This document shows, piece by piece, positions 1 through 43,571 of a stretch of 43,571 nt of DNA (positions are counted from its first letter, which is position 1; every line of letters starts with the position of its first letter). This DNA is from a virus. The notes below the pieces were generated by a model. That model was given only the letters and a program-made list of their open reading frames with translations. It was not told the origin of the DNA and made no database searches. The stretch lies in the IMG/VR virus record IMGVR_UViG_3300037309_000058, one strand, 5' to 3'. Made by a program: the position numbers and the translations under genes.

Positions 1-127
1 TTGCAGAAGGCCGCTGAACGGGAAGTTCAATCCCGTCCAAGCTGGCGGGGCAGGGAGACGACGGCGTTCCTGCGCCAGCTAGGCACCGACGAGCAGGTCG
101 CTGTTAAGCTGGCACTTTTGGGCGACT
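1..127. repeat. Terminal overlap, left copy (identical to 43445..43571)
   Basis: Base-by-base comparison of both ends shows 127/127 identity. The reading frame of the junction gene is preserved across the overlap. Confidence 0.95.
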
Positions 128-225
128 ACGAGGCTTCCATCGCGGCGGTGCGTCGTATTTTGTCAGACACTGCCCGTGAGAGAGCTCTTGAGAGCAAAGA
201 GAGTCAGGGCGACCCACGGGCCTAG
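1..225 (+). CDS. C-terminal part of a DUF3310-like protein, continuing 43268..43571 across the junction
   Basis: Position 1 is in frame with 43268 because 43445 equals position 1 and 177 nt is 59 codons. The joined protein is 133 aa and reads ...DLDKAVHYLQKAAEREV...; the stop is at 223-225. Confidence 0.75.
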   Translation: MQKAAEREVQSRPSWRGRETTAFLRQLGTDEQVAVKLALLGDYEASIAAVRRILSDTARERALESKESQGDPRA

Positions 226-483
226 TTTGTAGACCCACTCCAGCGCGACTACGAGGCCGGTTTGCTTCGCCCCATTGGCCTCAAGGGCGGCGACCTTGGT
301 CTTCAGAGTAAGGACCTCGGCCTCGAGTCGCGCGTGGTTGGAGTTATATCCGTTGAAGGTGGCTTCCACGCGGATGAGCGCCTCACGAACCGCAGTGACC
401 TGATGCCCCATATCGTCGAACTTACGATCTAGTCTGTCCACTGCGCCCCAGACCCTGTGTTCAAATTCACTGAGTTCCGTCAT
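163..483 (-). CDS. Tail-anchored coiled-coil membrane protein, last gene of the lysis cassette; function unknown
   Basis: The internal ATG at 483 (MTELSEFEH...) lies 12 nt after the o-spanin stop. The protein has a heptad-like middle (LEAEVLTLKTKVAALEA) and a C-terminal hydrophobic helix (LGPWVALTLFAL). Confidence 0.5.
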   Translation of the reverse strand: MTELSEFEHRVWGAVDRLDRKFDDMGHQVTAVREALIRVEATFNGYNSNHARLEAEVLTLKTKVAALEANGAKQTGLVVALEWVYKLGPWVALTLFALKSSLTGSV

Positions 484-494
484 TGCGAGGTTCC

Positions 495-794
495 TCAAAA
501 CTTGCAAGCCGTAGCGGCTGCGGCGAATTCGGCCAGTCGTTGAGTGCGCAGCAACCGACCCGATCTGTACAGCTTGGCCAGTACCCCAATACTCGGGGCG
601 TTGGCAATGGCCTCGTCTGTGTCGGGGTAAGCTGGCTCGGGGCCAAGCGCCGACAAAGCGGGGCACGGCACCGGCTGAGGCACAAAGACCTGCTCGACCC
701 GCACAGGCGGCTCAGAGCGGTCGGTTGCGCACCCCGCCGCTAGGGTGGTAGCGGCCAGCAATGCCAGCGCGTTTCTGAGGCTTCTGATGGTCAT
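495..794 (-). CDS. Outer-membrane lipoprotein spanin (o-spanin, Rz1-like)
   Basis: The signal peptide carries the lipobox LAAG|C (MTIRSLRNALALLAATTLAAGC). The mature part is Pro-rich, the start overlaps the i-spanin stop by 4 nt, and it sits just downstream of the endolysin. Confidence 0.75.
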   Translation of the reverse strand: MTIRSLRNALALLAATTLAAGCATDRSEPPVRVEQVFVPQPVPCPALSALGPEPAYPDTDEAIANAPSIGVLAKLYRSGRLLRTQRLAEFAAAATACKF

Positions 795-1174
795 CCTGCT
801 TCTCCACGTAGAATGGCCTCGGCGTCCTCGCAGGTGCGTGCCGGGGCGGCGTTGATACTGCGCACGGCGCGGGCTGCGCTGGCTTGCCCGGCCTGCTGAA
901 CCGCGCGCACGGCTGCCTCGCCGCTGGCGGCGACGGTACTCGCCACTTCAGCGGCGTTCTTCACACCTTGGTTGCAGGTGTTGAGAGCGAGCTGGTGCTT
1001 GCCGACGTTGAGCGCCAGCGTACCGTTCTCGGTCTTGAGAGCGACGTACTTCTTGTCCAGAGCGGCGTAGCGCCGCCTGTCACCGAGCTCGTCGATACCG
1101 TGGTAGATCAGCAGCGCCAGCAAAGCGCCGCCGAATATCTTGCTCGTAAGTACAGAGAAGGGGTTGAAGCTCAC
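791..1174 (-). CDS. Inner-membrane spanin (i-spanin, Rz-like)
   Basis: It has a GTG start at 1174 with AAGGA 7 nt upstream. There is an N-terminal TM helix (IFGGALLALLIYHGI) followed by a helical periplasmic domain with two Cys. It is adjacent to the o-spanin. Confidence 0.7.
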   Translation of the reverse strand: MSFNPFSVLTSKIFGGALLALLIYHGIDELGDRRRYAALDKKYVALKTENGTLALNVGKHQLALNTCNQGVKNAAEVASTVAASGEAAVRAVQQAGQASAARAVRSINAAPARTCEDAEAILRGEAG

Positions 1175-1175
1175 G

Positions 1176-1760
1176 TCACAGTCCTTTCAAACAGAGAGCA
1201 CGCTCTCGCTCACGGCGCAGGACTAGGCCCCGCACCTCGCGGCCACCGGCCTTGTTCCACATCAGCATCGCATCGCAGCCGCCGCGCCAGTCACCGGCAT
1301 TGAACCGGCGGGCAGCGGTCGATCGGCAGAAACCCGCCGTCCCGATGTTGTAGGCAAGGCTTACCGAAGCGACGAGCTGGTTCTGGCGGCGCGGATCGCG
1401 CAGGCCCGGCACGCAATTCAGAACCGGGCGGGCGTGGTTCACAAGCTGCCGTTCAAGCCGCGCCGTGCATCCGGCCTTGGTTTCGACCATGCCGGGACGG
1501 ACGCCGAGCGTGTCGCCGTCGCAGATCGTCCACACGCCCACGATGTCGGCATAGGCCCGCAAGTATTGAGGCCCGCTCACATGTTCGACGAGCAACCGCC
1601 CGTCGTCGGTGACGTTGGCCTCGACCTTGCGCCCGCTTTCGTCGTGCGGGATCATGGTGGCCAGCGCGATAGCCGCACCCGCGCCTACAAGGGCGACGAG
1701 CGGGCTTTTCGGGATGGGTTTGCGCGGCGAGGGCTTGGCTTCAAGCGGCGGGCGGTTCAT
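1176..1760 (-). CDS. SAR endolysin (T4/P21-type lysozyme, GH24-like)
   Basis: The N-terminal helix is Gly/Ala-rich and weakly hydrophobic (PLVALVGAGAAIALATMI). The lysozyme core reads E...YLRAYADIVGVWTICDGDT...AYNIG. A strong RBS (GAAGGAGG) precedes the ATG. Confidence 0.8.
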   Translation of the reverse strand: MNRPPLEAKPSPRKPIPKSPLVALVGAGAAIALATMIPHDESGRKVEANVTDDGRLLVEHVSGPQYLRAYADIVGVWTICDGDTLGVRPGMVETKAGCTARLERQLVNHARPVLNCVPGLRDPRRQNQLVASVSLAYNIGTAGFCRSTAARRFNAGDWRGGCDAMLMWNKAGGREVRGLVLRRERERALCLKGL

Positions 1761-2004
1761 TACGGCCTCCTTCGCTCCAGACGCGGGCCAGCCACGGGCC
1801 GGCGAAAACCATAACCCCTACGCCCACGGCCATGAAGGCTCGCGTGACGGGGTCTGTGGGGATGAAAGCCAGGATACCGAGCAGCAGATCGGGCTGCGAG
1901 ACAACGGCAGTCACGATGGCTCCCATGGCGGCGGCAAGGCGCACGCTCAGCCAGCTCCAGCTGTCGCGCCAATTTGCGATAAAGTGTCTGTCAAACCAAC
2001 TCAT
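1741..2004 (-). CDS. Small holin (pinholin-like, two TM helices), 87 aa
   Basis: I used the internal ATG at 2004 (MSWFDRHF...) with GAGGAG upstream. The longer ORF in the track would overlap the upstream 793-aa gene. There are two hydrophobic helices, and the 3' end overlaps the endolysin start by 20 nt. Confidence 0.65.
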   Translation of the reverse strand: MSWFDRHFIANWRDSWSWLSVRLAAAMGAIVTAVVSQPDLLLGILAFIPTDPVTRAFMAVGVGVMVFAGPWLARVWSEGGRNEPPAA

Positions 2005-2014
2005 GTGGCGCTCC

Positions 2015-4396
2015 TCAGTTATTGATGCGGCGACGGGTATTGAGGCTGCGAACGCTGCCCGGAGCCGTGGGCCGGTCATCGCCCGCGCCTTCTCCAGCCA
2101 AGCGGCCTTGCAACCGCCCGTCACGTGCGGACACCTGGATCGTACGCAGAAGCTGCTGAGCTTCGCTCTTCGGCATTCCGCGCTGGACAAGGTACGCCAA
2201 GGCGTCCTGTGTACGAGCCGGGTCAATGGCGTCGCGCACAAGGCGCTCGGCATCCACGCCGCGCATTCCGGTATTCTTGAGAAAGCGCCCGGCTGCGCGC
2301 ACGATTGTCCAGACCGGGCTAAAGCCCGCCGAAGCAGCCGTCTCTACAACGGTATCCTCGACACCACTGTTCTCAGCTTCCTGCATACGGCGATAAGTCT
2401 GGCTGCCGATGCGCGGATCGACGTAGCGTGTAGCGTCCACGCGATTGACCTCAGCCGCCATGCCGCGCTGAAGGCTGTCGGCTTTCTCAGGACCGAGCAA
2501 CGCTTCGTTGCGGCGGCGCTGATTGCTGCCGCGCGCTATCTGCCGTGCAGTGGACATCGCCTGCGCCCCGCTCCCTTCACGAGCGCGGTTGGCGACTTCG
2601 TCACGGGCGCGGACGCGCATGGCCTCTTGCTCACTCATGCCGGTACGGGCTTCTCCAACATCATCGATGAAAGTCGGCCCGGTCGGAGCAGCGTTGTCAA
2701 CTGCGGAGGCTAGTTCGTCAGGCCGTGCCCGCAAGAAGTCGGTGTTCTCGAAGCGGCGTCCTGTTCCTTGGGCCGCGTCAATCACACCGCTGGCATCGGC
2801 GTAGTTATCCAGCGCCGCTGCGTAGTCATCGCTCTGTGAGCGCGCGGCGTCCCGCACAGCATTTGCGAACTTGGTCGCGACGCGCTCAAGACCGGGGTTC
2901 TTGCTGCCCCGCCCCTTCATGGCGCGGGCGAACTTGTCGGCGACGTCGACCGTCAGGTTGGCACCCTTCATGACCTCGCGGGCAATCTGCTTGCGGATTG
3001 CTTCGGGGAAGGCCGGGTCGATCTTCTGTATAGTGCGGACCGCCGCAAGAATGTTGTCCACCCCCGCTTTGTCGGCAGGGTCGGTCATGAAGCCCTGTGC
3101 GCCGCGCAGCGCAGCGACCCCTTCGCGCGTGCCGAGGATATCAAGAACCTCGTCGGTTATCGGCACCGGCTGCGAGCGAATAGGCTCCATCGCACGCTCA
3201 ATGGTGTCGTCGCGCAGCCCCGTCGTAGCGTCGGCAATCTGGCCTGCGGTCATGGGGTTGCCGCTGATCACGCGCTCGGCTTGTCCGGCCACTCGGTCTT
3301 GTGCGCTGGAGTAGACGTCGTCTGCAAAGCGCGCGAGGTCTGTGTTGGCGGGCGTGCCCTTGTTCGCAGCGGCGCTCACGACACCCCGGCCTGACTCGTC
3401 GAGCAAGTCCAGCAGGCGCACGTCGTCAAAGCCAAGGTCTTGGAGTTCCGCCAGACGGCTCTCCATCGCAGGTACGTCAGGGTTCGCGCGCCGCGCCAGC
3501 GCCTCCAGCCCGCTATCGGCGGTGTTCGCAGCGGGGCCAAATCCGAGACGCTCTTTGGTCCGATTGAGGATGCCCGCGCCAACGTCTACGACCGGCTTCA
3601 GCACGCCGCCAAGCGCATAGCCACCGAAGCCACCCGCCGTCGCGTTGGGAAGACGATCAATAAGATCTCCTTCGCTGTTACCCATTGCGCTGATGAAGCC
3701 CTCAGCGCCTGCGGTATTGGCGGCTTGGCGGACCGAACCGCCCCCGCCTCCGAGACCTGCCCAGCTCGGCCCTGTGATGGAGCCGGGAAGAAACCCCGCA
3801 CTGAACATCCCCGGACGGTCTTCCCACGCCTGATCTTTCTCGCTCTGCTGCTCTTGGCGCAGAGTCTCGTAAATATCCCAGAAATCTGCATTACTCTCGT
3901 TCAAGCCGAGAGCGGTTCCGAGCTTGTTTCCGGCCGCGCCGACAAAGCCGACCAGCTCATCGTCGAAGCCGCGCAGCGCCCCCGATTGCAGTCCGCGCCA
4001 TAGAGCCTCGCCTGCGCCAGTCTGTTCGCGCTCTTCGGTCTGGGGGGCGACCGTGAATAGCCGCCGTTGCGGAAAGCCTTTGAGCCGCGACTGCTCGTAG
4101 TCCTCGTTCAGCCACTTCATATCAGCCTCGTTCATAGGCCGACCGTGCTCAGCGATGAACGCGGCTATGTCCGCTGCCGGGGCTGCCTCGCTCATCATGG
4201 TGTTAAGACGCTCACCGATTTGCTCGCTGGAAAGCGGTGTAGTGAGCGGCGGCGCGGCTTCAGGCGCGGCGAAGTCGCTCCACGGCCCCTCCGGCTCGTC
4301 GGCTACGACAGGCGGCGCACTGGCCACGGCGGGCGCGGCGGGCGCGGCGGGCGCGGGAGGCGCTGCGCTCTGGTAGTCTTCCCAGGGTCCGCTCAC
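2015..4396 (-). CDS. Large internal virion / ejection protein (793 aa)
   Basis: It is the last of three coupled genes after the fibre. It has a Pro/Ala-rich N-terminus and Gly-rich segments, and the start has an ATGA overlap with the upstream gene. No enzymatic motif was recognised. Confidence 0.55.
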   Translation of the reverse strand: MSGPWEDYQSAAPPAPAAPAAPAVASAPPVVADEPEGPWSDFAAPEAAPPLTTPLSSEQIGERLNTMMSEAAPAADIAAFIAEHGRPMNEADMKWLNEDYEQSRLKGFPQRRLFTVAPQTEEREQTGAGEALWRGLQSGALRGFDDELVGFVGAAGNKLGTALGLNESNADFWDIYETLRQEQQSEKDQAWEDRPGMFSAGFLPGSITGPSWAGLGGGGGSVRQAANTAGAEGFISAMGNSEGDLIDRLPNATAGGFGGYALGGVLKPVVDVGAGILNRTKERLGFGPAANTADSGLEALARRANPDVPAMESRLAELQDLGFDDVRLLDLLDESGRGVVSAAANKGTPANTDLARFADDVYSSAQDRVAGQAERVISGNPMTAGQIADATTGLRDDTIERAMEPIRSQPVPITDEVLDILGTREGVAALRGAQGFMTDPADKAGVDNILAAVRTIQKIDPAFPEAIRKQIAREVMKGANLTVDVADKFARAMKGRGSKNPGLERVATKFANAVRDAARSQSDDYAAALDNYADASGVIDAAQGTGRRFENTDFLRARPDELASAVDNAAPTGPTFIDDVGEARTGMSEQEAMRVRARDEVANRAREGSGAQAMSTARQIARGSNQRRRNEALLGPEKADSLQRGMAAEVNRVDATRYVDPRIGSQTYRRMQEAENSGVEDTVVETAASAGFSPVWTIVRAAGRFLKNTGMRGVDAERLVRDAIDPARTQDALAYLVQRGMPKSEAQQLLRTIQVSARDGRLQGRLAGEGAGDDRPTAPGSVRSLNTRRRINN

Positions 4397-6285
4397 TGCA
4401 CCTTCTCCCAGCTGCTCTTGTTGGCAGGGTCGCCGCCCTTGTAGCGGTAGCCCTTCACGACCTGCCCGACGCGCGGCGCGGCGCGTTCGCTATTGGCGCG
4501 TCCAAGCTGCTGCGACATCAGGGCGCTCCGCTCGGCGACAATCTTGCGCACGTCAGGTGGCAGAGCTCGCAGAACAGTCTCGCCGCCGCTTCCGTAGAGA
4601 ACGTCCAGGGCATGGATAGCGGCGAGGTTAGTTGCGACTTCTTTTGTCGGGTCAGTAGCCGACTCCAGCATCAGCGAGATATCGCGGTCCGAGTTCAGCT
4701 GGGCGGCAGACATGCCCGTGACACCTTTCAGCTGCGTCATGAGCAACGAACGAGAGGACGTCACGTAATCGCGAATGGCCTGCGCGTTGTCGCCGGTCAT
4801 ACGCCCCAACGTCTGTCCCAGCATAGACGTATTGAAGAAGGCGCTGATGTTGGAGCCGGCTCCGGCATCGGAGCGCGTAATGGCCCCCGGAATATTGCGG
4901 AGCTGAAGATAGCTGCCGGTCAGGTTCTCAAGCGTCTTACCGAAGTTGACCTTGTTGCTCTCCAGTTTGGCGGCGTCCGCCTGTTGCTTCGGCGTTCCTG
5001 CGGCCCCGCTCGCGCCGCCGCTACGCGCAGCGGGCGGCGTCTTGATGTTGACCAGCTGACCGGTGCGCGTGTTCACTTGCGCAGCGGTTCCCGACGGATA
5101 CCCCGCAAGCTCCGCCGGTGTCGCTGAGCGAAAAGTGTCCGGCCCTGCGCCGGGGGCGCTTACGCGCGTACGGCTGACACTGACACCCGGAGCTGGCGCG
5201 GGCTGGCCCGTGTCCTCGGCCTGCATGTTCACGCCGCCGCCGCCCACGCGCCCGAGGATGTCCTCTGCGTACTTGCGCGTACGCGGTCCCCACTTGCCCC
5301 GATCACTGCCGCCGTGATAGTACATGGCCATCGTGCGCGGGTCACCGCCGCTGGCCTGTATAGCCTCTTGGATCGCCGCGCCGCCGATTGCGTCTTGGTA
5401 GCGCCGACCTTCGGGGGTGTTGCTGCGCATCAGCGCCGGGTTCCACACCATGCCGAGACGCCCCGCCAGCGTCGCCCCTGTTTTCGGCATGACCTGATAC
5501 GCGCCAAGCGCGCCGGTCTCGGCGTTGACAGCGGTGTAGTCCCCATCGCTCTCCTGCGCCACAAAGACAGGGCGCATGGCCTCCACGGTCAGCGGCACGC
5601 CTCGCCCCGGCGCACCCGCCGCAACCGGGCGGCTTGGCGCTTCGATGACGGAACCGTCTTCGGTCTCAAGTGTAACCGACACACCGGGCGCGCCGCTAGG
5701 CTCTTCGTCGGTGACGAAACCCCCGCCCGGATTGGGGTCGAACATGACAACTTCCTCGCCACCGTCGCCACGCTTGACTTTGATCGTGTCGGTCTGGAAA
5801 GGCTGATAGTCGATCTGCTTACCCGCGACACCGCGCTTGCTGCCCGCCGTCAGCGTATAGGGCTTGTACTTGTTTTCGGCGATGCCTTTCCAAGCCTCTT
5901 CGTCCATGCGGGTAGCAAGCGAGGGGTCACTCATAAGCGCCGCGCGCAGTCCGCTCAGCCCGGTCTCGCCCATAAGCGGCGCAAGCGCAGGGCTGATGCC
6001 GTCCAAGAGCGTGCCGATCTTCTCAGGATCTTCGACGCCACGAAACATCGGGATGGTGTCTTTGAACATCTTGAAGGACTTCTCGCGCGCAGCGGCCTCC
6101 TCTGCCCTGCGCTTATCCCGCATCTCCAACCCCAGCTCAGGATCGACGTTGCGGTCCATCAAAGCCCGCTCAATCTCTTCGGGGGGCGCGTTCAGCGAGT
6201 TGGACAAGACGTCGCGGACGCGTCCGCTGCGCTTACGCTGGTTGATGCCAGCGACCATGTTGATGATGTTGGGGACAATTGCCAT
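4393..6285 (-). CDS. Internal virion / ejection protein with a lytic transglycosylase (SLT) domain
   Basis: The central motif ESDGDYTAVNAETGALGAYQVMPKTG...YYHGG is typical of soluble lytic transglycosylases. Its position matches peptidoglycan-degrading ejection proteins of podoviruses. Confidence 0.75.
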   Translation of the reverse strand: MAIVPNIINMVAGINQRKRSGRVRDVLSNSLNAPPEEIERALMDRNVDPELGLEMRDKRRAEEAAAREKSFKMFKDTIPMFRGVEDPEKIGTLLDGISPALAPLMGETGLSGLRAALMSDPSLATRMDEEAWKGIAENKYKPYTLTAGSKRGVAGKQIDYQPFQTDTIKVKRGDGGEEVVMFDPNPGGGFVTDEEPSGAPGVSVTLETEDGSVIEAPSRPVAAGAPGRGVPLTVEAMRPVFVAQESDGDYTAVNAETGALGAYQVMPKTGATLAGRLGMVWNPALMRSNTPEGRRYQDAIGGAAIQEAIQASGGDPRTMAMYYHGGSDRGKWGPRTRKYAEDILGRVGGGGVNMQAEDTGQPAPAPGVSVSRTRVSAPGAGPDTFRSATPAELAGYPSGTAAQVNTRTGQLVNIKTPPAARSGGASGAAGTPKQQADAAKLESNKVNFGKTLENLTGSYLQLRNIPGAITRSDAGAGSNISAFFNTSMLGQTLGRMTGDNAQAIRDYVTSSRSLLMTQLKGVTGMSAAQLNSDRDISLMLESATDPTKEVATNLAAIHALDVLYGSGGETVLRALPPDVRKIVAERSALMSQQLGRANSERAAPRVGQVVKGYRYKGGDPANKSSWEKVQ

Positions 6286-6956
6286 TACGCCGCCTCCTCG
6301 TTGGGACGCACAAGGTTCTCAAGAACCATCTCGTAGTTGACAGTGTCCCGCATCTCGCCGGTCGGCCCGTACACCGCCTGCGAAACTGCTGCCGGGAACA
6401 TGCGCTTGACCTCGTCGGCCATGAAGCCCATCTGTACGGGCAGGTCCAGCCCCACGTAACGGAACGAGTAGAGGTTGAGGCCGGGGCGTACTTGCGCCAG
6501 CTTGATGATGTCGGTCTTGACGCGACGGTCGCTGAACAGCGTCGGCAGGATGCCGTTGGAGCTCTTACCGCTGCTCTGCTGCCCGGCTCCTGCGACCACC
6601 CCAGCGGCCCCGAGACCAAGCTGGCCAAGCTGGCCAAGCTGGTTGAGATAGTTGTCGAAGCGTTGTCCCTTGAGGCCGTCGGCGTAGCGGGCCAGCGCGC
6701 GGGTGGACGCACCTGAGCGAAGCAGGCCCTTAGCAGCGCCCGCGCCGGTGATGCCGCGCATACCCTCGCCGAGCGCAAAATTGAAGCTGCTCTGGTCAAG
6801 GTAATCATCGAAGCCACCGCTCAGGGCGTTGCTCAGTTGGCCGATGCCGCTCGTACCCGCGCCGATCGAAGGAGAAAGCTGCCGGTTGAGCTGGTCGTAC
6901 GCCTTGTTGTTCGAGCTGTTCTTGCTGCCCCCGAACAGAGAATTGAGAAGGCTCAT
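6285..6956 (-). CDS. Short fibre/needle-like or ejection protein with a C-terminal intramolecular-chaperone (Peptidase S74-type) domain
   Basis: The ATG is at 6956 with CAGGAG upstream. The N-terminal half is Gly/Ser/Asn/Gln-rich. The C-terminal SDRRVKTDIIKL...YSFRY...MGFMADEVKRMFPAAV matches the S74 autoproteolytic chaperone signature. Confidence 0.6.
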   Translation of the reverse strand: MSLLNSLFGGSKNSSNNKAYDQLNRQLSPSIGAGTSGIGQLSNALSGGFDDYLDQSSFNFALGEGMRGITGAGAAKGLLRSGASTRALARYADGLKGQRFDNYLNQLGQLGQLGLGAAGVVAGAGQQSSGKSSNGILPTLFSDRRVKTDIIKLAQVRPGLNLYSFRYVGLDLPVQMGFMADEVKRMFPAAVSQAVYGPTGEMRDTVNYEMVLENLVRPNEEAA

Positions 6957-7021
6957 TGCAAATCTCCTGAGAACGTGCGCCGTAGCATAGTCTGAGCCTA
7001 AGCGCAAGGAAGTTGTTTGGT

Positions 7022-7906
7022 TCAGTAACTGAAGAACCCAGAGGTAATGCCCCCCGTCGCCGTCATGGCCGGAAGAGTTGCCGGGGGCGGGTTGAAAGTT
7101 CCGCCCGCAAAGTAAAAACGAATCGAGTCAGAAGCAGAGAGTATACGGACGGTGCCGCTAGTACCGTAGATCGAAAATCCTGCGTAGTAAATATTCCCCG
7201 GAGTGGGTACAAAAGGAGTTGTGAACGGTATAGGTATGAACACATCGTTGACCAAAGCTACACCCGGACCCGATGCGACTAGGCTTCTTCCAGTAGGTCC
7301 GACTGCTGAAGCGACAGGCCCGCCGTCGTAGATACAAGGTGCCGCTGTTCTTCCTGATGCTTGATCTCTCGTGGGGAAGATAAGGCCGGTGACGGGATCA
7401 CTTGAAGTCGCGTAGCAGGGAACTACTTGAATAGAGGGAGCACCTGTGTTAGCTCCACTGACCCCGATTGCTACGTGTGGAAAAGGAACGAGTGGACTAC
7501 CGCCGCCACCGCCGCCACCAGAAGCCGAAAGAATTTTTCCAGTCAGTGAAAGACCACTGCCGAACTCTAACCAGTCTAGCTGACTAGCACTATCATCCCA
7601 GAATAATCCACGATCAGCGCCGGGGTCTGTTAGCGCCGGATTCCCAAGGCTAAGGGTACGATCCGTATTCAGATCTCCGCCACCCGACAGCCCGAAGCCG
7701 GGGTTGATGAGTGTCGACTTATCCGCTTTATCAGCTTGAAGGGCCGCAATGGCGGCAGCGAAAGTGTCTACCTCGTCGCTTACTTCCTGCGCGTTCTCCG
7801 TCTGGCCGAACAACTGCCGCTGAAAGTACGGGGATATCCGCCCGGTCTTCGGATCGACCAGCGGTTGATTGAAGTCTATGAATTGGTAAGGATAGCGCCG
7901 GGTCAT
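7022..7906 (-). CDS. Tail fibre / receptor-binding protein
   Basis: The N-terminal segment (YQFIDFNQPLVDPKTGRISPYFQRQL) looks like an anchor. It is followed by coiled and Gly-rich linkers (a GGGGGGG run) and a distal domain encoded by visibly lower-G+C DNA. Confidence 0.65.
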   Translation of the reverse strand: MTRRYPYQFIDFNQPLVDPKTGRISPYFQRQLFGQTENAQEVSDEVDTFAAAIAALQADKADKSTLINPGFGLSGGGDLNTDRTLSLGNPALTDPGADRGLFWDDSASQLDWLEFGSGLSLTGKILSASGGGGGGGSPLVPFPHVAIGVSGANTGAPSIQVVPCYATSSDPVTGLIFPTRDQASGRTAAPCIYDGGPVASAVGPTGRSLVASGPGVALVNDVFIPIPFTTPFVPTPGNIYYAGFSIYGTSGTVRILSASDSIRFYFAGGTFNPPPATLPAMTATGGITSGFFSY

Positions 7907-8757
7907 TCGCCGTCCTCCAGCTCAAAATCATCAATGCGCTTCAAAGCGCCATGATCTTCTAGACGGAACAACCTTCCGGGAACCTGCATGACGCCGAGGC
8001 TCTGCCAGTTCAGCCTGAACGCGAAGTCGCCCAGCGGCGGCTCAAGCGTGCCGACGTCGAGCCAAGTGTCGCCGCGATCATCGGATATCTCCAGTGTGAC
8101 GCCACGCTTGTCAAGATCCTGCAAGACAGTCGTCTCGCCGATGCTCCCGAAAGCCTGCACCCCAAAGCAGGGAACAGCCGCGTACCCTGCGCCGATAACG
8201 TACTGCGCTGTGAGCCGCCGCCGGAATGGGCGGAGGATGGTCGCACCTTCCAGGGCGTCTTCATCCTCATCCGCGTCCGGCGAAAGAAAGTACAGCGCGC
8301 CGGTGCTGTCGTCACCGACAAGCACGTTGCTCCCATACAAGCCCGGCAGAGCGCCAGTTCCAGTCCAGTTAATGCCGATCTTGGCCCGCCATAGCTGTTG
8401 CTCTCCGGTGCCCCACGTATACCACTCGCCGGTGGAAACATCGTAGACCAGCGTCTCGCGGATACCCAGAGACAGCACGTAGAACTCATGCCCGTCCAGC
8501 GTGAATGTCCACGCGCGCACCTTGGGGTCTTCCACACGGCTCTTGTAGACAACAACGACGTCTGCCTGCGAAACCTGAACATTGCTAGTCGTAAGCGAGG
8601 ATACAAGAACATCTGCCTGCGCCACCCGAACTTCATCAGAGGGAACGTTGAAGACGACTGTCGTATCCAGCTGCGTCACCTGCGCCGGAGCAGACGGCGC
8701 AGACTGGACGACGCCAACGTCGGCCTGCGCCGCTCTTACAGAGGGAGACAGAGCCAC
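7903..8757 (-). CDS. Tail-associated structural protein (284 aa)
   Basis: It is coupled to its neighbours by an ATGA overlap. The N-terminus has three copies of a V(R/Q)xxQADVxVV repeat. It lies within the tail module. Confidence 0.5.
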   Translation of the reverse strand: MALSPSVRAAQADVGVVQSAPSAPAQVTQLDTTVVFNVPSDEVRVAQADVLVSSLTTSNVQVSQADVVVVYKSRVEDPKVRAWTFTLDGHEFYVLSLGIRETLVYDVSTGEWYTWGTGEQQLWRAKIGINWTGTGALPGLYGSNVLVGDDSTGALYFLSPDADEDEDALEGATILRPFRRRLTAQYVIGAGYAAVPCFGVQAFGSIGETTVLQDLDKRGVTLEISDDRGDTWLDVGTLEPPLGDFAFRLNWQSLGVMQVPGRLFRLEDHGALKRIDDFELEDGE

Positions 8758-8759
8758 AG

Positions 8760-9836
8760 TTAGAGCGTCCTATCCACGCGGATGAACGCGCCGTCAAAGG
8801 CAAGCGGCGACCACGGGCCTGCGACTGCCGGATCAAGCTCGGACACATCGAAGTAATACGCGAACGCCGACGTCATGGGTCGATCCGCGCCATTGTCCCA
8901 GTCGGTGGCGTTCGGGGAGAGGCCGACCTGTACGTCAGCATCGCCACCGTCGATCTTTCGCACCCGCACCACGGAGATCAGGCAGCGCACACTCGTGACG
9001 TCCGGCGGCAGGTTCTCAAGCGTGAACGACATGGGCGATGGCGGTGCGTCGTCTGCCGACAAATACGTCGTATCGTTGGGCGCATCCTTGGCGAGCAAGT
9101 TCGAGCCGGTCGTGCCGGTACTCGGCACCCATCCGCCAAGCGTGTTGTCGCCGTCGGGCTTGTAGCGGCGAACGATGACCGTCCCGGCTACGCTGTTGTT
9201 CTGTGCTCCGGAGCTATTCCAGAGATACAAGTCTTTGATCCAGACGGAGTGTGTAGGAATAGACGGCCCATTTCTGGCCGACATATTGACGAACACCAGA
9301 TTGTCGGCGGTGTCCACTCCGGTGTAGGAGGCGCGCAGCACACCATTCACATAAACCGAGCCCTCGCCGCTGGTCTTGTCGTGGACGAGCTCATAGTGGT
9401 TGAACGATGCCGGCGAGACAATCGGGTTGATGCTGTCGAAGACCTGCGTCTCAACACCGCTGACGCGCCCCTGTACCGTTATCGCACCATTCTGCTCGAT
9501 GCGCATGTACACGATGTACACCCCATCGGCGCGCTGAAACCCCGCGAGTGCCGAGCGGTCCGAGCCAGAGCCCGGAAGCTGCGAGAGCCATGCGCGGAAA
9601 GCAACGCCGCACGAGCCAGACGTCACTGCGGTGGGCAGTGCGATGCGGAAGTCTTGCGTCCAAGTGAACGGGTCGTTGCCCATCAAGTAGGCGCGTACGT
9701 CATCATTCGGGTCTGGGCTGACCGCAGGTCGCCCAAAGAGACCAAGCCGCGCATAGACCAAGCCGTCCAGCATGGCAAGGCGTCCGGCTTCGCCAGTCCC
9801 GTAGCGGCTGAAATCATCTGCCCATATTGCTGCCAT
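8760..9836 (-). CDS. Tail-associated structural protein (358 aa), beta-rich
   Basis: Long ORF in the tail module, coupled by a TAATG overlap to the gp10-like gene. No specific family was recognised. Confidence 0.5.
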   Translation of the reverse strand: MAAIWADDFSRYGTGEAGRLAMLDGLVYARLGLFGRPAVSPDPNDDVRAYLMGNDPFTWTQDFRIALPTAVTSGSCGVAFRAWLSQLPGSGSDRSALAGFQRADGVYIVYMRIEQNGAITVQGRVSGVETQVFDSINPIVSPASFNHYELVHDKTSGEGSVYVNGVLRASYTGVDTADNLVFVNMSARNGPSIPTHSVWIKDLYLWNSSGAQNNSVAGTVIVRRYKPDGDNTLGGWVPSTGTTGSNLLAKDAPNDTTYLSADDAPPSPMSFTLENLPPDVTSVRCLISVVRVRKIDGGDADVQVGLSPNATDWDNGADRPMTSAFAYYFDVSELDPAVAGPWSPLAFDGAFIRVDRTL

Positions 9837-11107
9837 TACAGAATTCCTTCTTCTTGGATCGCGCGACGAATGCGCTCTTCAATATCGGGGCGGCTCACAC
9901 GCTCCAAACCACCCTTGATCATGAACACGGCCCCCTCTTCGTCGACAAGGACCATGCTGTCGCGAACTTTGACTGCGGTGCCCGGCCACGAGCCTCTGTC
10001 AAAGAGGATGCCTTGATACCGCTGCATCGGCGCATCTGGATCGCCGGTCGTTATCCACGGCTCCGTGGATTCGCGGCCGAACAGCCAATATTGATCACTG
10101 AAAGTTATCGCTTGGTGGATAATATCGCTGCTGCGCTCCGCGTTAGCGAAGTTCAAAGGATCAATGAAGTCATCGCCCGGCTCGATCCAAAAGAATTTGC
10201 CGATTGTACCGTCAATCTCATCTTGTATCGGTATGACAATCACGTAGCTGTTGATAGCGCATACGCTGACAGCGCCGACATCACCCGGCACGTAGACCTG
10301 TCGTATGCGCGTCGTCCCGCCATTCTGTAGGGTGGCCGCGCTCCAGTCCAGCCCTGCGCCCGTGGTCGTCGTTACAATGACGTTGCCGTCAGCCCCCGGC
10401 GTAAGCGCAGAGACGAAGAGCTCCGTGGCGGTGTAGGTGTATCCTCTTACATCGGGGTGCGGAGTGAGCGCGGTGCTGTACGTAGTGCCGGGCGTTCCTT
10501 CGTCACCATTGATAGCGTAGAAGAGGTTGAGAATGGTGTCGGCCGCATTGAGCTCAAGAGCAACGAGCCACGGATTTGCCGAAGTACCGGCTGGCGTGCC
10601 CGCGTCTACTGAGCCGCTTGTGATCTGGTAATACACGCCGCCAAGGCGTACAACATCTCCGCTTGCGATGATGCCCGTGGCCTCGAGCAAGCCAAGCGCC
10701 GGGCTGTTCTCCATATAGAGCCAGAGAACGTTACCCTCTGCGAAAAACAGACGGCTGGGCACTTGGTCTTCAATCTGCGCAACCGGAGCCCACGAAACAT
10801 CGCCAAGCGGGTCCGTGCTTATGGTCGCTATCGCGGTGCCCGCGCCGGTGCTCGGGTTTATGCTGTAGAACTGCGTGCCGCTGACAGCAAACGCCTTGTC
10901 CCCGAAAATGCCCGGCGCAGAGAAAAGGCCGCGTACAGGCCCGGTCCCGACTCCGGTTAGACGCCGCATGGCGGGGCGCGCAATGGCAGACACTTCCCCA
11001 TCGGTCAGCGTAGGAATGCCCTCGATGAACCGATTGTGCATCGATATGAGCGGCGTCTTCGCCACTTGGCGGCGATAAGAGCCGCGCGCAAAGAGAAGCT
11101 GCGACAT
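9836..11107 (-). CDS. P22 gp10-like tail hub / DNA stabilisation protein
   Basis: The C-terminal region FWIEPGDDFIDPLNFANAERSSDIIHQAITFSDQYWLFGRESTEPWITTG resembles the remembered P22 gp10 segment (...ESQPDGIIGIG...FGSSTIEYFSLTG). It directly follows the gp4-like gene. Confidence 0.55.
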   Translation of the reverse strand: MSQLLFARGSYRRQVAKTPLISMHNRFIEGIPTLTDGEVSAIARPAMRRLTGVGTGPVRGLFSAPGIFGDKAFAVSGTQFYSINPSTGAGTAIATISTDPLGDVSWAPVAQIEDQVPSRLFFAEGNVLWLYMENSPALGLLEATGIIASGDVVRLGGVYYQITSGSVDAGTPAGTSANPWLVALELNAADTILNLFYAINGDEGTPGTTYSTALTPHPDVRGYTYTATELFVSALTPGADGNVIVTTTTGAGLDWSAATLQNGGTTRIRQVYVPGDVGAVSVCAINSYVIVIPIQDEIDGTIGKFFWIEPGDDFIDPLNFANAERSSDIIHQAITFSDQYWLFGRESTEPWITTGDPDAPMQRYQGILFDRGSWPGTAVKVRDSMVLVDEEGAVFMIKGGLERVSRPDIEERIRRAIQEEGIL

Positions 11108-11108
11108 A

Positions 11109-11852
11109 TCAGGTCATCCAGCTGTTGCGCCCACGGGCGATGCCGCGCGCTCGGTAATTGCGATCAAAGCCTTCTGTCATCATAACTGCCCCAAGATCCG
11201 CCGGAACATCGCGGTTCTGGGTGTAGCGCGCCCGCAGCTTCTCTTGCATGGAGACAAGCGTGGCAACAGACGCGTCCGGCATGGAGCGCCCGTACAGCGG
11301 GTTGAGCCGCATCGCGAGCTTGGTGATGAAGAAGTCGTCAAAAGCCAGCGGAAAAGGCATTTGGTCGCCGCTGGCCAGCAATGAAACGACGACCCACTTG
11401 CCAAGATCCGCGCGGTAGAACCACTGACGATCAAGGCCAGCGGTGTTCAGCGTGAGAGAAGTAACGTCCTCAATCACGCGCCCGTTGCCGTCAAGCGTGA
11501 GAGGGTATGTGGCGAGAAGCTGGCGCGGGTCCACGACCGCGACGCGCGTGCCGTCTTGCGGCTCCGGCGGCAGAAACACGGTCTGCGGGCTGGCCATGTT
11601 GGGGATGAGGCGCGCGTTGTTGATCACGTAGCGCCAGCGATCTTCTGCCCAATCAATATTCCCTTGGACATTGTCATTGCCCAACGGCCAGTCCAGAAGA
11701 TCGGTACCGACTTCAAACCCCATAAGTGCCGCGATCAGCGCGTTCAGCCGGTCAAGAGCCTCCTCGGCTTGTGCCGTGGAAGGCTCGGCGCCGATAGCAA
11801 TGAGGTTGCCCTCACGGTAAGCGCGCTTGATGATCGCGGACACTTGGGTCAT
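11109..11852 (-). CDS. P22 gp4-like head-to-tail adaptor
   Basis: The N-terminal pattern IIKRAYREGNLIA...AEEALDRLNALIAAL resembles P22 gp4 (LVRAALRKLGV...AVDDLEAMMAEW). It also occupies the gp4 position downstream of the coat gene. Confidence 0.55.
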   Translation of the reverse strand: MTQVSAIIKRAYREGNLIAIGAEPSTAQAEEALDRLNALIAALMGFEVGTDLLDWPLGNDNVQGNIDWAEDRWRYVINNARLIPNMASPQTVFLPPEPQDGTRVAVVDPRQLLATYPLTLDGNGRVIEDVTSLTLNTAGLDRQWFYRADLGKWVVVSLLASGDQMPFPLAFDDFFITKLAMRLNPLYGRSMPDASVATLVSMQEKLRARYTQNRDVPADLGAVMMTEGFDRNYRARGIARGRNSWMT

Positions 11853-11858
11853 GGAGAC

Positions 11859-12236
11859 TTACTCCTTGGTCAGGCTGATCTCGACACCGCCGTCGAGCAG
11901 GGCTTGGGCGAGACGAACCTTGGACCAGTTGCCGAGAAACTCGATCTTGTCGGTCTCTGCGCGTCCCGTGTTGGCGGCATTGATCATGTCCACGAGGGCG
12001 TCCTGCGAGTACACAGCGGCGATTTCGTCCGCAGTGAAGTCGTCTTCTTCCTCGCCTTCATCGTCGGGATCAGGCTCTTCGTAATCATCGGCGAGCATCT
12101 TGGGATGCTCGACCCAGCCTTCAGGAACTTCGTCGAGGCTGTTGAACTCCTCGCACTGACCGTTCGGGCCGTAGAAGCAGCGCGGCCACTCCTGATAGAC
12201 GTAGGGCGGCGGCGGACGCAGAATGGGAAGGGGCAT
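11859..12236 (-). CDS. Highly acidic protein in the head-tail joining region (125 aa)
   Basis: GAGGAG lies upstream of the ATG at 12236. It contains the acidic tract DDYEEPDPDDEGEEEDDFTADE. Confidence 0.55.
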   Translation of the reverse strand: MPLPILRPPPPYVYQEWPRCFYGPNGQCEEFNSLDEVPEGWVEHPKMLADDYEEPDPDDEGEEEDDFTADEIAAVYSQDALVDMINAANTGRAETDKIEFLGNWSKVRLAQALLDGGVEISLTKE

Positions 12237-12263
12237 GTCGTCTTCTCCTCGCTTGGCGGCAAG

Positions 12264-12291
12264 ACGCCCCGACCTTGGCGGGCCGGGGCGT
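12264..12291 (-). promoter_or_regulatory. Intergenic stem-loop (8-bp stem ACGCCCCG/CGGGGCGT, 12-nt loop)
   Basis: It lies between the stop at 12302 and the start at 12236. It has no U-tract, so it is more likely an attenuator or processing structure than a strong terminator. Confidence 0.35.
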
Positions 12292-12301
12292 TGCGTTGTG
12301 G

Positions 12302-12562
12302 TTACGGGTTCTTCATGATCCCGGTGGCGATGAGCGCAGCGCGCATTTCACGCACGTTGGTGACAAGCGCGTCAGCCTGTGCCGCCGTGGTGAAGCCGAA
12401 CGGGGTGGTGCTGGTCGCGCCGGTGGTGGCGGGAGTCGCGCCGGTGAAGGCGATCAGCTCGTCGTCCTGGAGCAGCTTGAAGTTGCCGGTTCCGTTCGAG
12501 ACCCGCTTCACCGTATTTGCGGGAAGGTTCGAAGGGTTGGCGTTGTCAGTAACATCAGCCAT
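12302..12562 (-). CDS. Small head-associated protein (86 aa), possibly a decoration protein
   Basis: I used the internal ATG at 12562 (MADVTDN...) with AAGGA upstream. The longer ORF in the track would run over the terminator hairpin. It lies just downstream of the coat gene. Confidence 0.55.
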   Translation of the reverse strand: MADVTDNANPSNLPANTVKRVSNGTGNFKLLQDDELIAFTGATPATTGATSTTPFGFTTAAQADALVTNVREMRAALIATGIMKNP

Positions 12563-12581
12563 GAGAAAATTCCTTCTTCTC

Positions 12582-12610
12582 AGAAAATGAGGATGCCCGA
12601 GAGCATCCTC
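12582..12610 (-). terminator. Rho-independent terminator after the major capsid gene
   Basis: On the minus strand it reads GAGGATGC-TCTCGG-GCATCCTC followed by ATTTTCT. It sits 23 nt after the coat stop. Confidence 0.65.
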
Positions 12611-12632
12611 GCTAGGCAAGCGGGAGCGCGCC

Positions 12633-13880
12633 TTACGACGCAGTGCCGCTCAGACGGGTGCCGAGACGACGGTCGACGTTCTTCACGCCGTAGAGCACGT
12701 CCCAACGGTGAAGGTGCGTATCGTTCACACCATCCGAAGTCCGCCAGTAGCGGACAGTGACGCCGGTCCCCGGGTCGGTCGCGTAGCTCGCTTGGCCCGT
12801 GAAGGGGTCGCTGAGCTTGGCGAAGACGAGCGCGATAGCCGACTTGTGGAACACCGCGTTTTGGCGATACGCGGTGCTGGCGACGCCGACGAACGAGACA
12901 GCGGCCCCGTTGCCCGGCGCGCGGGTCACGGTCTGGTAAGCGCCGCTGATGATGATCGGGTTAGCGATCGTCACCGTGACGTTGCCGGAGCCGTCGGCAA
13001 CCGCGTCCGCGAGAACGACGAACTGCGCAAGCTGCCCGGTGTCCTGCTTCGTACGTGGATTGACGAAGTTGACCGCCGTGCTGCCCGAGCCGATCGTGAA
13101 GACTTCGCCGGCCTTGATGGTGTGACCCGCCGTGAGGTTGGCCAAGTTCAAGGTCTGCTTGTAGTCGTTGTTCGCGATCGACGCATACGTGACGTTCTGG
13201 TTGGCCCCGGCAATCGTGGCCGCGCCGGTTGCCGCACGGGTACCGGTCGTGAGGTTGACCACCGACTGCGTCATGTAGGGCTGCACGTTGCCGACCAGCG
13301 GCAGACGAGCACGCTCGAGAGCGCTGATAGCGATCTGCTCCTGGACCGGCAGATTGGTGAACGACCCCGCCAGCGCCCAATAGTCCAGCGGCGAGAGAAC
13401 CCCGCACCGCTTGTCCTGCGGGATCGCCATCAGATCCAGACGCTCGGGACCGCGGAAGAAGTCCGTGGCCGAGTTGATGTCCTGACCGGGGGTGCCGACC
13501 CAGCTCGGGAATTCGAGCGTCATCGCCATCAGATCGGAGTCGATCGTCTGGGCAAGCTGCGCCGCCTGCGCCTGCATGACCGCGCTCTTCAGCAGGTCAT
13601 CAACGGTCAGCGTATCTTCGAGCGAAGTGAACTCGAGATCCACACCGCGCTGCCGGTCCATGACGATCGGCACTTCGCCTTCGACCACGTCCTGGACCTG
13701 CGCGACCGCGCCCTCACGGACGACGAACTCGGGCGGGCGCTTGACGTAAAGCGTGTTGCCGATCTTCTTGTACTCGTTCTTGAATTCGGTCGTGACCAGC
13801 TTGCCCATCACCAAGTTGTTCTTGAGATGGATGAGCATCGCGTTGGCGTAGACCTTCGGATTAAGAAGTGTGTTGGCCAT
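12633..13880 (-). CDS. Major capsid protein (P22 coat-like, HK97 fold)
   Basis: It is 415 aa. The N-terminal pattern LNPKVYANAMLIHLKNNLVMGKLVTTEFKNEYKKIGNTLYVKRP is typical of P22-type coat proteins. It directly follows the scaffold gene. Confidence 0.8.
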   Translation of the reverse strand: MANTLLNPKVYANAMLIHLKNNLVMGKLVTTEFKNEYKKIGNTLYVKRPPEFVVREGAVAQVQDVVEGEVPIVMDRQRGVDLEFTSLEDTLTVDDLLKSAVMQAQAAQLAQTIDSDLMAMTLEFPSWVGTPGQDINSATDFFRGPERLDLMAIPQDKRCGVLSPLDYWALAGSFTNLPVQEQIAISALERARLPLVGNVQPYMTQSVVNLTTGTRAATGAATIAGANQNVTYASIANNDYKQTLNLANLTAGHTIKAGEVFTIGSGSTAVNFVNPRTKQDTGQLAQFVVLADAVADGSGNVTVTIANPIIISGAYQTVTRAPGNGAAVSFVGVASTAYRQNAVFHKSAIALVFAKLSDPFTGQASYATDPGTGVTVRYWRTSDGVNDTHLHRWDVLYGVKNVDRRLGTRLSGTAS

Positions 13881-13892
13881 GAAAGCCTCCTG

Positions 13893-14993
13893 TTAGTGGG
13901 CTTCACTGAGAATACGGTTGGCCGATGCTTCGAACGCAGTGAAATCGTCCGTAGCCGGGTCGACAGAGAAGCGGCCCCCCGCGCCGCGCGCGGTGTGCTT
14001 GGGCGGAGGCGGTGCCTTGCTCGCCATGGGCTGCCTCGTGCCCTGATTGCTGGGCTGCTCCTGACCGGCTTTGAGAAAGCGGCCTTCAATGCGGCCAATT
14101 TCTCGCGCCTGTTCGAACGCGTCGAGGCCGGAGATGCGCTCCGACTCCGCCGGGTTGCTGGCAAGATGGTACGCGACGTGCGCGCCGACCGGGGAAGTCT
14201 TGACCAGAATGGCCGACTCGAGGGAGAGCTTCCAGGCGGCGTTATCGGCCCCCTTGATGACCTTTTCCTCAAAGTCGGGGTACTGCGTCTTGATGGTTTC
14301 ATCACTGATCTGCGAAGACCAGCCCTGTTCCATCGCGTCGAACTCCTGCTTCAGCGCAGTGCGCTGTTCGCGTTCTTGGAGTTTGACTTCCTGCCGATAC
14401 TCGGCCATGTCGATGATATAGTCGGCATCGGCCTTGCCGTACTCGTAGTCATCCGGATTGGGCTCTTCCCCGGGGTCACGAGTCTTCTTGCCGTCCTCGC
14501 CTTCGGGCGTTTTGCCCTCCAGCTTGGACAGCCTTGCCTCGAGCTCTTCGCGCTCACGCGCTCGTTCGCGCTGCTCTTCGGCAAGTTTCCGCTCGGCTTC
14601 ACGGCGCGCAGCGGTCAGCTCGTCAATTCTCTCCTGAACAGACGAGCCCGGCTGATCTTCTTCGGGGTCAGGAGTCCCCTCATCAGCAGTGTTCTGTTCA
14701 GGAGTTGCGGGGTTGACGTCCCCGGAACTGTTGTCGTCGGACTTCTTGTCCTCGCCGCGCACCTTCTTCTCGAAGTCGGCGAAGTTCTCTTCCGTGCCGA
14801 AGTCGGCGGACGGCGCGGGGGCTGTGTCGCTCGGTGCAAGCGCGGGGGCTGGCGCGGGGGCTGGCGCGGGGGCTGGCGCGGGGGCTGGCGCGGGGGCGCT
14901 GTCGTGGCCGTCGGGCGCGCGCATGAACCGGCCTGCGGCCCGTTCTGCGGCAGTCATTGCCGCGCCTGCCAAGAAGGTGCTCTTGATGCTCAT
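13893..14993 (-). CDS. Scaffolding protein
   Basis: It lies between portal and coat. It is charged, helical and low in complexity (EEQRERAREREELEARL), with a (PA)n tract near the N-terminus, and has an ATGA overlap with the portal stop. Confidence 0.7.
   Translation of the reverse strand: MSIKSTFLAGAAMTAAERAAGRFMRAPDGHDSAPAPAPAPAPAPAPAPAPALAPSDTAPAPSADFGTEENFADFEKKVRGEDKKSDDNSSGDVNPATPEQNTADEGTPDPEEDQPGSSVQERIDELTAARREAERKLAEEQRERAREREELEARLSKLEGKTPEGEDGKKTRDPGEEPNPDDYEYGKADADYIIDMAEYRQEVKLQEREQRTALKQEFDAMEQGWSSQISDETIKTQYPDFEEKVIKGADNAAWKLSLESAILVKTSPVGAHVAYHLASNPAESERISGLDAFEQAREIGRIEGRFLKAGQEQPSNQGTRQPMASKAPPPPKHTARGAGGRFSVDPATDDFTAFEASANRILSEAH
14839..14898. repeat. 12-bp tandem repeat (about 4.8 copies of CGCGGGGGCTGG) encoding the (PA)n tract of the scaffold
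   Basis: Read directly from 14841-14897. On the minus strand it translates to APAPAPAPAPAPAPAPAPA. Confidence 0.9.
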
Positions 14994-17161
14994 TGCTTCT
15001 TACTCCTGTTGCGCCCACTTGGGCGGTCGCCTGCGGGGCGAGATCCGGAGCCGCTGCTATCGGACCCCTTAGCAGACGCGGCTCTGTCTGCCAAGCGAAT
15101 TTTTTGCTCCGCTACACGCGGCGCGTACCTTGCTTCGACCTGCGCGCGCTCAGCATCCGCCCGTGCGCGGGCAAGCTCTGCTTCTTCGCGGTCGGCGGCG
15201 GCGGCGGCGCGCACGGCGTCGGCCTTAGCCCGCTCGGCCTCGGCTTGCGCCTTCTCGAGCTCGGCTTGGCGCATGGCGGCGGCGTGCTCCATCGCGGCCT
15301 GTTGCTCCGCCTCCATCATCTGCATCTGCTGCATCTGCTCAGGCGTCATTTCGGGCGGCGCGCCCTCCTCTGCGCCTTCTTCGGGCTCCGGCTCGACGAT
15401 GCCCTGCTTCACCATCTGATCGTGCAGGCGCTTTCCGATGTCGTGCGCGCCCGGCCAGTCCATTGCCTTGACAATGAGGTCCCCAGCAATCGTGAACAGG
15501 TCTGGCGCAGTCTGCACGAGCGTCGTCATCGCCTCGCGGGCTTCCGCGCGCTGAGTGCTGAAGCTGGGGCCTGTCTCGAGGCTGACGTCGTACTTGGCGT
15601 CGCTGATCGACGGGCTCTCGTCGTCGTCGCTGTTCTCGTTGATATACATCATGATGGCCTTGTCGTCCTCGCCGATGGTGAGGACTTGCCGGACCGTATC
15701 GTACGCGAGAGGAAGAAGCTGATTGACAACGTCGCCACCTTCCAAGATGGCCTCGTTAAGGTTGTCGTGGTAGATGACCGTGGCGATATCGCCCTCAGCC
15801 TTACGGCTTTCGATGGCGCGCCCGCTCACTTCGTTCGAACGGATACCCAGCGACGCATCATGAAGCCCGGTGACATCTTTGATGTCTTGCTGATTGAGCT
15901 GTGCTTCTTGCAGAAGCGCCGCTGGGATAGTCGGGGGATCCACGCGCTCGGGCTTTTGCTTACCCGTGTTGAAGCGCAGAAGCGGATCACCGCTTATGTG
16001 AGCATCGCGCCACTCGTCTTCGCGGCCCTCAACGGCATCAGCCTCGGCGACCCACTGCGCCTTGGGAGCCAGCGCGAGGGTCTCGGCCGCGACGGAGCGC
16101 CAGTAGTTCTTGAGACGCTGGCTGTCCTTGGCGAAGCGAACAAGCCCGAAGCGCACGCGGTCGTCGCCAACGCGGACCGTGCGCCCCTCTACGCGAATGA
16201 CCGGCAAGCGGTTCAGTGGAAGCTCGTAGGCCTCCTCGCTGAGAATGGCGAAGCCCGTGATAAGGTGCATACGAGCATAAGTGCGAAAGCTCTCGCGGAT
16301 ACGCGGCTGCCCAGAAGCATCAAACCAGAGCTTCTCGGCGTACTCCTCGTACTCCATCTCGGTGACGTCTTTGACATCGCCGTCAGACATGAGTGCGAAC
16401 GTCGCTGGCTTCTCGATCATCTCCCAGAATTCGACGACGCGGACAATGTCCTTGTCGAACCAGCCCGGATCGAGGGTGGACTGCATATTGTCCCCCATCT
16501 CGCCGGGGCACGGGTGGTCGGGGAAGCGCTCTTCGTAGACGTTGCGCGGCATGATGTCCTGCACGAAGCAGTGACGCGCGTCACGTCCGGTCGGATCGAC
16601 GCTCATACGATCCCAGATAACGGCCAGCGGGTTCGGTATATGCCGAATGCGAATGTCTTGCTCGAAGACGTCATTCGCTGCGTACTCGAGCTCCACACGG
16701 AAGTTGGAGATACCGCAGGCCACCTGATCTTCGCAACACGCGTCATAGACGCGGTGCGCGCGGCTCTGCGCCTCAATCCCTTTGATGATCGCGCTGCGCA
16801 GCGTCGCTTCGCTGGTCGAGCCGTTCTTCTTCGGAATGACCTTGATCGCCGTCTTGTTCATGCGCCGGTCGCCGATAACCTGACCCACGAACTGCGGCAG
16901 AACGTTGATCGTGAGGCACGGACGGTTCATCTCGACCCGCATCCGCTTGACTTCTTCGTCCCACTGATCACCAGCAAGGAACTCGAGGTCTTCCAGCGCG
17001 GCCTCACGATTGATGCGATCATACGCAAGGTCGGCTGCCCACTCGTCGCGGGCATACTTGAGAAACTTTTCCGTGCTCTCAAACCCCTCCGGGGCGTACT
17101 TGTTCTCATCCGTCAGGGCCGGGACAGTGGTGTTGTCGCCAGTGCTGCTGGGAGGGGTCAT
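14990..17161 (-). CDS. Portal protein
   Basis: The motif LEFLAGDQWDEEVKRMRVEMNRPCLTINVLPQFVGQVIGDRRMNKTAIKV is typical of P22/podovirus portals. The C-terminus is a long Ala/Glu/Gln coiled coil. I chose the start at MTPPSS (17161); the ORF could extend to 17233. Confidence 0.85.
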   Translation of the reverse strand: MTPPSSTGDNTTVPALTDENKYAPEGFESTEKFLKYARDEWAADLAYDRINREAALEDLEFLAGDQWDEEVKRMRVEMNRPCLTINVLPQFVGQVIGDRRMNKTAIKVIPKKNGSTSEATLRSAIIKGIEAQSRAHRVYDACCEDQVACGISNFRVELEYAANDVFEQDIRIRHIPNPLAVIWDRMSVDPTGRDARHCFVQDIMPRNVYEERFPDHPCPGEMGDNMQSTLDPGWFDKDIVRVVEFWEMIEKPATFALMSDGDVKDVTEMEYEEYAEKLWFDASGQPRIRESFRTYARMHLITGFAILSEEAYELPLNRLPVIRVEGRTVRVGDDRVRFGLVRFAKDSQRLKNYWRSVAAETLALAPKAQWVAEADAVEGREDEWRDAHISGDPLLRFNTGKQKPERVDPPTIPAALLQEAQLNQQDIKDVTGLHDASLGIRSNEVSGRAIESRKAEGDIATVIYHDNLNEAILEGGDVVNQLLPLAYDTVRQVLTIGEDDKAIMMYINENSDDDESPSISDAKYDVSLETGPSFSTQRAEAREAMTTLVQTAPDLFTIAGDLIVKAMDWPGAHDIGKRLHDQMVKQGIVEPEPEEGAEEGAPPEMTPEQMQQMQMMEAEQQAAMEHAAAMRQAELEKAQAEAERAKADAVRAAAAADREEAELARARADAERAQVEARYAPRVAEQKIRLADRAASAKGSDSSGSGSRPAGDRPSGRNRSKKQ

Positions 17162-17171
17162 GCCACGATCT

Positions 17172-17345
17172 TCAGCCAAGGTCTTGTTCCTTCGTATTGT
17201 CCAGCCGTTCCTGAAGTATGGCGAGCTCCGCACGCAAAGACGCCACGTTCTGCTCGTACCCGGCGCGCGGCTTGCCGTCCCTCGTGGTCCGCGCTTTGAG
17301 CTTGTCGATCAGGCGAGCTTGCCTCGCTTGCAGTCCTCTGGTCAT
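17172..17345 (-). CDS. Small coiled-coil protein between TerL and portal (57 aa)
   Basis: The ATG at 17345 forms an ATGA overlap with the TerL stop. An alternative start is at 17357. The RBS is weak. Confidence 0.4.
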   Translation of the reverse strand: MTRGLQARQARLIDKLKARTTRDGKPRAGYEQNVASLRAELAILQERLDNTKEQDLG

Positions 17346-18925
17346 GCGCTCATCCATCCTGCTGCACGGTGCCGCCAACCCCGCGATGGGCGGGCTTTGG
17401 TTTCGCTTTTATCGTAGACAGGCTCAGCGAAGGTCAGGACCACCGCGTCCCAAAGGTCGGGGCTGCGCACGCCGCGCGCCCGCATTTGCTCCTTGGACTC
17501 CAGCACGACCCGCTGATTGGTATCATACTTGTACCCCGGCCCGACCGCGTCCTGTTGGAAGATGCCCTCGTCGGGTACATCCACGCCCATGGGGTCTTGG
17601 AGCCACTCGCGGCTCCGCATCCACATCTCTGCGCGGCGGTTCTTGGGACCGGGGCGCTTGCTGCCGTCGTCAAGAATGATGTCTGGCTCTTGCGGCGCAC
17701 CGCCGAAGTTGACGCCCACCGCGCGCTTGTCGTAAATCGCGCCGTAGGACTTCAAAAGGTCCACGATGCCTGCGCCAGAGCCCCCGGCATCGATGAACAT
17801 CTTCGCAATGTTCTCTTTGTCGATGATCTGCTTGAGCATGTTCGCAGCCTGCACGGTATCGATCTTCTCGATCGTACGATACTTGAGAATTTTGCGCCCC
17901 TGCCGCCACACGATAGCGAAAAGGTCGTCACCGAAGCGGCTGGGGTCCACGCCGACCACCACAGGGCCGCTCGGGTCCTCGACAGTGAACTTCCGCGCCT
18001 TGAGAACAAGGTTGCCCTTGATAAAGCTGTCGTGTCCGGTGGACTGAAAAGCCTCTTCTGCAGTCGCTGGATACTCCTGCATGAAGAGCATGGGGTCGCC
18101 AAGCTCAGCGATTTTGGCCCTGCGCCAGCACATTTGGCCGAGGCTGAGGCCGTGAAGCTGCGCGTAGTCGGCTTCGCTGATGTCCTCGCCCGTGCTGCGC
18201 TGATGGGAGAGGGTAAATCCTTCCGGAGGGGTCCGCGTATACCCCGCTTCCCAGAACCACGGGCTGAAAATGGGTATGAAGTCGCCAATTCCGGCCTCGG
18301 CGCGCTGCCAACGCTCGTAAAACTCACCGGTGATACCGTTTGCCGTGCTCTCGAGGATAATTTCGGTCCCCGGCAGGTCCGGAATGGTCTGCATGACCCC
18401 CGCGAAGTGCTCCGCAGCGTTCGGCCAGAAGGCCACCTCGCTTCCATGGAAGAGCTGAACGGTCTTGGAGCGCCCGACCGCCTTCTGTCCGGCAGTGGCG
18501 ACCGAATAACCGGAGTCGAGGCGATCAAAGAGAAGCTCTTTGGCGTTCGCGGCTCCGGTGCTCGGCTTCAGCGGACAATTTTCATGGTAGCGGGCGACCA
18601 TGCCGAACAGGTTGTCGGTCGCGGCCTGCTCGTGAGTCAGAATGAAGACGTTCGTGCCGTAGTTCAGACTCGCTCGATGATAGAACCGCCCGCCGACATA
18701 GGTGCTGAAGCCCTGTTGTCGCGCTTTGAGAATGAGGCAACGCACCTTGCCTGTCTCACGGCGCTGAGCTTCCATCTTCTCGTGCGCATATAGCTGCGCC
18801 TTGTTCAACGCGAAGGGAAGCAGCGCCCCGCTCTTGGCCTTGATCTTCAGACACGCGGCAGCGTAGCGGGGGAAATCCTCCCGCAGGCTGGCAAGCATAC
18901 GCATCTGTTCCTCGCGGCTGGCCAC
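17342..18925 (-). CDS. terL: Terminase large subunit
   Basis: It has a GTG start with AAGAGG 6 nt upstream. There is an ATPase motif (LILKARQQGFST) and the nuclease half contains FHGSEVAFW and ILESTANG. The length is 527 aa. Confidence 0.85.
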   Translation of the reverse strand: MASREEQMRMLASLREDFPRYAAACLKIKAKSGALLPFALNKAQLYAHEKMEAQRRETGKVRCLILKARQQGFSTYVGGRFYHRASLNYGTNVFILTHEQAATDNLFGMVARYHENCPLKPSTGAANAKELLFDRLDSGYSVATAGQKAVGRSKTVQLFHGSEVAFWPNAAEHFAGVMQTIPDLPGTEIILESTANGITGEFYERWQRAEAGIGDFIPIFSPWFWEAGYTRTPPEGFTLSHQRSTGEDISEADYAQLHGLSLGQMCWRRAKIAELGDPMLFMQEYPATAEEAFQSTGHDSFIKGNLVLKARKFTVEDPSGPVVVGVDPSRFGDDLFAIVWRQGRKILKYRTIEKIDTVQAANMLKQIIDKENIAKMFIDAGGSGAGIVDLLKSYGAIYDKRAVGVNFGGAPQEPDIILDDGSKRPGPKNRRAEMWMRSREWLQDPMGVDVPDEGIFQQDAVGPGYKYDTNQRVVLESKEQMRARGVRSPDLWDAVVLTFAEPVYDKSETKARPSRGWRHRAAGWMSA

Positions 18926-18928
18926 GGC

Positions 18929-19222
18929 TTACCTCTTCTTCGGCCGCGACATTGCGTCGCGCATCTTTGTATTCACGTGCTCGAGCAGCTTCTTCGGGTG
19001 CCAGCTCAGCGCGTTGTCCATCATGGATCCGCGCGGCTTGGCAGTGGTGCCGCCGCTGCGCTGCGCTTTCTGGCGCGCGTAGGCCTCCATCTCAGCGGCA
19101 GACTTGAAGCCGCTGCGCTTGGCCTCGTCCTCTTCACGCTTCGTGCGGGGGCGCGCCTGTTTGCGCTGGGCAGCCTCAAGCTGAGCGGCGCTGTCGATTT
19201 TCTTGGAAAGGAAGTTGGGCAT
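18929..19222 (-). CDS. Small basic protein (97 aa) between the TerS-like gene and TerL
   Basis: The ORF start shares one nt with the upstream stop. It is Lys/Arg-rich, and its function is unknown. Confidence 0.5.
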   Translation of the reverse strand: MPNFLSKKIDSAAQLEAAQRKQARPRTKREEDEAKRSGFKSAAEMEAYARQKAQRSGGTTAKPRGSMMDNALSWHPKKLLEHVNTKMRDAMSRPKKR

Positions 19223-19752
19223 CAGTTGATATCCTCCGGTCGCAGGCCGCTGAGATCTTCGAGCTCGGCTTGCTTGCGGCCCTTTTCAAGCAAGCTCTGT
19301 CCGATATCGATGGCTGCGTCGCGCACCGACATCTCCTCGCGGGTCGCCAGCTCACTGAGCAGCGTCTCGAGCGGCAAGGTCTCGGTTTCTTTCGGCGCAG
19401 TGGCGGGGATAAGTTTGCTCCACAGCCGGTAGAACTCGGTCGGGTGTTCACGTCCCCACACTACGAGCGCGGGCACGCCGCCCATGAGGTCGAAGGCGTC
19501 TGCGAGATCTTGGCGCGCTTGGCTCATGATCTTTGGCGACTGCGTCCCGCCTTTTTGATGGAATGCGCGCTTCTCATCAAGGCGCTTTTGCTCATGCGCG
19601 AGCAGAAGATCGAAGTTGGCGTCGCCCTCGGCGGCTTTGGACGCCATCTCGATGGTCTTCTTTTCCTTGTACCGAGCCTTGCGGCGCTCGAGCGCAGCCT
19701 CGTGGCGACGCCGCTGCTCCGCTGTTTCGTACTTCTTGCGTGGGCGTGCCAA
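19222..19752 (-). CDS. Putative terminase small subunit
   Basis: It is the first gene of the minus-strand block. It has a TTG start with AGGAG 7 nt upstream. The N-terminus is basic and the central motif is GGVPALVVWGREHPTEFYRLWSKLIP. The call rests on position and general resemblance only. Confidence 0.4.
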   Translation of the reverse strand: MARPRKKYETAEQRRRHEAALERRKARYKEKKTIEMASKAAEGDANFDLLLAHEQKRLDEKRAFHQKGGTQSPKIMSQARQDLADAFDLMGGVPALVVWGREHPTEFYRLWSKLIPATAPKETETLPLETLLSELATREEMSVRDAAIDIGQSLLEKGRKQAELEDLSGLRPEDIN

Positions 19753-19891
19753 GAATCTTCTCCTGCAATGACGAACTTACTCGACGGCCCCGCTGCGGGG
19801 GTACCTTCGTCAAGGCCGCAGCCGCCGCGCCCCAAGGTACCCCCGGCACACCCCACCCCCGTTCGCCGAGGATCGGAGAAGCCGAGCCACT

Positions 19892-19926
19892 TCGTTAACC
19901 ATGTTCGTTAACCGAACTCGTTAACC
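19892..19926. repeat. Three direct TCGTTAACC repeats phased every 13 bp
   Basis: The copies are at 19892-19900, 19905-19913 and 19918-19926. They lie 140-175 bp upstream of the TerS-like gene start. Confidence 0.9.
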
Positions 19927-20115
19927 GTGAATCTTTACTCATCATTAACCACGATCTCCGTGGCTCCGGCCCAATGTGACGTCACACGGGGCGCTGCAAA
20001 TCCACGTGACGTCGTGACGCCGACGTTGCAATCACGGCGTCCCCGATGCGCCGCGTCTCCGGGGCAGTGTTTACAATCATGGTTAATTGAGATGCAAGGG
20101 GCTTGATATCGCAGG

Positions 20116-20128
20116 TTAACCTTAACAG
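20116..20128. repeat. TTAACCTTAACAG, copy 1 of an exact 13-mer
   Basis: It is preceded by GG, which makes a palindromic GGTTAACC. The identical 13-mer recurs 121 bp downstream. Confidence 0.9.
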
Positions 20129-20236
20129 TTTAAGCCGCTGAAACGGCAGGCAAAAACGGCAGCCGTACAGATAGGCCAAGCATCTGTATGGTAAATATCT
20201 TAACTCAAAGCATTAATATCATTGGCAAATCCCACA

Positions 20237-20249
20237 TTAACCTTAACAG
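20237..20249. repeat. TTAACCTTAACAG, copy 2
   Basis: Exact match to 20116-20128. Confidence 0.9.
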
Positions 20250-20272
20250 ATAACACATAACAGTACTTACTG

Positions 20273-20300
20273 TTGATACTTAAGAAAGTAGGTTAATAAT
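20273..20300 (+). promoter_or_regulatory. Candidate sigma70-type early promoter (TTGATA-N16-AATAAT)
   Basis: The -35 is at 20273-20278 and the -10 at 20295-20300, about 130 nt upstream of the first plus-strand gene. It overlaps the TTAACC-type motifs. The host consensus is unknown. Confidence 0.35.
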
Positions 20301-20323
20301 TTAACCATTGTTAATTAGTGTAA

Positions 20324-20338
20324 GGTTAATTATTAACC
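20324..20338. repeat. Perfect inverted repeat GGTTAAT-T-ATTAACC (operator-like)
   Basis: Read directly. A near-copy, GGTTAAT-AA-TTTAACC, is at 20291-20306. Confidence 0.85.
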
Positions 20339-20433
20339 TACTTTGCTAGGGTAAAGTTAGGGGTGCTGTACACTGTGCATCTGTTATTCCTAGGCCTTTA
20401 CAACACGTTAACCCTTTACAGAAAGGTCTACAC

Positions 20434-20919
20434 ATGCTGTCTGTTAAGCAAATCGTAACCATACTCAGCGCCGCCAAGGCTCTGCGCCCCGTAAATCCAG
20501 CCCTTGCGGAACAGCTTACAGACATGGTTAACGAGGCCGAAACCATGCGTGCAGCGGCCGCGCAAGCCCGTAGCGACGCCGCTGCGCAGCGCGGCCAGCG
20601 GGGCGCGCCAAAACTTCCCTTTGCCATTGTCGTTAATCCCGGGGAACCCATAGTCTGCTATGGAGCCAAGGCCACGGCTGCCAAGCTGGCAACCGTGCTG
20701 CGCGCCCATGGCGCTACCCGCGCAGCCCCTGCCCACACAACCCTAGGGGTCGCCATCAGCCGCCAAGGCCATTGGCAGCACGCACTGGAAACCGATAACG
20801 GATTCGTAACCATAACCGTTCAGCGTTGGCACGAATCTTGCAGTGAGACCAGAGGGCGCGGAACTGCGAAGCAAGAATCATGCCAAAACCCGAAAAATGC
20901 GAAAACTGGAGTCAGCTAG
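20434..20919 (+). CDS. First early protein (161 aa), unknown function
   Basis: ATG with GAAAGG upstream. It is the only long plus-strand ORF here. Confidence 0.55.
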   Translation: MLSVKQIVTILSAAKALRPVNPALAEQLTDMVNEAETMRAAAAQARSDAAAQRGQRGAPKLPFAIVVNPGEPIVCYGAKATAAKLATVLRAHGATRAAPAHTTLGVAISRQGHWQHALETDNGFVTITVQRWHESCSETRGRGTAKQESCQNPKNAKTGVS

Positions 20920-21353
20920 GTAAAGGTAGCCTGGACGAGCCGCATCGTCTCAAATCGTCTTAAAAGTCGGCTTAAACGTGAACTGGAATTTGCCCCATGG
21001 CCAGCGCCGCGCAGAAAAATGCAAGGTGCGAAAAACTGTGTCACTTTGGTACGGAAAATTCTTGGCTCACATTTTAACTTTCCTTTAACGAATTGCGCGC
21101 ATACATAGGTCACACGGGGCGCACGGGGCGCTCCAGGGTGCGGGGCCGCACCCCTGCAAGCCAGCTAGGGCTTTCTAGCGTTCCATGGCCTAGGGCGCGC
21201 AACCCCTGCAATGGCACATGGGCTTATCGGCCGTCATGCTTTACCCTACGGGGGCGGCGGCAAGTGCGGGGCACCATAGCTCCAAACGCGCGCGGGGCGC
21301 TACCGGTCAGCCTTTAGGGGCAGGGGCCATGGGGCAAAACGCGCGTCGGTTAG

Positions 21354-21389
21354 CAGCCTAGGGGGCTGGGGCAACCCTGCCCCCGGCTG
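21354..21389 (+). promoter_or_regulatory. Long hairpin with a GCAA tetraloop
   Basis: It reads CAGCC-ta-GGGGGC-t-GGG-GCAA-CCC-t-GCCCCC-GGCTG. That gives 14 paired positions with one T/T mismatch and a 2-nt bulge. Confidence 0.7.
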
Positions 21390-21398
21390 CTATGTGCC

Positions 21399-21448
21399 CC
21401 TGCCCTACATTGGCCAGCGCAATGCCGCGCTGGCCTTACTAGGGCAGG
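21399..21448 (+). promoter_or_regulatory. Two-tier hairpin whose 3' arm overlaps the Shine-Dalgarno of the 21459 gene
   Basis: The outer stem is CCTGCCCTA/TAGGGCAGG (9 bp) and the inner stem is GGCCAGCGC/GCGCTGGCC (9 bp, loop AATGCC). AGGAG at 21446-21450 is partly inside the outer stem, and the ATG is at 21459. Confidence 0.65.
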
Positions 21449-21458
21449 AGTTACGAAC

Positions 21459-21746
21459 ATGATTAACGAATTTTACCATGAGCTCACCTGCGGCGCAACC
21501 GGCACGGACTGCCCCGCTACGCTGGCTTGGCTAACTGCCAAGCTGGATGGCGATTCGCAGTACGCTGCCGCGCAGCGCGCCGCCGCATATTGGGCCGCCG
21601 CCGACGAAACGGTGCGCAGCGCAATTGCTGAGTGGCTCGGCTGGCTGGACTGCCCCGTGGCGGAGCGCGCCCCCGTGCCGCGCGCCATTGCGCAGGATTT
21701 CAAGGACGCCGAGCGCTTTGCGGAAGAACTGCTTAACGGCGATTAA
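21459..21746 (+). CDS. Early protein (95 aa), unknown function
   Basis: ATG with AGGAG 8 nt upstream. The composition is acidic and Trp/Ala-rich. Confidence 0.6.
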   Translation: MINEFYHELTCGATGTDCPATLAWLTAKLDGDSQYAAAQRAAAYWAAADETVRSAIAEWLGWLDCPVAERAPVPRAIAQDFKDAERFAEELLNGD

Positions 21747-21807
21747 TCATGTAAGGCGGGGGCACATAGCAGCAATCAAGCTGCAAATCACTAACGGAGT
21801 ATTTACT

Positions 21808-22470
21808 ATGACGACCAAGACCATCACTCGCGCCGCCAAGCCCGTTGCCAACGCAAAGGGCATGACCGGTAAATCCGCCCGCAAGATCGCGACGACCAAG
21901 GCTGCCGAAAAGGCTCCCAAGGACGTAGCGCCCAAGCTGGCCGATCCGTCCAAGCCCGCCGACACCATCGTGGAGTCCAAGGGTGTGTCCGGCGGCGTCA
22001 AACACTACGTCAGCGCCAACGACGGACGCAGCACGATGATCCCGACGGCTCAGTGGCGCGGCGAAATCCGCAAGCTGGCTGCCGTCGGCCAGTCGTACGA
22101 CGCCTTCTGCGCCGCGTGGAGCCGTGCCAGCACGGCCAAGCTCGCGGCAGGCGTGGATGCACGCAATGCCCCGCATAGCGCCAAGGCGGTCCAAGACTCC
22201 AAGGCCACTCAGCCGGTCAAGCCTGCCAAGGTCACCGCTGCCAGCCGCAAGGCTGCCGCAGTGGCCAAGGCCAGCGCCGAGGACTCCAAGGCGTTCAAGC
22301 TGACCGAAAAGGGCGAGGCCAAGCTGGCCAAGCTGGACGCCAAGGCGCGCGCCGCCGACAAGCTCCAGCGCATGGCAACCGCTGGCTCCATCGCCGCTGC
22401 GATCGCCCTTGACGGGGTGAGCCGGGGCGACGTCAACTACGCCATCAAGTGCAAGTTCATCGGCTACTGA
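21808..22470 (+). CDS. Lys/Ala-rich DNA-binding-like early protein with the shared C-terminal module (paralogue 1)
   Basis: I used the internal ATG at 21808 with ACGGAG upstream. There are long K/A/P-rich tracts, and the C-terminus is LTEKGEAKLAKL...DGVSRGDVNYAIKCKFIGY. Confidence 0.6.
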   Translation: MTTKTITRAAKPVANAKGMTGKSARKIATTKAAEKAPKDVAPKLADPSKPADTIVESKGVSGGVKHYVSANDGRSTMIPTAQWRGEIRKLAAVGQSYDAFCAAWSRASTAKLAAGVDARNAPHSAKAVQDSKATQPVKPAKVTAASRKAAAVAKASAEDSKAFKLTEKGEAKLAKLDAKARAADKLQRMATAGSIAAAIALDGVSRGDVNYAIKCKFIGY

Positions 22471-22482
22471 GCATCCCCCGGA

Positions 22483-22512
22483 CCCCTGTCCCAGCGCAAG
22501 CTAGGGCAGGGG
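22483..22512 (+). promoter_or_regulatory. GCAA-capped hairpin just after the 22470 stop
   Basis: It reads CCCCTGTCCCA-GC-GCAA-GC-TAGGGCAGGGG, with 11 Watson-Crick pairs, 1 G-U pair and 1 mismatch. Its arms are related to the outer arms of the 21399-21448 hairpin. Confidence 0.65.
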
Positions 22513-22548
22513 CGAGGATGGACGCTTTGTCCAGAATGGAGACGACCT

Positions 22549-22791
22549 ATGGAACTTGACATGGATATGCCGGACGATGCGACTCAGTATCTGACGGTCT
22601 ACGATCACAAGTCGCGCGCCGTTGCCACGTTGCAGCGCCGCCGCGTCTACGAGTCCGGCCCTGCTTGGACCATCTGGGATACGGATGGACGCCAGATCGG
22701 GCGCATCTGGCAAACACGGAGCTACCCGTGGCTCCACGAGCGTGTGATCAGCATCGTCCGCACGGACCTTGCTGGCAACCTGGAGGGCTGA
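22549..22791 (+). CDS. Early protein (80 aa), unknown function
   Basis: ATG with GGAGA 6 nt upstream. Confidence 0.55.
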   Translation: MELDMDMPDDATQYLTVYDHKSRAVATLQRRRVYESGPAWTIWDTDGRQIGRIWQTRSYPWLHERVISIVRTDLAGNLEG

Positions 22792-22794
22792 GCA

Positions 22795-22919
22795 TGACCA
22801 GCGTCCAGATGCTGATCCGGGTAATCCCGGCCCCGCCTCCGCTTGTGCCCTATGCGGCGCGCAAGTTCGCACGGCTGCCTAGGCGCACGTTCGGCAGGCG
22901 GCTCAAGCCGTGCTGCTGA
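22795..22919 (+). CDS. Possible small basic protein (41 aa)
   Basis: ATG at 22795 with GGAGGG 6 nt upstream. It is not in the ORF track as a separate entry (internal start within 22665..22919). Weakly supported. Confidence 0.3.
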
Positions 22920-22984
22920 GCTTGCTGGCCATGCTCGTGGCCATTGTGCTGGCCAGCCTGCCGGACGACTGAGCGCCAAGGCGC

Positions 22985-23013
22985 TTGGCCATCCGGCTTT
23001 CACAGCCTATAAG
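22985..23013 (+). promoter_or_regulatory. Candidate sigma70-type promoter (TTGGCC-N17-TATAAG)
   Basis: The -35 is at 22985-22990 and the -10 at 23008-23013, about 40 nt upstream of the 23054 gene. It abuts the 23013 hairpin. Confidence 0.35.
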
Positions 23014-23036
23014 GGGCGCGGGGCAACCCGCGCCCC
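23013..23036 (+). promoter_or_regulatory. Perfect 10-bp GC hairpin with a GCAA tetraloop
   Basis: It reads GGGGCGCGGG-GCAA-CCCGCGCCCC. There is no U-tract downstream. Confidence 0.75.
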
Positions 23037-23053
23037 CGTTCAAGGAGACGACC

Positions 23054-23476
23054 ATGAAAATGCCTCCCGCCTTTGCCGAGCAGGCAAGGCAAGCCGCCGA
23101 GGACATTCCTCGGCAAGTTATCGCCAACGTGCTGGAGCGCCTGCTCCCGCGCGTCCTCGTGGCAAGGCGTCCGGCCGAGCCTGCGCAGCCGGGCTCGCCG
23201 GCTCCGTTTGTTCAGGACGCAACCGGCCAGATCCGGCCGACGGGCACGCCGCTGAGCCGGGCCGACAAGCGCCCGAGCCAGCGCGCCATGCTCCCCATGC
23301 TCATCGTTGCTACCTCCAAGGGCGCGCGCAAGGCGCGCTGGAAGGGCGAGCACGACACGCTCAACAAGATCATCGGCGCTGGCACGGTCCGGCAGGCGCT
23401 GATGCTAAGTGATGTCAAGTTTGGCGACATCACATACGCCTGGAAGACCGGATACATTGACATCCTCACAGTCTAA
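23054..23476 (+). CDS. Early protein with the shared C-terminal module (paralogue 2)
   Basis: ATG at 23054 with AAGGAG upstream. The C-terminus is LNKIIGAGTVRQALMLSDVKFGDITYAWKTGYIDILTV. Confidence 0.6.
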   Translation: MKMPPAFAEQARQAAEDIPRQVIANVLERLLPRVLVARRPAEPAQPGSPAPFVQDATGQIRPTGTPLSRADKRPSQRAMLPMLIVATSKGARKARWKGEHDTLNKIIGAGTVRQALMLSDVKFGDITYAWKTGYIDILTV

Positions 23477-23487
23477 GGAGAAAGCAC

Positions 23488-24528
23488 ATGAAGATGAGAA
23501 ACAAGTTCGACAGCCGCTGCCGCCATTGCGGGGGCAAGGTCGCTGCTCAGCAGGGATGGGCGGTCCTCGCCAATGACAGGTGGCAAGTGGAGCACGAGCC
23601 GGGCACATGCGTCCCCGCCGTGCCCATGGACGCCGACAAGCCGATGACCAAGATTGAGCCGGCCGACGAGGCGGTGGACAAGGTCATCAGCCTGATTGCT
23701 GGCAAGCTGGCAAGCGACCTCGTGCCTCAGCTCGTGGCCGAGAACATAGCCGAGCTCAGCCGCGCGGTGGAGATCACGATCCCCAAGCTGCCCAAGGTCA
23801 AGATCGGCACGGCGCATCGCTTCCTTCCCACGCTGCTTCAGGCGGTCATGGCAGGCTGCTCGCCGTTCCTCGTGGGTCCGGCTGGCTCCGGCAAGACCAC
23901 GCTCTGCGAGCAGGTGGCCAAGTCGCTTGGCCGTCCGTTCTACATGGCGGCGCGCGTCACCAGCGAGTTCAAACTGGTCGGGTTCGTGGACGCCTATGGC
24001 AAGACGGTCCGGACTCAGTTCCGCGAGGCCTATGAGCACGGCGGCGTCTTCCTCTTTGACGAGGTGGACGCATCCGACGCCGATGCGCTTACTGCCTTCA
24101 ACGCCGCGCTGAGCAACGGATACAGCGAGTTCCCTGACGGGCTCATCAAGCGTCACCCTGACTTTGTCGCCCTTGCGGCTGGCAATACCTTCGGGCGCGG
24201 CGCTGACCGCCAGTACGTCGGTCGTCAGCAGCTGGACGCGGCGACGCTGGACCGCTTCCAGATCTTTGAAGTGGACTACGACGAGCAGCTGGAGCTTGCG
24301 CTTGCTGGCAATGCCGACTGGGTTAAGTTCGTGCAAGCCGTGCGGCGCGCGCTGGACGCCGAGAAGATCCGGCACATCGTGTCGCCCCGTGCCAGCATCG
24401 CAGGCGCGAAGATGCTCGCCGCTGGCATGGACCGGCAACTTGTGGAGGAGGCCTGCATCTGGAAGGGCCTGGACGCTGGCAACCGCTCACGTGCGGTCAG
24501 CCGCCTTGCGGGGAGGGCTGCGGCATGA
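23488..24528 (+). CDS. AAA+ ATPase of the MoxR/CbbQ/CobS (AAA_5) type with an N-terminal zinc-ribbon-like motif
   Basis: Walker A is LVGPAGSGKTT and Walker B is VFLFDEVD. The sensor region is ALAAGNTFGRGADRQYVGRQQLDAATLDRF. The N-terminus has CRHCGG...HEPGTC. Confidence 0.8.
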   Translation: MKMRNKFDSRCRHCGGKVAAQQGWAVLANDRWQVEHEPGTCVPAVPMDADKPMTKIEPADEAVDKVISLIAGKLASDLVPQLVAENIAELSRAVEITIPKLPKVKIGTAHRFLPTLLQAVMAGCSPFLVGPAGSGKTTLCEQVAKSLGRPFYMAARVTSEFKLVGFVDAYGKTVRTQFREAYEHGGVFLFDEVDASDADALTAFNAALSNGYSEFPDGLIKRHPDFVALAAGNTFGRGADRQYVGRQQLDAATLDRFQIFEVDYDEQLELALAGNADWVKFVQAVRRALDAEKIRHIVSPRASIAGAKMLAAGMDRQLVEEACIWKGLDAGNRSRAVSRLAGRAAA

Positions 24529-25379
24529 GCAACGTCCTCACCGACCTGAGCCCGGAGCGTTGGCGGTTGCAAGCCGACACGCTGCGCGACGCGGTTGACT
24601 GGATCAACCGCACTCCTGCCGTCTGGGACCAGAAGTCCAGCCGCGACAAGCGCGGTTATGAGTGGACGCTTGGCGCGAGCTACGAAGATGCGCTGAAGCT
24701 GGCCAGTGACGGCTGGCCGGAAGGCGTGCGCAAGCTCAGCGCCCTCGCCGCCACTGTCCCGAACGGAGTGGAGTGGTTCCAGGAGCATGACGTCGCGGGG
24801 CATTATCCCGATGTACCCCGTGCGCTTGCTGGCGACCCCTTCAACATGATCACGCGCGGCAAGGCGCACAAGCCCAAGCCGAGTATGACGCTTGTTGTGA
24901 GCTACGGCGCTAACTGCGACATCAGCGGCGAGGCGATGTGGAACTACGGCGCGGCGGTCGTGGCGCTTGTTGACCGGCTTGAGAGCCGCCATGTGCGCTG
25001 TGAAGTGCTCAGTGTCTGGAACACTGAGCTACGGGGGCGCAAGCGTCGGCGCGGCTCTATGGCGGTGACGCTCAAGCGGGCGGAGGAGGTCCTGGACCTC
25101 AGCGCGCTCGCGTTCGGGCTGGCTCACCCCGCCATGCTCCGCCGCATCGGCCTTGCCCTTCTGGAGCGGAGCCCTGCCGACCAAGAGGACTACGGGTACG
25201 GCGTGAGCGCCAGCCAGATCCAGCCCGCCGATCTCATCAACTTGCCTGAGGGCGCGCTGCTCGTGGGCGGTATCGGTTCTTCCTACGCCTGCTCCACGAT
25301 GGCCGGGGCGCTGGAGTACGTCAAGTCCGAGATCAACAAGGCGGCGGGCGAGTCCATCGCAGAACTGGAGGAGGTATGA
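24525..25379 (+). CDS. Partner protein of the AAA+ ATPase (284 aa), family not recognised
   Basis: It is translationally coupled by an ATGA overlap. I did not see a clear MIDAS DxSxS motif, so a vWA/CobT-like assignment is unsupported. Confidence 0.55.
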   Translation: MSNVLTDLSPERWRLQADTLRDAVDWINRTPAVWDQKSSRDKRGYEWTLGASYEDALKLASDGWPEGVRKLSALAATVPNGVEWFQEHDVAGHYPDVPRALAGDPFNMITRGKAHKPKPSMTLVVSYGANCDISGEAMWNYGAAVVALVDRLESRHVRCEVLSVWNTELRGRKRRRGSMAVTLKRAEEVLDLSALAFGLAHPAMLRRIGLALLERSPADQEDYGYGVSASQIQPADLINLPEGALLVGGIGSSYACSTMAGALEYVKSEINKAAGESIAELEEV

Positions 25380-25540
25380 CAGCAATCCGCCATAAGGTGC
25401 GGCGCTGCGAGGACGGCTGGCTGGCAGTCGTCCTCATAGGCGAGCGTCGCCTTCAATGGGGGCCGTACGTGAACAAGCGCGTTGCTCGTAAGATTGCGCG
25501 AGCAGAGTGCGCCAAGATAGCCCCCGCTCGGGAATACTGA
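25376..25540 (+). CDS. Small basic protein (54 aa), not in the ORF track
   Basis: The ATG at 25376 overlaps the preceding stop (ATGA) and has GGAGGAGG upstream. It reads MTAIRHKVRRCEDGWLAVVLIGERRLQWGPYVNKR... Confidence 0.5.
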   Translation: MTAIRHKVRRCEDGWLAVVLIGERRLQWGPYVNKRVARKIARAECAKIAPAREY

Positions 25541-25555
25541 CAAAGGAGAGCGCCT

Positions 25556-25750
25556 GTGCCGACATACAACCGCAGAAGCAAGGCGGCGCTTGCCATGGCC
25601 CGAGCCGTCAGGCGCGCGCTCATGGCGAACGCCACGATTACCAAGTTCAGCGAGAACGACACCTTCGCTGATGTCGAAGTCACTGATGCCGACGGTGTCC
25701 GGTATCGCATTCAAGTTATGGAGGAGATGACCGATGCAAAGGTTTATTGA
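25556..25750 (+). CDS. Small early protein (64 aa)
   Basis: GTG start with AAAGGAG upstream. Confidence 0.5.
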   Translation: MPTYNRRSKAALAMARAVRRALMANATITKFSENDTFADVEVTDADGVRYRIQVMEEMTDAKVY

Positions 25751-26171
25751 CAATATGGGCAAGCTCGGCATGATATTCGCTGACCGAGAGATGGAGCCGC
25801 TCAAGTCCGCGGACATGGAGCGCCGTGATCGTGGTGAACTTCGCCGCGCCCTTGCCTCTATGCCGCACAAGGAGAAGCTGCTTCGCGATGAGCACAGCGG
25901 CGTCATGATCAATGACATCGCCTATGCAGCGGCCGAAGCGGCGCTGACCAGCTTCAGCGAGCGCATCGCCAGCGCGCCCCTTACGCTCAGCGAGCGCAAT
26001 GTCGCGGGGGCGCTTGTCTTGCTGCCCATCCTTGCTCACCTTGAGGCGGTGCGTGACGGCATGGTTGCCAACGTCGCGATACTCGCCGGGCTGAACGGGG
26101 TGGAGGACCTTGGCCTGGATGGCACAGAGTCCATCGAGCAGCTTCTCGCGAAGCTAGGCGTGCTGAAGTAA
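25734..26171 (+). CDS. Early protein (145 aa), unknown function
   Basis: ATG with GGAGGAG 6 nt upstream. It overlaps the preceding gene by 17 nt. Confidence 0.55.
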   Translation: MQRFIDNMGKLGMIFADREMEPLKSADMERRDRGELRRALASMPHKEKLLRDEHSGVMINDIAYAAAEAALTSFSERIASAPLTLSERNVAGALVLLPILAHLEAVRDGMVANVAILAGLNGVEDLGLDGTESIEQLLAKLGVLK

Positions 26172-26225
26172 CTTCACCTAGAAGGAGCGGCTTAACTCGC
26201 CGCCCCTTTGAGCCGGAGCACCACA

Positions 26226-26558
26226 ATGAAGTTTGAACCGCCCAAGGTCGGTGACGTTGTAGAGGCAATCAAGAACGGGGGCTTCGACGCGACCGGCTAT
26301 CCTCGCCAGCGCCCACAGATCGGGCACTATTATCGTATCACCAGCATCTATAACATGAGCTACGGCTTGGGGTGTACGCTGGTCGGTATGAACCCGGCCC
26401 CATATCGGGGCTATTTTCTCTACGTAAAGCCGGGTAAGCTGCGCGCTCCTGCCGGGTGGTATTTCCGCCCGATTGAGAAAGCAGACCCCGAGTTTACAGC
26501 GACACTCTACGAGTACTTGGAAAGCAAGCACCATGAACCTGTTCGTGACCGATCTTGA
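26226..26558 (+). CDS. Early protein (110 aa), unknown function
   Basis: I preferred the start at MKFEPPKVGD, which has GGAGC upstream. The ORF could begin at 26208. Confidence 0.5.
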   Translation: MKFEPPKVGDVVEAIKNGGFDATGYPRQRPQIGHYYRITSIYNMSYGLGCTLVGMNPAPYRGYFLYVKPGKLRAPAGWYFRPIEKADPEFTATLYEYLESKHHEPVRDRS

Positions 26559-27021
26559 TCCTGTGCGCGCAGCACATAACCTTGACGACAAGCGCGTTGT
26601 CAAGATGGCGCTGGAGACGACGCAGATACTCAGCACTGTGCTGCATTGGCGTGGGGTGCAGGGCTTCTACAAGCCGACCCACACCGGCCACCCTGTGACC
26701 CTCTGGGCTGCGTCTGAGCGCTGCCATGCCGCTTGGGCGCTACAGCACGGCCTTGCGCTTTGTGAGGTCTACGAGCGGTTCGGCAACAAGCCCGAGCACG
26801 CCTGCAAAGCCGTGCTGTCGGCGATGCGTCGGCATATTCGCTGCACCGGCAAGGATCCGTTGTGGTTCCAGAACAGCGCGCGCAACGCCGGGATCGGCGT
26901 AGACTTCTCCCACCTGCCTGTTGTCACCGCCTATCGCCGCTACCTTTGCGCGCGCTGGCCGGGGGACGCTAGGACTCCCACCTGGACTAATCGGCGCAAA
27001 CCGCGCTGGGCAAGGTACTGA
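26533..27021 (+). CDS. Possible pyrimidine-dimer DNA glycosylase (T4 DenV / Pyr_excise superfamily)-like protein
   Basis: I used the internal ATG at 26533. The N-terminus MNLFVTDLDPVRAAHNLDDKRVVKMALETTQIL and the C-terminal ARTPTW resemble remembered DenV features (ELADQHLMAEYRE... and AQRPTWYKY). The similarity is remote. Confidence 0.35.
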   Translation: MNLFVTDLDPVRAAHNLDDKRVVKMALETTQILSTVLHWRGVQGFYKPTHTGHPVTLWAASERCHAAWALQHGLALCEVYERFGNKPEHACKAVLSAMRRHIRCTGKDPLWFQNSARNAGIGVDFSHLPVVTAYRRYLCARWPGDARTPTWTNRRKPRWARY

Positions 27022-27025
27022 CGCC

Positions 27026-27583
27026 ATGGACAAAGAACTGAGCAAGGCGTTGATGCGCGCCGAAGCGGCGGAAGCCCTGCTGGAAGAGCTTCGTGACCGT
27101 AACGAAGAGCTTGAAGCCGAGAACGCGCGCCTCAAAGCACAGATGGAGGGGAAGCCTGCCGTTGAAGATAAGGAGCCCTCGAAGACGCATCAGAAAATTA
27201 TCGACGATATTCTTTTTGGCCCCGGCCCTCAGCTCGATTACAGTCTCGTTGAGCAGCTTCGAAAGATCATGGAGGTCGATGTCCGCATACCCATGCGGGG
27301 GCCAGAGCGACACGCGAGATTCGAGTTCGAGGCAGCAGCGGTTCTGTATAGCGGGGACGTCCGTGTGTCGATGTATCACGGCGATGGCAAAGACAAGCAT
27401 GTCTTATCGGTAATGATAACCCGCTACGAGGCGACAAAAGCCGACGCTGCGCACCACGCCGCGCAGAAGCTACTGACAGAGTACGCCAAGCGCAACAACC
27501 TGGATCCCCCGCCTGTACCCGCGCTGGAGGAGGCGGCGTACGCGATCAGGCGCGCGATGAACAAACTTGGAAGGAAGTTCTGA
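27026..27583 (+). CDS. Early protein with an N-terminal coiled coil (185 aa)
   Basis: Internal ATG at 27026, just after the preceding stop. It contains EALLEELRDRNEELEAENARLKAQ. Confidence 0.55.
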   Translation: MDKELSKALMRAEAAEALLEELRDRNEELEAENARLKAQMEGKPAVEDKEPSKTHQKIIDDILFGPGPQLDYSLVEQLRKIMEVDVRIPMRGPERHARFEFEAAAVLYSGDVRVSMYHGDGKDKHVLSVMITRYEATKADAAHHAAQKLLTEYAKRNNLDPPPVPALEEAAYAIRRAMNKLGRKF

Positions 27584-27963
27584 TGACCTGTAAACACGAG
27601 AGTCTCGCTGCGACAAGGCGCAACACGTTCTGCATGGAGTGCGGCGCGGCGGTCGCTGACGCGCCGGTCCACGGCGATGAGTATTACCGGGCGCTCTGGG
27701 ACGCGCGCCGCGCCAAGTGGCGGGCAGCCAAAGACTTCAAGCCCGAGCTCCACAAGATCTATATCGGGGCCAAGCTCAATCCAAAGAGCAATATCTGGAT
27801 ACTCAGCCGCGTGCGCTGGGACGACGATCGGAGCTTCTATGTCTACGTCCAAGAGAGCGGCGCGGAGCACGCGTACAATCTGTACTGCCCTGTCGACTTC
27901 GTGGCGGAAGACGAGCTCGGCACCCCCTGCGCAGCGCAGGGCTTGCCTTCCATAGCGGCATGA
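27583..27963 (+). CDS. Early protein (126 aa) with an N-terminal C-x-C...CxxC motif
   Basis: It has a TGATG overlap with the preceding gene. It starts MTCKHES...FCMECG. Confidence 0.5.
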   Translation: MTCKHESLAATRRNTFCMECGAAVADAPVHGDEYYRALWDARRAKWRAAKDFKPELHKIYIGAKLNPKSNIWILSRVRWDDDRSFYVYVQESGAEHAYNLYCPVDFVAEDELGTPCAAQGLPSIAA

Positions 27964-27994
27964 GCTACACAGGCGGCTTCCGGTCCAGGGAAGG

Positions 27995-28028
27995 GAGCCG
28001 TCCGTGCTTGAGTGCGGGCGGCTCTTTT
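27995..28028 (+). terminator. Rho-independent terminator between the early and replication modules
   Basis: The stem is GAGCCGTCCGTGC/GTGCGGGCGGCTC (13 pairs including 3 G-U), the loop is TTGA, and TTTT follows. Confidence 0.6.
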
Positions 28029-28054
28029 GGGCTTAGGACAAGCGTGAGGAAAAT

Positions 28055-30088
28055 ATGACGGGCAAAGGTTCCTGGACAGAGCTGGGCAAGGAGAAGGTGC
28101 TCAGCAGCGGCATCACGAGTGCTCAAGCAAAGCAACTTGGAATATACGAGGTCGCCAGCGCCGCCAAGCTGGACAAGAGCTTCACCGCCCGTCCCGCGCT
28201 CGTTCTTCCTTACCACGGCATTGACGGCAGGCCGATGGCAAGCCATCCACGCTGGCCGAACTTCTACCGCATCCGCTATCTAGGCAAGGAGCCCGCAGGC
28301 TTCAAGGAAGCCGCAGGAGAGAAAGCGCAGCGGTACGCTCAGCCCCCGTCAACAGGGGTCTGCGCTTATCTGCCCAACTGCATCAACTGGAAGCAGGTGT
28401 CACAGGACGCCGAGTACGAGCTCATCATTACAGAGGGCGAGCTCAAAGCCGCCGCCGCCAGTCTTCAGGGCTTCCCCACTATCGGTCTCGGCGGCGTCTG
28501 GAACTTCCGCGTAGGCAAGGAGGGCGTCTGGTTCCTACCTGAGCTCGAGGCCTTTGCATGGGCGCGCCGCGTGGTCTACATCTGCTTTGATAGTGACTAC
28601 GCCGAGAAGCCCAATATCTGCCTCGCCATCAATGCGCTCTGTGAGGAGCTCCAAGAGCGCGGCGCGCTGGTCCGGCTGCTCGGCTTGCCCGAAAGCGATG
28701 ACGGACAGAAAGTCGGCCTTGACGATTATCTACTCCAGCACTCCCCAGAAGAGCTCAAGAAGCTACTACATCAGGCGCAGCCGCTGGGCATGACGAGCGC
28801 GCTCTGGAAGATGAACCGCGAGGTCGTGTACGTTGAAGACCCCGGTCTCGTCGTGGTGGAGAGCACTGGCCAGAAGCTCAGCGCCGATGCATTCAAGACT
28901 CACAGCCGTTGGTCAACCGAGAGCACGGTGCAGATCAAGGTGAGCGCCAAGGGCGACGTTCTGCGCGAGAAGGTTCCGGCTGCCCCGGTCTGGTTGCGCT
29001 GGCCGATGCGGCGGAGCGTGCGACGAGTGACATACGCGCCGGGACAGGAGCGCTTCACAGAAGACGGCATGTTCAATCAGTGGGAGGGCTGGGGCGTCAA
29101 GCCAATCAAGGGCGACGTTCAGCCGTGGCTCAAGCTCACCAAGTATCTGTTTGCTGAGGAGCCGGAGGCGCTGAACTACTTCTATGACTGGTGCGCTTAC
29201 CCGATACAGAACCCCGGCACGAAGCTGTTCACGGGCGTCGTTGTCCACGGGCTGGCGCAGGGCACCGGCAAGACCTTGATCGGCTACACGCTCGGCCGCA
29301 TATACGGCGCGAACTTTACCGAGATCGAAGACGACGACCTTGACGAGACGTTCTGGGCTGAGAACAAGCAGTTTATTCTAGGTGACGAGATTACCGGCAA
29401 AGATAACCGACAGTATATGAACAAGCTCAAGCGACTTATCACCAAGTCGGCCATGAATATCAACGTCAAGTACGTTCCGCAGTACACGCTGCCTAACTGT
29501 ATGAACTTCCTGTTTACTTCGCAGCACGGCGACAGCTTCTTTCTCGAGGACAAGGACCGGCGCTTTCTTGTTGTGGAAGTAATCGGAGAGCCTTTGCCAG
29601 AGAAGTTCTACATGGACTACGACCAATGGTACAAGGGCGACGGCGCTGCGCATTTGATGCAGTGGCTTCTTGACCGCAAGATATCAAAAGAGTTCAACCC
29701 CAACGCCGCGCCGCCGCGCACGAAAGCGAAGGAGCGCATGATCGCCTCTACCAAGGGTGACGTCGAGTCGTGGGTCAGAGAGCTACGTGAGTTCCCTGAG
29801 CAGATACTGCGCATCGGTCAGATGGTCCACACGCGCGATATATTCAGCAGCCGCGAGCTTCTCATGATGTACGAGGTATCCAACCCGAACAGCCGCGTCA
29901 CCGCTGTCGGCCTCGGGCGCAAGCTCAGCGAGGCAGGCTTCCGGCAAGCCAACGCCGGTCAGCCTCTGCGCGGGGCCGACGGGCGCATGGAAAGGTTCTT
30001 CGCGGTACGCAACGCCGACACATGGCTTCGAGTTATGGATAAGCGCAAGCTGGAGGAGCATCTGAAGCGCGCGCCGGTGAGGGAGTGA
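28055..30088 (+). CDS. Primase-helicase (Toprim/DUF3854-like N-terminal domain plus D5/SF3-type P-loop helicase)
   Basis: The Toprim-like part reads IITEGELKAAAA...GLGGVWNF...VYICFDSDYAE...VGLDDYL. The P-loop is VVHGLAQGTGKT and Walker B is RFLVVEV. Confidence 0.8.
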   Translation: MTGKGSWTELGKEKVLSSGITSAQAKQLGIYEVASAAKLDKSFTARPALVLPYHGIDGRPMASHPRWPNFYRIRYLGKEPAGFKEAAGEKAQRYAQPPSTGVCAYLPNCINWKQVSQDAEYELIITEGELKAAAASLQGFPTIGLGGVWNFRVGKEGVWFLPELEAFAWARRVVYICFDSDYAEKPNICLAINALCEELQERGALVRLLGLPESDDGQKVGLDDYLLQHSPEELKKLLHQAQPLGMTSALWKMNREVVYVEDPGLVVVESTGQKLSADAFKTHSRWSTESTVQIKVSAKGDVLREKVPAAPVWLRWPMRRSVRRVTYAPGQERFTEDGMFNQWEGWGVKPIKGDVQPWLKLTKYLFAEEPEALNYFYDWCAYPIQNPGTKLFTGVVVHGLAQGTGKTLIGYTLGRIYGANFTEIEDDDLDETFWAENKQFILGDEITGKDNRQYMNKLKRLITKSAMNINVKYVPQYTLPNCMNFLFTSQHGDSFFLEDKDRRFLVVEVIGEPLPEKFYMDYDQWYKGDGAAHLMQWLLDRKISKEFNPNAAPPRTKAKERMIASTKGDVESWVRELREFPEQILRIGQMVHTRDIFSSRELLMMYEVSNPNSRVTAVGLGRKLSEAGFRQANAGQPLRGADGRMERFFAVRNADTWLRVMDKRKLEEHLKRAPVRE

Positions 30089-30092
30089 TGCC

Positions 30093-30440
30093 ATGTCCAA
30101 GATTGGCAAGATTGAAGAGTACGCCGCCATCCTAGGCGTAGATATCTCACAGCCGCTTACTGAGGCGGAGGTTGACGCTGCATACCGCGAGGCTGCGAAG
30201 CGGGCGCACCCTGATGCGGGCGGTGACCCGGCTGACTTCCACAAGGTCGTAGACGCCCGTGCCGTCGTCATGGGGCATGTGCGCGCTCAGAAGCCTCAGA
30301 ATGCACTGCCCGATGGGCGGGCGCGCTGCGCGCGCTGCACAGGGCGCGGAACCGTCGAGAGTCGCCGGGCGTGGCGCACAATGATCACCCGCTGCCCCGA
30401 GTGCAAAGGCACTGGCGCGTCGGCCCAAGGCGCGTTATAG
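30093..30440 (+). CDS. Mini-DnaJ: J-domain with an HPD motif plus two CxxCxGxG zinc-finger motifs
   Basis: The J-domain part is AAYREAAKRAHPDAGGDPADFHKV. The zinc motifs are CARCTGRG and CPECKGTG. Confidence 0.7.
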   Translation: MSKIGKIEEYAAILGVDISQPLTEAEVDAAYREAAKRAHPDAGGDPADFHKVVDARAVVMGHVRAQKPQNALPDGRARCARCTGRGTVESRRAWRTMITRCPECKGTGASAQGAL

Positions 30441-30531
30441 GGGTGTTGTGTGCGGGGGTTCAACCCCCCCGTTCGGCCTCCGCACACACCCTGTTACGAG
30501 TTTACCTGTGTCATGTTAACGGAGAAACTTA

Positions 30532-30999
30532 ATGAGCGAGAAGCTAACCATGTCCGAGGCTGCGCAGCTATGCAAGCGCGTGGGCCTCGCGATCACCGGC
30601 CTGCCGCAGCGGCGCGCCAAGCTCCCGACAACCAAGATGGGCGGTCTGGCTGATGACCTGCACCGGCTGCGCGAACTGCGTTTGCATGTGCAGAAGGTGG
30701 CGGACGCCATCAAGGCCGAAGAGACCCGCATCACCGATCACATCATCGACAACGTGGACATGGACAAGGAGCGGGGCGTCATGGGCGTCGGCTACAAGGC
30801 CATGATCAAGCGCGAAGACGTTCCGGTCGTCGAGGACTGGGACGCGTTCTACGCGCACGTGAAGAAGAAGGGGGCCTTCCACTTCCTCACCAAGGCGCTC
30901 AATCGCAGCGCCATCACCGACGCCATGGAAAATTCCAAGGCAGGCGTCCCCGGCATTGGCACGTTCAGCGCCAAGAAAATCAGCTTGACGAAGGTCTGA
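30532..30999 (+). CDS. Replication/recombination-module protein (155 aa), unknown function
   Basis: ATG with GGAGA upstream. It has a helical N-terminal half. The family was not securely recognised. Confidence 0.55.
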   Translation: MSEKLTMSEAAQLCKRVGLAITGLPQRRAKLPTTKMGGLADDLHRLRELRLHVQKVADAIKAEETRITDHIIDNVDMDKERGVMGVGYKAMIKREDVPVVEDWDAFYAHVKKKGAFHFLTKALNRSAITDAMENSKAGVPGIGTFSAKKISLTKV

Positions 31000-31025
31000 T
31001 CCCCACCACCAAGGAGACTGAGTAA

Positions 31026-31859
31026 ATGGCACGTACCCCCAAGAAGACCGGCACCGAGCTCGTCGATTATGATGCCGAACTGGCGCAGTATGCCAGCAAG
31101 GCCGCGACGCTGACCAACAGCACGGGCGGCGGCAAGTTCTTCAGTATGCAGGCAGGCGTGCTGAAGTTCGACGATGTTCCGCTTCCCGGCAACCAGATGG
31201 CCGTGATCGTGGCGGCGCACGCCCTCGAGAACGTCTACTACGACCAGGACTTTACGCCGGGCACTGTCGTCCCGCCCAAGTGCTTCGCGTTCTGCAAGGA
31301 CGCCGACGACATTGCAGATATGGCCCCGCACGCGCGGGTGGACGAAGACGACTACTTCGAGCGGCAGGACGACAAGTGCGCGGGCTGCTGGGCGAACGAG
31401 TTCGGCAGCGCCAGCAAGGGCAAGGGCAAGGCGTGCAGCAATCGCCGGCGTCTGGCGCTCTTGCCCGCTGGCACGTACGACAAGGCGGGCAACCTCGAGC
31501 TCTACGATGACGTCGATCACTTCAGCGGCTGTGAAGAGGCCTACCTCAAGGTTCCGGTGATGAGCGGCAAGCTCTTCGACAACTACCTCAAGGAAGTCGC
31601 CGACCAGCTCAACAAGCCGCTGTTCGCTGTCTATACCCGCGTCTATCTCGAGCCCGATGCGCGCAGCCAGTTCGCTGTCAAGTTCGAGCTCATCGAGCCG
31701 GTGGAAGATCGCGAAGTTATCCGCTCGCTGATCGAGCGCCACAAGAAGCTGCACGAGGCGATCGACTTCCCGTATAACCCGCCGTCGGAAGAAGACGAGA
31801 AGCCGAAGCCCAAGGCGGCGGCGAACAAGAAGCTGACGGGCGGCGCGCGCAAGCGGTAA
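31026..31859 (+). CDS. Cys-cluster protein (277 aa) with a basic tail, possibly DNA-binding
   Basis: The Cys cluster is KCFAFC...CAGC...KACSNRRR and the C-terminus is KPKPKAAANKKLTGGARKR. It lies between the helicase and the polymerase. Confidence 0.55.
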   Translation: MARTPKKTGTELVDYDAELAQYASKAATLTNSTGGGKFFSMQAGVLKFDDVPLPGNQMAVIVAAHALENVYYDQDFTPGTVVPPKCFAFCKDADDIADMAPHARVDEDDYFERQDDKCAGCWANEFGSASKGKGKACSNRRRLALLPAGTYDKAGNLELYDDVDHFSGCEEAYLKVPVMSGKLFDNYLKEVADQLNKPLFAVYTRVYLEPDARSQFAVKFELIEPVEDREVIRSLIERHKKLHEAIDFPYNPPSEEDEKPKPKAAANKKLTGGARKR

Positions 31860-31898
31860 AGCTGGTCTTTCATAACCCTCTGCCGTAGGGTTGTAATG

Positions 31899-31950
31899 GT
31901 GGCGGGGCGCGTGTTCTTGGTCGTCCGCGTGCTCCGCCACTTCTTTCCTT
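31899..31950 (+). terminator. Terminator-like long hairpin followed by a T/C-rich tract
   Basis: The outer stem is GTGGCGG/CCGCCAC with an extended imperfect inner stem, followed by TTCTTTCCTT. Confidence 0.45.
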
Positions 31951-31965
31951 GGACCGGAGACCTCT

Positions 31966-32154
31966 ATGCGTTTTCTCGTACATGCCTCGGCTATGTTCGC
32001 CGTATCTTGCTGGACCACCGCGCTTTTCGCTATGATTGCGGGCGCGGTGCAAGATCATAACCGCCCGCTTGCCGATCTGACCGCTTTCTTCGGGCTGGGT
32101 CTTAGCCTCGTTATATTCTGTGTCGGCATGGTTGCTCTCGAGCGGAGGCGCTGA
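31966..32154 (+). CDS. Small membrane protein (62 aa, two TM helices)
   Basis: ATG with GGAGA upstream. The hydrophobic helices are MFAVSCWTTALFAMIAGAV and FFGLGLSLVIFCVGMVAL. Confidence 0.5.
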   Translation: MRFLVHASAMFAVSCWTTALFAMIAGAVQDHNRPLADLTAFFGLGLSLVIFCVGMVALERRR

Positions 32155-32156
32155 GA

Positions 32157-34064
32157 ATGCGCTGTCCCGCAGTAACCACCATTGACTTTGAGACGCAGGG
32201 GATTGGGCCGCGCCCCGACTACCCGCCGCAGCCCGTCGGCGTCAGCATCCGCGAGCCCGGCAAGCGCGCCAAGTATCTCGCATGGGGGCACCCGACCGGC
32301 AATAATTGCTCCAAGACCGATGCAATACGTATCCTCAAGACCATTTGGCGACCGGGCAACAAACTTCTTTTCTTCAACGGCAAGTTCGACGTCGACGTAG
32401 CCGAGACTCATCTGGGTATGCCCCGGCTGCCCGCCGAGGACATGCACGACGCGATGTTTATCATGTTCTTGCGCGACCCCCATGCCCGCGAAAGCGGGCT
32501 GAAGCCGTTGGCCGAGCGCTATCTCAACGAGCCGCCTGCGGAGCGCGATGCTGTCCGCGATTGGGTGATGGCCAACCGTCACGATATCATGGCTGAGCAT
32601 GGCAAGTTCACGCCCTCTCAATGGGGCAAGCATATTGCGCAAGCCCCCGGCGATCTAGTCGGCAGGTACGCCAACGGCGACGTTGATCGTACGCTCGGGC
32701 TCTTCAGAGCAAGCTGGGATTGGGTAATCAACGAGCATGGCATGTTGGAGGCCTACCAGCGCGAGCAGAAGGTCATGCCGTTGTTCCTGGACAACGAGCG
32801 CATCGGCATACGCCTTGACGTGCGCAGCCTCCGGCGCGATACCAAGATGTATCACGCCGCCATGGAGGCGGCAGACGCTTGGCTGCGCAAGCGGCTCAAG
32901 GCCGACATCAGCCTGGACAACGACACCGACGTCGCCAACGCACTGCTCAAATCGGGTGTAGTGCGCGAGGAAGACTTTACGCTCACGGCCACGGGGCGGT
33001 TGAGTGTGAGCAAGCGCAACCTGACGCCCGGCATGTTTCAAGACCCCCGCGTGGCGCAGGCGTTCGGCTATCGCAACCGCCTCACCACTTGCCTCAAGAT
33101 GTTCATGGAGCCGTGGCTGGCACAGGCCGACCGACGTGGCGATGGCTACATCAGTACGAACTGGAACCAGATACGCAACGAGGGCGGGGGCACGCGCACC
33201 GGCAGGCCGAGCACAACCAACCCGAACTTCTTGAACATCAGCAAGTCGTGGGACAATAATGACGATGGCTACGCGCACCCCGCTCATCTTCGTGTCAGTC
33301 CGCTGCCCCTCGTGCGGCGTTATCTGCTCCCAGACGCTGGAGAGCGATGGCTTCATAGAGATTACAATGGCCAAGAGTTGCGGCTGCTCGCACATTTTGA
33401 AAATGGCCCTCTCATGGAAGCCTACCAAGAAGATCCTTGGCTAGATGTTCACCAGCACGTCGCTGACCTTATTGAGACCACGACCGGGCTGCACTTTCAG
33501 CGCAAGAACGTGAAGATCGCTAACTTCCGCATCATCTACGGGGGCGGCGCGCCTGCCACGGCGGGCGGCATCGGGTGTACGCTCGACGAGGCCAAGGCGC
33601 TGCTCAACGCGCACGCGCGGGCGCTGCCCAGCGTAAAGGGGCGCGGCGGCATATCTGAGCAAACCAGAGACATCGGAGCCGAGGGTAGCTGCCTTTTCAC
33701 ATGGGGCGGGCGCGCGTACTATGCGGAGCCGCCCAGCTACAACAAGAAGCACGGGCGGCACATGGCGTATGAGTACAAGCTGCTCAACTATCTGTGTCAG
33801 GGTAGCGCGGCTGACGTTACGAAGCAGGCGATGATCAACTACAACGAGCATCCGGGGCGGCGTGGGCGCTTTCTCGTTCAGGTCTACGACGAAATGAATG
33901 TGTCCAGCGGCCCCGACGCCAAAGCCGAGATGCAAGTGCTGCGCGACAGCATGGAGGCGGTCACAGAAGATATGGATGTCCCCATGCTCAGCGAGGGCAA
34001 GTGGGGCAAGAGCTGGGGCGATCAGTCCAAGTACAAGGAAGGGAAGAGTAAGTATGAAGACTAA
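32157..34064 (+). CDS. DNA polymerase, family A, with a 3'-5' exonuclease domain
   Basis: Exo I is TIDFETQG and Exo III is YANGDVDRT. Motif A is HRDYNGQELRLLAH, motif B is RKNVKIANFRIIYGGG and motif C is VQVYDEMNV. Confidence 0.9.
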   Translation: MRCPAVTTIDFETQGIGPRPDYPPQPVGVSIREPGKRAKYLAWGHPTGNNCSKTDAIRILKTIWRPGNKLLFFNGKFDVDVAETHLGMPRLPAEDMHDAMFIMFLRDPHARESGLKPLAERYLNEPPAERDAVRDWVMANRHDIMAEHGKFTPSQWGKHIAQAPGDLVGRYANGDVDRTLGLFRASWDWVINEHGMLEAYQREQKVMPLFLDNERIGIRLDVRSLRRDTKMYHAAMEAADAWLRKRLKADISLDNDTDVANALLKSGVVREEDFTLTATGRLSVSKRNLTPGMFQDPRVAQAFGYRNRLTTCLKMFMEPWLAQADRRGDGYISTNWNQIRNEGGGTRTGRPSTTNPNFLNISKSWDNNDDGYAHPAHLRVSPLPLVRRYLLPDAGERWLHRDYNGQELRLLAHFENGPLMEAYQEDPWLDVHQHVADLIETTTGLHFQRKNVKIANFRIIYGGGAPATAGGIGCTLDEAKALLNAHARALPSVKGRGGISEQTRDIGAEGSCLFTWGGRAYYAEPPSYNKKHGRHMAYEYKLLNYLCQGSAADVTKQAMINYNEHPGRRGRFLVQVYDEMNVSSGPDAKAEMQVLRDSMEAVTEDMDVPMLSEGKWGKSWGDQSKYKEGKSKYED

Positions 34065-34296
34065 GTTTGAGGACGTCCCGCTGCACTTGCTCGGTGACGC
34101 CGTCATCGCGGCCTATGCCAAGGCAGGCTTTCAAGTCGTCATCAGCTTGTCCGTTGCAGACGGCGGCACGGGGAAAGTCAACGGCACGAGCAACCTCGAT
34201 GAGCGCGCCGAGGTGGATCTTCTGCGCTGGGTCATTGATCAGCGGGCGGTCGGAGTCTTCGATGAAGACCGCCCCGAAGGGAGTACGTTACAGTGA
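34054..34296 (+). CDS. Small protein (80 aa), unknown function
   Basis: The internal ATG at 34054 overlaps the polymerase 3' end by 11 nt. Confidence 0.45.
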   Translation: MKTKFEDVPLHLLGDAVIAAYAKAGFQVVISLSVADGGTGKVNGTSNLDERAEVDLLRWVIDQRAVGVFDEDRPEGSTLQ

Positions 34297-34514
34297 GCGG
34301 GCAAGGGCACAACAACCCGCCCGTAACGGTAGAGTTTACGGTCGACGAGGCCACGTTTCTGCGCGATGCGCTAGATGCGGAAGTGGGGGCGGCGCTCAAC
34401 ATCTTAGCAGCGGTGCAAGACGGCACCTTCACTGAGGATGTCGCTGTCAAAGTAGTAGCGAAGATGGAAGCCGTACGCCCTATTCTCGCCAAGTTCAAGG
34501 AAGCCTTAAAATGA
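34293..34514 (+). CDS. Small protein (73 aa), unknown function
   Basis: The GTG start overlaps the preceding stop (GTGA). Confidence 0.45.
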   Translation: MSGQGHNNPPVTVEFTVDEATFLRDALDAEVGAALNILAAVQDGTFTEDVAVKVVAKMEAVRPILAKFKEALK

Positions 34515-35179
34515 GCAACGGCATCACCGCTTGGAGCTATAGCCGATACGCCGATTATGTCCAGTGCCCGCTGCGCTTCAAGCTCAAGCACGTGGACCGC
34601 ATTCCGGTGCCCGGCTCCCCCGCCATGGACCGCGGAAGCGATATCCACAAGGAAGGCGAGAACTACCTCAAAGCCGGAAAGAAGACCAAGCCCCCGGTCA
34701 GCTACAAGAACTTCGCTGAGCCGATGAAGCAGCTCACCGGGCTAAACCCGATGGTGGAGCAGCAATGGGGCTTCACGCGCCAGTGGACGCCGACAAGCTG
34801 GTTCGGGGCCGACACATGGCTGCGCATCGTCTGCGACGTAGCCGTGGTGTACGAAGACAACACCGCAGACATCATCGACTTTAAGACGGGCCGCAAGTAC
34901 GACACGAACGAAGAGCAGGTCGAGCTCTTCAGTACCGGGGTCTTCATGAAGTTCCCAGAGGTCACGCATGTGACCACGCGTCTGTGGTATCTGGACGTTG
35001 AGGACGACAACGAAGTTATTCGCGAGTACACCCGCGATGACTTCGACCGCATCCGCAAGGACTGGGAGCGCAAGATCGTCAAGATGTTCAAAGACAAGAA
35101 GTTCGCGCCAACGCCGAGCAGTCATGCTTGTCGCTGGTGCCCATTCAAGAAGAGCGAGGGCGGGCCTTGCCCATACTAA
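34511..35179 (+). CDS. PD-(D/E)XK nuclease, Cas4/RecB-like, with a Cys cluster
   Basis: The N-terminus has YVQCPLRF. The core is IVCDVAVVYEDNTADIIDFKTG and the C-terminus is CRWCPFKKSEGGPC, which fits a 4Fe-4S cluster pattern. Confidence 0.8.
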   Translation: MSNGITAWSYSRYADYVQCPLRFKLKHVDRIPVPGSPAMDRGSDIHKEGENYLKAGKKTKPPVSYKNFAEPMKQLTGLNPMVEQQWGFTRQWTPTSWFGADTWLRIVCDVAVVYEDNTADIIDFKTGRKYDTNEEQVELFSTGVFMKFPEVTHVTTRLWYLDVEDDNEVIREYTRDDFDRIRKDWERKIVKMFKDKKFAPTPSSHACRWCPFKKSEGGPCPY

Positions 35180-35197
35180 GGAAGGAAATCGGGAACA

Positions 35198-35350
35198 ATG
35201 GACGCAAAACTGGAGCGTATCAACGGGGTGCCTGTTCTTTGCCTCAAGCGCAGCCAATGGGGCGGCGGCAAGCGGCAGGTCTTTGACCTTGTCCTGACCG
35301 AACAGCAGGCCAAGCAAATTCAAATTCATACAGGAGCAGACTTCGCATGA
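35198..35350 (+). CDS. Small protein (50 aa), not in the ORF track
   Basis: ATG at 35198 with AAGGAAGGA upstream. The stop overlaps the next start (ATGA). Confidence 0.45.
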   Translation: MDAKLERINGVPVLCLKRSQWGGGKRQVFDLVLTEQQAKQIQIHTGADFA

Positions 35351-35934
35351 CGCACGTGATGGTAGACTTGGAGACGCTCGGCACTGTACCGGGCTGCGTT
35401 ATCCTCAGCATCGGGGCAGTCGAGTTTTTCCCAGAAACCGGCGAGCTCGGTCGCGAGTTCTATGAGGTCATCAGCACCTACGACTCGCTTGAATGCTTCC
35501 TGTCGGTGGACAAGGACACCGAGGCGTGGTGGCTCAACCAGAGCCGCGACGCCCAGCGCGTGCTGGAGCTTGCACGCCAGCCCGCCGCCACGAAGCTCGC
35601 GGTGGCGCTGGCCCGCTTCAACGATTATCTCAGCGCCATTGCGCCGCCCAGCCATATCCGCCTTTATGGCAACGGGGCCGACTTCGACAACCCGATATTG
35701 CGAGTCGCCTACTCCTGTGCTAAGGTGCAGCCGTACTTCAAGGGCTACGGCGGGCGGTGCTACCGGCAGCTGAAGAACTTGGACGAACTCTTCGGCCCCG
35801 CCATGGCTTTCCAAAAGCTGGAGCGCCAAGGAACTCACCATAACGCGCTTGATGACGCCAAGTCCCAAGCGACGCACTTGATGGCGAACGTCGCCCGTCT
35901 CAAGCGCGTGATACAACAGGCGGCAGGAGAATGA
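35347..35934 (+). CDS. DnaQ-fold 3'-5' exonuclease (Rv2179c-like)
   Basis: The motifs are VMVDLETLG, YGNGADFDNPIL and THHNALDDAKSQA. Confidence 0.75.
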   Translation: MTHVMVDLETLGTVPGCVILSIGAVEFFPETGELGREFYEVISTYDSLECFLSVDKDTEAWWLNQSRDAQRVLELARQPAATKLAVALARFNDYLSAIAPPSHIRLYGNGADFDNPILRVAYSCAKVQPYFKGYGGRCYRQLKNLDELFGPAMAFQKLERQGTHHNALDDAKSQATHLMANVARLKRVIQQAAGE

Positions 35935-36239
35935 CCTTGTTCAAAGTACGACTGACAGCGCCCGACGACAGGTGCCTTTTGGCCGAAGTCATGCGCACCA
36001 TCGACGAGCACGGGGCCGAGCGATCGATCACCGGCTGCGAGACCACCCGCTACTTCGCGGCGGCGGGCGACAAGGTGAGCTTCGCCATGTCCCCCGGCGA
36101 CGAGCTCGACGTGGCCGAGTTCACCGAGAGCTACTCCAGCCTCGATGAACTAGTCAAGAAGGAGACCCTCAAGCGCGATGCTGAAGTTGACCCGGTTATG
36201 CCGGAACTTCGTGTCGTCTGTGGCGAGGAGCTCCACTGA
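35931..36239 (+). CDS. Hypothetical protein (102 aa)
   Basis: Coupled to the preceding gene by an ATGA overlap. Confidence 0.5.
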   Translation: MTLFKVRLTAPDDRCLLAEVMRTIDEHGAERSITGCETTRYFAAAGDKVSFAMSPGDELDVAEFTESYSSLDELVKKETLKRDAEVDPVMPELRVVCGEELH

Positions 36240-36586
36240 TGCTCAGCGCCCAGACCAAGGGGCTGGCGCAAGCCGCCCAAGAGTACCAGCGCAACGAGGG
36301 CGTTCTCGGAACGACGTCGGCAACCCGCCTCGAGATCACGCTGAAGAGCGTATACGAGGCTATCGCCCGCGTACGCTCTATGACGGGGTCTGTCGTTGAG
36401 ATCAACCGTCAGCTCACCGGAAGCAGCGGCCTGCCCCCGACGGAAAGCCCCGAACTTACGAACGGCGAGCGTCCCTGCGTCGGCATAGTCGGCGATATCG
36501 AAAACGCTGTACAGGATCTTCATACCGCCCTGTACGAACACGAAGTGGTTCTGGGGCACTTGCAACGCTGCTCGATCGTTGCGTAG
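36239..36586 (+). CDS. Hypothetical protein (115 aa)
   Basis: Coupled to the preceding gene by a TGATG overlap. Confidence 0.5.
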   Translation: MLSAQTKGLAQAAQEYQRNEGVLGTTSATRLEITLKSVYEAIARVRSMTGSVVEINRQLTGSSGLPPTESPELTNGERPCVGIVGDIENAVQDLHTALYEHEVVLGHLQRCSIVA

Positions 36587-36881
36587 AGAAAGCGCCTTGG
36601 AGCGTCGCGTATGCGACAAGGCGCTGCGCCGCTACGGGGTGGCCAGCGTAAAGCTAGAGCCGCCCCGTGGCAGCGAAACAGGCTGGCCCGACCGTCTGTT
36701 CTTCATACCGGGAGGCAAGCCCTTCTTCCTCGAGTTCAAGGAAGTGGGTCATGCCCCCGAGCCGAAGCAAGAGTATATGCACGACCTATTAGAGGGATTA
36801 GGGTACGATGTCGCGTGGACTGACGATGAAGAAGCCGCTCTCGCAGCAATCGAAGCGCGAGTTCAGCAAGCTCGCGCATGA
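36579..36881 (+). CDS. VRR-NUC domain nuclease
   Basis: It contains GWPDRLFFIPGGKPFFLEFKEVGHAPEPKQE. The start is uncertain: TTG at 36579 or TTG at 36597. Confidence 0.7.
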   Translation: MRRESALERRVCDKALRRYGVASVKLEPPRGSETGWPDRLFFIPGGKPFFLEFKEVGHAPEPKQEYMHDLLEGLGYDVAWTDDEEAALAAIEARVQQARA

Positions 36882-38295
36882 CTACCAGCGCAACGCCGTC
36901 AAGTTTCTGCTCAGCCACGGGGCGGCGGCGCTGCTGTTTGATCCCGGCATGGGTAAGACCGCCATCGTATTGAAGGCGCTCGCCGCGCTCAAGAAAGCGC
37001 AGACCAACGAGCGCACGCTTGTTATCGCGCCCCTCCGTGTGTGCCAGCTTGTCTGGCCGGACGAGCCAAACGAGTGGGACGACTTGAAGCACATGCGCGT
37101 CGGTGTGCTGCACGGCCCGAACAAGCAGAAGGTGCTGGACAACCGCGCAGACTACGACATCCTCGTGATCAACCCGGAGGGGCTTGACTGGCTGCTCTTC
37201 GGCTCCCCAGCTGAGAAGCGTGCCCGGCAAGGGCGTATAGACACGCGGCGCTGGAAGAGCTTCGGCTTCGACACGCTGGTCATCGATGAACTGACGAAGT
37301 TCAAGACAACCAAGAGCGTACGCTCCAAGATGCTGAAGCAAGTGCTGCCGACGTTCATCCGCCGCTGGGGCCTCACGGGCACGCCCGCCCCCAACGGGCT
37401 GCTGGATCTGTTCGGCCAGATGTACGTCTTGGACTTGGGGAATTCGCTCGGGCAGTATATCACGCACTATCGCTTCAAGTACTTCGTGGCGCTGGACAAG
37501 AACGGGTGGAAGTGGGCGCTCAAGCCGGGGGCTGAGAAAGAGATCTACAGAGCCATCGCGCCCCTCGCCTTGCGGGCAGACGCGGAAGATCATCTTGAGC
37601 TGCCGACGCTCGTACCGATCAAGCACTTCGTTGAGCTCCCGCCCGAAGTGGCCAAGCTCTACGAGACGCTGGAGGACGAGCTTATCGCAGTGGCGCAGGG
37701 CAAAGACATCGTTGCCAGCAACGCCGCCGCCGCTAGCACGAAGTGTCGCCAGATCGCCAACGGCGCGGTCTACATTGATGACGACTTGGCCAGCAAGGTC
37801 GCAGGTAAGAAGCGCGGAGTGGCGGAGCTCCATGACGGCAAGCTCAATGCCCTCAAAGATCTAATCGATGAGCTCAACGGGCAACAGGTCTTGGTCGCCT
37901 ATGAGTTCAACCACGATCAAGCTCGGTTGCGCAAGGCGTTCCCGGATGCAGTGTTCATGAGCGACGCCAAGACGCAGGCCAAGGCCAAGCAGATTGAGCG
38001 CGACTGGAACGACGGCAAGATTGCTATCCTGTTCGGGCACCCCGCCAGCATGGGGCACGGGCTGAACTTCCAAAAGGGCAATGCGCAGCATGTCGTGTGG
38101 TTTAGCATGTTCTGGGACTTAGAGCTTTACGATCAATTTATTCGGCGTATAAGGCGGCAGGGTAACAAGGCGCTGCGCGTCTTCGTTCACCATATCATGG
38201 CCAAGAAGACCATTGATGAACTTGTCTACCGTGTGCAGGGCAGCAAGACCAAGACGCAGGCGTCGCTGCTCAATGCCCTGAAGGAGCTTCGGTGA
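36808..38295 (+). CDS. SNF2-family (SF2) DNA helicase/translocase
   Basis: Motif I is FDPGMGKTA and motif II is LVIDELTKF. The C-terminal helicase motifs include LFGHPASMGHGLNFQ. The start overlaps VRR-NUC by 56-74 nt (ATG at 36808 or 36826). Confidence 0.85.
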   Translation: MSRGLTMKKPLSQQSKREFSKLAHDYQRNAVKFLLSHGAAALLFDPGMGKTAIVLKALAALKKAQTNERTLVIAPLRVCQLVWPDEPNEWDDLKHMRVGVLHGPNKQKVLDNRADYDILVINPEGLDWLLFGSPAEKRARQGRIDTRRWKSFGFDTLVIDELTKFKTTKSVRSKMLKQVLPTFIRRWGLTGTPAPNGLLDLFGQMYVLDLGNSLGQYITHYRFKYFVALDKNGWKWALKPGAEKEIYRAIAPLALRADAEDHLELPTLVPIKHFVELPPEVAKLYETLEDELIAVAQGKDIVASNAAAASTKCRQIANGAVYIDDDLASKVAGKKRGVAELHDGKLNALKDLIDELNGQQVLVAYEFNHDQARLRKAFPDAVFMSDAKTQAKAKQIERDWNDGKIAILFGHPASMGHGLNFQKGNAQHVVWFSMFWDLELYDQFIRRIRRQGNKALRVFVHHIMAKKTIDELVYRVQGSKTKTQASLLNALKELR

Positions 38296-38519
38296 TTACG
38301 ATGAACTACTGTAGAGAATGCGGGCGGAGCGAAGGCGGACGCTGGATAGCCTGCCCTCAAATTTCGGCATACTTAGACGGTGCCCGCGAGTACGCCAAAA
38401 TCGTGCGTTGGGATCCGAACGACGCCAAGGTCGTTGCCAACATCGCGTCAATGTTTAGAAACAGGGGATACCCCGCATGGTATCGCCCAATCGCGGAGAG
38501 AATTAGTGGTCAAGCGTAA
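38292..38519 (+). CDS. Small protein (75 aa) with an N-terminal CxxC motif
   Basis: GTG at 38292 overlaps the SNF2 stop. An alternative ATG is at 38301 (MNYCREC). Confidence 0.45.
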   Translation: MITMNYCRECGRSEGGRWIACPQISAYLDGAREYAKIVRWDPNDAKVVANIASMFRNRGYPAWYRPIAERISGQA

Positions 38520-39198
38520 GCCCGTCAAGAGCCCTCTCCAGACGCCGCCGTGGTGGCGGGAGGGCTTTGTGCCTTGCGCCTGTCGTGATCCTGCCAGCGT
38601 GGCGGGAGGGCTGTTCGGCACCATGTTCATGCTTGCCCCTACATTCGAAGGCACGTTGGCGGTGCAGCGAATCGTCAATATGCCGGGGCACCTAGGCGTC
38701 AGGGAGCGCGTGATCGCCGCCAACCAAATGCGACACTATACTGTTATAACAGACGAAGAAAGTGCTTTACAGTCACTTCTTCTCGAGCTAAAGTCCCAAA
38801 TGCTGACCGAGGGCGCGACGCGCGAGGCAGTACGTTTAGTCGGGGAGTATATCCCCATAACCGACAAGGAGTACAAGATCATGTCCGAGAAGCTCAAGAC
38901 CCCCGCCAAGAAGGCCCCCGCCGCCAAGGCCCCGGCTGCGAAGGCCCCCGCCGCTCCCAAGAAGGCCCCCGCCCCGCCGAAGGAAGGCTCTGGCCGTGGC
39001 CGCGCCTCCACGCTCGACGAAAAGGCCAAGCTGGCTCTGACCGAAAAGGGCCAGAAGAAGGTCGAGAAGGCGGGCAAGGACGACAAGCTGGCGCTGATCG
39101 CCAAGGCCAAGACCGTCGGCAACGCCCTCAAGGTCGATGGCGTCCTGCCCAAGGACATCCACTACGCCGTGAAGGTCGGCCTTCTCGAGCTGAGCTGA
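38506..39198 (+). CDS. Protein with a histone-H1-like AKP tract and the shared C-terminal module (paralogue 3)
   Basis: I chose the GTG at 38506, which has GGAGAG 5 nt upstream. It contains KKAPAAKAPAAKAPAAPKKAPAPPK, and the C-terminus is LTEKGQKKVEKAG...DGVLPKDIHYAVKVGLLELS. A shorter product from the ATG at 38881 (AAGGAG upstream) is possible. Confidence 0.55.
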   Translation: MVKRKPVKSPLQTPPWWREGFVPCACRDPASVAGGLFGTMFMLAPTFEGTLAVQRIVNMPGHLGVRERVIAANQMRHYTVITDEESALQSLLLELKSQMLTEGATREAVRLVGEYIPITDKEYKIMSEKLKTPAKKAPAAKAPAAKAPAAPKKAPAPPKEGSGRGRASTLDEKAKLALTEKGQKKVEKAGKDDKLALIAKAKTVGNALKVDGVLPKDIHYAVKVGLLELS

Positions 39199-39238
39199 GC
39201 CGGCTCGTTTCTTTCTCTCCCTGGACCGGAGAACATCA

Positions 39239-39994
39239 ATGCGTGTTTATATCCCGACCTATGGGCGGGCTCACCGCCTGCGTACCGTGGACTACCTCCC
39301 CAAGCTCCGGTCCAGAATTACTCTGGTCGTTCGCCCGGAGGAAGTCCACGAGTACGGCCCTCTCGGCTACGACATGGCCGTGCTTTCCAAGAAAGTCAAG
39401 GACATCGCCGCCACGCGGCACGCCGTTGGTGAGATCGCCGGCGAGCGCGGCGAAAAGTTCTTCGCCATGGCTGACGACGACCTGCGCGTGCTTCAGCGCG
39501 ACGACCAGCTCAAGCTCACACCGTTGCAGGATGGCCGAGAGCTTATGCGCGTCATGAAGAAGCTGCTCGCCACGCAATACGCGCAGGTCGCGCTCTCGCC
39601 CCGCTTCATGAACAACACGGTCCCTGAGCCCGTAGTGCCGCTGAAGCCGCAGTCGCAGTTCACGGCTTATCGGACCGAAGACTATCGCCTGCTCAAGTTC
39701 GGCGAGGCGAAGTACTTCGAGGACGTTCACCGGACGCTCCAGCTGCTGACGGCAGGCAAGCCCACCGCCATGATTTACGACTACGCGATCGACATCGGCC
39801 CGATGAACACTGACGGCGGGATGGCCGACTGGCGTAACTACGACGACATGATGGCGGAGGCCTTCTGGATGGAGCGCCGCTGGCCGGGCATCGTGCGCGC
39901 GTGCGAAGTGCGCGACGAGAAATTTTGGCCCGGCCAACCGAACGTCCTCCGGCCTCATATCAGGATGCAATGGAAGAAGGCGTACAAAGGATGA
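39239..39994 (+). CDS. GT-A-fold (glycosyl)transferase-like protein, paralogue A
   Basis: The N-terminal MRVYIPTYGRA resembles the GT2 IPTYNRA strand. There is a DxD-like motif, FFAMADDDL. It is clearly paralogous to the next gene. Confidence 0.45.
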   Translation: MRVYIPTYGRAHRLRTVDYLPKLRSRITLVVRPEEVHEYGPLGYDMAVLSKKVKDIAATRHAVGEIAGERGEKFFAMADDDLRVLQRDDQLKLTPLQDGRELMRVMKKLLATQYAQVALSPRFMNNTVPEPVVPLKPQSQFTAYRTEDYRLLKFGEAKYFEDVHRTLQLLTAGKPTAMIYDYAIDIGPMNTDGGMADWRNYDDMMAEAFWMERRWPGIVRACEVRDEKFWPGQPNVLRPHIRMQWKKAYKG

Positions 39995-40755
39995 AGATAT
40001 TTATACCGAGCCGTGCGCGTGCCGCGCAGCGGCATCACACGTGGGATGCTCTACCGCCTGCCGCCAAGCGGCGGGCGCTTATTGTCATCGGTCCTGAGGA
40101 CGCGGCAGACTACGCTGAACGTTTTCCGCTGTCCAACCTTATGGTCGTGGAGGCAAAGGGTATCGGGCCGGTGCGCCAGCATATCGTAGATATCAGCGAC
40201 GGCCCGGTGCTGATGCTGGACGACGACCTCAGCTTCTTCGTGCGCCGCACAGACAACCCGACCAAGCTGGCCAAGGCCACGGGGCCGGAAGTGACCGCGA
40301 TGCTGCGCTGCATGGAGCGCGTGTTGAAGAAAGATGCGCACGCGGCGGTCGCTGTCCGTGAAGGGGCCAATCGGAACACGGACCCTTTCCTCTACAACAC
40401 GCGCTGTCTTCGGGCGCTCGGATACAACGCTACTGTCCTCAAGCGAGAGGGCGTGCGCTTTGACCGTCTCCCTGTCATGGAGGACTTTGACGTTGCGCTC
40501 CAGCTGCTCCGACGGGGGCACCGCAGCGTGACGCTCAACGAGTGGTGCCAAGACCAAGGCACGAGCAATGCGCCGGGCGGCTGCTCAACGTATCGTACGA
40601 TGGACGTGCAGGCCAAGGGAGCCGAGGGGCTGGCCAAGCTGCACCCCGGCTATGTGCGCCTCGTGACCAAACAAACGAAGACCGCGTGGGGCGGGCAGGA
40701 ACGCAAGGACGTTCAAGTCTCTTGGAAAAAGGCATACGACGATGCGCACCGCTGA
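39991..40755 (+). CDS. GT-A-fold (glycosyl)transferase-like protein, paralogue B
   Basis: It has MKIFIPSRARA, VLMLDDDL, MEDFDVALQLLRRG and a C-terminal SWKKAY. The start has an ATGA overlap with paralogue A. Confidence 0.45.
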   Translation: MKIFIPSRARAAQRHHTWDALPPAAKRRALIVIGPEDAADYAERFPLSNLMVVEAKGIGPVRQHIVDISDGPVLMLDDDLSFFVRRTDNPTKLAKATGPEVTAMLRCMERVLKKDAHAAVAVREGANRNTDPFLYNTRCLRALGYNATVLKREGVRFDRLPVMEDFDVALQLLRRGHRSVTLNEWCQDQGTSNAPGGCSTYRTMDVQAKGAEGLAKLHPGYVRLVTKQTKTAWGGQERKDVQVSWKKAYDDAHR

Positions 40756-41611
40756 TTTCGTCAAGTTTATCAAAGCCCGTGAGCGGCACCGTATCGCCAA
40801 AGAGCGGGGCCGGGCGGTGTTCGGCAGTGGAAAGCGCGGCGAGACGTTTGATCCAATCATCGACGTGTACCGCTTCTGCAACGTCCGCCGCAACGACGAC
40901 CGCGTGACGCGCTGGGTTCACGAGCACTACATGGGCCACTTCGGCTCTTCGCCGTACCTGTGGTTCGCGCTCGTGGTGGCGCGGCTGTTCAACAAGGAAG
41001 ACACGCTCGAGGGCATCCGCCCCCATGTACTGCCCTTTGACGCTAAGAAGATGCGCGCGGCGCTGTACAAGATGCGGCAGACGGGCACCATCTTCAATGG
41101 GGCTTACATCGTCAGCACCAACGGCATGTCCATGGACAAGGTGGACTACGTGATCGACGTGCTGCTTGCTCCGCTATGGAAGCGGCGGGACAAGGTTGCG
41201 GCGGCGCTGGCCAAGTGTGGCTCGCTTGCCGAGGCTCATGTCGTGCTGTCTCAGGAGCGCGGGCTCGCCAGCTTCATGGCTGCGCAAGTGCTGGCTGACT
41301 TGAAGTACGCCGACGACGGGCGTGTCTGGGACGACTTCGCCACCTTTGCGGCAAGCGGCCCCGGCAGCAAACGCGGCCTGAACCGTGTGATGGGTAACGA
41401 CGCTGCAAAGGGCTGGCGTGAAGACGTTTTCCGGGCTACCTTACTGGAGTTGCGGGAAGCTGCCAACGCTGCGCTCGCCCCAGATCTGGAGCCTCTCACA
41501 GCGCAAGATATTCAGAACTGCCTGTGCGAGTTCGACAAGTATGAGCGCGTTCGGCTAGGCGAAGGCAAGCCGAAGCAGAGGTATGTTCCTTTGGAGGAGA
41601 AGAAGCGATGA
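40742..41611 (+). CDS. aGPT-Pplase-like protein (alpha-glutamyl/putrescinyl thymine pyrophosphorylase family; DNA base hypermodification)
   Basis: The motifs are DPIIDVYRFCNVRRNDDRVTRW, FNGAYIV, GLASFMAAQVLADLKY, SGPGSKRGLNR and NCLCEFDKYERV. They match my recollection of this family. No search was run. Confidence 0.55.
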   Translation: MRTADFVKFIKARERHRIAKERGRAVFGSGKRGETFDPIIDVYRFCNVRRNDDRVTRWVHEHYMGHFGSSPYLWFALVVARLFNKEDTLEGIRPHVLPFDAKKMRAALYKMRQTGTIFNGAYIVSTNGMSMDKVDYVIDVLLAPLWKRRDKVAAALAKCGSLAEAHVVLSQERGLASFMAAQVLADLKYADDGRVWDDFATFAASGPGSKRGLNRVMGNDAAKGWREDVFRATLLELREAANAALAPDLEPLTAQDIQNCLCEFDKYERVRLGEGKPKQRYVPLEEKKR

Positions 41612-42708
41612 TGATCAACACTGCGGCCAACGTCAATGATGCGCTAGAGAACGGCCTCCACCTTATGTTGGAGCCTTCCACGCGCGTCCTCGACACGCGC
41701 GGCGGCAAGGTGCTGCGCCACAACGGGCCGGTCGCAACAGTGAGCGCCGACCCGTACAAGCGCGTCCTGTTCAGCCCGATGCGCAACGCCAATCCCTTCT
41801 TCCACTTCATGGAAGCAATCTGGATGTTGGCGGGGCGCAACGACCTGCCTTGGCTGGCGCAGTTCAACAAGCGGATGGCCGAGTACTCCGATGACGGCGG
41901 AAAGACACAGCCCGCCGCCTATGGTCACCGTTGGCGTCGCCACTTCGGATACGATCAGCTCAACGAAGTAATCCAAATGCTCAGGGCTGACCCCAGCACG
42001 CGTCGTGCCGTGCTGGCCATGTGGGACGGGGGTGAGAACGAAACGACCAGCGATTTAGTGCGTGGTAGTATGGGCGGCAAAGACGTCCCCTGCAATACGC
42101 ACGCCTATTTCAGCATCGTTGATGGCAAGCTGGACATGATGGTCTGCTGTCGCTCCAACGATCTATGGTGGGGAGCCCACGGGGCGAACGCAGTCCACTT
42201 CAGCATCCTGCAAGAATACGTCGCCGCCTCTGTCGGTGTAGGTCTCGGCACCATGACGCAGGTCAGCAACGACTATCACCTCTACACCGACGTGGTGCCG
42301 CAAGAACGCATCGCTGAGATTATCAGCGACGTGTCGCGGCATGACTACTACTTTCACGCCAGCGTTCAGCCGACGACGCTGTTCTACGATGAAGAGGAGG
42401 TAGAGGCGTTTGACCGTGCGCTCAACCGCTTCATGCTTTTTGCTGACCCTGTGGCCAACCCGCCGCGCACACCGATGGACCCCGAAGGGCGGCGTGCCGA
42501 AGTCAAGCACCTGCCGATGACAGGCTCGTTCGTCATCGACAAGATGGCGTACCCCATGCTCCGCGCGTGGGACGCGCAGAAGGTCGGCTCCGTCGGGACG
42601 GCTTTAATGTGGTGCGAGCAGATCGGGACCGTCAAAGACTGCGACTGGCGTGTCGCTTGTCAGCAATGGCTCCAGCGAAAGTTCACCGCGAAGGGAATTA
42701 CGGTATGA
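41608..42708 (+). CDS. ThyA-fold enzyme: thymidylate synthase or dUMP hydroxymethylase
   Basis: The motifs are FFHFMEAIWMLAGRNDL, YGHRWR, DPSTRRAVLAMWD, DVPCNTH (the nucleophile Cys), CCRSNDLWWGAHGANAVHFS and NDYHLYTD. The start has an ATGA overlap with the upstream gene. Confidence 0.75.
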   Translation: MMINTAANVNDALENGLHLMLEPSTRVLDTRGGKVLRHNGPVATVSADPYKRVLFSPMRNANPFFHFMEAIWMLAGRNDLPWLAQFNKRMAEYSDDGGKTQPAAYGHRWRRHFGYDQLNEVIQMLRADPSTRRAVLAMWDGGENETTSDLVRGSMGGKDVPCNTHAYFSIVDGKLDMMVCCRSNDLWWGAHGANAVHFSILQEYVAASVGVGLGTMTQVSNDYHLYTDVVPQERIAEIISDVSRHDYYFHASVQPTTLFYDEEEVEAFDRALNRFMLFADPVANPPRTPMDPEGRRAEVKHLPMTGSFVIDKMAYPMLRAWDAQKVGSVGTALMWCEQIGTVKDCDWRVACQQWLQRKFTAKGITV

Positions 42709-43271
42709 TCGAAGAGAAGAAGATGCTGGACGCGCTTGCGCTCATGCGCAAGGCCGCGTACGTCAAGCGGTTCCACACCATGCCGCTGATCGGTGACAAC
42801 ACCGTGGGGCAGCACACCTTCGGAGTCGTTGCGCTGCTCTGCGTTGTCGTGCCCCCTGCCCTGCTGCGCCCGGCGCTGCTACAGGCCGCGCTGCTCCACG
42901 ACGTTCCAGAGGCCGTCGCAGGGGACATACCCAGCCCGACCAAGCGCAGCGCGCCGGGGCTGAAGCAAGCCTGCGACACGTACGAAGCAGCCATACTAAA
43001 AGAGGCGGGTATCATAGATATGAGCGCCTACCTCCTCGCCTACGAGACAGCGTGGCTCACACTTGCTGACTCTCTAGAGGGATGGCTGTTCTGCATTGAG
43101 CAGCTGAAGATGGGCAACCGTCTAATTCTCGAGGCGGCTGAGAACTTCCGCAGCTACGTCTGGGAGAAGTTCGGCGTCATGGAAGCGACCGACGAAGCCT
43201 ACGACGCCTTCAAGAAAATCGTGAAAGGCGCGGAGAACACGCACCGCGCGCTTACGGGAGAGGAAGAATGA
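42705..43271 (+). CDS. HD-domain 5'-deoxynucleotidase (YfbR-like)
   Basis: I used the internal ATG at 42705 (ATGA overlap). It contains RFHTMPLIGDNTVGQHTFGV and LLHDVPEAVAGDIPSPTK. Confidence 0.7.
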   Translation: MIEEKKMLDALALMRKAAYVKRFHTMPLIGDNTVGQHTFGVVALLCVVVPPALLRPALLQAALLHDVPEAVAGDIPSPTKRSAPGLKQACDTYEAAILKEAGIIDMSAYLLAYETAWLTLADSLEGWLFCIEQLKMGNRLILEAAENFRSYVWEKFGVMEATDEAYDAFKKIVKGAENTHRALTGEEE

Positions 43272-43571
43272 CGCGGGCCAACGATATTCAGCACGGGGGC
43301 ACCCACTACAAGAAGCTCGATTACGAGCATTGGGATTGGGTCTGCGATATCGGCCTGCCCTACTTGCTGGGCTGCGCCACGAAGTACACCGCGCGATGGC
43401 GGGACAAGGGCGGGGCGCTCGATCTGGACAAGGCCGTCCACTATTTGCAGAAGGCCGCTGAACGGGAAGTTCAATCCCGTCCAAGCTGGCGGGGCAGGGA
43501 GACGACGGCGTTCCTGCGCCAGCTAGGCACCGACGAGCAGGTCGCTGTTAAGCTGGCACTTTTGGGCGACT
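43268..43571 (+). CDS. DUF3310-like protein, N-terminal part (continues at 1..225 after circular closure)
   Basis: The ATG at 43268 has an ATGA overlap with the HD gene. It contains GGTHYKK...GCATKYTARWRDKGGALDLDKAVHYL. The ORF is still open at the window end. Confidence 0.75.
   Translation, partial: MTRANDIQHGGTHYKKLDYEHWDWVCDIGLPYLLGCATKYTARWRDKGGALDLDKAVHYLQKAAEREVQSRPSWRGRETTAFLRQLGTDEQVAVKLALLGD
43445..43571. repeat. Terminal overlap, right copy (identical to 1..127)
   Basis: Same comparison as the left copy. It is consistent with a circular-assembly overlap or with terminal redundancy. Confidence 0.95.

Follow-up and report, generated by a model that had tools for sequence, protein, structure and literature searches.

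A conserved, strand-specifically structured region at the head of the replication operon in a clade of uncultured phages: a candidate mRNA leader

Structured untranslated segments occur early in the operons of several phages. In phage lambda the N leader runs from pL through nutL and an RNase III hairpin to N, and the early mRNA of T7 carries RNase III sites. The put RNAs of phage HK022, located directly downstream of the early promoter, are cis-acting and consist of two stem-loops within about 70 nt. Phage genomes also carry conserved non-coding RNAs supported by covariation, among them GOLLD, ROOL and phage-carried riboswitches. The RNase III stems flanking 16S and 23S rRNA are formed by complementary arms that pair into a long duplex around the functional RNA (PMC6582327). 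Sigma54-dependent promoters of the -24/-12 type are attributed to phage YuA, from a GC-rich host, in PMC10914365, which cites Ceyssens et al. 2008. Here we compare these systems with a gap in the genome of an uncultured phage which, we propose with moderate confidence, is a non-coding regulatory module acting in cis as the structured mRNA leader of the rightward replication operon. Judged from its sequence, this leader probably controls translation and processing, possibly also read-through, of the downstream genes.

The DNA analysed, hereafter the window, is a stretch of 43,571 nucleotides (IMG/VR record IMGVR_UViG_3300037309_000058) that appears to be a whole phage genome (about 43.6 kb, about 62% GC). 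Structural genes occupy the minus strand up to about position 19750 and are followed by a 680-nt divergent control region and, from 20434, by a plus strand arm encoding a CobS-like AAA ATPase, a DUF7192 protein, a primase, a family A DNA polymerase (PolA) and an SNF2 helicase. This rightward operon, the carrier of the replication genes, extends over about 22 kb and contains strong intergenic hairpins. The initial annotation had singled out positions 20920-21458 as a densely structured stretch without a credible ORF in an otherwise tightly packed genome. Tight packing held roughly, as the other apparent gaps of the arm contain small ORFs preceded by ribosome-binding sites, but it failed for 22792-22984 and for the divergent region at 19753-20433, which are likewise non-coding. 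The stretch 20920-21458 is therefore the main non-coding stretch, the divergent region aside. A tRNA/tmRNA scan found none.

By sequence similarity, the phage is without a close relative among deposited phages. DNA comparison with these returned no match for the gap region, and matches over only 3% of the length of the left 20 kb, to Microcystis phage Mae-JY29; the best match of PolA, at 41% identity, was that of Stenotrophomonas phage AXL3. Relatives were instead found through searches with the flanking proteins, and the clade is known from metagenomes only. The downstream 220-aa protein has 44 relatives, and 16 contigs, labelled L001 and L003 to L019, were retrieved for comparison. Their gene order is constant: the small terminase gene on the minus strand and the divergent region are followed by a first plus strand gene (126-161 aa across the clade), by a gap devoid of coding sequence, in some contigs by a small gene, and finally by the 220-aa family gene. 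The module never changes place: it has the first rightward gene on one side and the 220-aa family gene on the other. In 14 related contigs the gap between these two genes measures 137-774 nt and is non-coding in all. The first-gene protein gave no Pfam or PDB sequence match and its AlphaFold model (pLDDT 53) was too poor for a fold search, and the model of the 220-aa family protein (pLDDT 76) had no PDB fold match below E = 0.1. A host search of 185,579 genomes with a protein profile and the sequence pattern of hairpin H3 (see below) gave no matches, the H3 pattern being found in none of the bacterial genomes.

The gap encodes no conserved protein. Both reading frames initially named there exist, one of 74 aa with a TTG start at 21093..21317 on the plus strand and one of 65 aa at 20916..21113 on the minus strand, yet none of the small ORFs of 20920-21458 displays codon periodicity, a ribosome-binding site ahead of its start or a Pfam match at E<=1. 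GC contents at the three codon positions of the 74-aa ORF are 0.63/0.71/0.68, compared with 0.73-0.87 at the third position of real genes, and indels interrupt its frame in L003, the closest relative. We regard a small protein encoded within the gap as extremely improbable. Plus strand ORFs of 74, 47 and 36 aa are indeed present, and that of 47 aa is open in L003 too, but this conservation simply follows near-identical DNA and the 47-aa start is missing from L001-type sequences.

The stretch is laid out in two parts, an AT-richer left third (20920-21110) and a GC-rich remainder (21111-21458). The left third holds DNA motifs rather than GC hairpins. Just upstream of the gap, in the non-conserved 3' tail of the first plus strand gene, lies a candidate sigma54-type -24/-12 site, site A (20827..20842, plus strand, TGGCACGAATCTTGCA), which matches TGGCAC-N5-TTGCA perfectly, with the -24 GG and the -12 GC at exact spacing, and is the sole perfect match in the 43.6-kb window (consensus from PMC12316311). 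An inverted site B follows at 20870..20885 on the minus strand (TGGCATGATTCTTGCT), with two mismatches and GG/GC kept. A scan of 117 kb of DNA from relatives gave 20 sites that deviate from the consensus at one position at most, all located between -92 and +161 relative to the end of the first gene; their hexamers are conserved and the 5-nt spacer is variable, as expected of a recognition site. The inverted A/B pair recurs in L004, L005, L008, L010, L011 and L013. The only lineage without an inverted, minus strand site is L016, where no site of either orientation occurs; in L001 and L017 all sites are inverted. A degenerate third site (21047-21062, TGGTACGGAAAATTCT) corresponds to a perfect or near-perfect plus strand sigma54-type site in L004, L005, L013, L014 and L015, upstream of the 220-aa family gene. 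No GAFTGA-type activator motif was detected in any frame of the window, and the sole Walker A motif is that of the CobS-like ATPase. Among the papers searched for sigma54-type phage promoters, YuA was the only phage precedent; a search for the motif sequence gave nothing relevant. A difference from YuA is that the candidate sites reported here are arranged as inverted pairs, conserved and located where the first gene ends, and that some of them face away from the genes.

Between site B and position 21071 extends an AT-richer spacer (20886..21071; GC 0.47-0.53 versus about 0.62 for the genome) with conserved DNA motifs. It contains the direct repeats GAAAAATGCGAAAACTGG (about 20890) and GAAAAATGCAAGGTGCGAAAAACTGTG (about 21013), a single pair 129 nt apart, no repeat array being present in the gap. 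Also in the spacer is the motif TCGGCTTAAACG (20967-20978), and the motif CGCTTAAAACGAG recurs in L001, L004, L011, L017 and L018. The cluster of protein-binding sites considered initially would fit this left third together with the sigma54-type sites just upstream, all of them candidate sites.

The left third closes with an element that we call P (21072..21109, plus strand), which reads TTTTAAC-TTTCC-TTTAACGAATT-GCGCG-CATACATAGG, is unique in the window and is directly followed by the start of the structured RNA. It is 89.5% identical in L003 and is kept in nine related contigs, including L001, L003, L004, L008, L010, L017, L018 and L019; in L004 it lies about 50 nt ahead of the start codon of the downstream gene. 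P may be either an unusual promoter or a boxA-like RNA element. A promoter of the sigma70 or ECF type was rejected, no hexamer spacing being suitable on inspection and none being located there by a scan.

On the plus strand, 20920-21458 folds with an energy of -247.3 kcal/mol (z = -3.68; 0 of 100 shuffles as good), bearing out its description as densely structured; the minus strand reaches z = -2.43. The structured part is 88.6% identical to that of the nearest relative, L003/L009, compared with 65.9-84.1% for the neighbouring genes and 77.7% for the divergent region. Positions that differ between the window and L003 are underrepresented in paired columns (19 of 48 fall there, about 30 being expected, p = 0.001). 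In an alignment of the window with L003 and L008, 96.5% of the cells pair, and 10 pairs changed on both sides, compared with 3.7+-1.5 in shuffled alignments (0 of 500 reached 10) and 0-1 with slid partners. Pairwise RNAalifold covariation counts did not clearly exceed column-shuffled controls (4 versus 1.6, maximum 5; 12 versus 8.4, maximum 12), and we therefore relied on the three-sequence test and on a seven-sequence test presented below, the covariation statistics thus resting on 3 to 7 related sequences. Helices that never vary, namely the outer stem of the last hairpin, T, and most helices of the conserved core, are uninformative for covariation either way. In several stems G-U replaces G-C, a change that is valid on the plus strand only, and the structure is consequently strand-specific. 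At the level of the alignments, these comparisons show that 21111-21458 has been selected to fold as a plus strand RNA, a chain of hairpins around a core of 111 nt. The search for covariation in related phages recommended initially gave strand-specific support.

A DNA-level element, be it a replication origin or a protein-binding array, whose hairpins would form in single-stranded DNA or be incidental, appears very unlikely to us. Its surroundings are suggestive: the AT-richer stretch with direct repeats adjoins GC-rich DNA, conserved DNA motifs and sigma54-type sites are adjacent, P shares TTAAC-type motifs with the divergent control region, which is rich in GTTAAC, and the phage has its own PolA and primase. 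Against these stand the G-U pairs, which would be A-C mismatches on the other strand, the better fold of the plus strand, the placement of the last hairpin against a ribosome-binding site, and an excess of G runs that is not conserved. The origin considered initially thus gained no support. Priming through a G-quadruplex or R-loop was rejected separately: the window and L003 have 11-12 runs of four or more G versus 4-5 of four or more C, an asymmetry absent in L010, L001, L018, L005 and L013.

Several of the smaller sequence features noted initially were less informative. The tandem of two CACGGGGCG copies is present at 21113-21131. The repeated CCCTGCAA does occur at 21152 and 21204 but is not enriched (3 matches versus 1.5 expected), nor is the motif TAGGGCAGG on its own (8 matches with at most one mismatch versus 8.2 expected). 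The long-range pairing suggested between CCCCTGC and GCAGGGG did not survive comparison, its partner being lost in L001 and L019. Likewise, a 14-bp pairing of 20989-21002 with 21325-21338 dominates the single-sequence fold but retains only 8 bp in L003 and was not considered a conserved feature.

The three stable hairpins initially placed at 21136-21153, 21354-21389 and 21399-21448 are all present, and they form part of a longer series. At its 5' end lie the variable plus strand hairpins H0 (21116-21134), H1 (21140-21157) and H2 (21164-21179). H1 has the form GCGGGG-loop-CCCC(U)GC; its stem is kept with the loops CCGCA, CCUUC, CCGGUA, CGGCA and CCUGAC and is duplicated in L017. The H2 stem GCUAG/CUAGC becomes GCCGG/CCGGU in L003 and GCCGG/CCGGC in L008, that is, two double changes and one G-U valid only on the plus strand. 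Downstream of the core, the multi-helix H6 domain (21289..21350, plus strand) is closed by GCGCGCG/CGCGCGU, a helix with two double changes in L008, and its inner helices are less well kept (75-92% paired). It is followed by the long hairpin H7 (21351..21392, plus strand; UUAGCAGCC...GGCUGCUA) with an apical GCAA tetraloop at 21371-21374. Three pairs of H7 show double changes across the window, L003 and L008, and its outer stem is the same in L010. The set of hairpins varies by lineage: L010 lacks H2 to H5, and L004 and L014 to L016 lack almost everything, L004 being left with P, a single hairpin and a ribosome-binding site. A large share of the leader can thus be lost or replaced.

The core (21178..21288, plus strand) comprises H3 (21183-21221, loop UAGGGCGCGNNACCCCUGCAAU), H4 (21230-21261) and H5 (21268-21283). 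In the window type, the H4 apex CCC-UACG-GGG is capped by a UACG tetraloop. Core identity reaches 95% across the window, L003 and L008, although the 220-aa proteins of L008 and the window share only 44% identity. A covariance model, R1, built from these three core sequences matched one copy per genome, on the plus strand only, and extended the core to L001, L019, L018 and L017 at E-values of 3e-7 to 3e-9; in the same search it was absent from L004, L005, L010, L011 and L013 to L016. In the resulting seven-sequence alignment, which was fitted to the R1 model and hence favours the pairing score, all 170 cells of the 25 pairs do pair. Changes on both sides occur in 28 cells, versus 10.8+-2.3 after shuffling (0 of 500 reached 28), and the covariation score is 0.505, compared with 0.197 for shuffled and at most 0.128 for slid alignments. 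The outer stem of H3 exists in five different complementary versions around a 22-nt loop, UAGGGCGCGNNACCCCUG(C/U)AAU, that is almost fixed.

The Rfam/Infernal scan proposed initially matched no family, either in the window or in its relatives. With Rfam 15 the window had no hit at the gathering threshold; the best sub-threshold match within 19700-21900 was HCV_SL588, on the minus strand, with 21.4 bits versus a gathering score of 79. No family was supported over 2.2 kb at E<=10, and 13 related loci gave no matches at E<=1. A riboswitch was considered, since the RNA combines a conserved core with a hairpin that would occlude the ribosome-binding site, but was rejected: the core is made of three serial hairpins without a closing helix, and the downstream genes encode unassigned small proteins and replication proteins. 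The locus resembles GOLLD, ROOL and phage-carried riboswitches in being a conserved, covariation-supported non-coding RNA of a phage genome, and it differs from them in lacking an Rfam model match, a closing helix or multi-stem junction and a metabolic gene context.

The series ends with hairpin T (21399..21448, plus strand), an inverted repeat with the outer stem CCUGCCCUA/UAGGGCAGG and an inner stem of 9 bp, giving 9+9 bp around a 4x4 internal loop in a hairpin of about 22 bp. Its outer stem is invariant. Its inner stem covaries, GGCCAGCGC/GCGCUGGCC being replaced by GGGCGGCGC/GCGCCGCCC in L010, and covaries in L008 as well; L017 has a continuous hairpin of about 20 bp. The 3' arm of T overlaps the Shine-Dalgarno sequence AGGAG (21446-21450) of a 95-aa gene that starts with ATG at 21459. 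A second pairing competes for the same region. The sequence 21386..21410 on the plus strand, which shares sequence with both the 3' strand of H7 and the 5' strand of T, is 92% complementary over 25 nt to a distal arm at 21749..21773 on the same strand, located just past the 95-aa gene, ahead of the leader that belongs to the 220-aa family gene. Both arms are kept in L003/L009 and L010 (23 nt, 96%). In L008 they share the same three substitutions and one indel, remain fully complementary over 20 nt and enclose an unrelated 44-aa ORF. The separation of the arms across phages is 192-338 nt. Folding the RNA up to the distal arm predicts that H7 and T form and that the ribosome-binding site is paired, and folding the full RNA predicts the long-range stem, with the ribosome-binding site unpaired in the window; in L008 the unmasking is not clean. 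T and the 20-25 nt long-range stem are both long enough for RNase III, which requires about two turns, or some 20 bp or more, of double-stranded RNA. Like the rRNA stems, the phage arms flank an RNA segment and could form a long duplex; they are 20-25 nt in length and covary, but they enclose an exchangeable small protein gene and the 5' arm competes with two local hairpins.

The initial suggestion of a structured leader or non-coding RNA gains from the conservation, the strand-specific covariation and the constant place of the structures, flanked upstream by a conserved element and downstream by the ribosome-binding site that serves the next gene. If P were a promoter, the same structures could constitute a stand-alone gene for an RNA of about 340 nt, released at T and acting in trans, for instance as a decoy or sponge that titrates a host protein or a defence system. 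We consider this rather unlikely. The core is conserved far beyond the needs of pairing, occurs once per genome and, with H7, displays stable UACG and GCAA tetraloops typical of autonomous structured RNAs, and the structured RNA begins directly after P. However, no terminator follows the structured RNA, which always runs directly into the ribosome-binding site of the following gene; a single hairpin separates P from the gene in L004; several relatives with the same gene order lack the core; and no Rfam family is matched.

No intrinsic terminator, that is, a GC hairpin with a U-tract, was found in 20920-21800 of the window. The L005 leader ends (1401-1430) in a canonical terminator, CCCCGGC-AATTCC-GCCGGGG-UUUUUU, directly before the ribosome-binding site, which makes control of read-through a realistic option in the clade. 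A system of the nut or put kind would have the boxA-like half of P as a NusB/NusE site and the hairpins as modifiers of RNA polymerase, such that intergenic hairpins are read through. The second half of P resembles the E. coli rrn boxA, UGCUCUUUAACAAUUU: it reads CCUUUAACGAAUU in the window and UCUUUAACAAAUU in L017, and the CUCUUAA of L004 is like lambda CGCUCUUA. The element precedes about 22 kb of operon in which the intergenic hairpins are strong, and the L005 terminator must be read through. We nevertheless judge antitermination unlikely: the boxA-like run is missing GCUC at its 5' end, the H0 and H1 loops that follow vary while boxB-type loops are conserved, the first-gene product has neither an arginine-rich N-like motif nor a recognised fold, and no U-tract terminator was seen near the leader of the window. 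As in HK022, a structured RNA that would act in cis stands directly after a possible early promoter at the head of a long operon, but the phage leader is five times longer than put and differs in architecture.

We return to a cis-acting mRNA leader, the reading we prefer. The RNA would be the 5' or intercistronic leader of the message for the 95-aa gene and later genes. Transcription may enter from upstream, either at the sigma54-type site at 20827-20842, by read-through from the first gene, or at P (21072-21109), in which case the RNA would have its 5' end at about 21110-21116, at the first hairpin. As long as only the leader has been made, hairpin T would keep the ribosome-binding site of the 95-aa gene partly paired. 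Synthesis of the distal arm (21749-21773) could then allow a long-range stem of 20-25 bp to replace H7 and T and free the ribosome-binding site. By their length and by analogy, the long-range stem and T are putative RNase III substrates, and a cut in the former would excise the message of the small gene from the polycistronic RNA, as occurs at the stems flanking rRNA. The invariant core would most likely serve as a platform for binding of a protein or of RNA polymerase; such a partner could give the leader a role in translation, in stability or in read-through of the many intergenic hairpins. The lambda N and T7 early leaders likewise have irregular hairpins of about 20 bp just before a ribosome-binding site and a structured start site that limits translation until it is processed or remodelled. 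Unlike those leaders, to which it bears no sequence or Rfam relation, the phage leader contains an invariant three-hairpin core of 111 nt, its cleavage by RNase III is predicted and its nut-like features are suggestive. More speculatively, and in our opinion improbably, the core could represent a new class of cis-acting RNA that binds a host machine (RNA polymerase, in a put-like but unrelated factor-independent antitermination, the ribosome or an RNase) and that gates, together with the sigma54-type cluster, the switch from the first gene to the replication operon in a host-sigma54-dependent transition from early to middle expression.

Regulatory RNAs of uncultured phages are largely unmapped, and this leader adds to them an unusually well conserved core that is absent from Rfam. 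It further offers a predicted structural switch that would act on a ribosome-binding site, and its covarying long-range stem spans a small gene that differs between phages. The R1 covariance model can be used to find further members and, through those, the host. Taken with the sigma54-type cluster, the leader outlines how a whole clade of phages, with genomes of about 43 kb, may set the moment at which expression passes from the first gene to the replication genes.

Where the first plus-strand gene ends, sigma54-type (-24/-12) sequences are clustered and conserved, frequently as an inverted, face-to-face pair; they lie at 20827-20885 in the window and likewise occur in ten related metagenomic contigs (L001, L004, L005, L008, L010, L011, L013-L015 and L017). 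All 20 of the sites found in a scan of 117 kb of related DNA lie at this locus. Some of these sites are directed away from the genes that follow and would yield transcripts antisense to the first plus-strand gene. No enhancer-binding protein is encoded by the phage. In contig L019, a microsatellite built of roughly six CCCCTG repeats (600-645) occupies the place of the L001 stretch located between the first sigma54-type site and a degenerate third site. The open reading frame of the first plus-strand gene itself (20434-20919) ends in a C-terminal tail of about 25 amino acids, which overlaps the sigma54-type sites; this tail is missing in most relatives and shorter in P0001/L003, L003 being the closest relative. 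Neither Pfam nor PDB returned a match for this protein and its aligned homologues. Distant members of the family (L005, L013-L016) contain an AT-hook-like RGRP(P/A)K run.

The divergent control region, which separates the minus-strand structural genes from the plus-strand arm bearing the replication genes, is dense in GTTAAC/TTAAC motifs (19880-20420), as exemplified by three copies of CGTTAACC with 13-nt spacing at 19892-19927. Within it, a sigma70-like promoter (TTGATA-16-AATAAT, 20273-20300) is overlapped by an inverted repeat whose 17-nt arms (20285-20301 / 20328-20344) match perfectly. Related TTAAC motifs recur in element P, the conserved segment at 21072-21109 directly preceding the structured RNA, and at the start of the 95-aa gene, and this sequence relatedness suggests a shared DNA-binding regulator. 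The exact 14-mer GTCACACGGGGCGC is found both in the divergent region (19981-19994) and directly 3' of element P (21109-21122); L003 does not conserve it.

Elsewhere in the window, tandem repeats are found within coding regions (14812-14897 and 38896-38988), one made of 6.9 copies of the 12-nt unit GGCGCGGGGGCT and another of 15-nt and 21-nt units that overlap. Among deposited phages, only Microcystis phage Mae-JY29 matches at the nucleotide level, with 76.5% identity across about 590 nt (1124-1712) at a glycoside hydrolase gene. Many short intergenic regions of the plus-strand arm (22471-22548, 27964-28054, 30441-30531 and others) contain strong GC-rich hairpins directly 5' of ribosome-binding sites, such as CCCCUGUCCC...GGGCAGGGG at 22483-22512; L001 and L004 have similar hairpins. 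Such hairpins may be sites of processing, or terminators that have no U-tract.

The gene downstream of the leader, the structured part of the non-coding gap at 20920-21458, always belongs to the same family of 44 metagenomic proteins, represented in the window by a 220-aa protein (21808-22470). Members have a middle part rich in Lys, Ala and Pro and share the conserved motifs NAPHSAKAV and DFNW. AlphaFold modelled the window protein as two confident domains (pLDDT >90), and a fold search of the PDB with this model gave no match. Covarying inverted arms were detected in the window (21386-21410 and 21749-21773), in L008 (3669-3688 and 3881-3900) and in L010 (2597-2619 and 2949-2971). The small gene that they bracket differs from phage to phage: its product has 95 aa in the window, and L008 has an unrelated one of 44 aa. 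Compared with L005, L006 carries an extra 44-aa gene inserted within the leader. The leader seems to serve as an insertion site for small genes that can be exchanged.

Follow-up and report, generated by a model that had tools for sequence, protein, structure and literature searches.

Thymidine hypermodification in phages such as M6, PaMx11, ViI, PhiW-14 and SP10 depends on a kinase: a ThyA-fold dUMP hydroxymethylase provides 5-hmdU before replication, and the base is tailored afterwards in the DNA to amino-acid- or polyamine-derived adducts. Group transfer to 5-PmdU has been shown for the clade 2 aGPT-Pplase, the amino acid:DNA transferase AADT (PF18724; PMC8989533), whose catalytic cysteine is Cys247 (PMC11472151). 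For SP10, Table 3 of PMC5889632 lists a single aGPT-Pplase, a kinase-fused clade 1 domain. In the T-even system, too, the modified mononucleotide is the product of a ThyA-fold hydroxymethylase; its canonical counterpart is depleted, and the hydroxymethyl group receives sugars in DNA. Base J of kinetoplastids (beta-D-glucosyl-hydroxymethyluracil), formed by the JBP1/2 hydroxylases and JGT, is an O-glycosylated 5-hmU that arises locally when T is oxidised within DNA. The predicted fold of phage GT-A enzymes is similar to that of JGT, and GT-A enzymes recovered from metaviromes occur about evenly in 5mYOX and ThyS neighbourhoods (10.1101/2023.12.21.572611). Clusters with TS, aG/PT-PPlase1, 5'-deoxynucleotidase and beta-glucosyl-HMC-alpha-glucosyltransferase genes have been described in pelagiphages of the HTVC023P type (PMC9599517, 2022).

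The window analysed here, the whole 43,571-nt stretch of IMG/VR record IMGVR_UViG_3300037309_000058, is a complete circular genome of about 43,444 bp (bases 1-127 are identical to 43445-43571) in which six overlapping genes, A to F, run on the + strand from 39239 to past 43571 (Table 1). The cluster probably represents the branch of phage 5-hydroxymethyluracil hypermodification that works by glycosylation, and most likely it replaces thymine with 5-hmU and then adds sugars. Families were assigned by Pfam curated cutoffs together with PHROG profile matches, and folds by AF2 models and Foldseek. The six ORFs, their starts and overlaps were confirmed as given in the preliminary description, and its family identities were correct, all Pfam profile matches being above the curated cutoffs. 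ATGA start/stop overlaps occur at 39991, 41608, 42705 and 43268, genes B and C overlap by 14 nt (40742 to 40755), and a purine-rich stretch precedes every start. However, 4-nt overlaps (24525, 25376, 34511, 35347, 35931 and 38292) and 1-nt overlaps (27583 and 36239) are common throughout the + strand module, so that coupling by itself does not set the cluster apart, whereas its conserved synteny does.

Table 1. Genes of the predicted thymine glycosylation cluster and the evidence for their assignment.
Feature	Position	Strand	Evidence
Gene A, accessory TAGT-family GT-A glycosyltransferase, 251 aa	39239..39994	+	Pfam TAGT, phrog_842
Gene B, core TAGT-family GT-A glycosyltransferase, 254 aa	39991..40755	+	Pfam TAGT, phrog_842, AF2/Foldseek
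Gene C, aGPT-Pplase clade 1 / HMUDK_hel, 289 aa	40742..41611	+	Pfam PF18723
Gene D, predicted ThyA-fold dUMP hydroxymethylase, 366 aa	41608..42708	+	Pfam Thymidylat_synt, phrog_5131, residue signature
Gene E, HD-domain YfbR-like 5'-deoxynucleotidase, 188 aa	42705..43271	+	Pfam YfbR-like, HD_3
Gene F, DUF3310, first 101 codons	43268..43571	+	Pfam DUF3310, phrog_5839
Gene F, last 32 codons and stop, over circular junction	128..225	+	read-through of junction

The choice of base depends on gene D, which matches Pfam Thymidylat_synt (70.9 bits) and phrog_5131 (E = 2.4e-99). Among cultured phages it is closest to the M6-like, SPO1-like and ViI-like enzymes, from phages whose DNA contains hmU or hmU-derived bases; identity to the M6-type and PhiJL001 enzymes is 39-40% over the full length (39% for the M6-type), and tblastn matches span 89-91% of the query in SPO1-like Bacillus phages and 64-74% in ViI-like phages. 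According to published rules for the ThyA fold, Asn at N177 denotes a uracil substrate and L143D/E is the mark of a hydroxymethylase, while 5-hydroxy-dCMP synthases do not keep Asp169 (PMC13326640). Gene D has Asp at position -3 relative to the catalytic Cys (KDVPC), an Asp at the D169 position and an Asn at the N177 position (RSNDLWWGAHGAN). These residues predict a dUMP hydroxymethylase, and since the signature is the published one for that activity the hydroxymethyl base would be 5-hmU and not 5-hmC; the Asp kept at position 169 argues against a 5-hydroxy-dCMP synthase. A Pfam search of the entire genome brought up no C5-methyltransferase, no dioxygenase of the 2OG/TET-JBP type and no further ThyA-fold enzyme, which leaves 5-hmU as the sole available hydroxymethyl acceptor.

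Gene E matches the Pfam YfbR-like HD family (49.1 bits, E = 6.8e-13) and also HD_3, its PHROG annotations are deoxyribonucleoside 5'-monophosphate phosphatase and dATP triphosphohydrolase, and an HD gene comes after ThyA in most related loci. Gene F is complete and not truncated (133 aa when read through the circular junction) and matches DUF3310 (25.1 bits, cutoff 24, E = 1.8e-5), phrog_5839 (E = 2e-21) and, more weakly, PHROGs annotated 'nucleotide kinase'. The DUF3310 model matched 67 ORFs among 94 sequences, typically at the end of the cassette. DUF3310 forms the C-terminal domain (residues 122-184) of the T7 nucleotide kinase gp1.7, to which gene F had no significant similarity in BLASTP.

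Gene B can be assigned a GT-A fold with confidence on the basis of its AF2 model (pLDDT 94.8), for which Foldseek returned GT-A enzymes of the PDB with probability 1.00, namely RmlT (8bz4, E = 1.2e-6), TarP and AvpGT. It matches TAGT with 82.2 bits (E = 6.2e-23) and phrog_842 with E = 9.7e-48, its D77-D78-D79 motif is unchanged in 52 of 52 aligned sequences, and a TAGT gene lies immediately 5' of the gene C homologue in 15 IMG/VR loci. Gene A matches the same families (TAGT, PF20691: 54.7 bits, cutoff 27.5, E = 1.7e-14; phrog_842: E = 4.8e-30), has the DDD (DXD) motif and a full-length identity of 27% to gene B, but belongs to a rare family with 16 homologues compared to 644 for gene B; a second TAGT 5' of the main one was also found in loci L007-L009, L029 and L045 and in LuckyBarnes. 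The Pfam TAGT family contains the T6 beta-glucosyl-HMC-alpha-glucosyltransferase (PMC13216743), and DNA is the substrate of its characterised members (PMC13216743; 10.1101/2023.12.21.572611).

The preliminary description had noted the absence of 5-HMUDK, which holds for the complete genome: PF18748 (5-hmdU DNA kinase) and nucleotide-kinase families gave no match above cutoff among the curated gene products of both strands (Pfam), and the best hit of an M6-type kinase query among all six-frame ORFs (phmmer --max) had E = 0.4. A dedicated 5-hmdUMP kinase was not identified in the complete genome either. Within real genes, a strict Walker A motif occurs only in the AAA+ gene at 23488, one of the four genes named in the preliminary description. 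The absence had been read as a departure from the expected route, a view that is not borne out by the 80 annotated IMG/VR loci with a gene C homologue: within about 8 kb on each side, 31 have a kinase neighbour, 25 a TAGT, and no locus combines the two (Fisher p = 2e-7). The common core of these loci is HEL (the gene C homologue), ThyA, HD and DUF3310, and kinase and TAGT partners are interleaved on the tree of gene C homologues. Beyond the inspected intervals, the IMG/VR genomes could hold a kinase elsewhere.

Gene C matches PF18723 (HMUDK_hel) with 132.6 bits (cutoff 25, E = 2.3e-38) over profile positions 7-278 of 281, as do M6-type proteins annotated aGPT-Pplase clade 1 in GenBank records, and it had no match to PF18724 in the Pfam search. 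The earlier call of an aGPT-Pplase-like protein therefore stands as a family match, although to clade 1 and not to the transferring clade 2. The protein is all-helical and stand-alone, without a kinase domain (AF2 pLDDT 91.9); its BFVD matches are proteins of phiRSL1 and PhiW-14 and the SP10 kinase fusion, followed more weakly by AADT proteins, and its best PDB matches, HhH-type glycosylases and PaMx11 gp46, are each non-significant alone. Residues C262, E263, K266, D53, D186 and D198 and the GPG hairpin 206-208 are unchanged among distant relatives, and among the IMG/VR loci the invariance of LCE[FY]DKY is partly by construction because the loci were fetched partly by this motif. The invariant Cys-Glu pair hints that gene C may be an enzyme and that the final base could be other or more than a simple glycoside.

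In the route that we infer, including its acceptor, its sugar and the role of gene C, the gene D product would convert dUMP to 5-hmdUMP while gene E would remove its canonical competitor, probably dTMP, from the pool. Phosphorylation of 5-hmdUMP towards the triphosphate would fall to host kinases or perhaps to the DUF3310 protein, and the phage PolA would place 5-hmdU into DNA instead of T. After replication, TAGT-B would glycosylate the 5-hydroxymethyl oxygen with a nucleotide-sugar as donor. The result would be a base-J-like O-glycosyl-5-hmU, one of the examples given in the preliminary description and the best-supported product. Sugar transferases use nucleotide-sugars as donors, and a nucleobase kinase would be unneeded because the donor and not the base is the activated partner. 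TAGT-A might add a second sugar or another linkage at some or all sites, possibly giving a disaccharide; the precedent is the TAGT of T2/T6, which extends glucosyl-hmC. That enzyme takes a sugar and not the base as acceptor, a point against the preferred reading. Gene C would be a helical, DNA-glycosylase-like protein handling a flipped-out base of the 5-hmU type. It would work beside the enzyme that modifies the hydroxymethyl group, whatever its kind, and would either help in recognition or be a Cys-dependent enzyme itself.

The role of gene C admits other readings. It is unlikely that 5-hmU has two parallel fates, the TAGTs glycosylating part of it and gene C converting the rest, for example back to thymine or to another adduct: we know of no activity of any kind demonstrated for clade 1, and neither Pfam nor the AF2 model shows gene C to have a cofactor domain or one for handling a reductant, even though its invariant polar residues suggest catalysis and it remains part of the core with ThyA, HD and DUF3310 irrespective of the tailoring enzyme, and occurs also where none is nearby. 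Partial replacement of this kind would have parallels in M6, ViI and PhiW-14, and is reported for M6 and ViI (PMC8989533). Less probable still is that the clade 1 protein is a group-transfer enzyme whose Cys adds at C6 to give an exocyclic methylene as in AADT, with TAGT in the kinase's role through a glycoside leaving group and a mature base bearing another nucleophile. TAGT and kinase do share the slot beside gene C and exclude each other, 21 kinase loci have no AADT within 8 kb, SP10 is listed with just its kinase-fused clade 1 domain, D198 lies in a DDF motif like the DFD motif of AADT, and BFVD and PDB searches tie the fold to AADT. C262-E263 is invariant in independent sets (in the IMG/VR loci partly through the fetch pattern), and hhalign places C262 on AADT C247, but with a probability below 1%, and Foldseek against 8z2m gave E = 1.5. 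Moreover, a glycoside is a far worse leaving group than phosphate and has no known precedent in this role, M6 gp55 is dispensable in vitro (PMC8989533), MW202897 has TAGT-ThyA-HD-DUF3310 without a clade 1 gene in the inspected 10.7 kb, and 19 loci with clade 1 but neither TAGT nor kinase nearby indicate that clade 1 and TAGT can occur independently.

Other doubts concern the acceptor of the sugar. The TAGTs might not act on DNA, the cluster supplying just 5-hmdU (or plain dTMP) and the sugar going to a nucleotide, a phage protein or a host envelope polymer; the sequence gives no acceptor, and the closest solved folds, RmlT, TarP and AvpGT, are wall-teichoic-acid and nucleoside glycosyltransferases. 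We consider this very improbable, as the TAGT genes overlap nucleotide and DNA-modification genes, their synteny with gene C and ThyA is kept across unrelated phage lineages, they replace a DNA kinase in the same slot, and the TAGT and phage GT-A enzymes studied act on DNA. A T-even-like cytosine system, with gene D as dCMP hydroxymethylase or hydroxylase and sugars on 5-hmC or 5-hydroxyC, is hardly credible: the PHROG name of the TAGT family is beta-glucosyl-HMC-alpha-glucosyltransferase and the top PDB match of gene D is the CMP hydroxymethylase MilA, with thymidylate synthases behind, yet gene D pairs its Asn at the N177 position with an Asp of MilA in the alignment, keeps Asp169, and has dUMP hydroxymethylases as closest phage relatives, and the whole genome gave no Pfam match to a dCTPase, a C5-methyltransferase or a TET-like gene.

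Glycosylation of 5-hmU, the reading we prefer, relates the cluster to each of the described systems. With the M6-type system it would share the order of events, with tailoring in DNA once 5-hmdU has been supplied ahead of replication, and it does share the clade 1 / HMUDK_hel gene beside ThyA, then the HD phosphohydrolase and DUF3310 (the order in the M6-like phage AN14 is kinase, HEL, Nmad5, x, ThyA, HD, x, DUF3310), but 5-HMUDK, AADT and PLP, radical SAM and FAD tailoring enzymes are absent here, two TAGT genes occupy the slot 5' of the clade 1 gene, and the predicted product is a glycoside. Unlike the T-even system, the base would be uracil, there is no GT-B alpha- or beta-GT, so TAGT would be the first transferase, and no dNMP kinase or dCTPase homologue was found in the genome. 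The product class would be that of base J, although a ThyA homologue would provide the 5-hmU ahead of replication, no 2OG/Fe(II) dioxygenase was found (Pfam) and replacement would be genome-wide. TET/5mYOX-associated pathways likewise use this glycosyltransferase family and fold to add sugars after replication; here the dioxygenase and methyltransferase are lacking, the precursor would come from the nucleotide pool, and the base would be U instead of C.

A new DNA modification system had also been proposed, but the cluster is not the first of its kind. TAGT, clade 1 and ThyA genes (with HD in some) share one neighbourhood near PolA in PhiJL001 (gp19, gp22, gp24, gp25) and Brevibacterium phage LuckyBarnes (gp38-41, with two adjoining TAGT genes as here). 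Such a set is also reported for the pelagiphages (PMC9599517) and recurs in many metagenomic relatives, and in Ralstonia phage phiRSL1 about 5 kb (less than 6 kb) separates the TAGT match from that of clade 1. Protein identity to these phages is only about 30-40%, gene order, backbones and hosts are different, and PhiJL001 also has Nmad5. No product measurement for phages with the TAGT, clade 1 and ThyA module was found in the searchable literature. The sugar branch is a common alternative to kinase-dependent thymine modification, with a chemistry predicted from its genes, and the cluster is a new member of a recognised kind. Metagenomic relatives of 42-47 kb keep the order SNF2, x, TAGT (1-2 copies), HEL, [rSAM], ThyA, HD, DUF3310, and the radical SAM/SPASM gene added in some of them means that products within the clade may differ.

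The window begins and ends with the same stretch of exactly 127 bases, as circular contigs made by k-mer assemblers usually do, and therefore represents a circular assembly and a complete phage genome of ~43,444 bp, in which gene F crosses the junction and is complete with 133 residues. The modification cluster comprises the last six genes of the plus strand (genes A to F), and the coordinates, start codons and overlaps attributed to them in the preliminary description were all correct on re-check. Short overlaps between adjacent genes are frequent along the entire plus strand, indicating that translational coupling is a genome-wide style and no special mark of the cluster. The window sequence itself is present in two further samples, the samples with this contig including SRR12687059 and JGI 3300043176, and a megablast search of the cluster against phage records returned no close cultured relative, only a 48-nt patch within gene C that is common to M6-like phages.

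Positions of the features discussed in the text, in the window and in the compared loci
Feature	Genome or locus	Position	Strand	Content
Terminal identity	Window	1-127 and 43445-43571		Identical bases
Structural genes	Window	~160 to 19,750	minus	Including P22-type coat protein and portal, terminase large subunit, lysozyme-domain protein
Replication genes	Window	~20,400 to end	plus	Including AAA_5 ATPase and DUF7192 partner, DUF3854/DUF5906 primase-helicase, PolA, PD-(D/E)XK nuclease, Rv2179c-like exonuclease, SNF2 helicase
Proteins sharing a C-terminal domain	Window	21547-22470, 22985-23476, 38380-39198	plus	~55-aa domain
ATPase and DUF7192 genes	Window	23488-25379	plus	Head of replication module
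Small DnaJ-like protein	Window	30093-30440	plus	J-domain and zinc finger, sub-threshold
Gene A	Window	39239..39994	plus	TAGT
Gene B	Window	39991..40755	plus	TAGT
Gene C	Window	40742..41611	plus	aGPT-Pplase clade 1
Gene D	Window	41608..42708	plus	ThyA
Gene E	Window	42705..43271	plus	HD
Gene F	Window	43268..43571 and 128..225	plus	DUF3310
PF18909 / Nmad5 entries	L002 (PhiJL001)	4293-4871 and 7836-8435		
PF18909 / Nmad5 entries	L001 (AN14)	9149-9709		
Radical SAM + SPASM gene	L006	8062-9030		
Radical SAM + SPASM gene	L007	8611-9591		
Radical SAM + SPASM gene	L015, L017, L029, L042, L055, L063			

Since the genome is complete, the absence of a 5-hmdU DNA kinase (5-HMUDK, PF18748) is real. When the curated gene products of both strands were scanned with Pfam, PF18748 gave no hit and no nucleotide kinase family exceeded its cutoff, a search for M6-type kinase homologues with phmmer --max against every six-frame ORF reached a best E of 0.4, and a strict Walker A motif was present in a real gene only in the AAA+ ATPase. 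The six-frame search and the Walker A scan exclude a kinase hidden in an unannotated frame, and the earlier description of the cluster as lacking a 5-HMUDK is confirmed, with none encoded elsewhere in the genome either. The window is like the kinase-dependent pathway of M6, ViI, PhiW-14 and SP10 in carrying a putative ThyA-fold dUMP hydroxymethylase (by homology and residue signature) and a clade 1 (HMUDK_hel) protein, but differs in lacking both the kinase and the amino acid:DNA transferase (AADT, PF18724), for which Pfam scans gave no match in gene C or elsewhere in the genome. Unlike the base J route, it has no JBP/TET-type thymidine hydroxylase, as no 2OG-Fe(II) dioxygenase family was matched in any gene product, and its route to 5-hmU would be the ThyA homologue.

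Homologues of gene C are abundant in a metagenome protein collection (~3,700), many on 42-48 kb contigs, and three such contigs have the gene order of the window: SNF2 and a single small gene precede one or two TAGT genes, the clade 1 gene comes next, in some cases with a radical SAM/SPASM gene behind it, and ThyA, HD and DUF3310 complete the series. Among 80 IMG/VR loci with gene C homologues at 37-64% identity, annotated with purpose-built HMMs over flanks of 8 kb, the clade 1, ThyA, HD and DUF3310 genes form a conserved core, and the adjoining position is variable. This order on one strand is kept by genes C to F of the window, by the compared loci L005-L009 and by a majority of the 80 IMG/VR loci. 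Kinase loci number 31 (AADT accompanies the kinase in 10), TAGT loci 25 (seven with radical SAM/SPASM) and loci with radical SAM only five, while kinase and TAGT occurred together in none of the 80 (Fisher p = 2e-7). Directly upstream of the clade 1 gene lies a TAGT in 15 loci and a kinase in 17, and the window, where gene B overlaps gene C and the kinase is missing, has the TAGT-next-to-clade-1 arrangement. When the clade 1 proteins are arranged in a neighbour-joining tree, those with a kinase partner and those with a TAGT partner are intermixed, which argues that the slot has been swapped repeatedly. The window is thus one ordinary instance of the sugar branch, and the missing kinase, initially regarded as a novelty and the sign of a variant pathway, is what would be expected of a pathway using sugars. 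The mutual exclusivity of kinase and TAGT beside a conserved clade 1 gene has a value independent of the window. It casts the orphan clade 1 protein in the role of a general factor for 5-hmU DNA.

In 19 of the 80 loci, no TAGT, kinase, AADT or radical SAM gene lies within 8 kb; in 13 of these, the sequence extends for 4 kb or more on both sides. Loci with the full core and no TAGT, kinase or AADT in their flanks include L014, L016, L024, L025, L039, L058 and L091, among others. Either the partner is sited elsewhere in these genomes or plain 5-hmU DNA is what the clade 1 protein acts on.

The module has also been sequenced in cultured phages. The Alphaproteobacteria phage PhiJL001 encodes a PF18723 protein (gp19), a TAGT (gp22), Nmad5 (gp23), a ThyA homologue annotated as similar to the SPO1 dUMP hydroxymethylase (gp24) and an HD protein (gp25), Brevibacterium phage LuckyBarnes carries a ThyA homologue, two TAGT genes and a PF18723 gene consecutively, and in Ralstonia phage phiRSL1 the clade 1 and TAGT matches fall within 6 kb. 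Moreover, thymidylate synthase and aG/PT-PPlase1 have been described as partner genes in HTVC023P-type pelagiphages (2022; PMC9599517). GT-A enzymes in metaviromes are split about evenly between dioxygenase and thymidylate synthase neighbourhoods (preprint; 10.1101/2023.12.21.572611), and 288 of 753 GT-encoding phage genomes carry a TAGT homologue only (2026; PMC13216743). The interpretation in the preliminary description is thus supported in part: the glycosylated hmU that it proposed is still the most plausible product and the lack of a kinase is genuine, but the system is not the first of its kind, its architecture being recurrent and present in cultured phages and in print. The cluster belongs to a recognised, biochemically uncharacterised kind, and our literature search found no measured glycosylated 5-hmdU in any phage. 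The uncultured Manatee Spring virus (MW202897; 40,378 bp, circular) has PolA, helicase, glucosyl transferase, 'pyrimidine hmase', HD and DUF3310-like genes in the backbone order of the window; no clade 1 gene was found within the 10.7 kb inspected, so that TAGT and ThyA can occur without it.

The two GT-A-like transferases proposed for the cluster are supported by TAGT (PF20691) scores of 54.7 bits for gene A and 82.2 bits for gene B, above the Pfam gathering score of 27.5, and by the fold of the gene B AlphaFold2 model (pLDDT 94.8), whose best PDB matches are the GT-A glycosyltransferases RmlT, TarP, AvpGT and WrtF (probability 1.00). Both genes also match a PHROG annotated as beta-glucosyl-HMC-alpha-glucosyltransferase, and they share 27% identity over a full-length alignment and a DDD motif, which in gene B (D77-D78-D79) is invariant in 52 aligned sequences. 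Both are therefore placed among enzymes with a GT-A fold and a DXD metal/nucleotide-sugar motif, gene B by its model and gene A by its alignment to gene B and its DDD motif. Gene B has 644 homologues and gene A 16, suggesting that the former is the core transferase and the latter an accessory one. Sequence searches of the PDB with genes B and C returned nothing, even at E = 10, and NCBIfam gave no match for genes A, B, C and F and only sub-threshold ones for genes D (thymidylate synthase) and E (deoxynucleotidase).

Nearly the whole PF18723 profile ('5-hmdU DNA kinase, helical domain') is covered by gene C, which scores 132.6 bits (cutoff 25). The M6-type proteins annotated as aGPT-Pplase clade 1 in GenBank match this family too, while M6-type gp51 matches PF18724. 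These families were reportedly named by Iyer et al. in 2013, in NAR 41:7635. The initial designation of the 40742 product as aGPT-Pplase-like was right as to the family, but the protein belongs to clade 1, for which no activity is demonstrated, and not to the PF18724 transferase clade. Its model is all-helical (pLDDT 91.9) and, among predicted viral structures, matches the clade 1 proteins of phiRSL1 (E = 4e-12, TM 0.85), PhiW-14 (gp72) and SP10 (a kinase fusion), with weaker matches to AADT-domain proteins (E about 1e-2, probability 1.00). The best four PDB matches, each with E >= 0.8 and none significant alone, are an archaeal 8-oxoguanine glycosylase, PaMx11 gp46 (AADT), endonuclease III and a queuine salvage enzyme, three of which we take to be helix-hairpin-helix glycosylase-type proteins. 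The AADT family has been described with this type of fold (PMC5889632, PMC8989533), and M6 gp51 is a proven amino acid:DNA transferase (PMC8989533).

At R50, D53, Y122, D186, D198, a G206-P-G208 hairpin, C262, E263 and K266 of gene C, no variation occurs among the M6-type, PhiJL001, LuckyBarnes and metagenomic sequences. The IMG/VR loci were retrieved with several patterns that included the motif LCE[FY]DKY, and its invariance there is partly by construction; it is also invariant in sequence sets collected by other means. When the gene C profile was compared with M6 AADT by hhalign, the sole result was a local match over 20 columns at the Cys motif, with very low probability; it places C262 on AADT Cys247 and is a hint, no proof of homology. 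In the AADT, Cys247 is the residue put forward as attacking C6 of the base (PMC11472151). Around D198, gene C has a DDF motif similar to the AADT DFD motif, which contacts the flipped nucleoside.

Gene D has the CMP hydroxymethylase MilA as its best solved relative, and true thymidylate synthases rank behind it. With positions numbered as in E. coli ThyA, N177 specifies dUMP and Asp at this position dCMP, a bulky L143 keeps water out in methylases and is replaced by Asp/Glu in hydroxymethylases, and D169N marks the 5-hydroxy-dCMP synthases (2026; PMC13326640). Gene D reads KDVPC, with Asp three residues ahead of the catalytic Cys, and RSNDLWWGAHGAN, with Asp retained at 169 and Asn at 177, the latter aligning with Asp of MilA and Asn of Mycobacterium tuberculosis thymidylate synthase. 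It shares 39-40% identity with the M6-type and PhiJL001 enzymes over the full length, including the C-terminal extension. Its matches to SPO1-like phages are nearly full-length, and those to ViI-like phages cover 64-74% of gene D. Gene D is thus a predicted dUMP hydroxymethylase. Pfam scans of the gene products found no dioxygenase, cytosine methyltransferase or second ThyA homologue anywhere in the genome, which leaves 5-hmU as the only hydroxymethyl acceptor that the phage could make. Pfam identifies gene E as a YfbR-like HD 5'-deoxynucleotidase and assigns gene F to DUF3310. A T7 gp1.7-type nucleotide kinase was rejected for gene F, since BLASTP against gp1.7 was not significant and gene F is without the N-terminal 120 residues, DUF3310 being only the C-terminal domain of gp1.7.

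The route that we consider somewhat favoured would start with hydroxymethylation of dUMP by gene D and removal of dTMP by gene E. Host kinases would supply 5-hmdUTP, to which the DUF3310 protein may contribute, an idea retained as a weak one, and PolA would incorporate 5-hmdU into DNA, where the gene B product (TAGT-B) would glycosylate the hydroxymethyl oxygen and the gene A product (TAGT-A) elaborate the result, with gene C acting alongside. The probable function of gene C is binding of a flipped base of the 5-hmU type, perhaps together with catalysis, as suggested by its residues and model. In SP10, the only aGPT-Pplase listed is a clade 1 domain fused to the kinase (PMC5889632); the kinase domain by itself still phosphorylates 5-hmdU DNA, and M6 gp55, a clade 1 protein, is unnecessary for glycine transfer in vitro (PMC8989533). 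A second, parallel fate of 5-hmU via gene C is an unlikely alternative worth keeping in view, and glycosylation as the activating step for a substitution catalysed by gene C seems rather remote. Action of the TAGTs on non-DNA acceptors is highly doubtful. A cytosine system, against which the specificity residue of gene D (Asn at 177) decides, is barely credible.

Beyond the glycosylation route in the window, we see about equal grounds for and against the broader proposition that, in this phage clade, thymine of the virion DNA is replaced by O-glycosyl-5-hmU, a phage counterpart of base J that possibly carries a disaccharide, made from a nucleotide-pool precursor without a dioxygenase or nucleobase kinase. 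The same proposition would make the clade 1 protein, common to the phosphate and sugar branches, either an enzyme that depends on Cys/Glu or a base-flipping partner that is obligatory and, in the boldest form, glycosylation instead of phosphorylation would activate further substitution. If so, uracil coated with sugar would stand in for thymine in a widespread group of podophages of roughly 44 kb. Phage DNA would gain a fourth chemistry of pyrimidine glycosylation, besides glucosyl-hmC, arabinosyl-hydroxyC and TET-derived glycans, and natural base-J-like DNA would be known for the first time from outside the eukaryotes. The consequences would concern resistance to restriction and to CRISPR, artefacts at T positions when metaviromes are sequenced, and enzymes for 5-hmU labelling.

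Some additional features were observed in the window and its relatives. A few genes upstream of the modification cluster of PhiJL001, gp16 has the N-terminal domain of a dATP/dGTP diphosphohydrolase (PF18909), and Nmad5 (PF18757) is encoded by PhiJL001 gp23 and by the M6-type gene after gp55; both families are absent from the window. A radical SAM + SPASM gene, also absent from the window, adjoins the clade 1 gene in many relatives, between clade 1 and ThyA or just upstream, and may represent a third tailoring branch. In the replication module of the window, the AAA_5 (MoxR/dynein-like) ATPase gene overlaps the next gene, which encodes DUF7192 (E = 1.6e-32), and the product of a small gene resembles, below threshold, both the J-domain and the CXXCXGXG zinc finger of DnaJ (E about 5e-4 for each). 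Three otherwise unrelated proteins, none with a Pfam match, share a ~55-aa C-terminal domain (TEKG ... D.L ... V..DI.YA.K.G), with local alignment scores of 64-122 against shuffle means of 36-43. The 38380 product, one of the three, also has an Ala/Lys/Pro-rich, histone-H1-like stretch and is encoded directly upstream of the TAGT genes, and relatives also have a small gene in this position.
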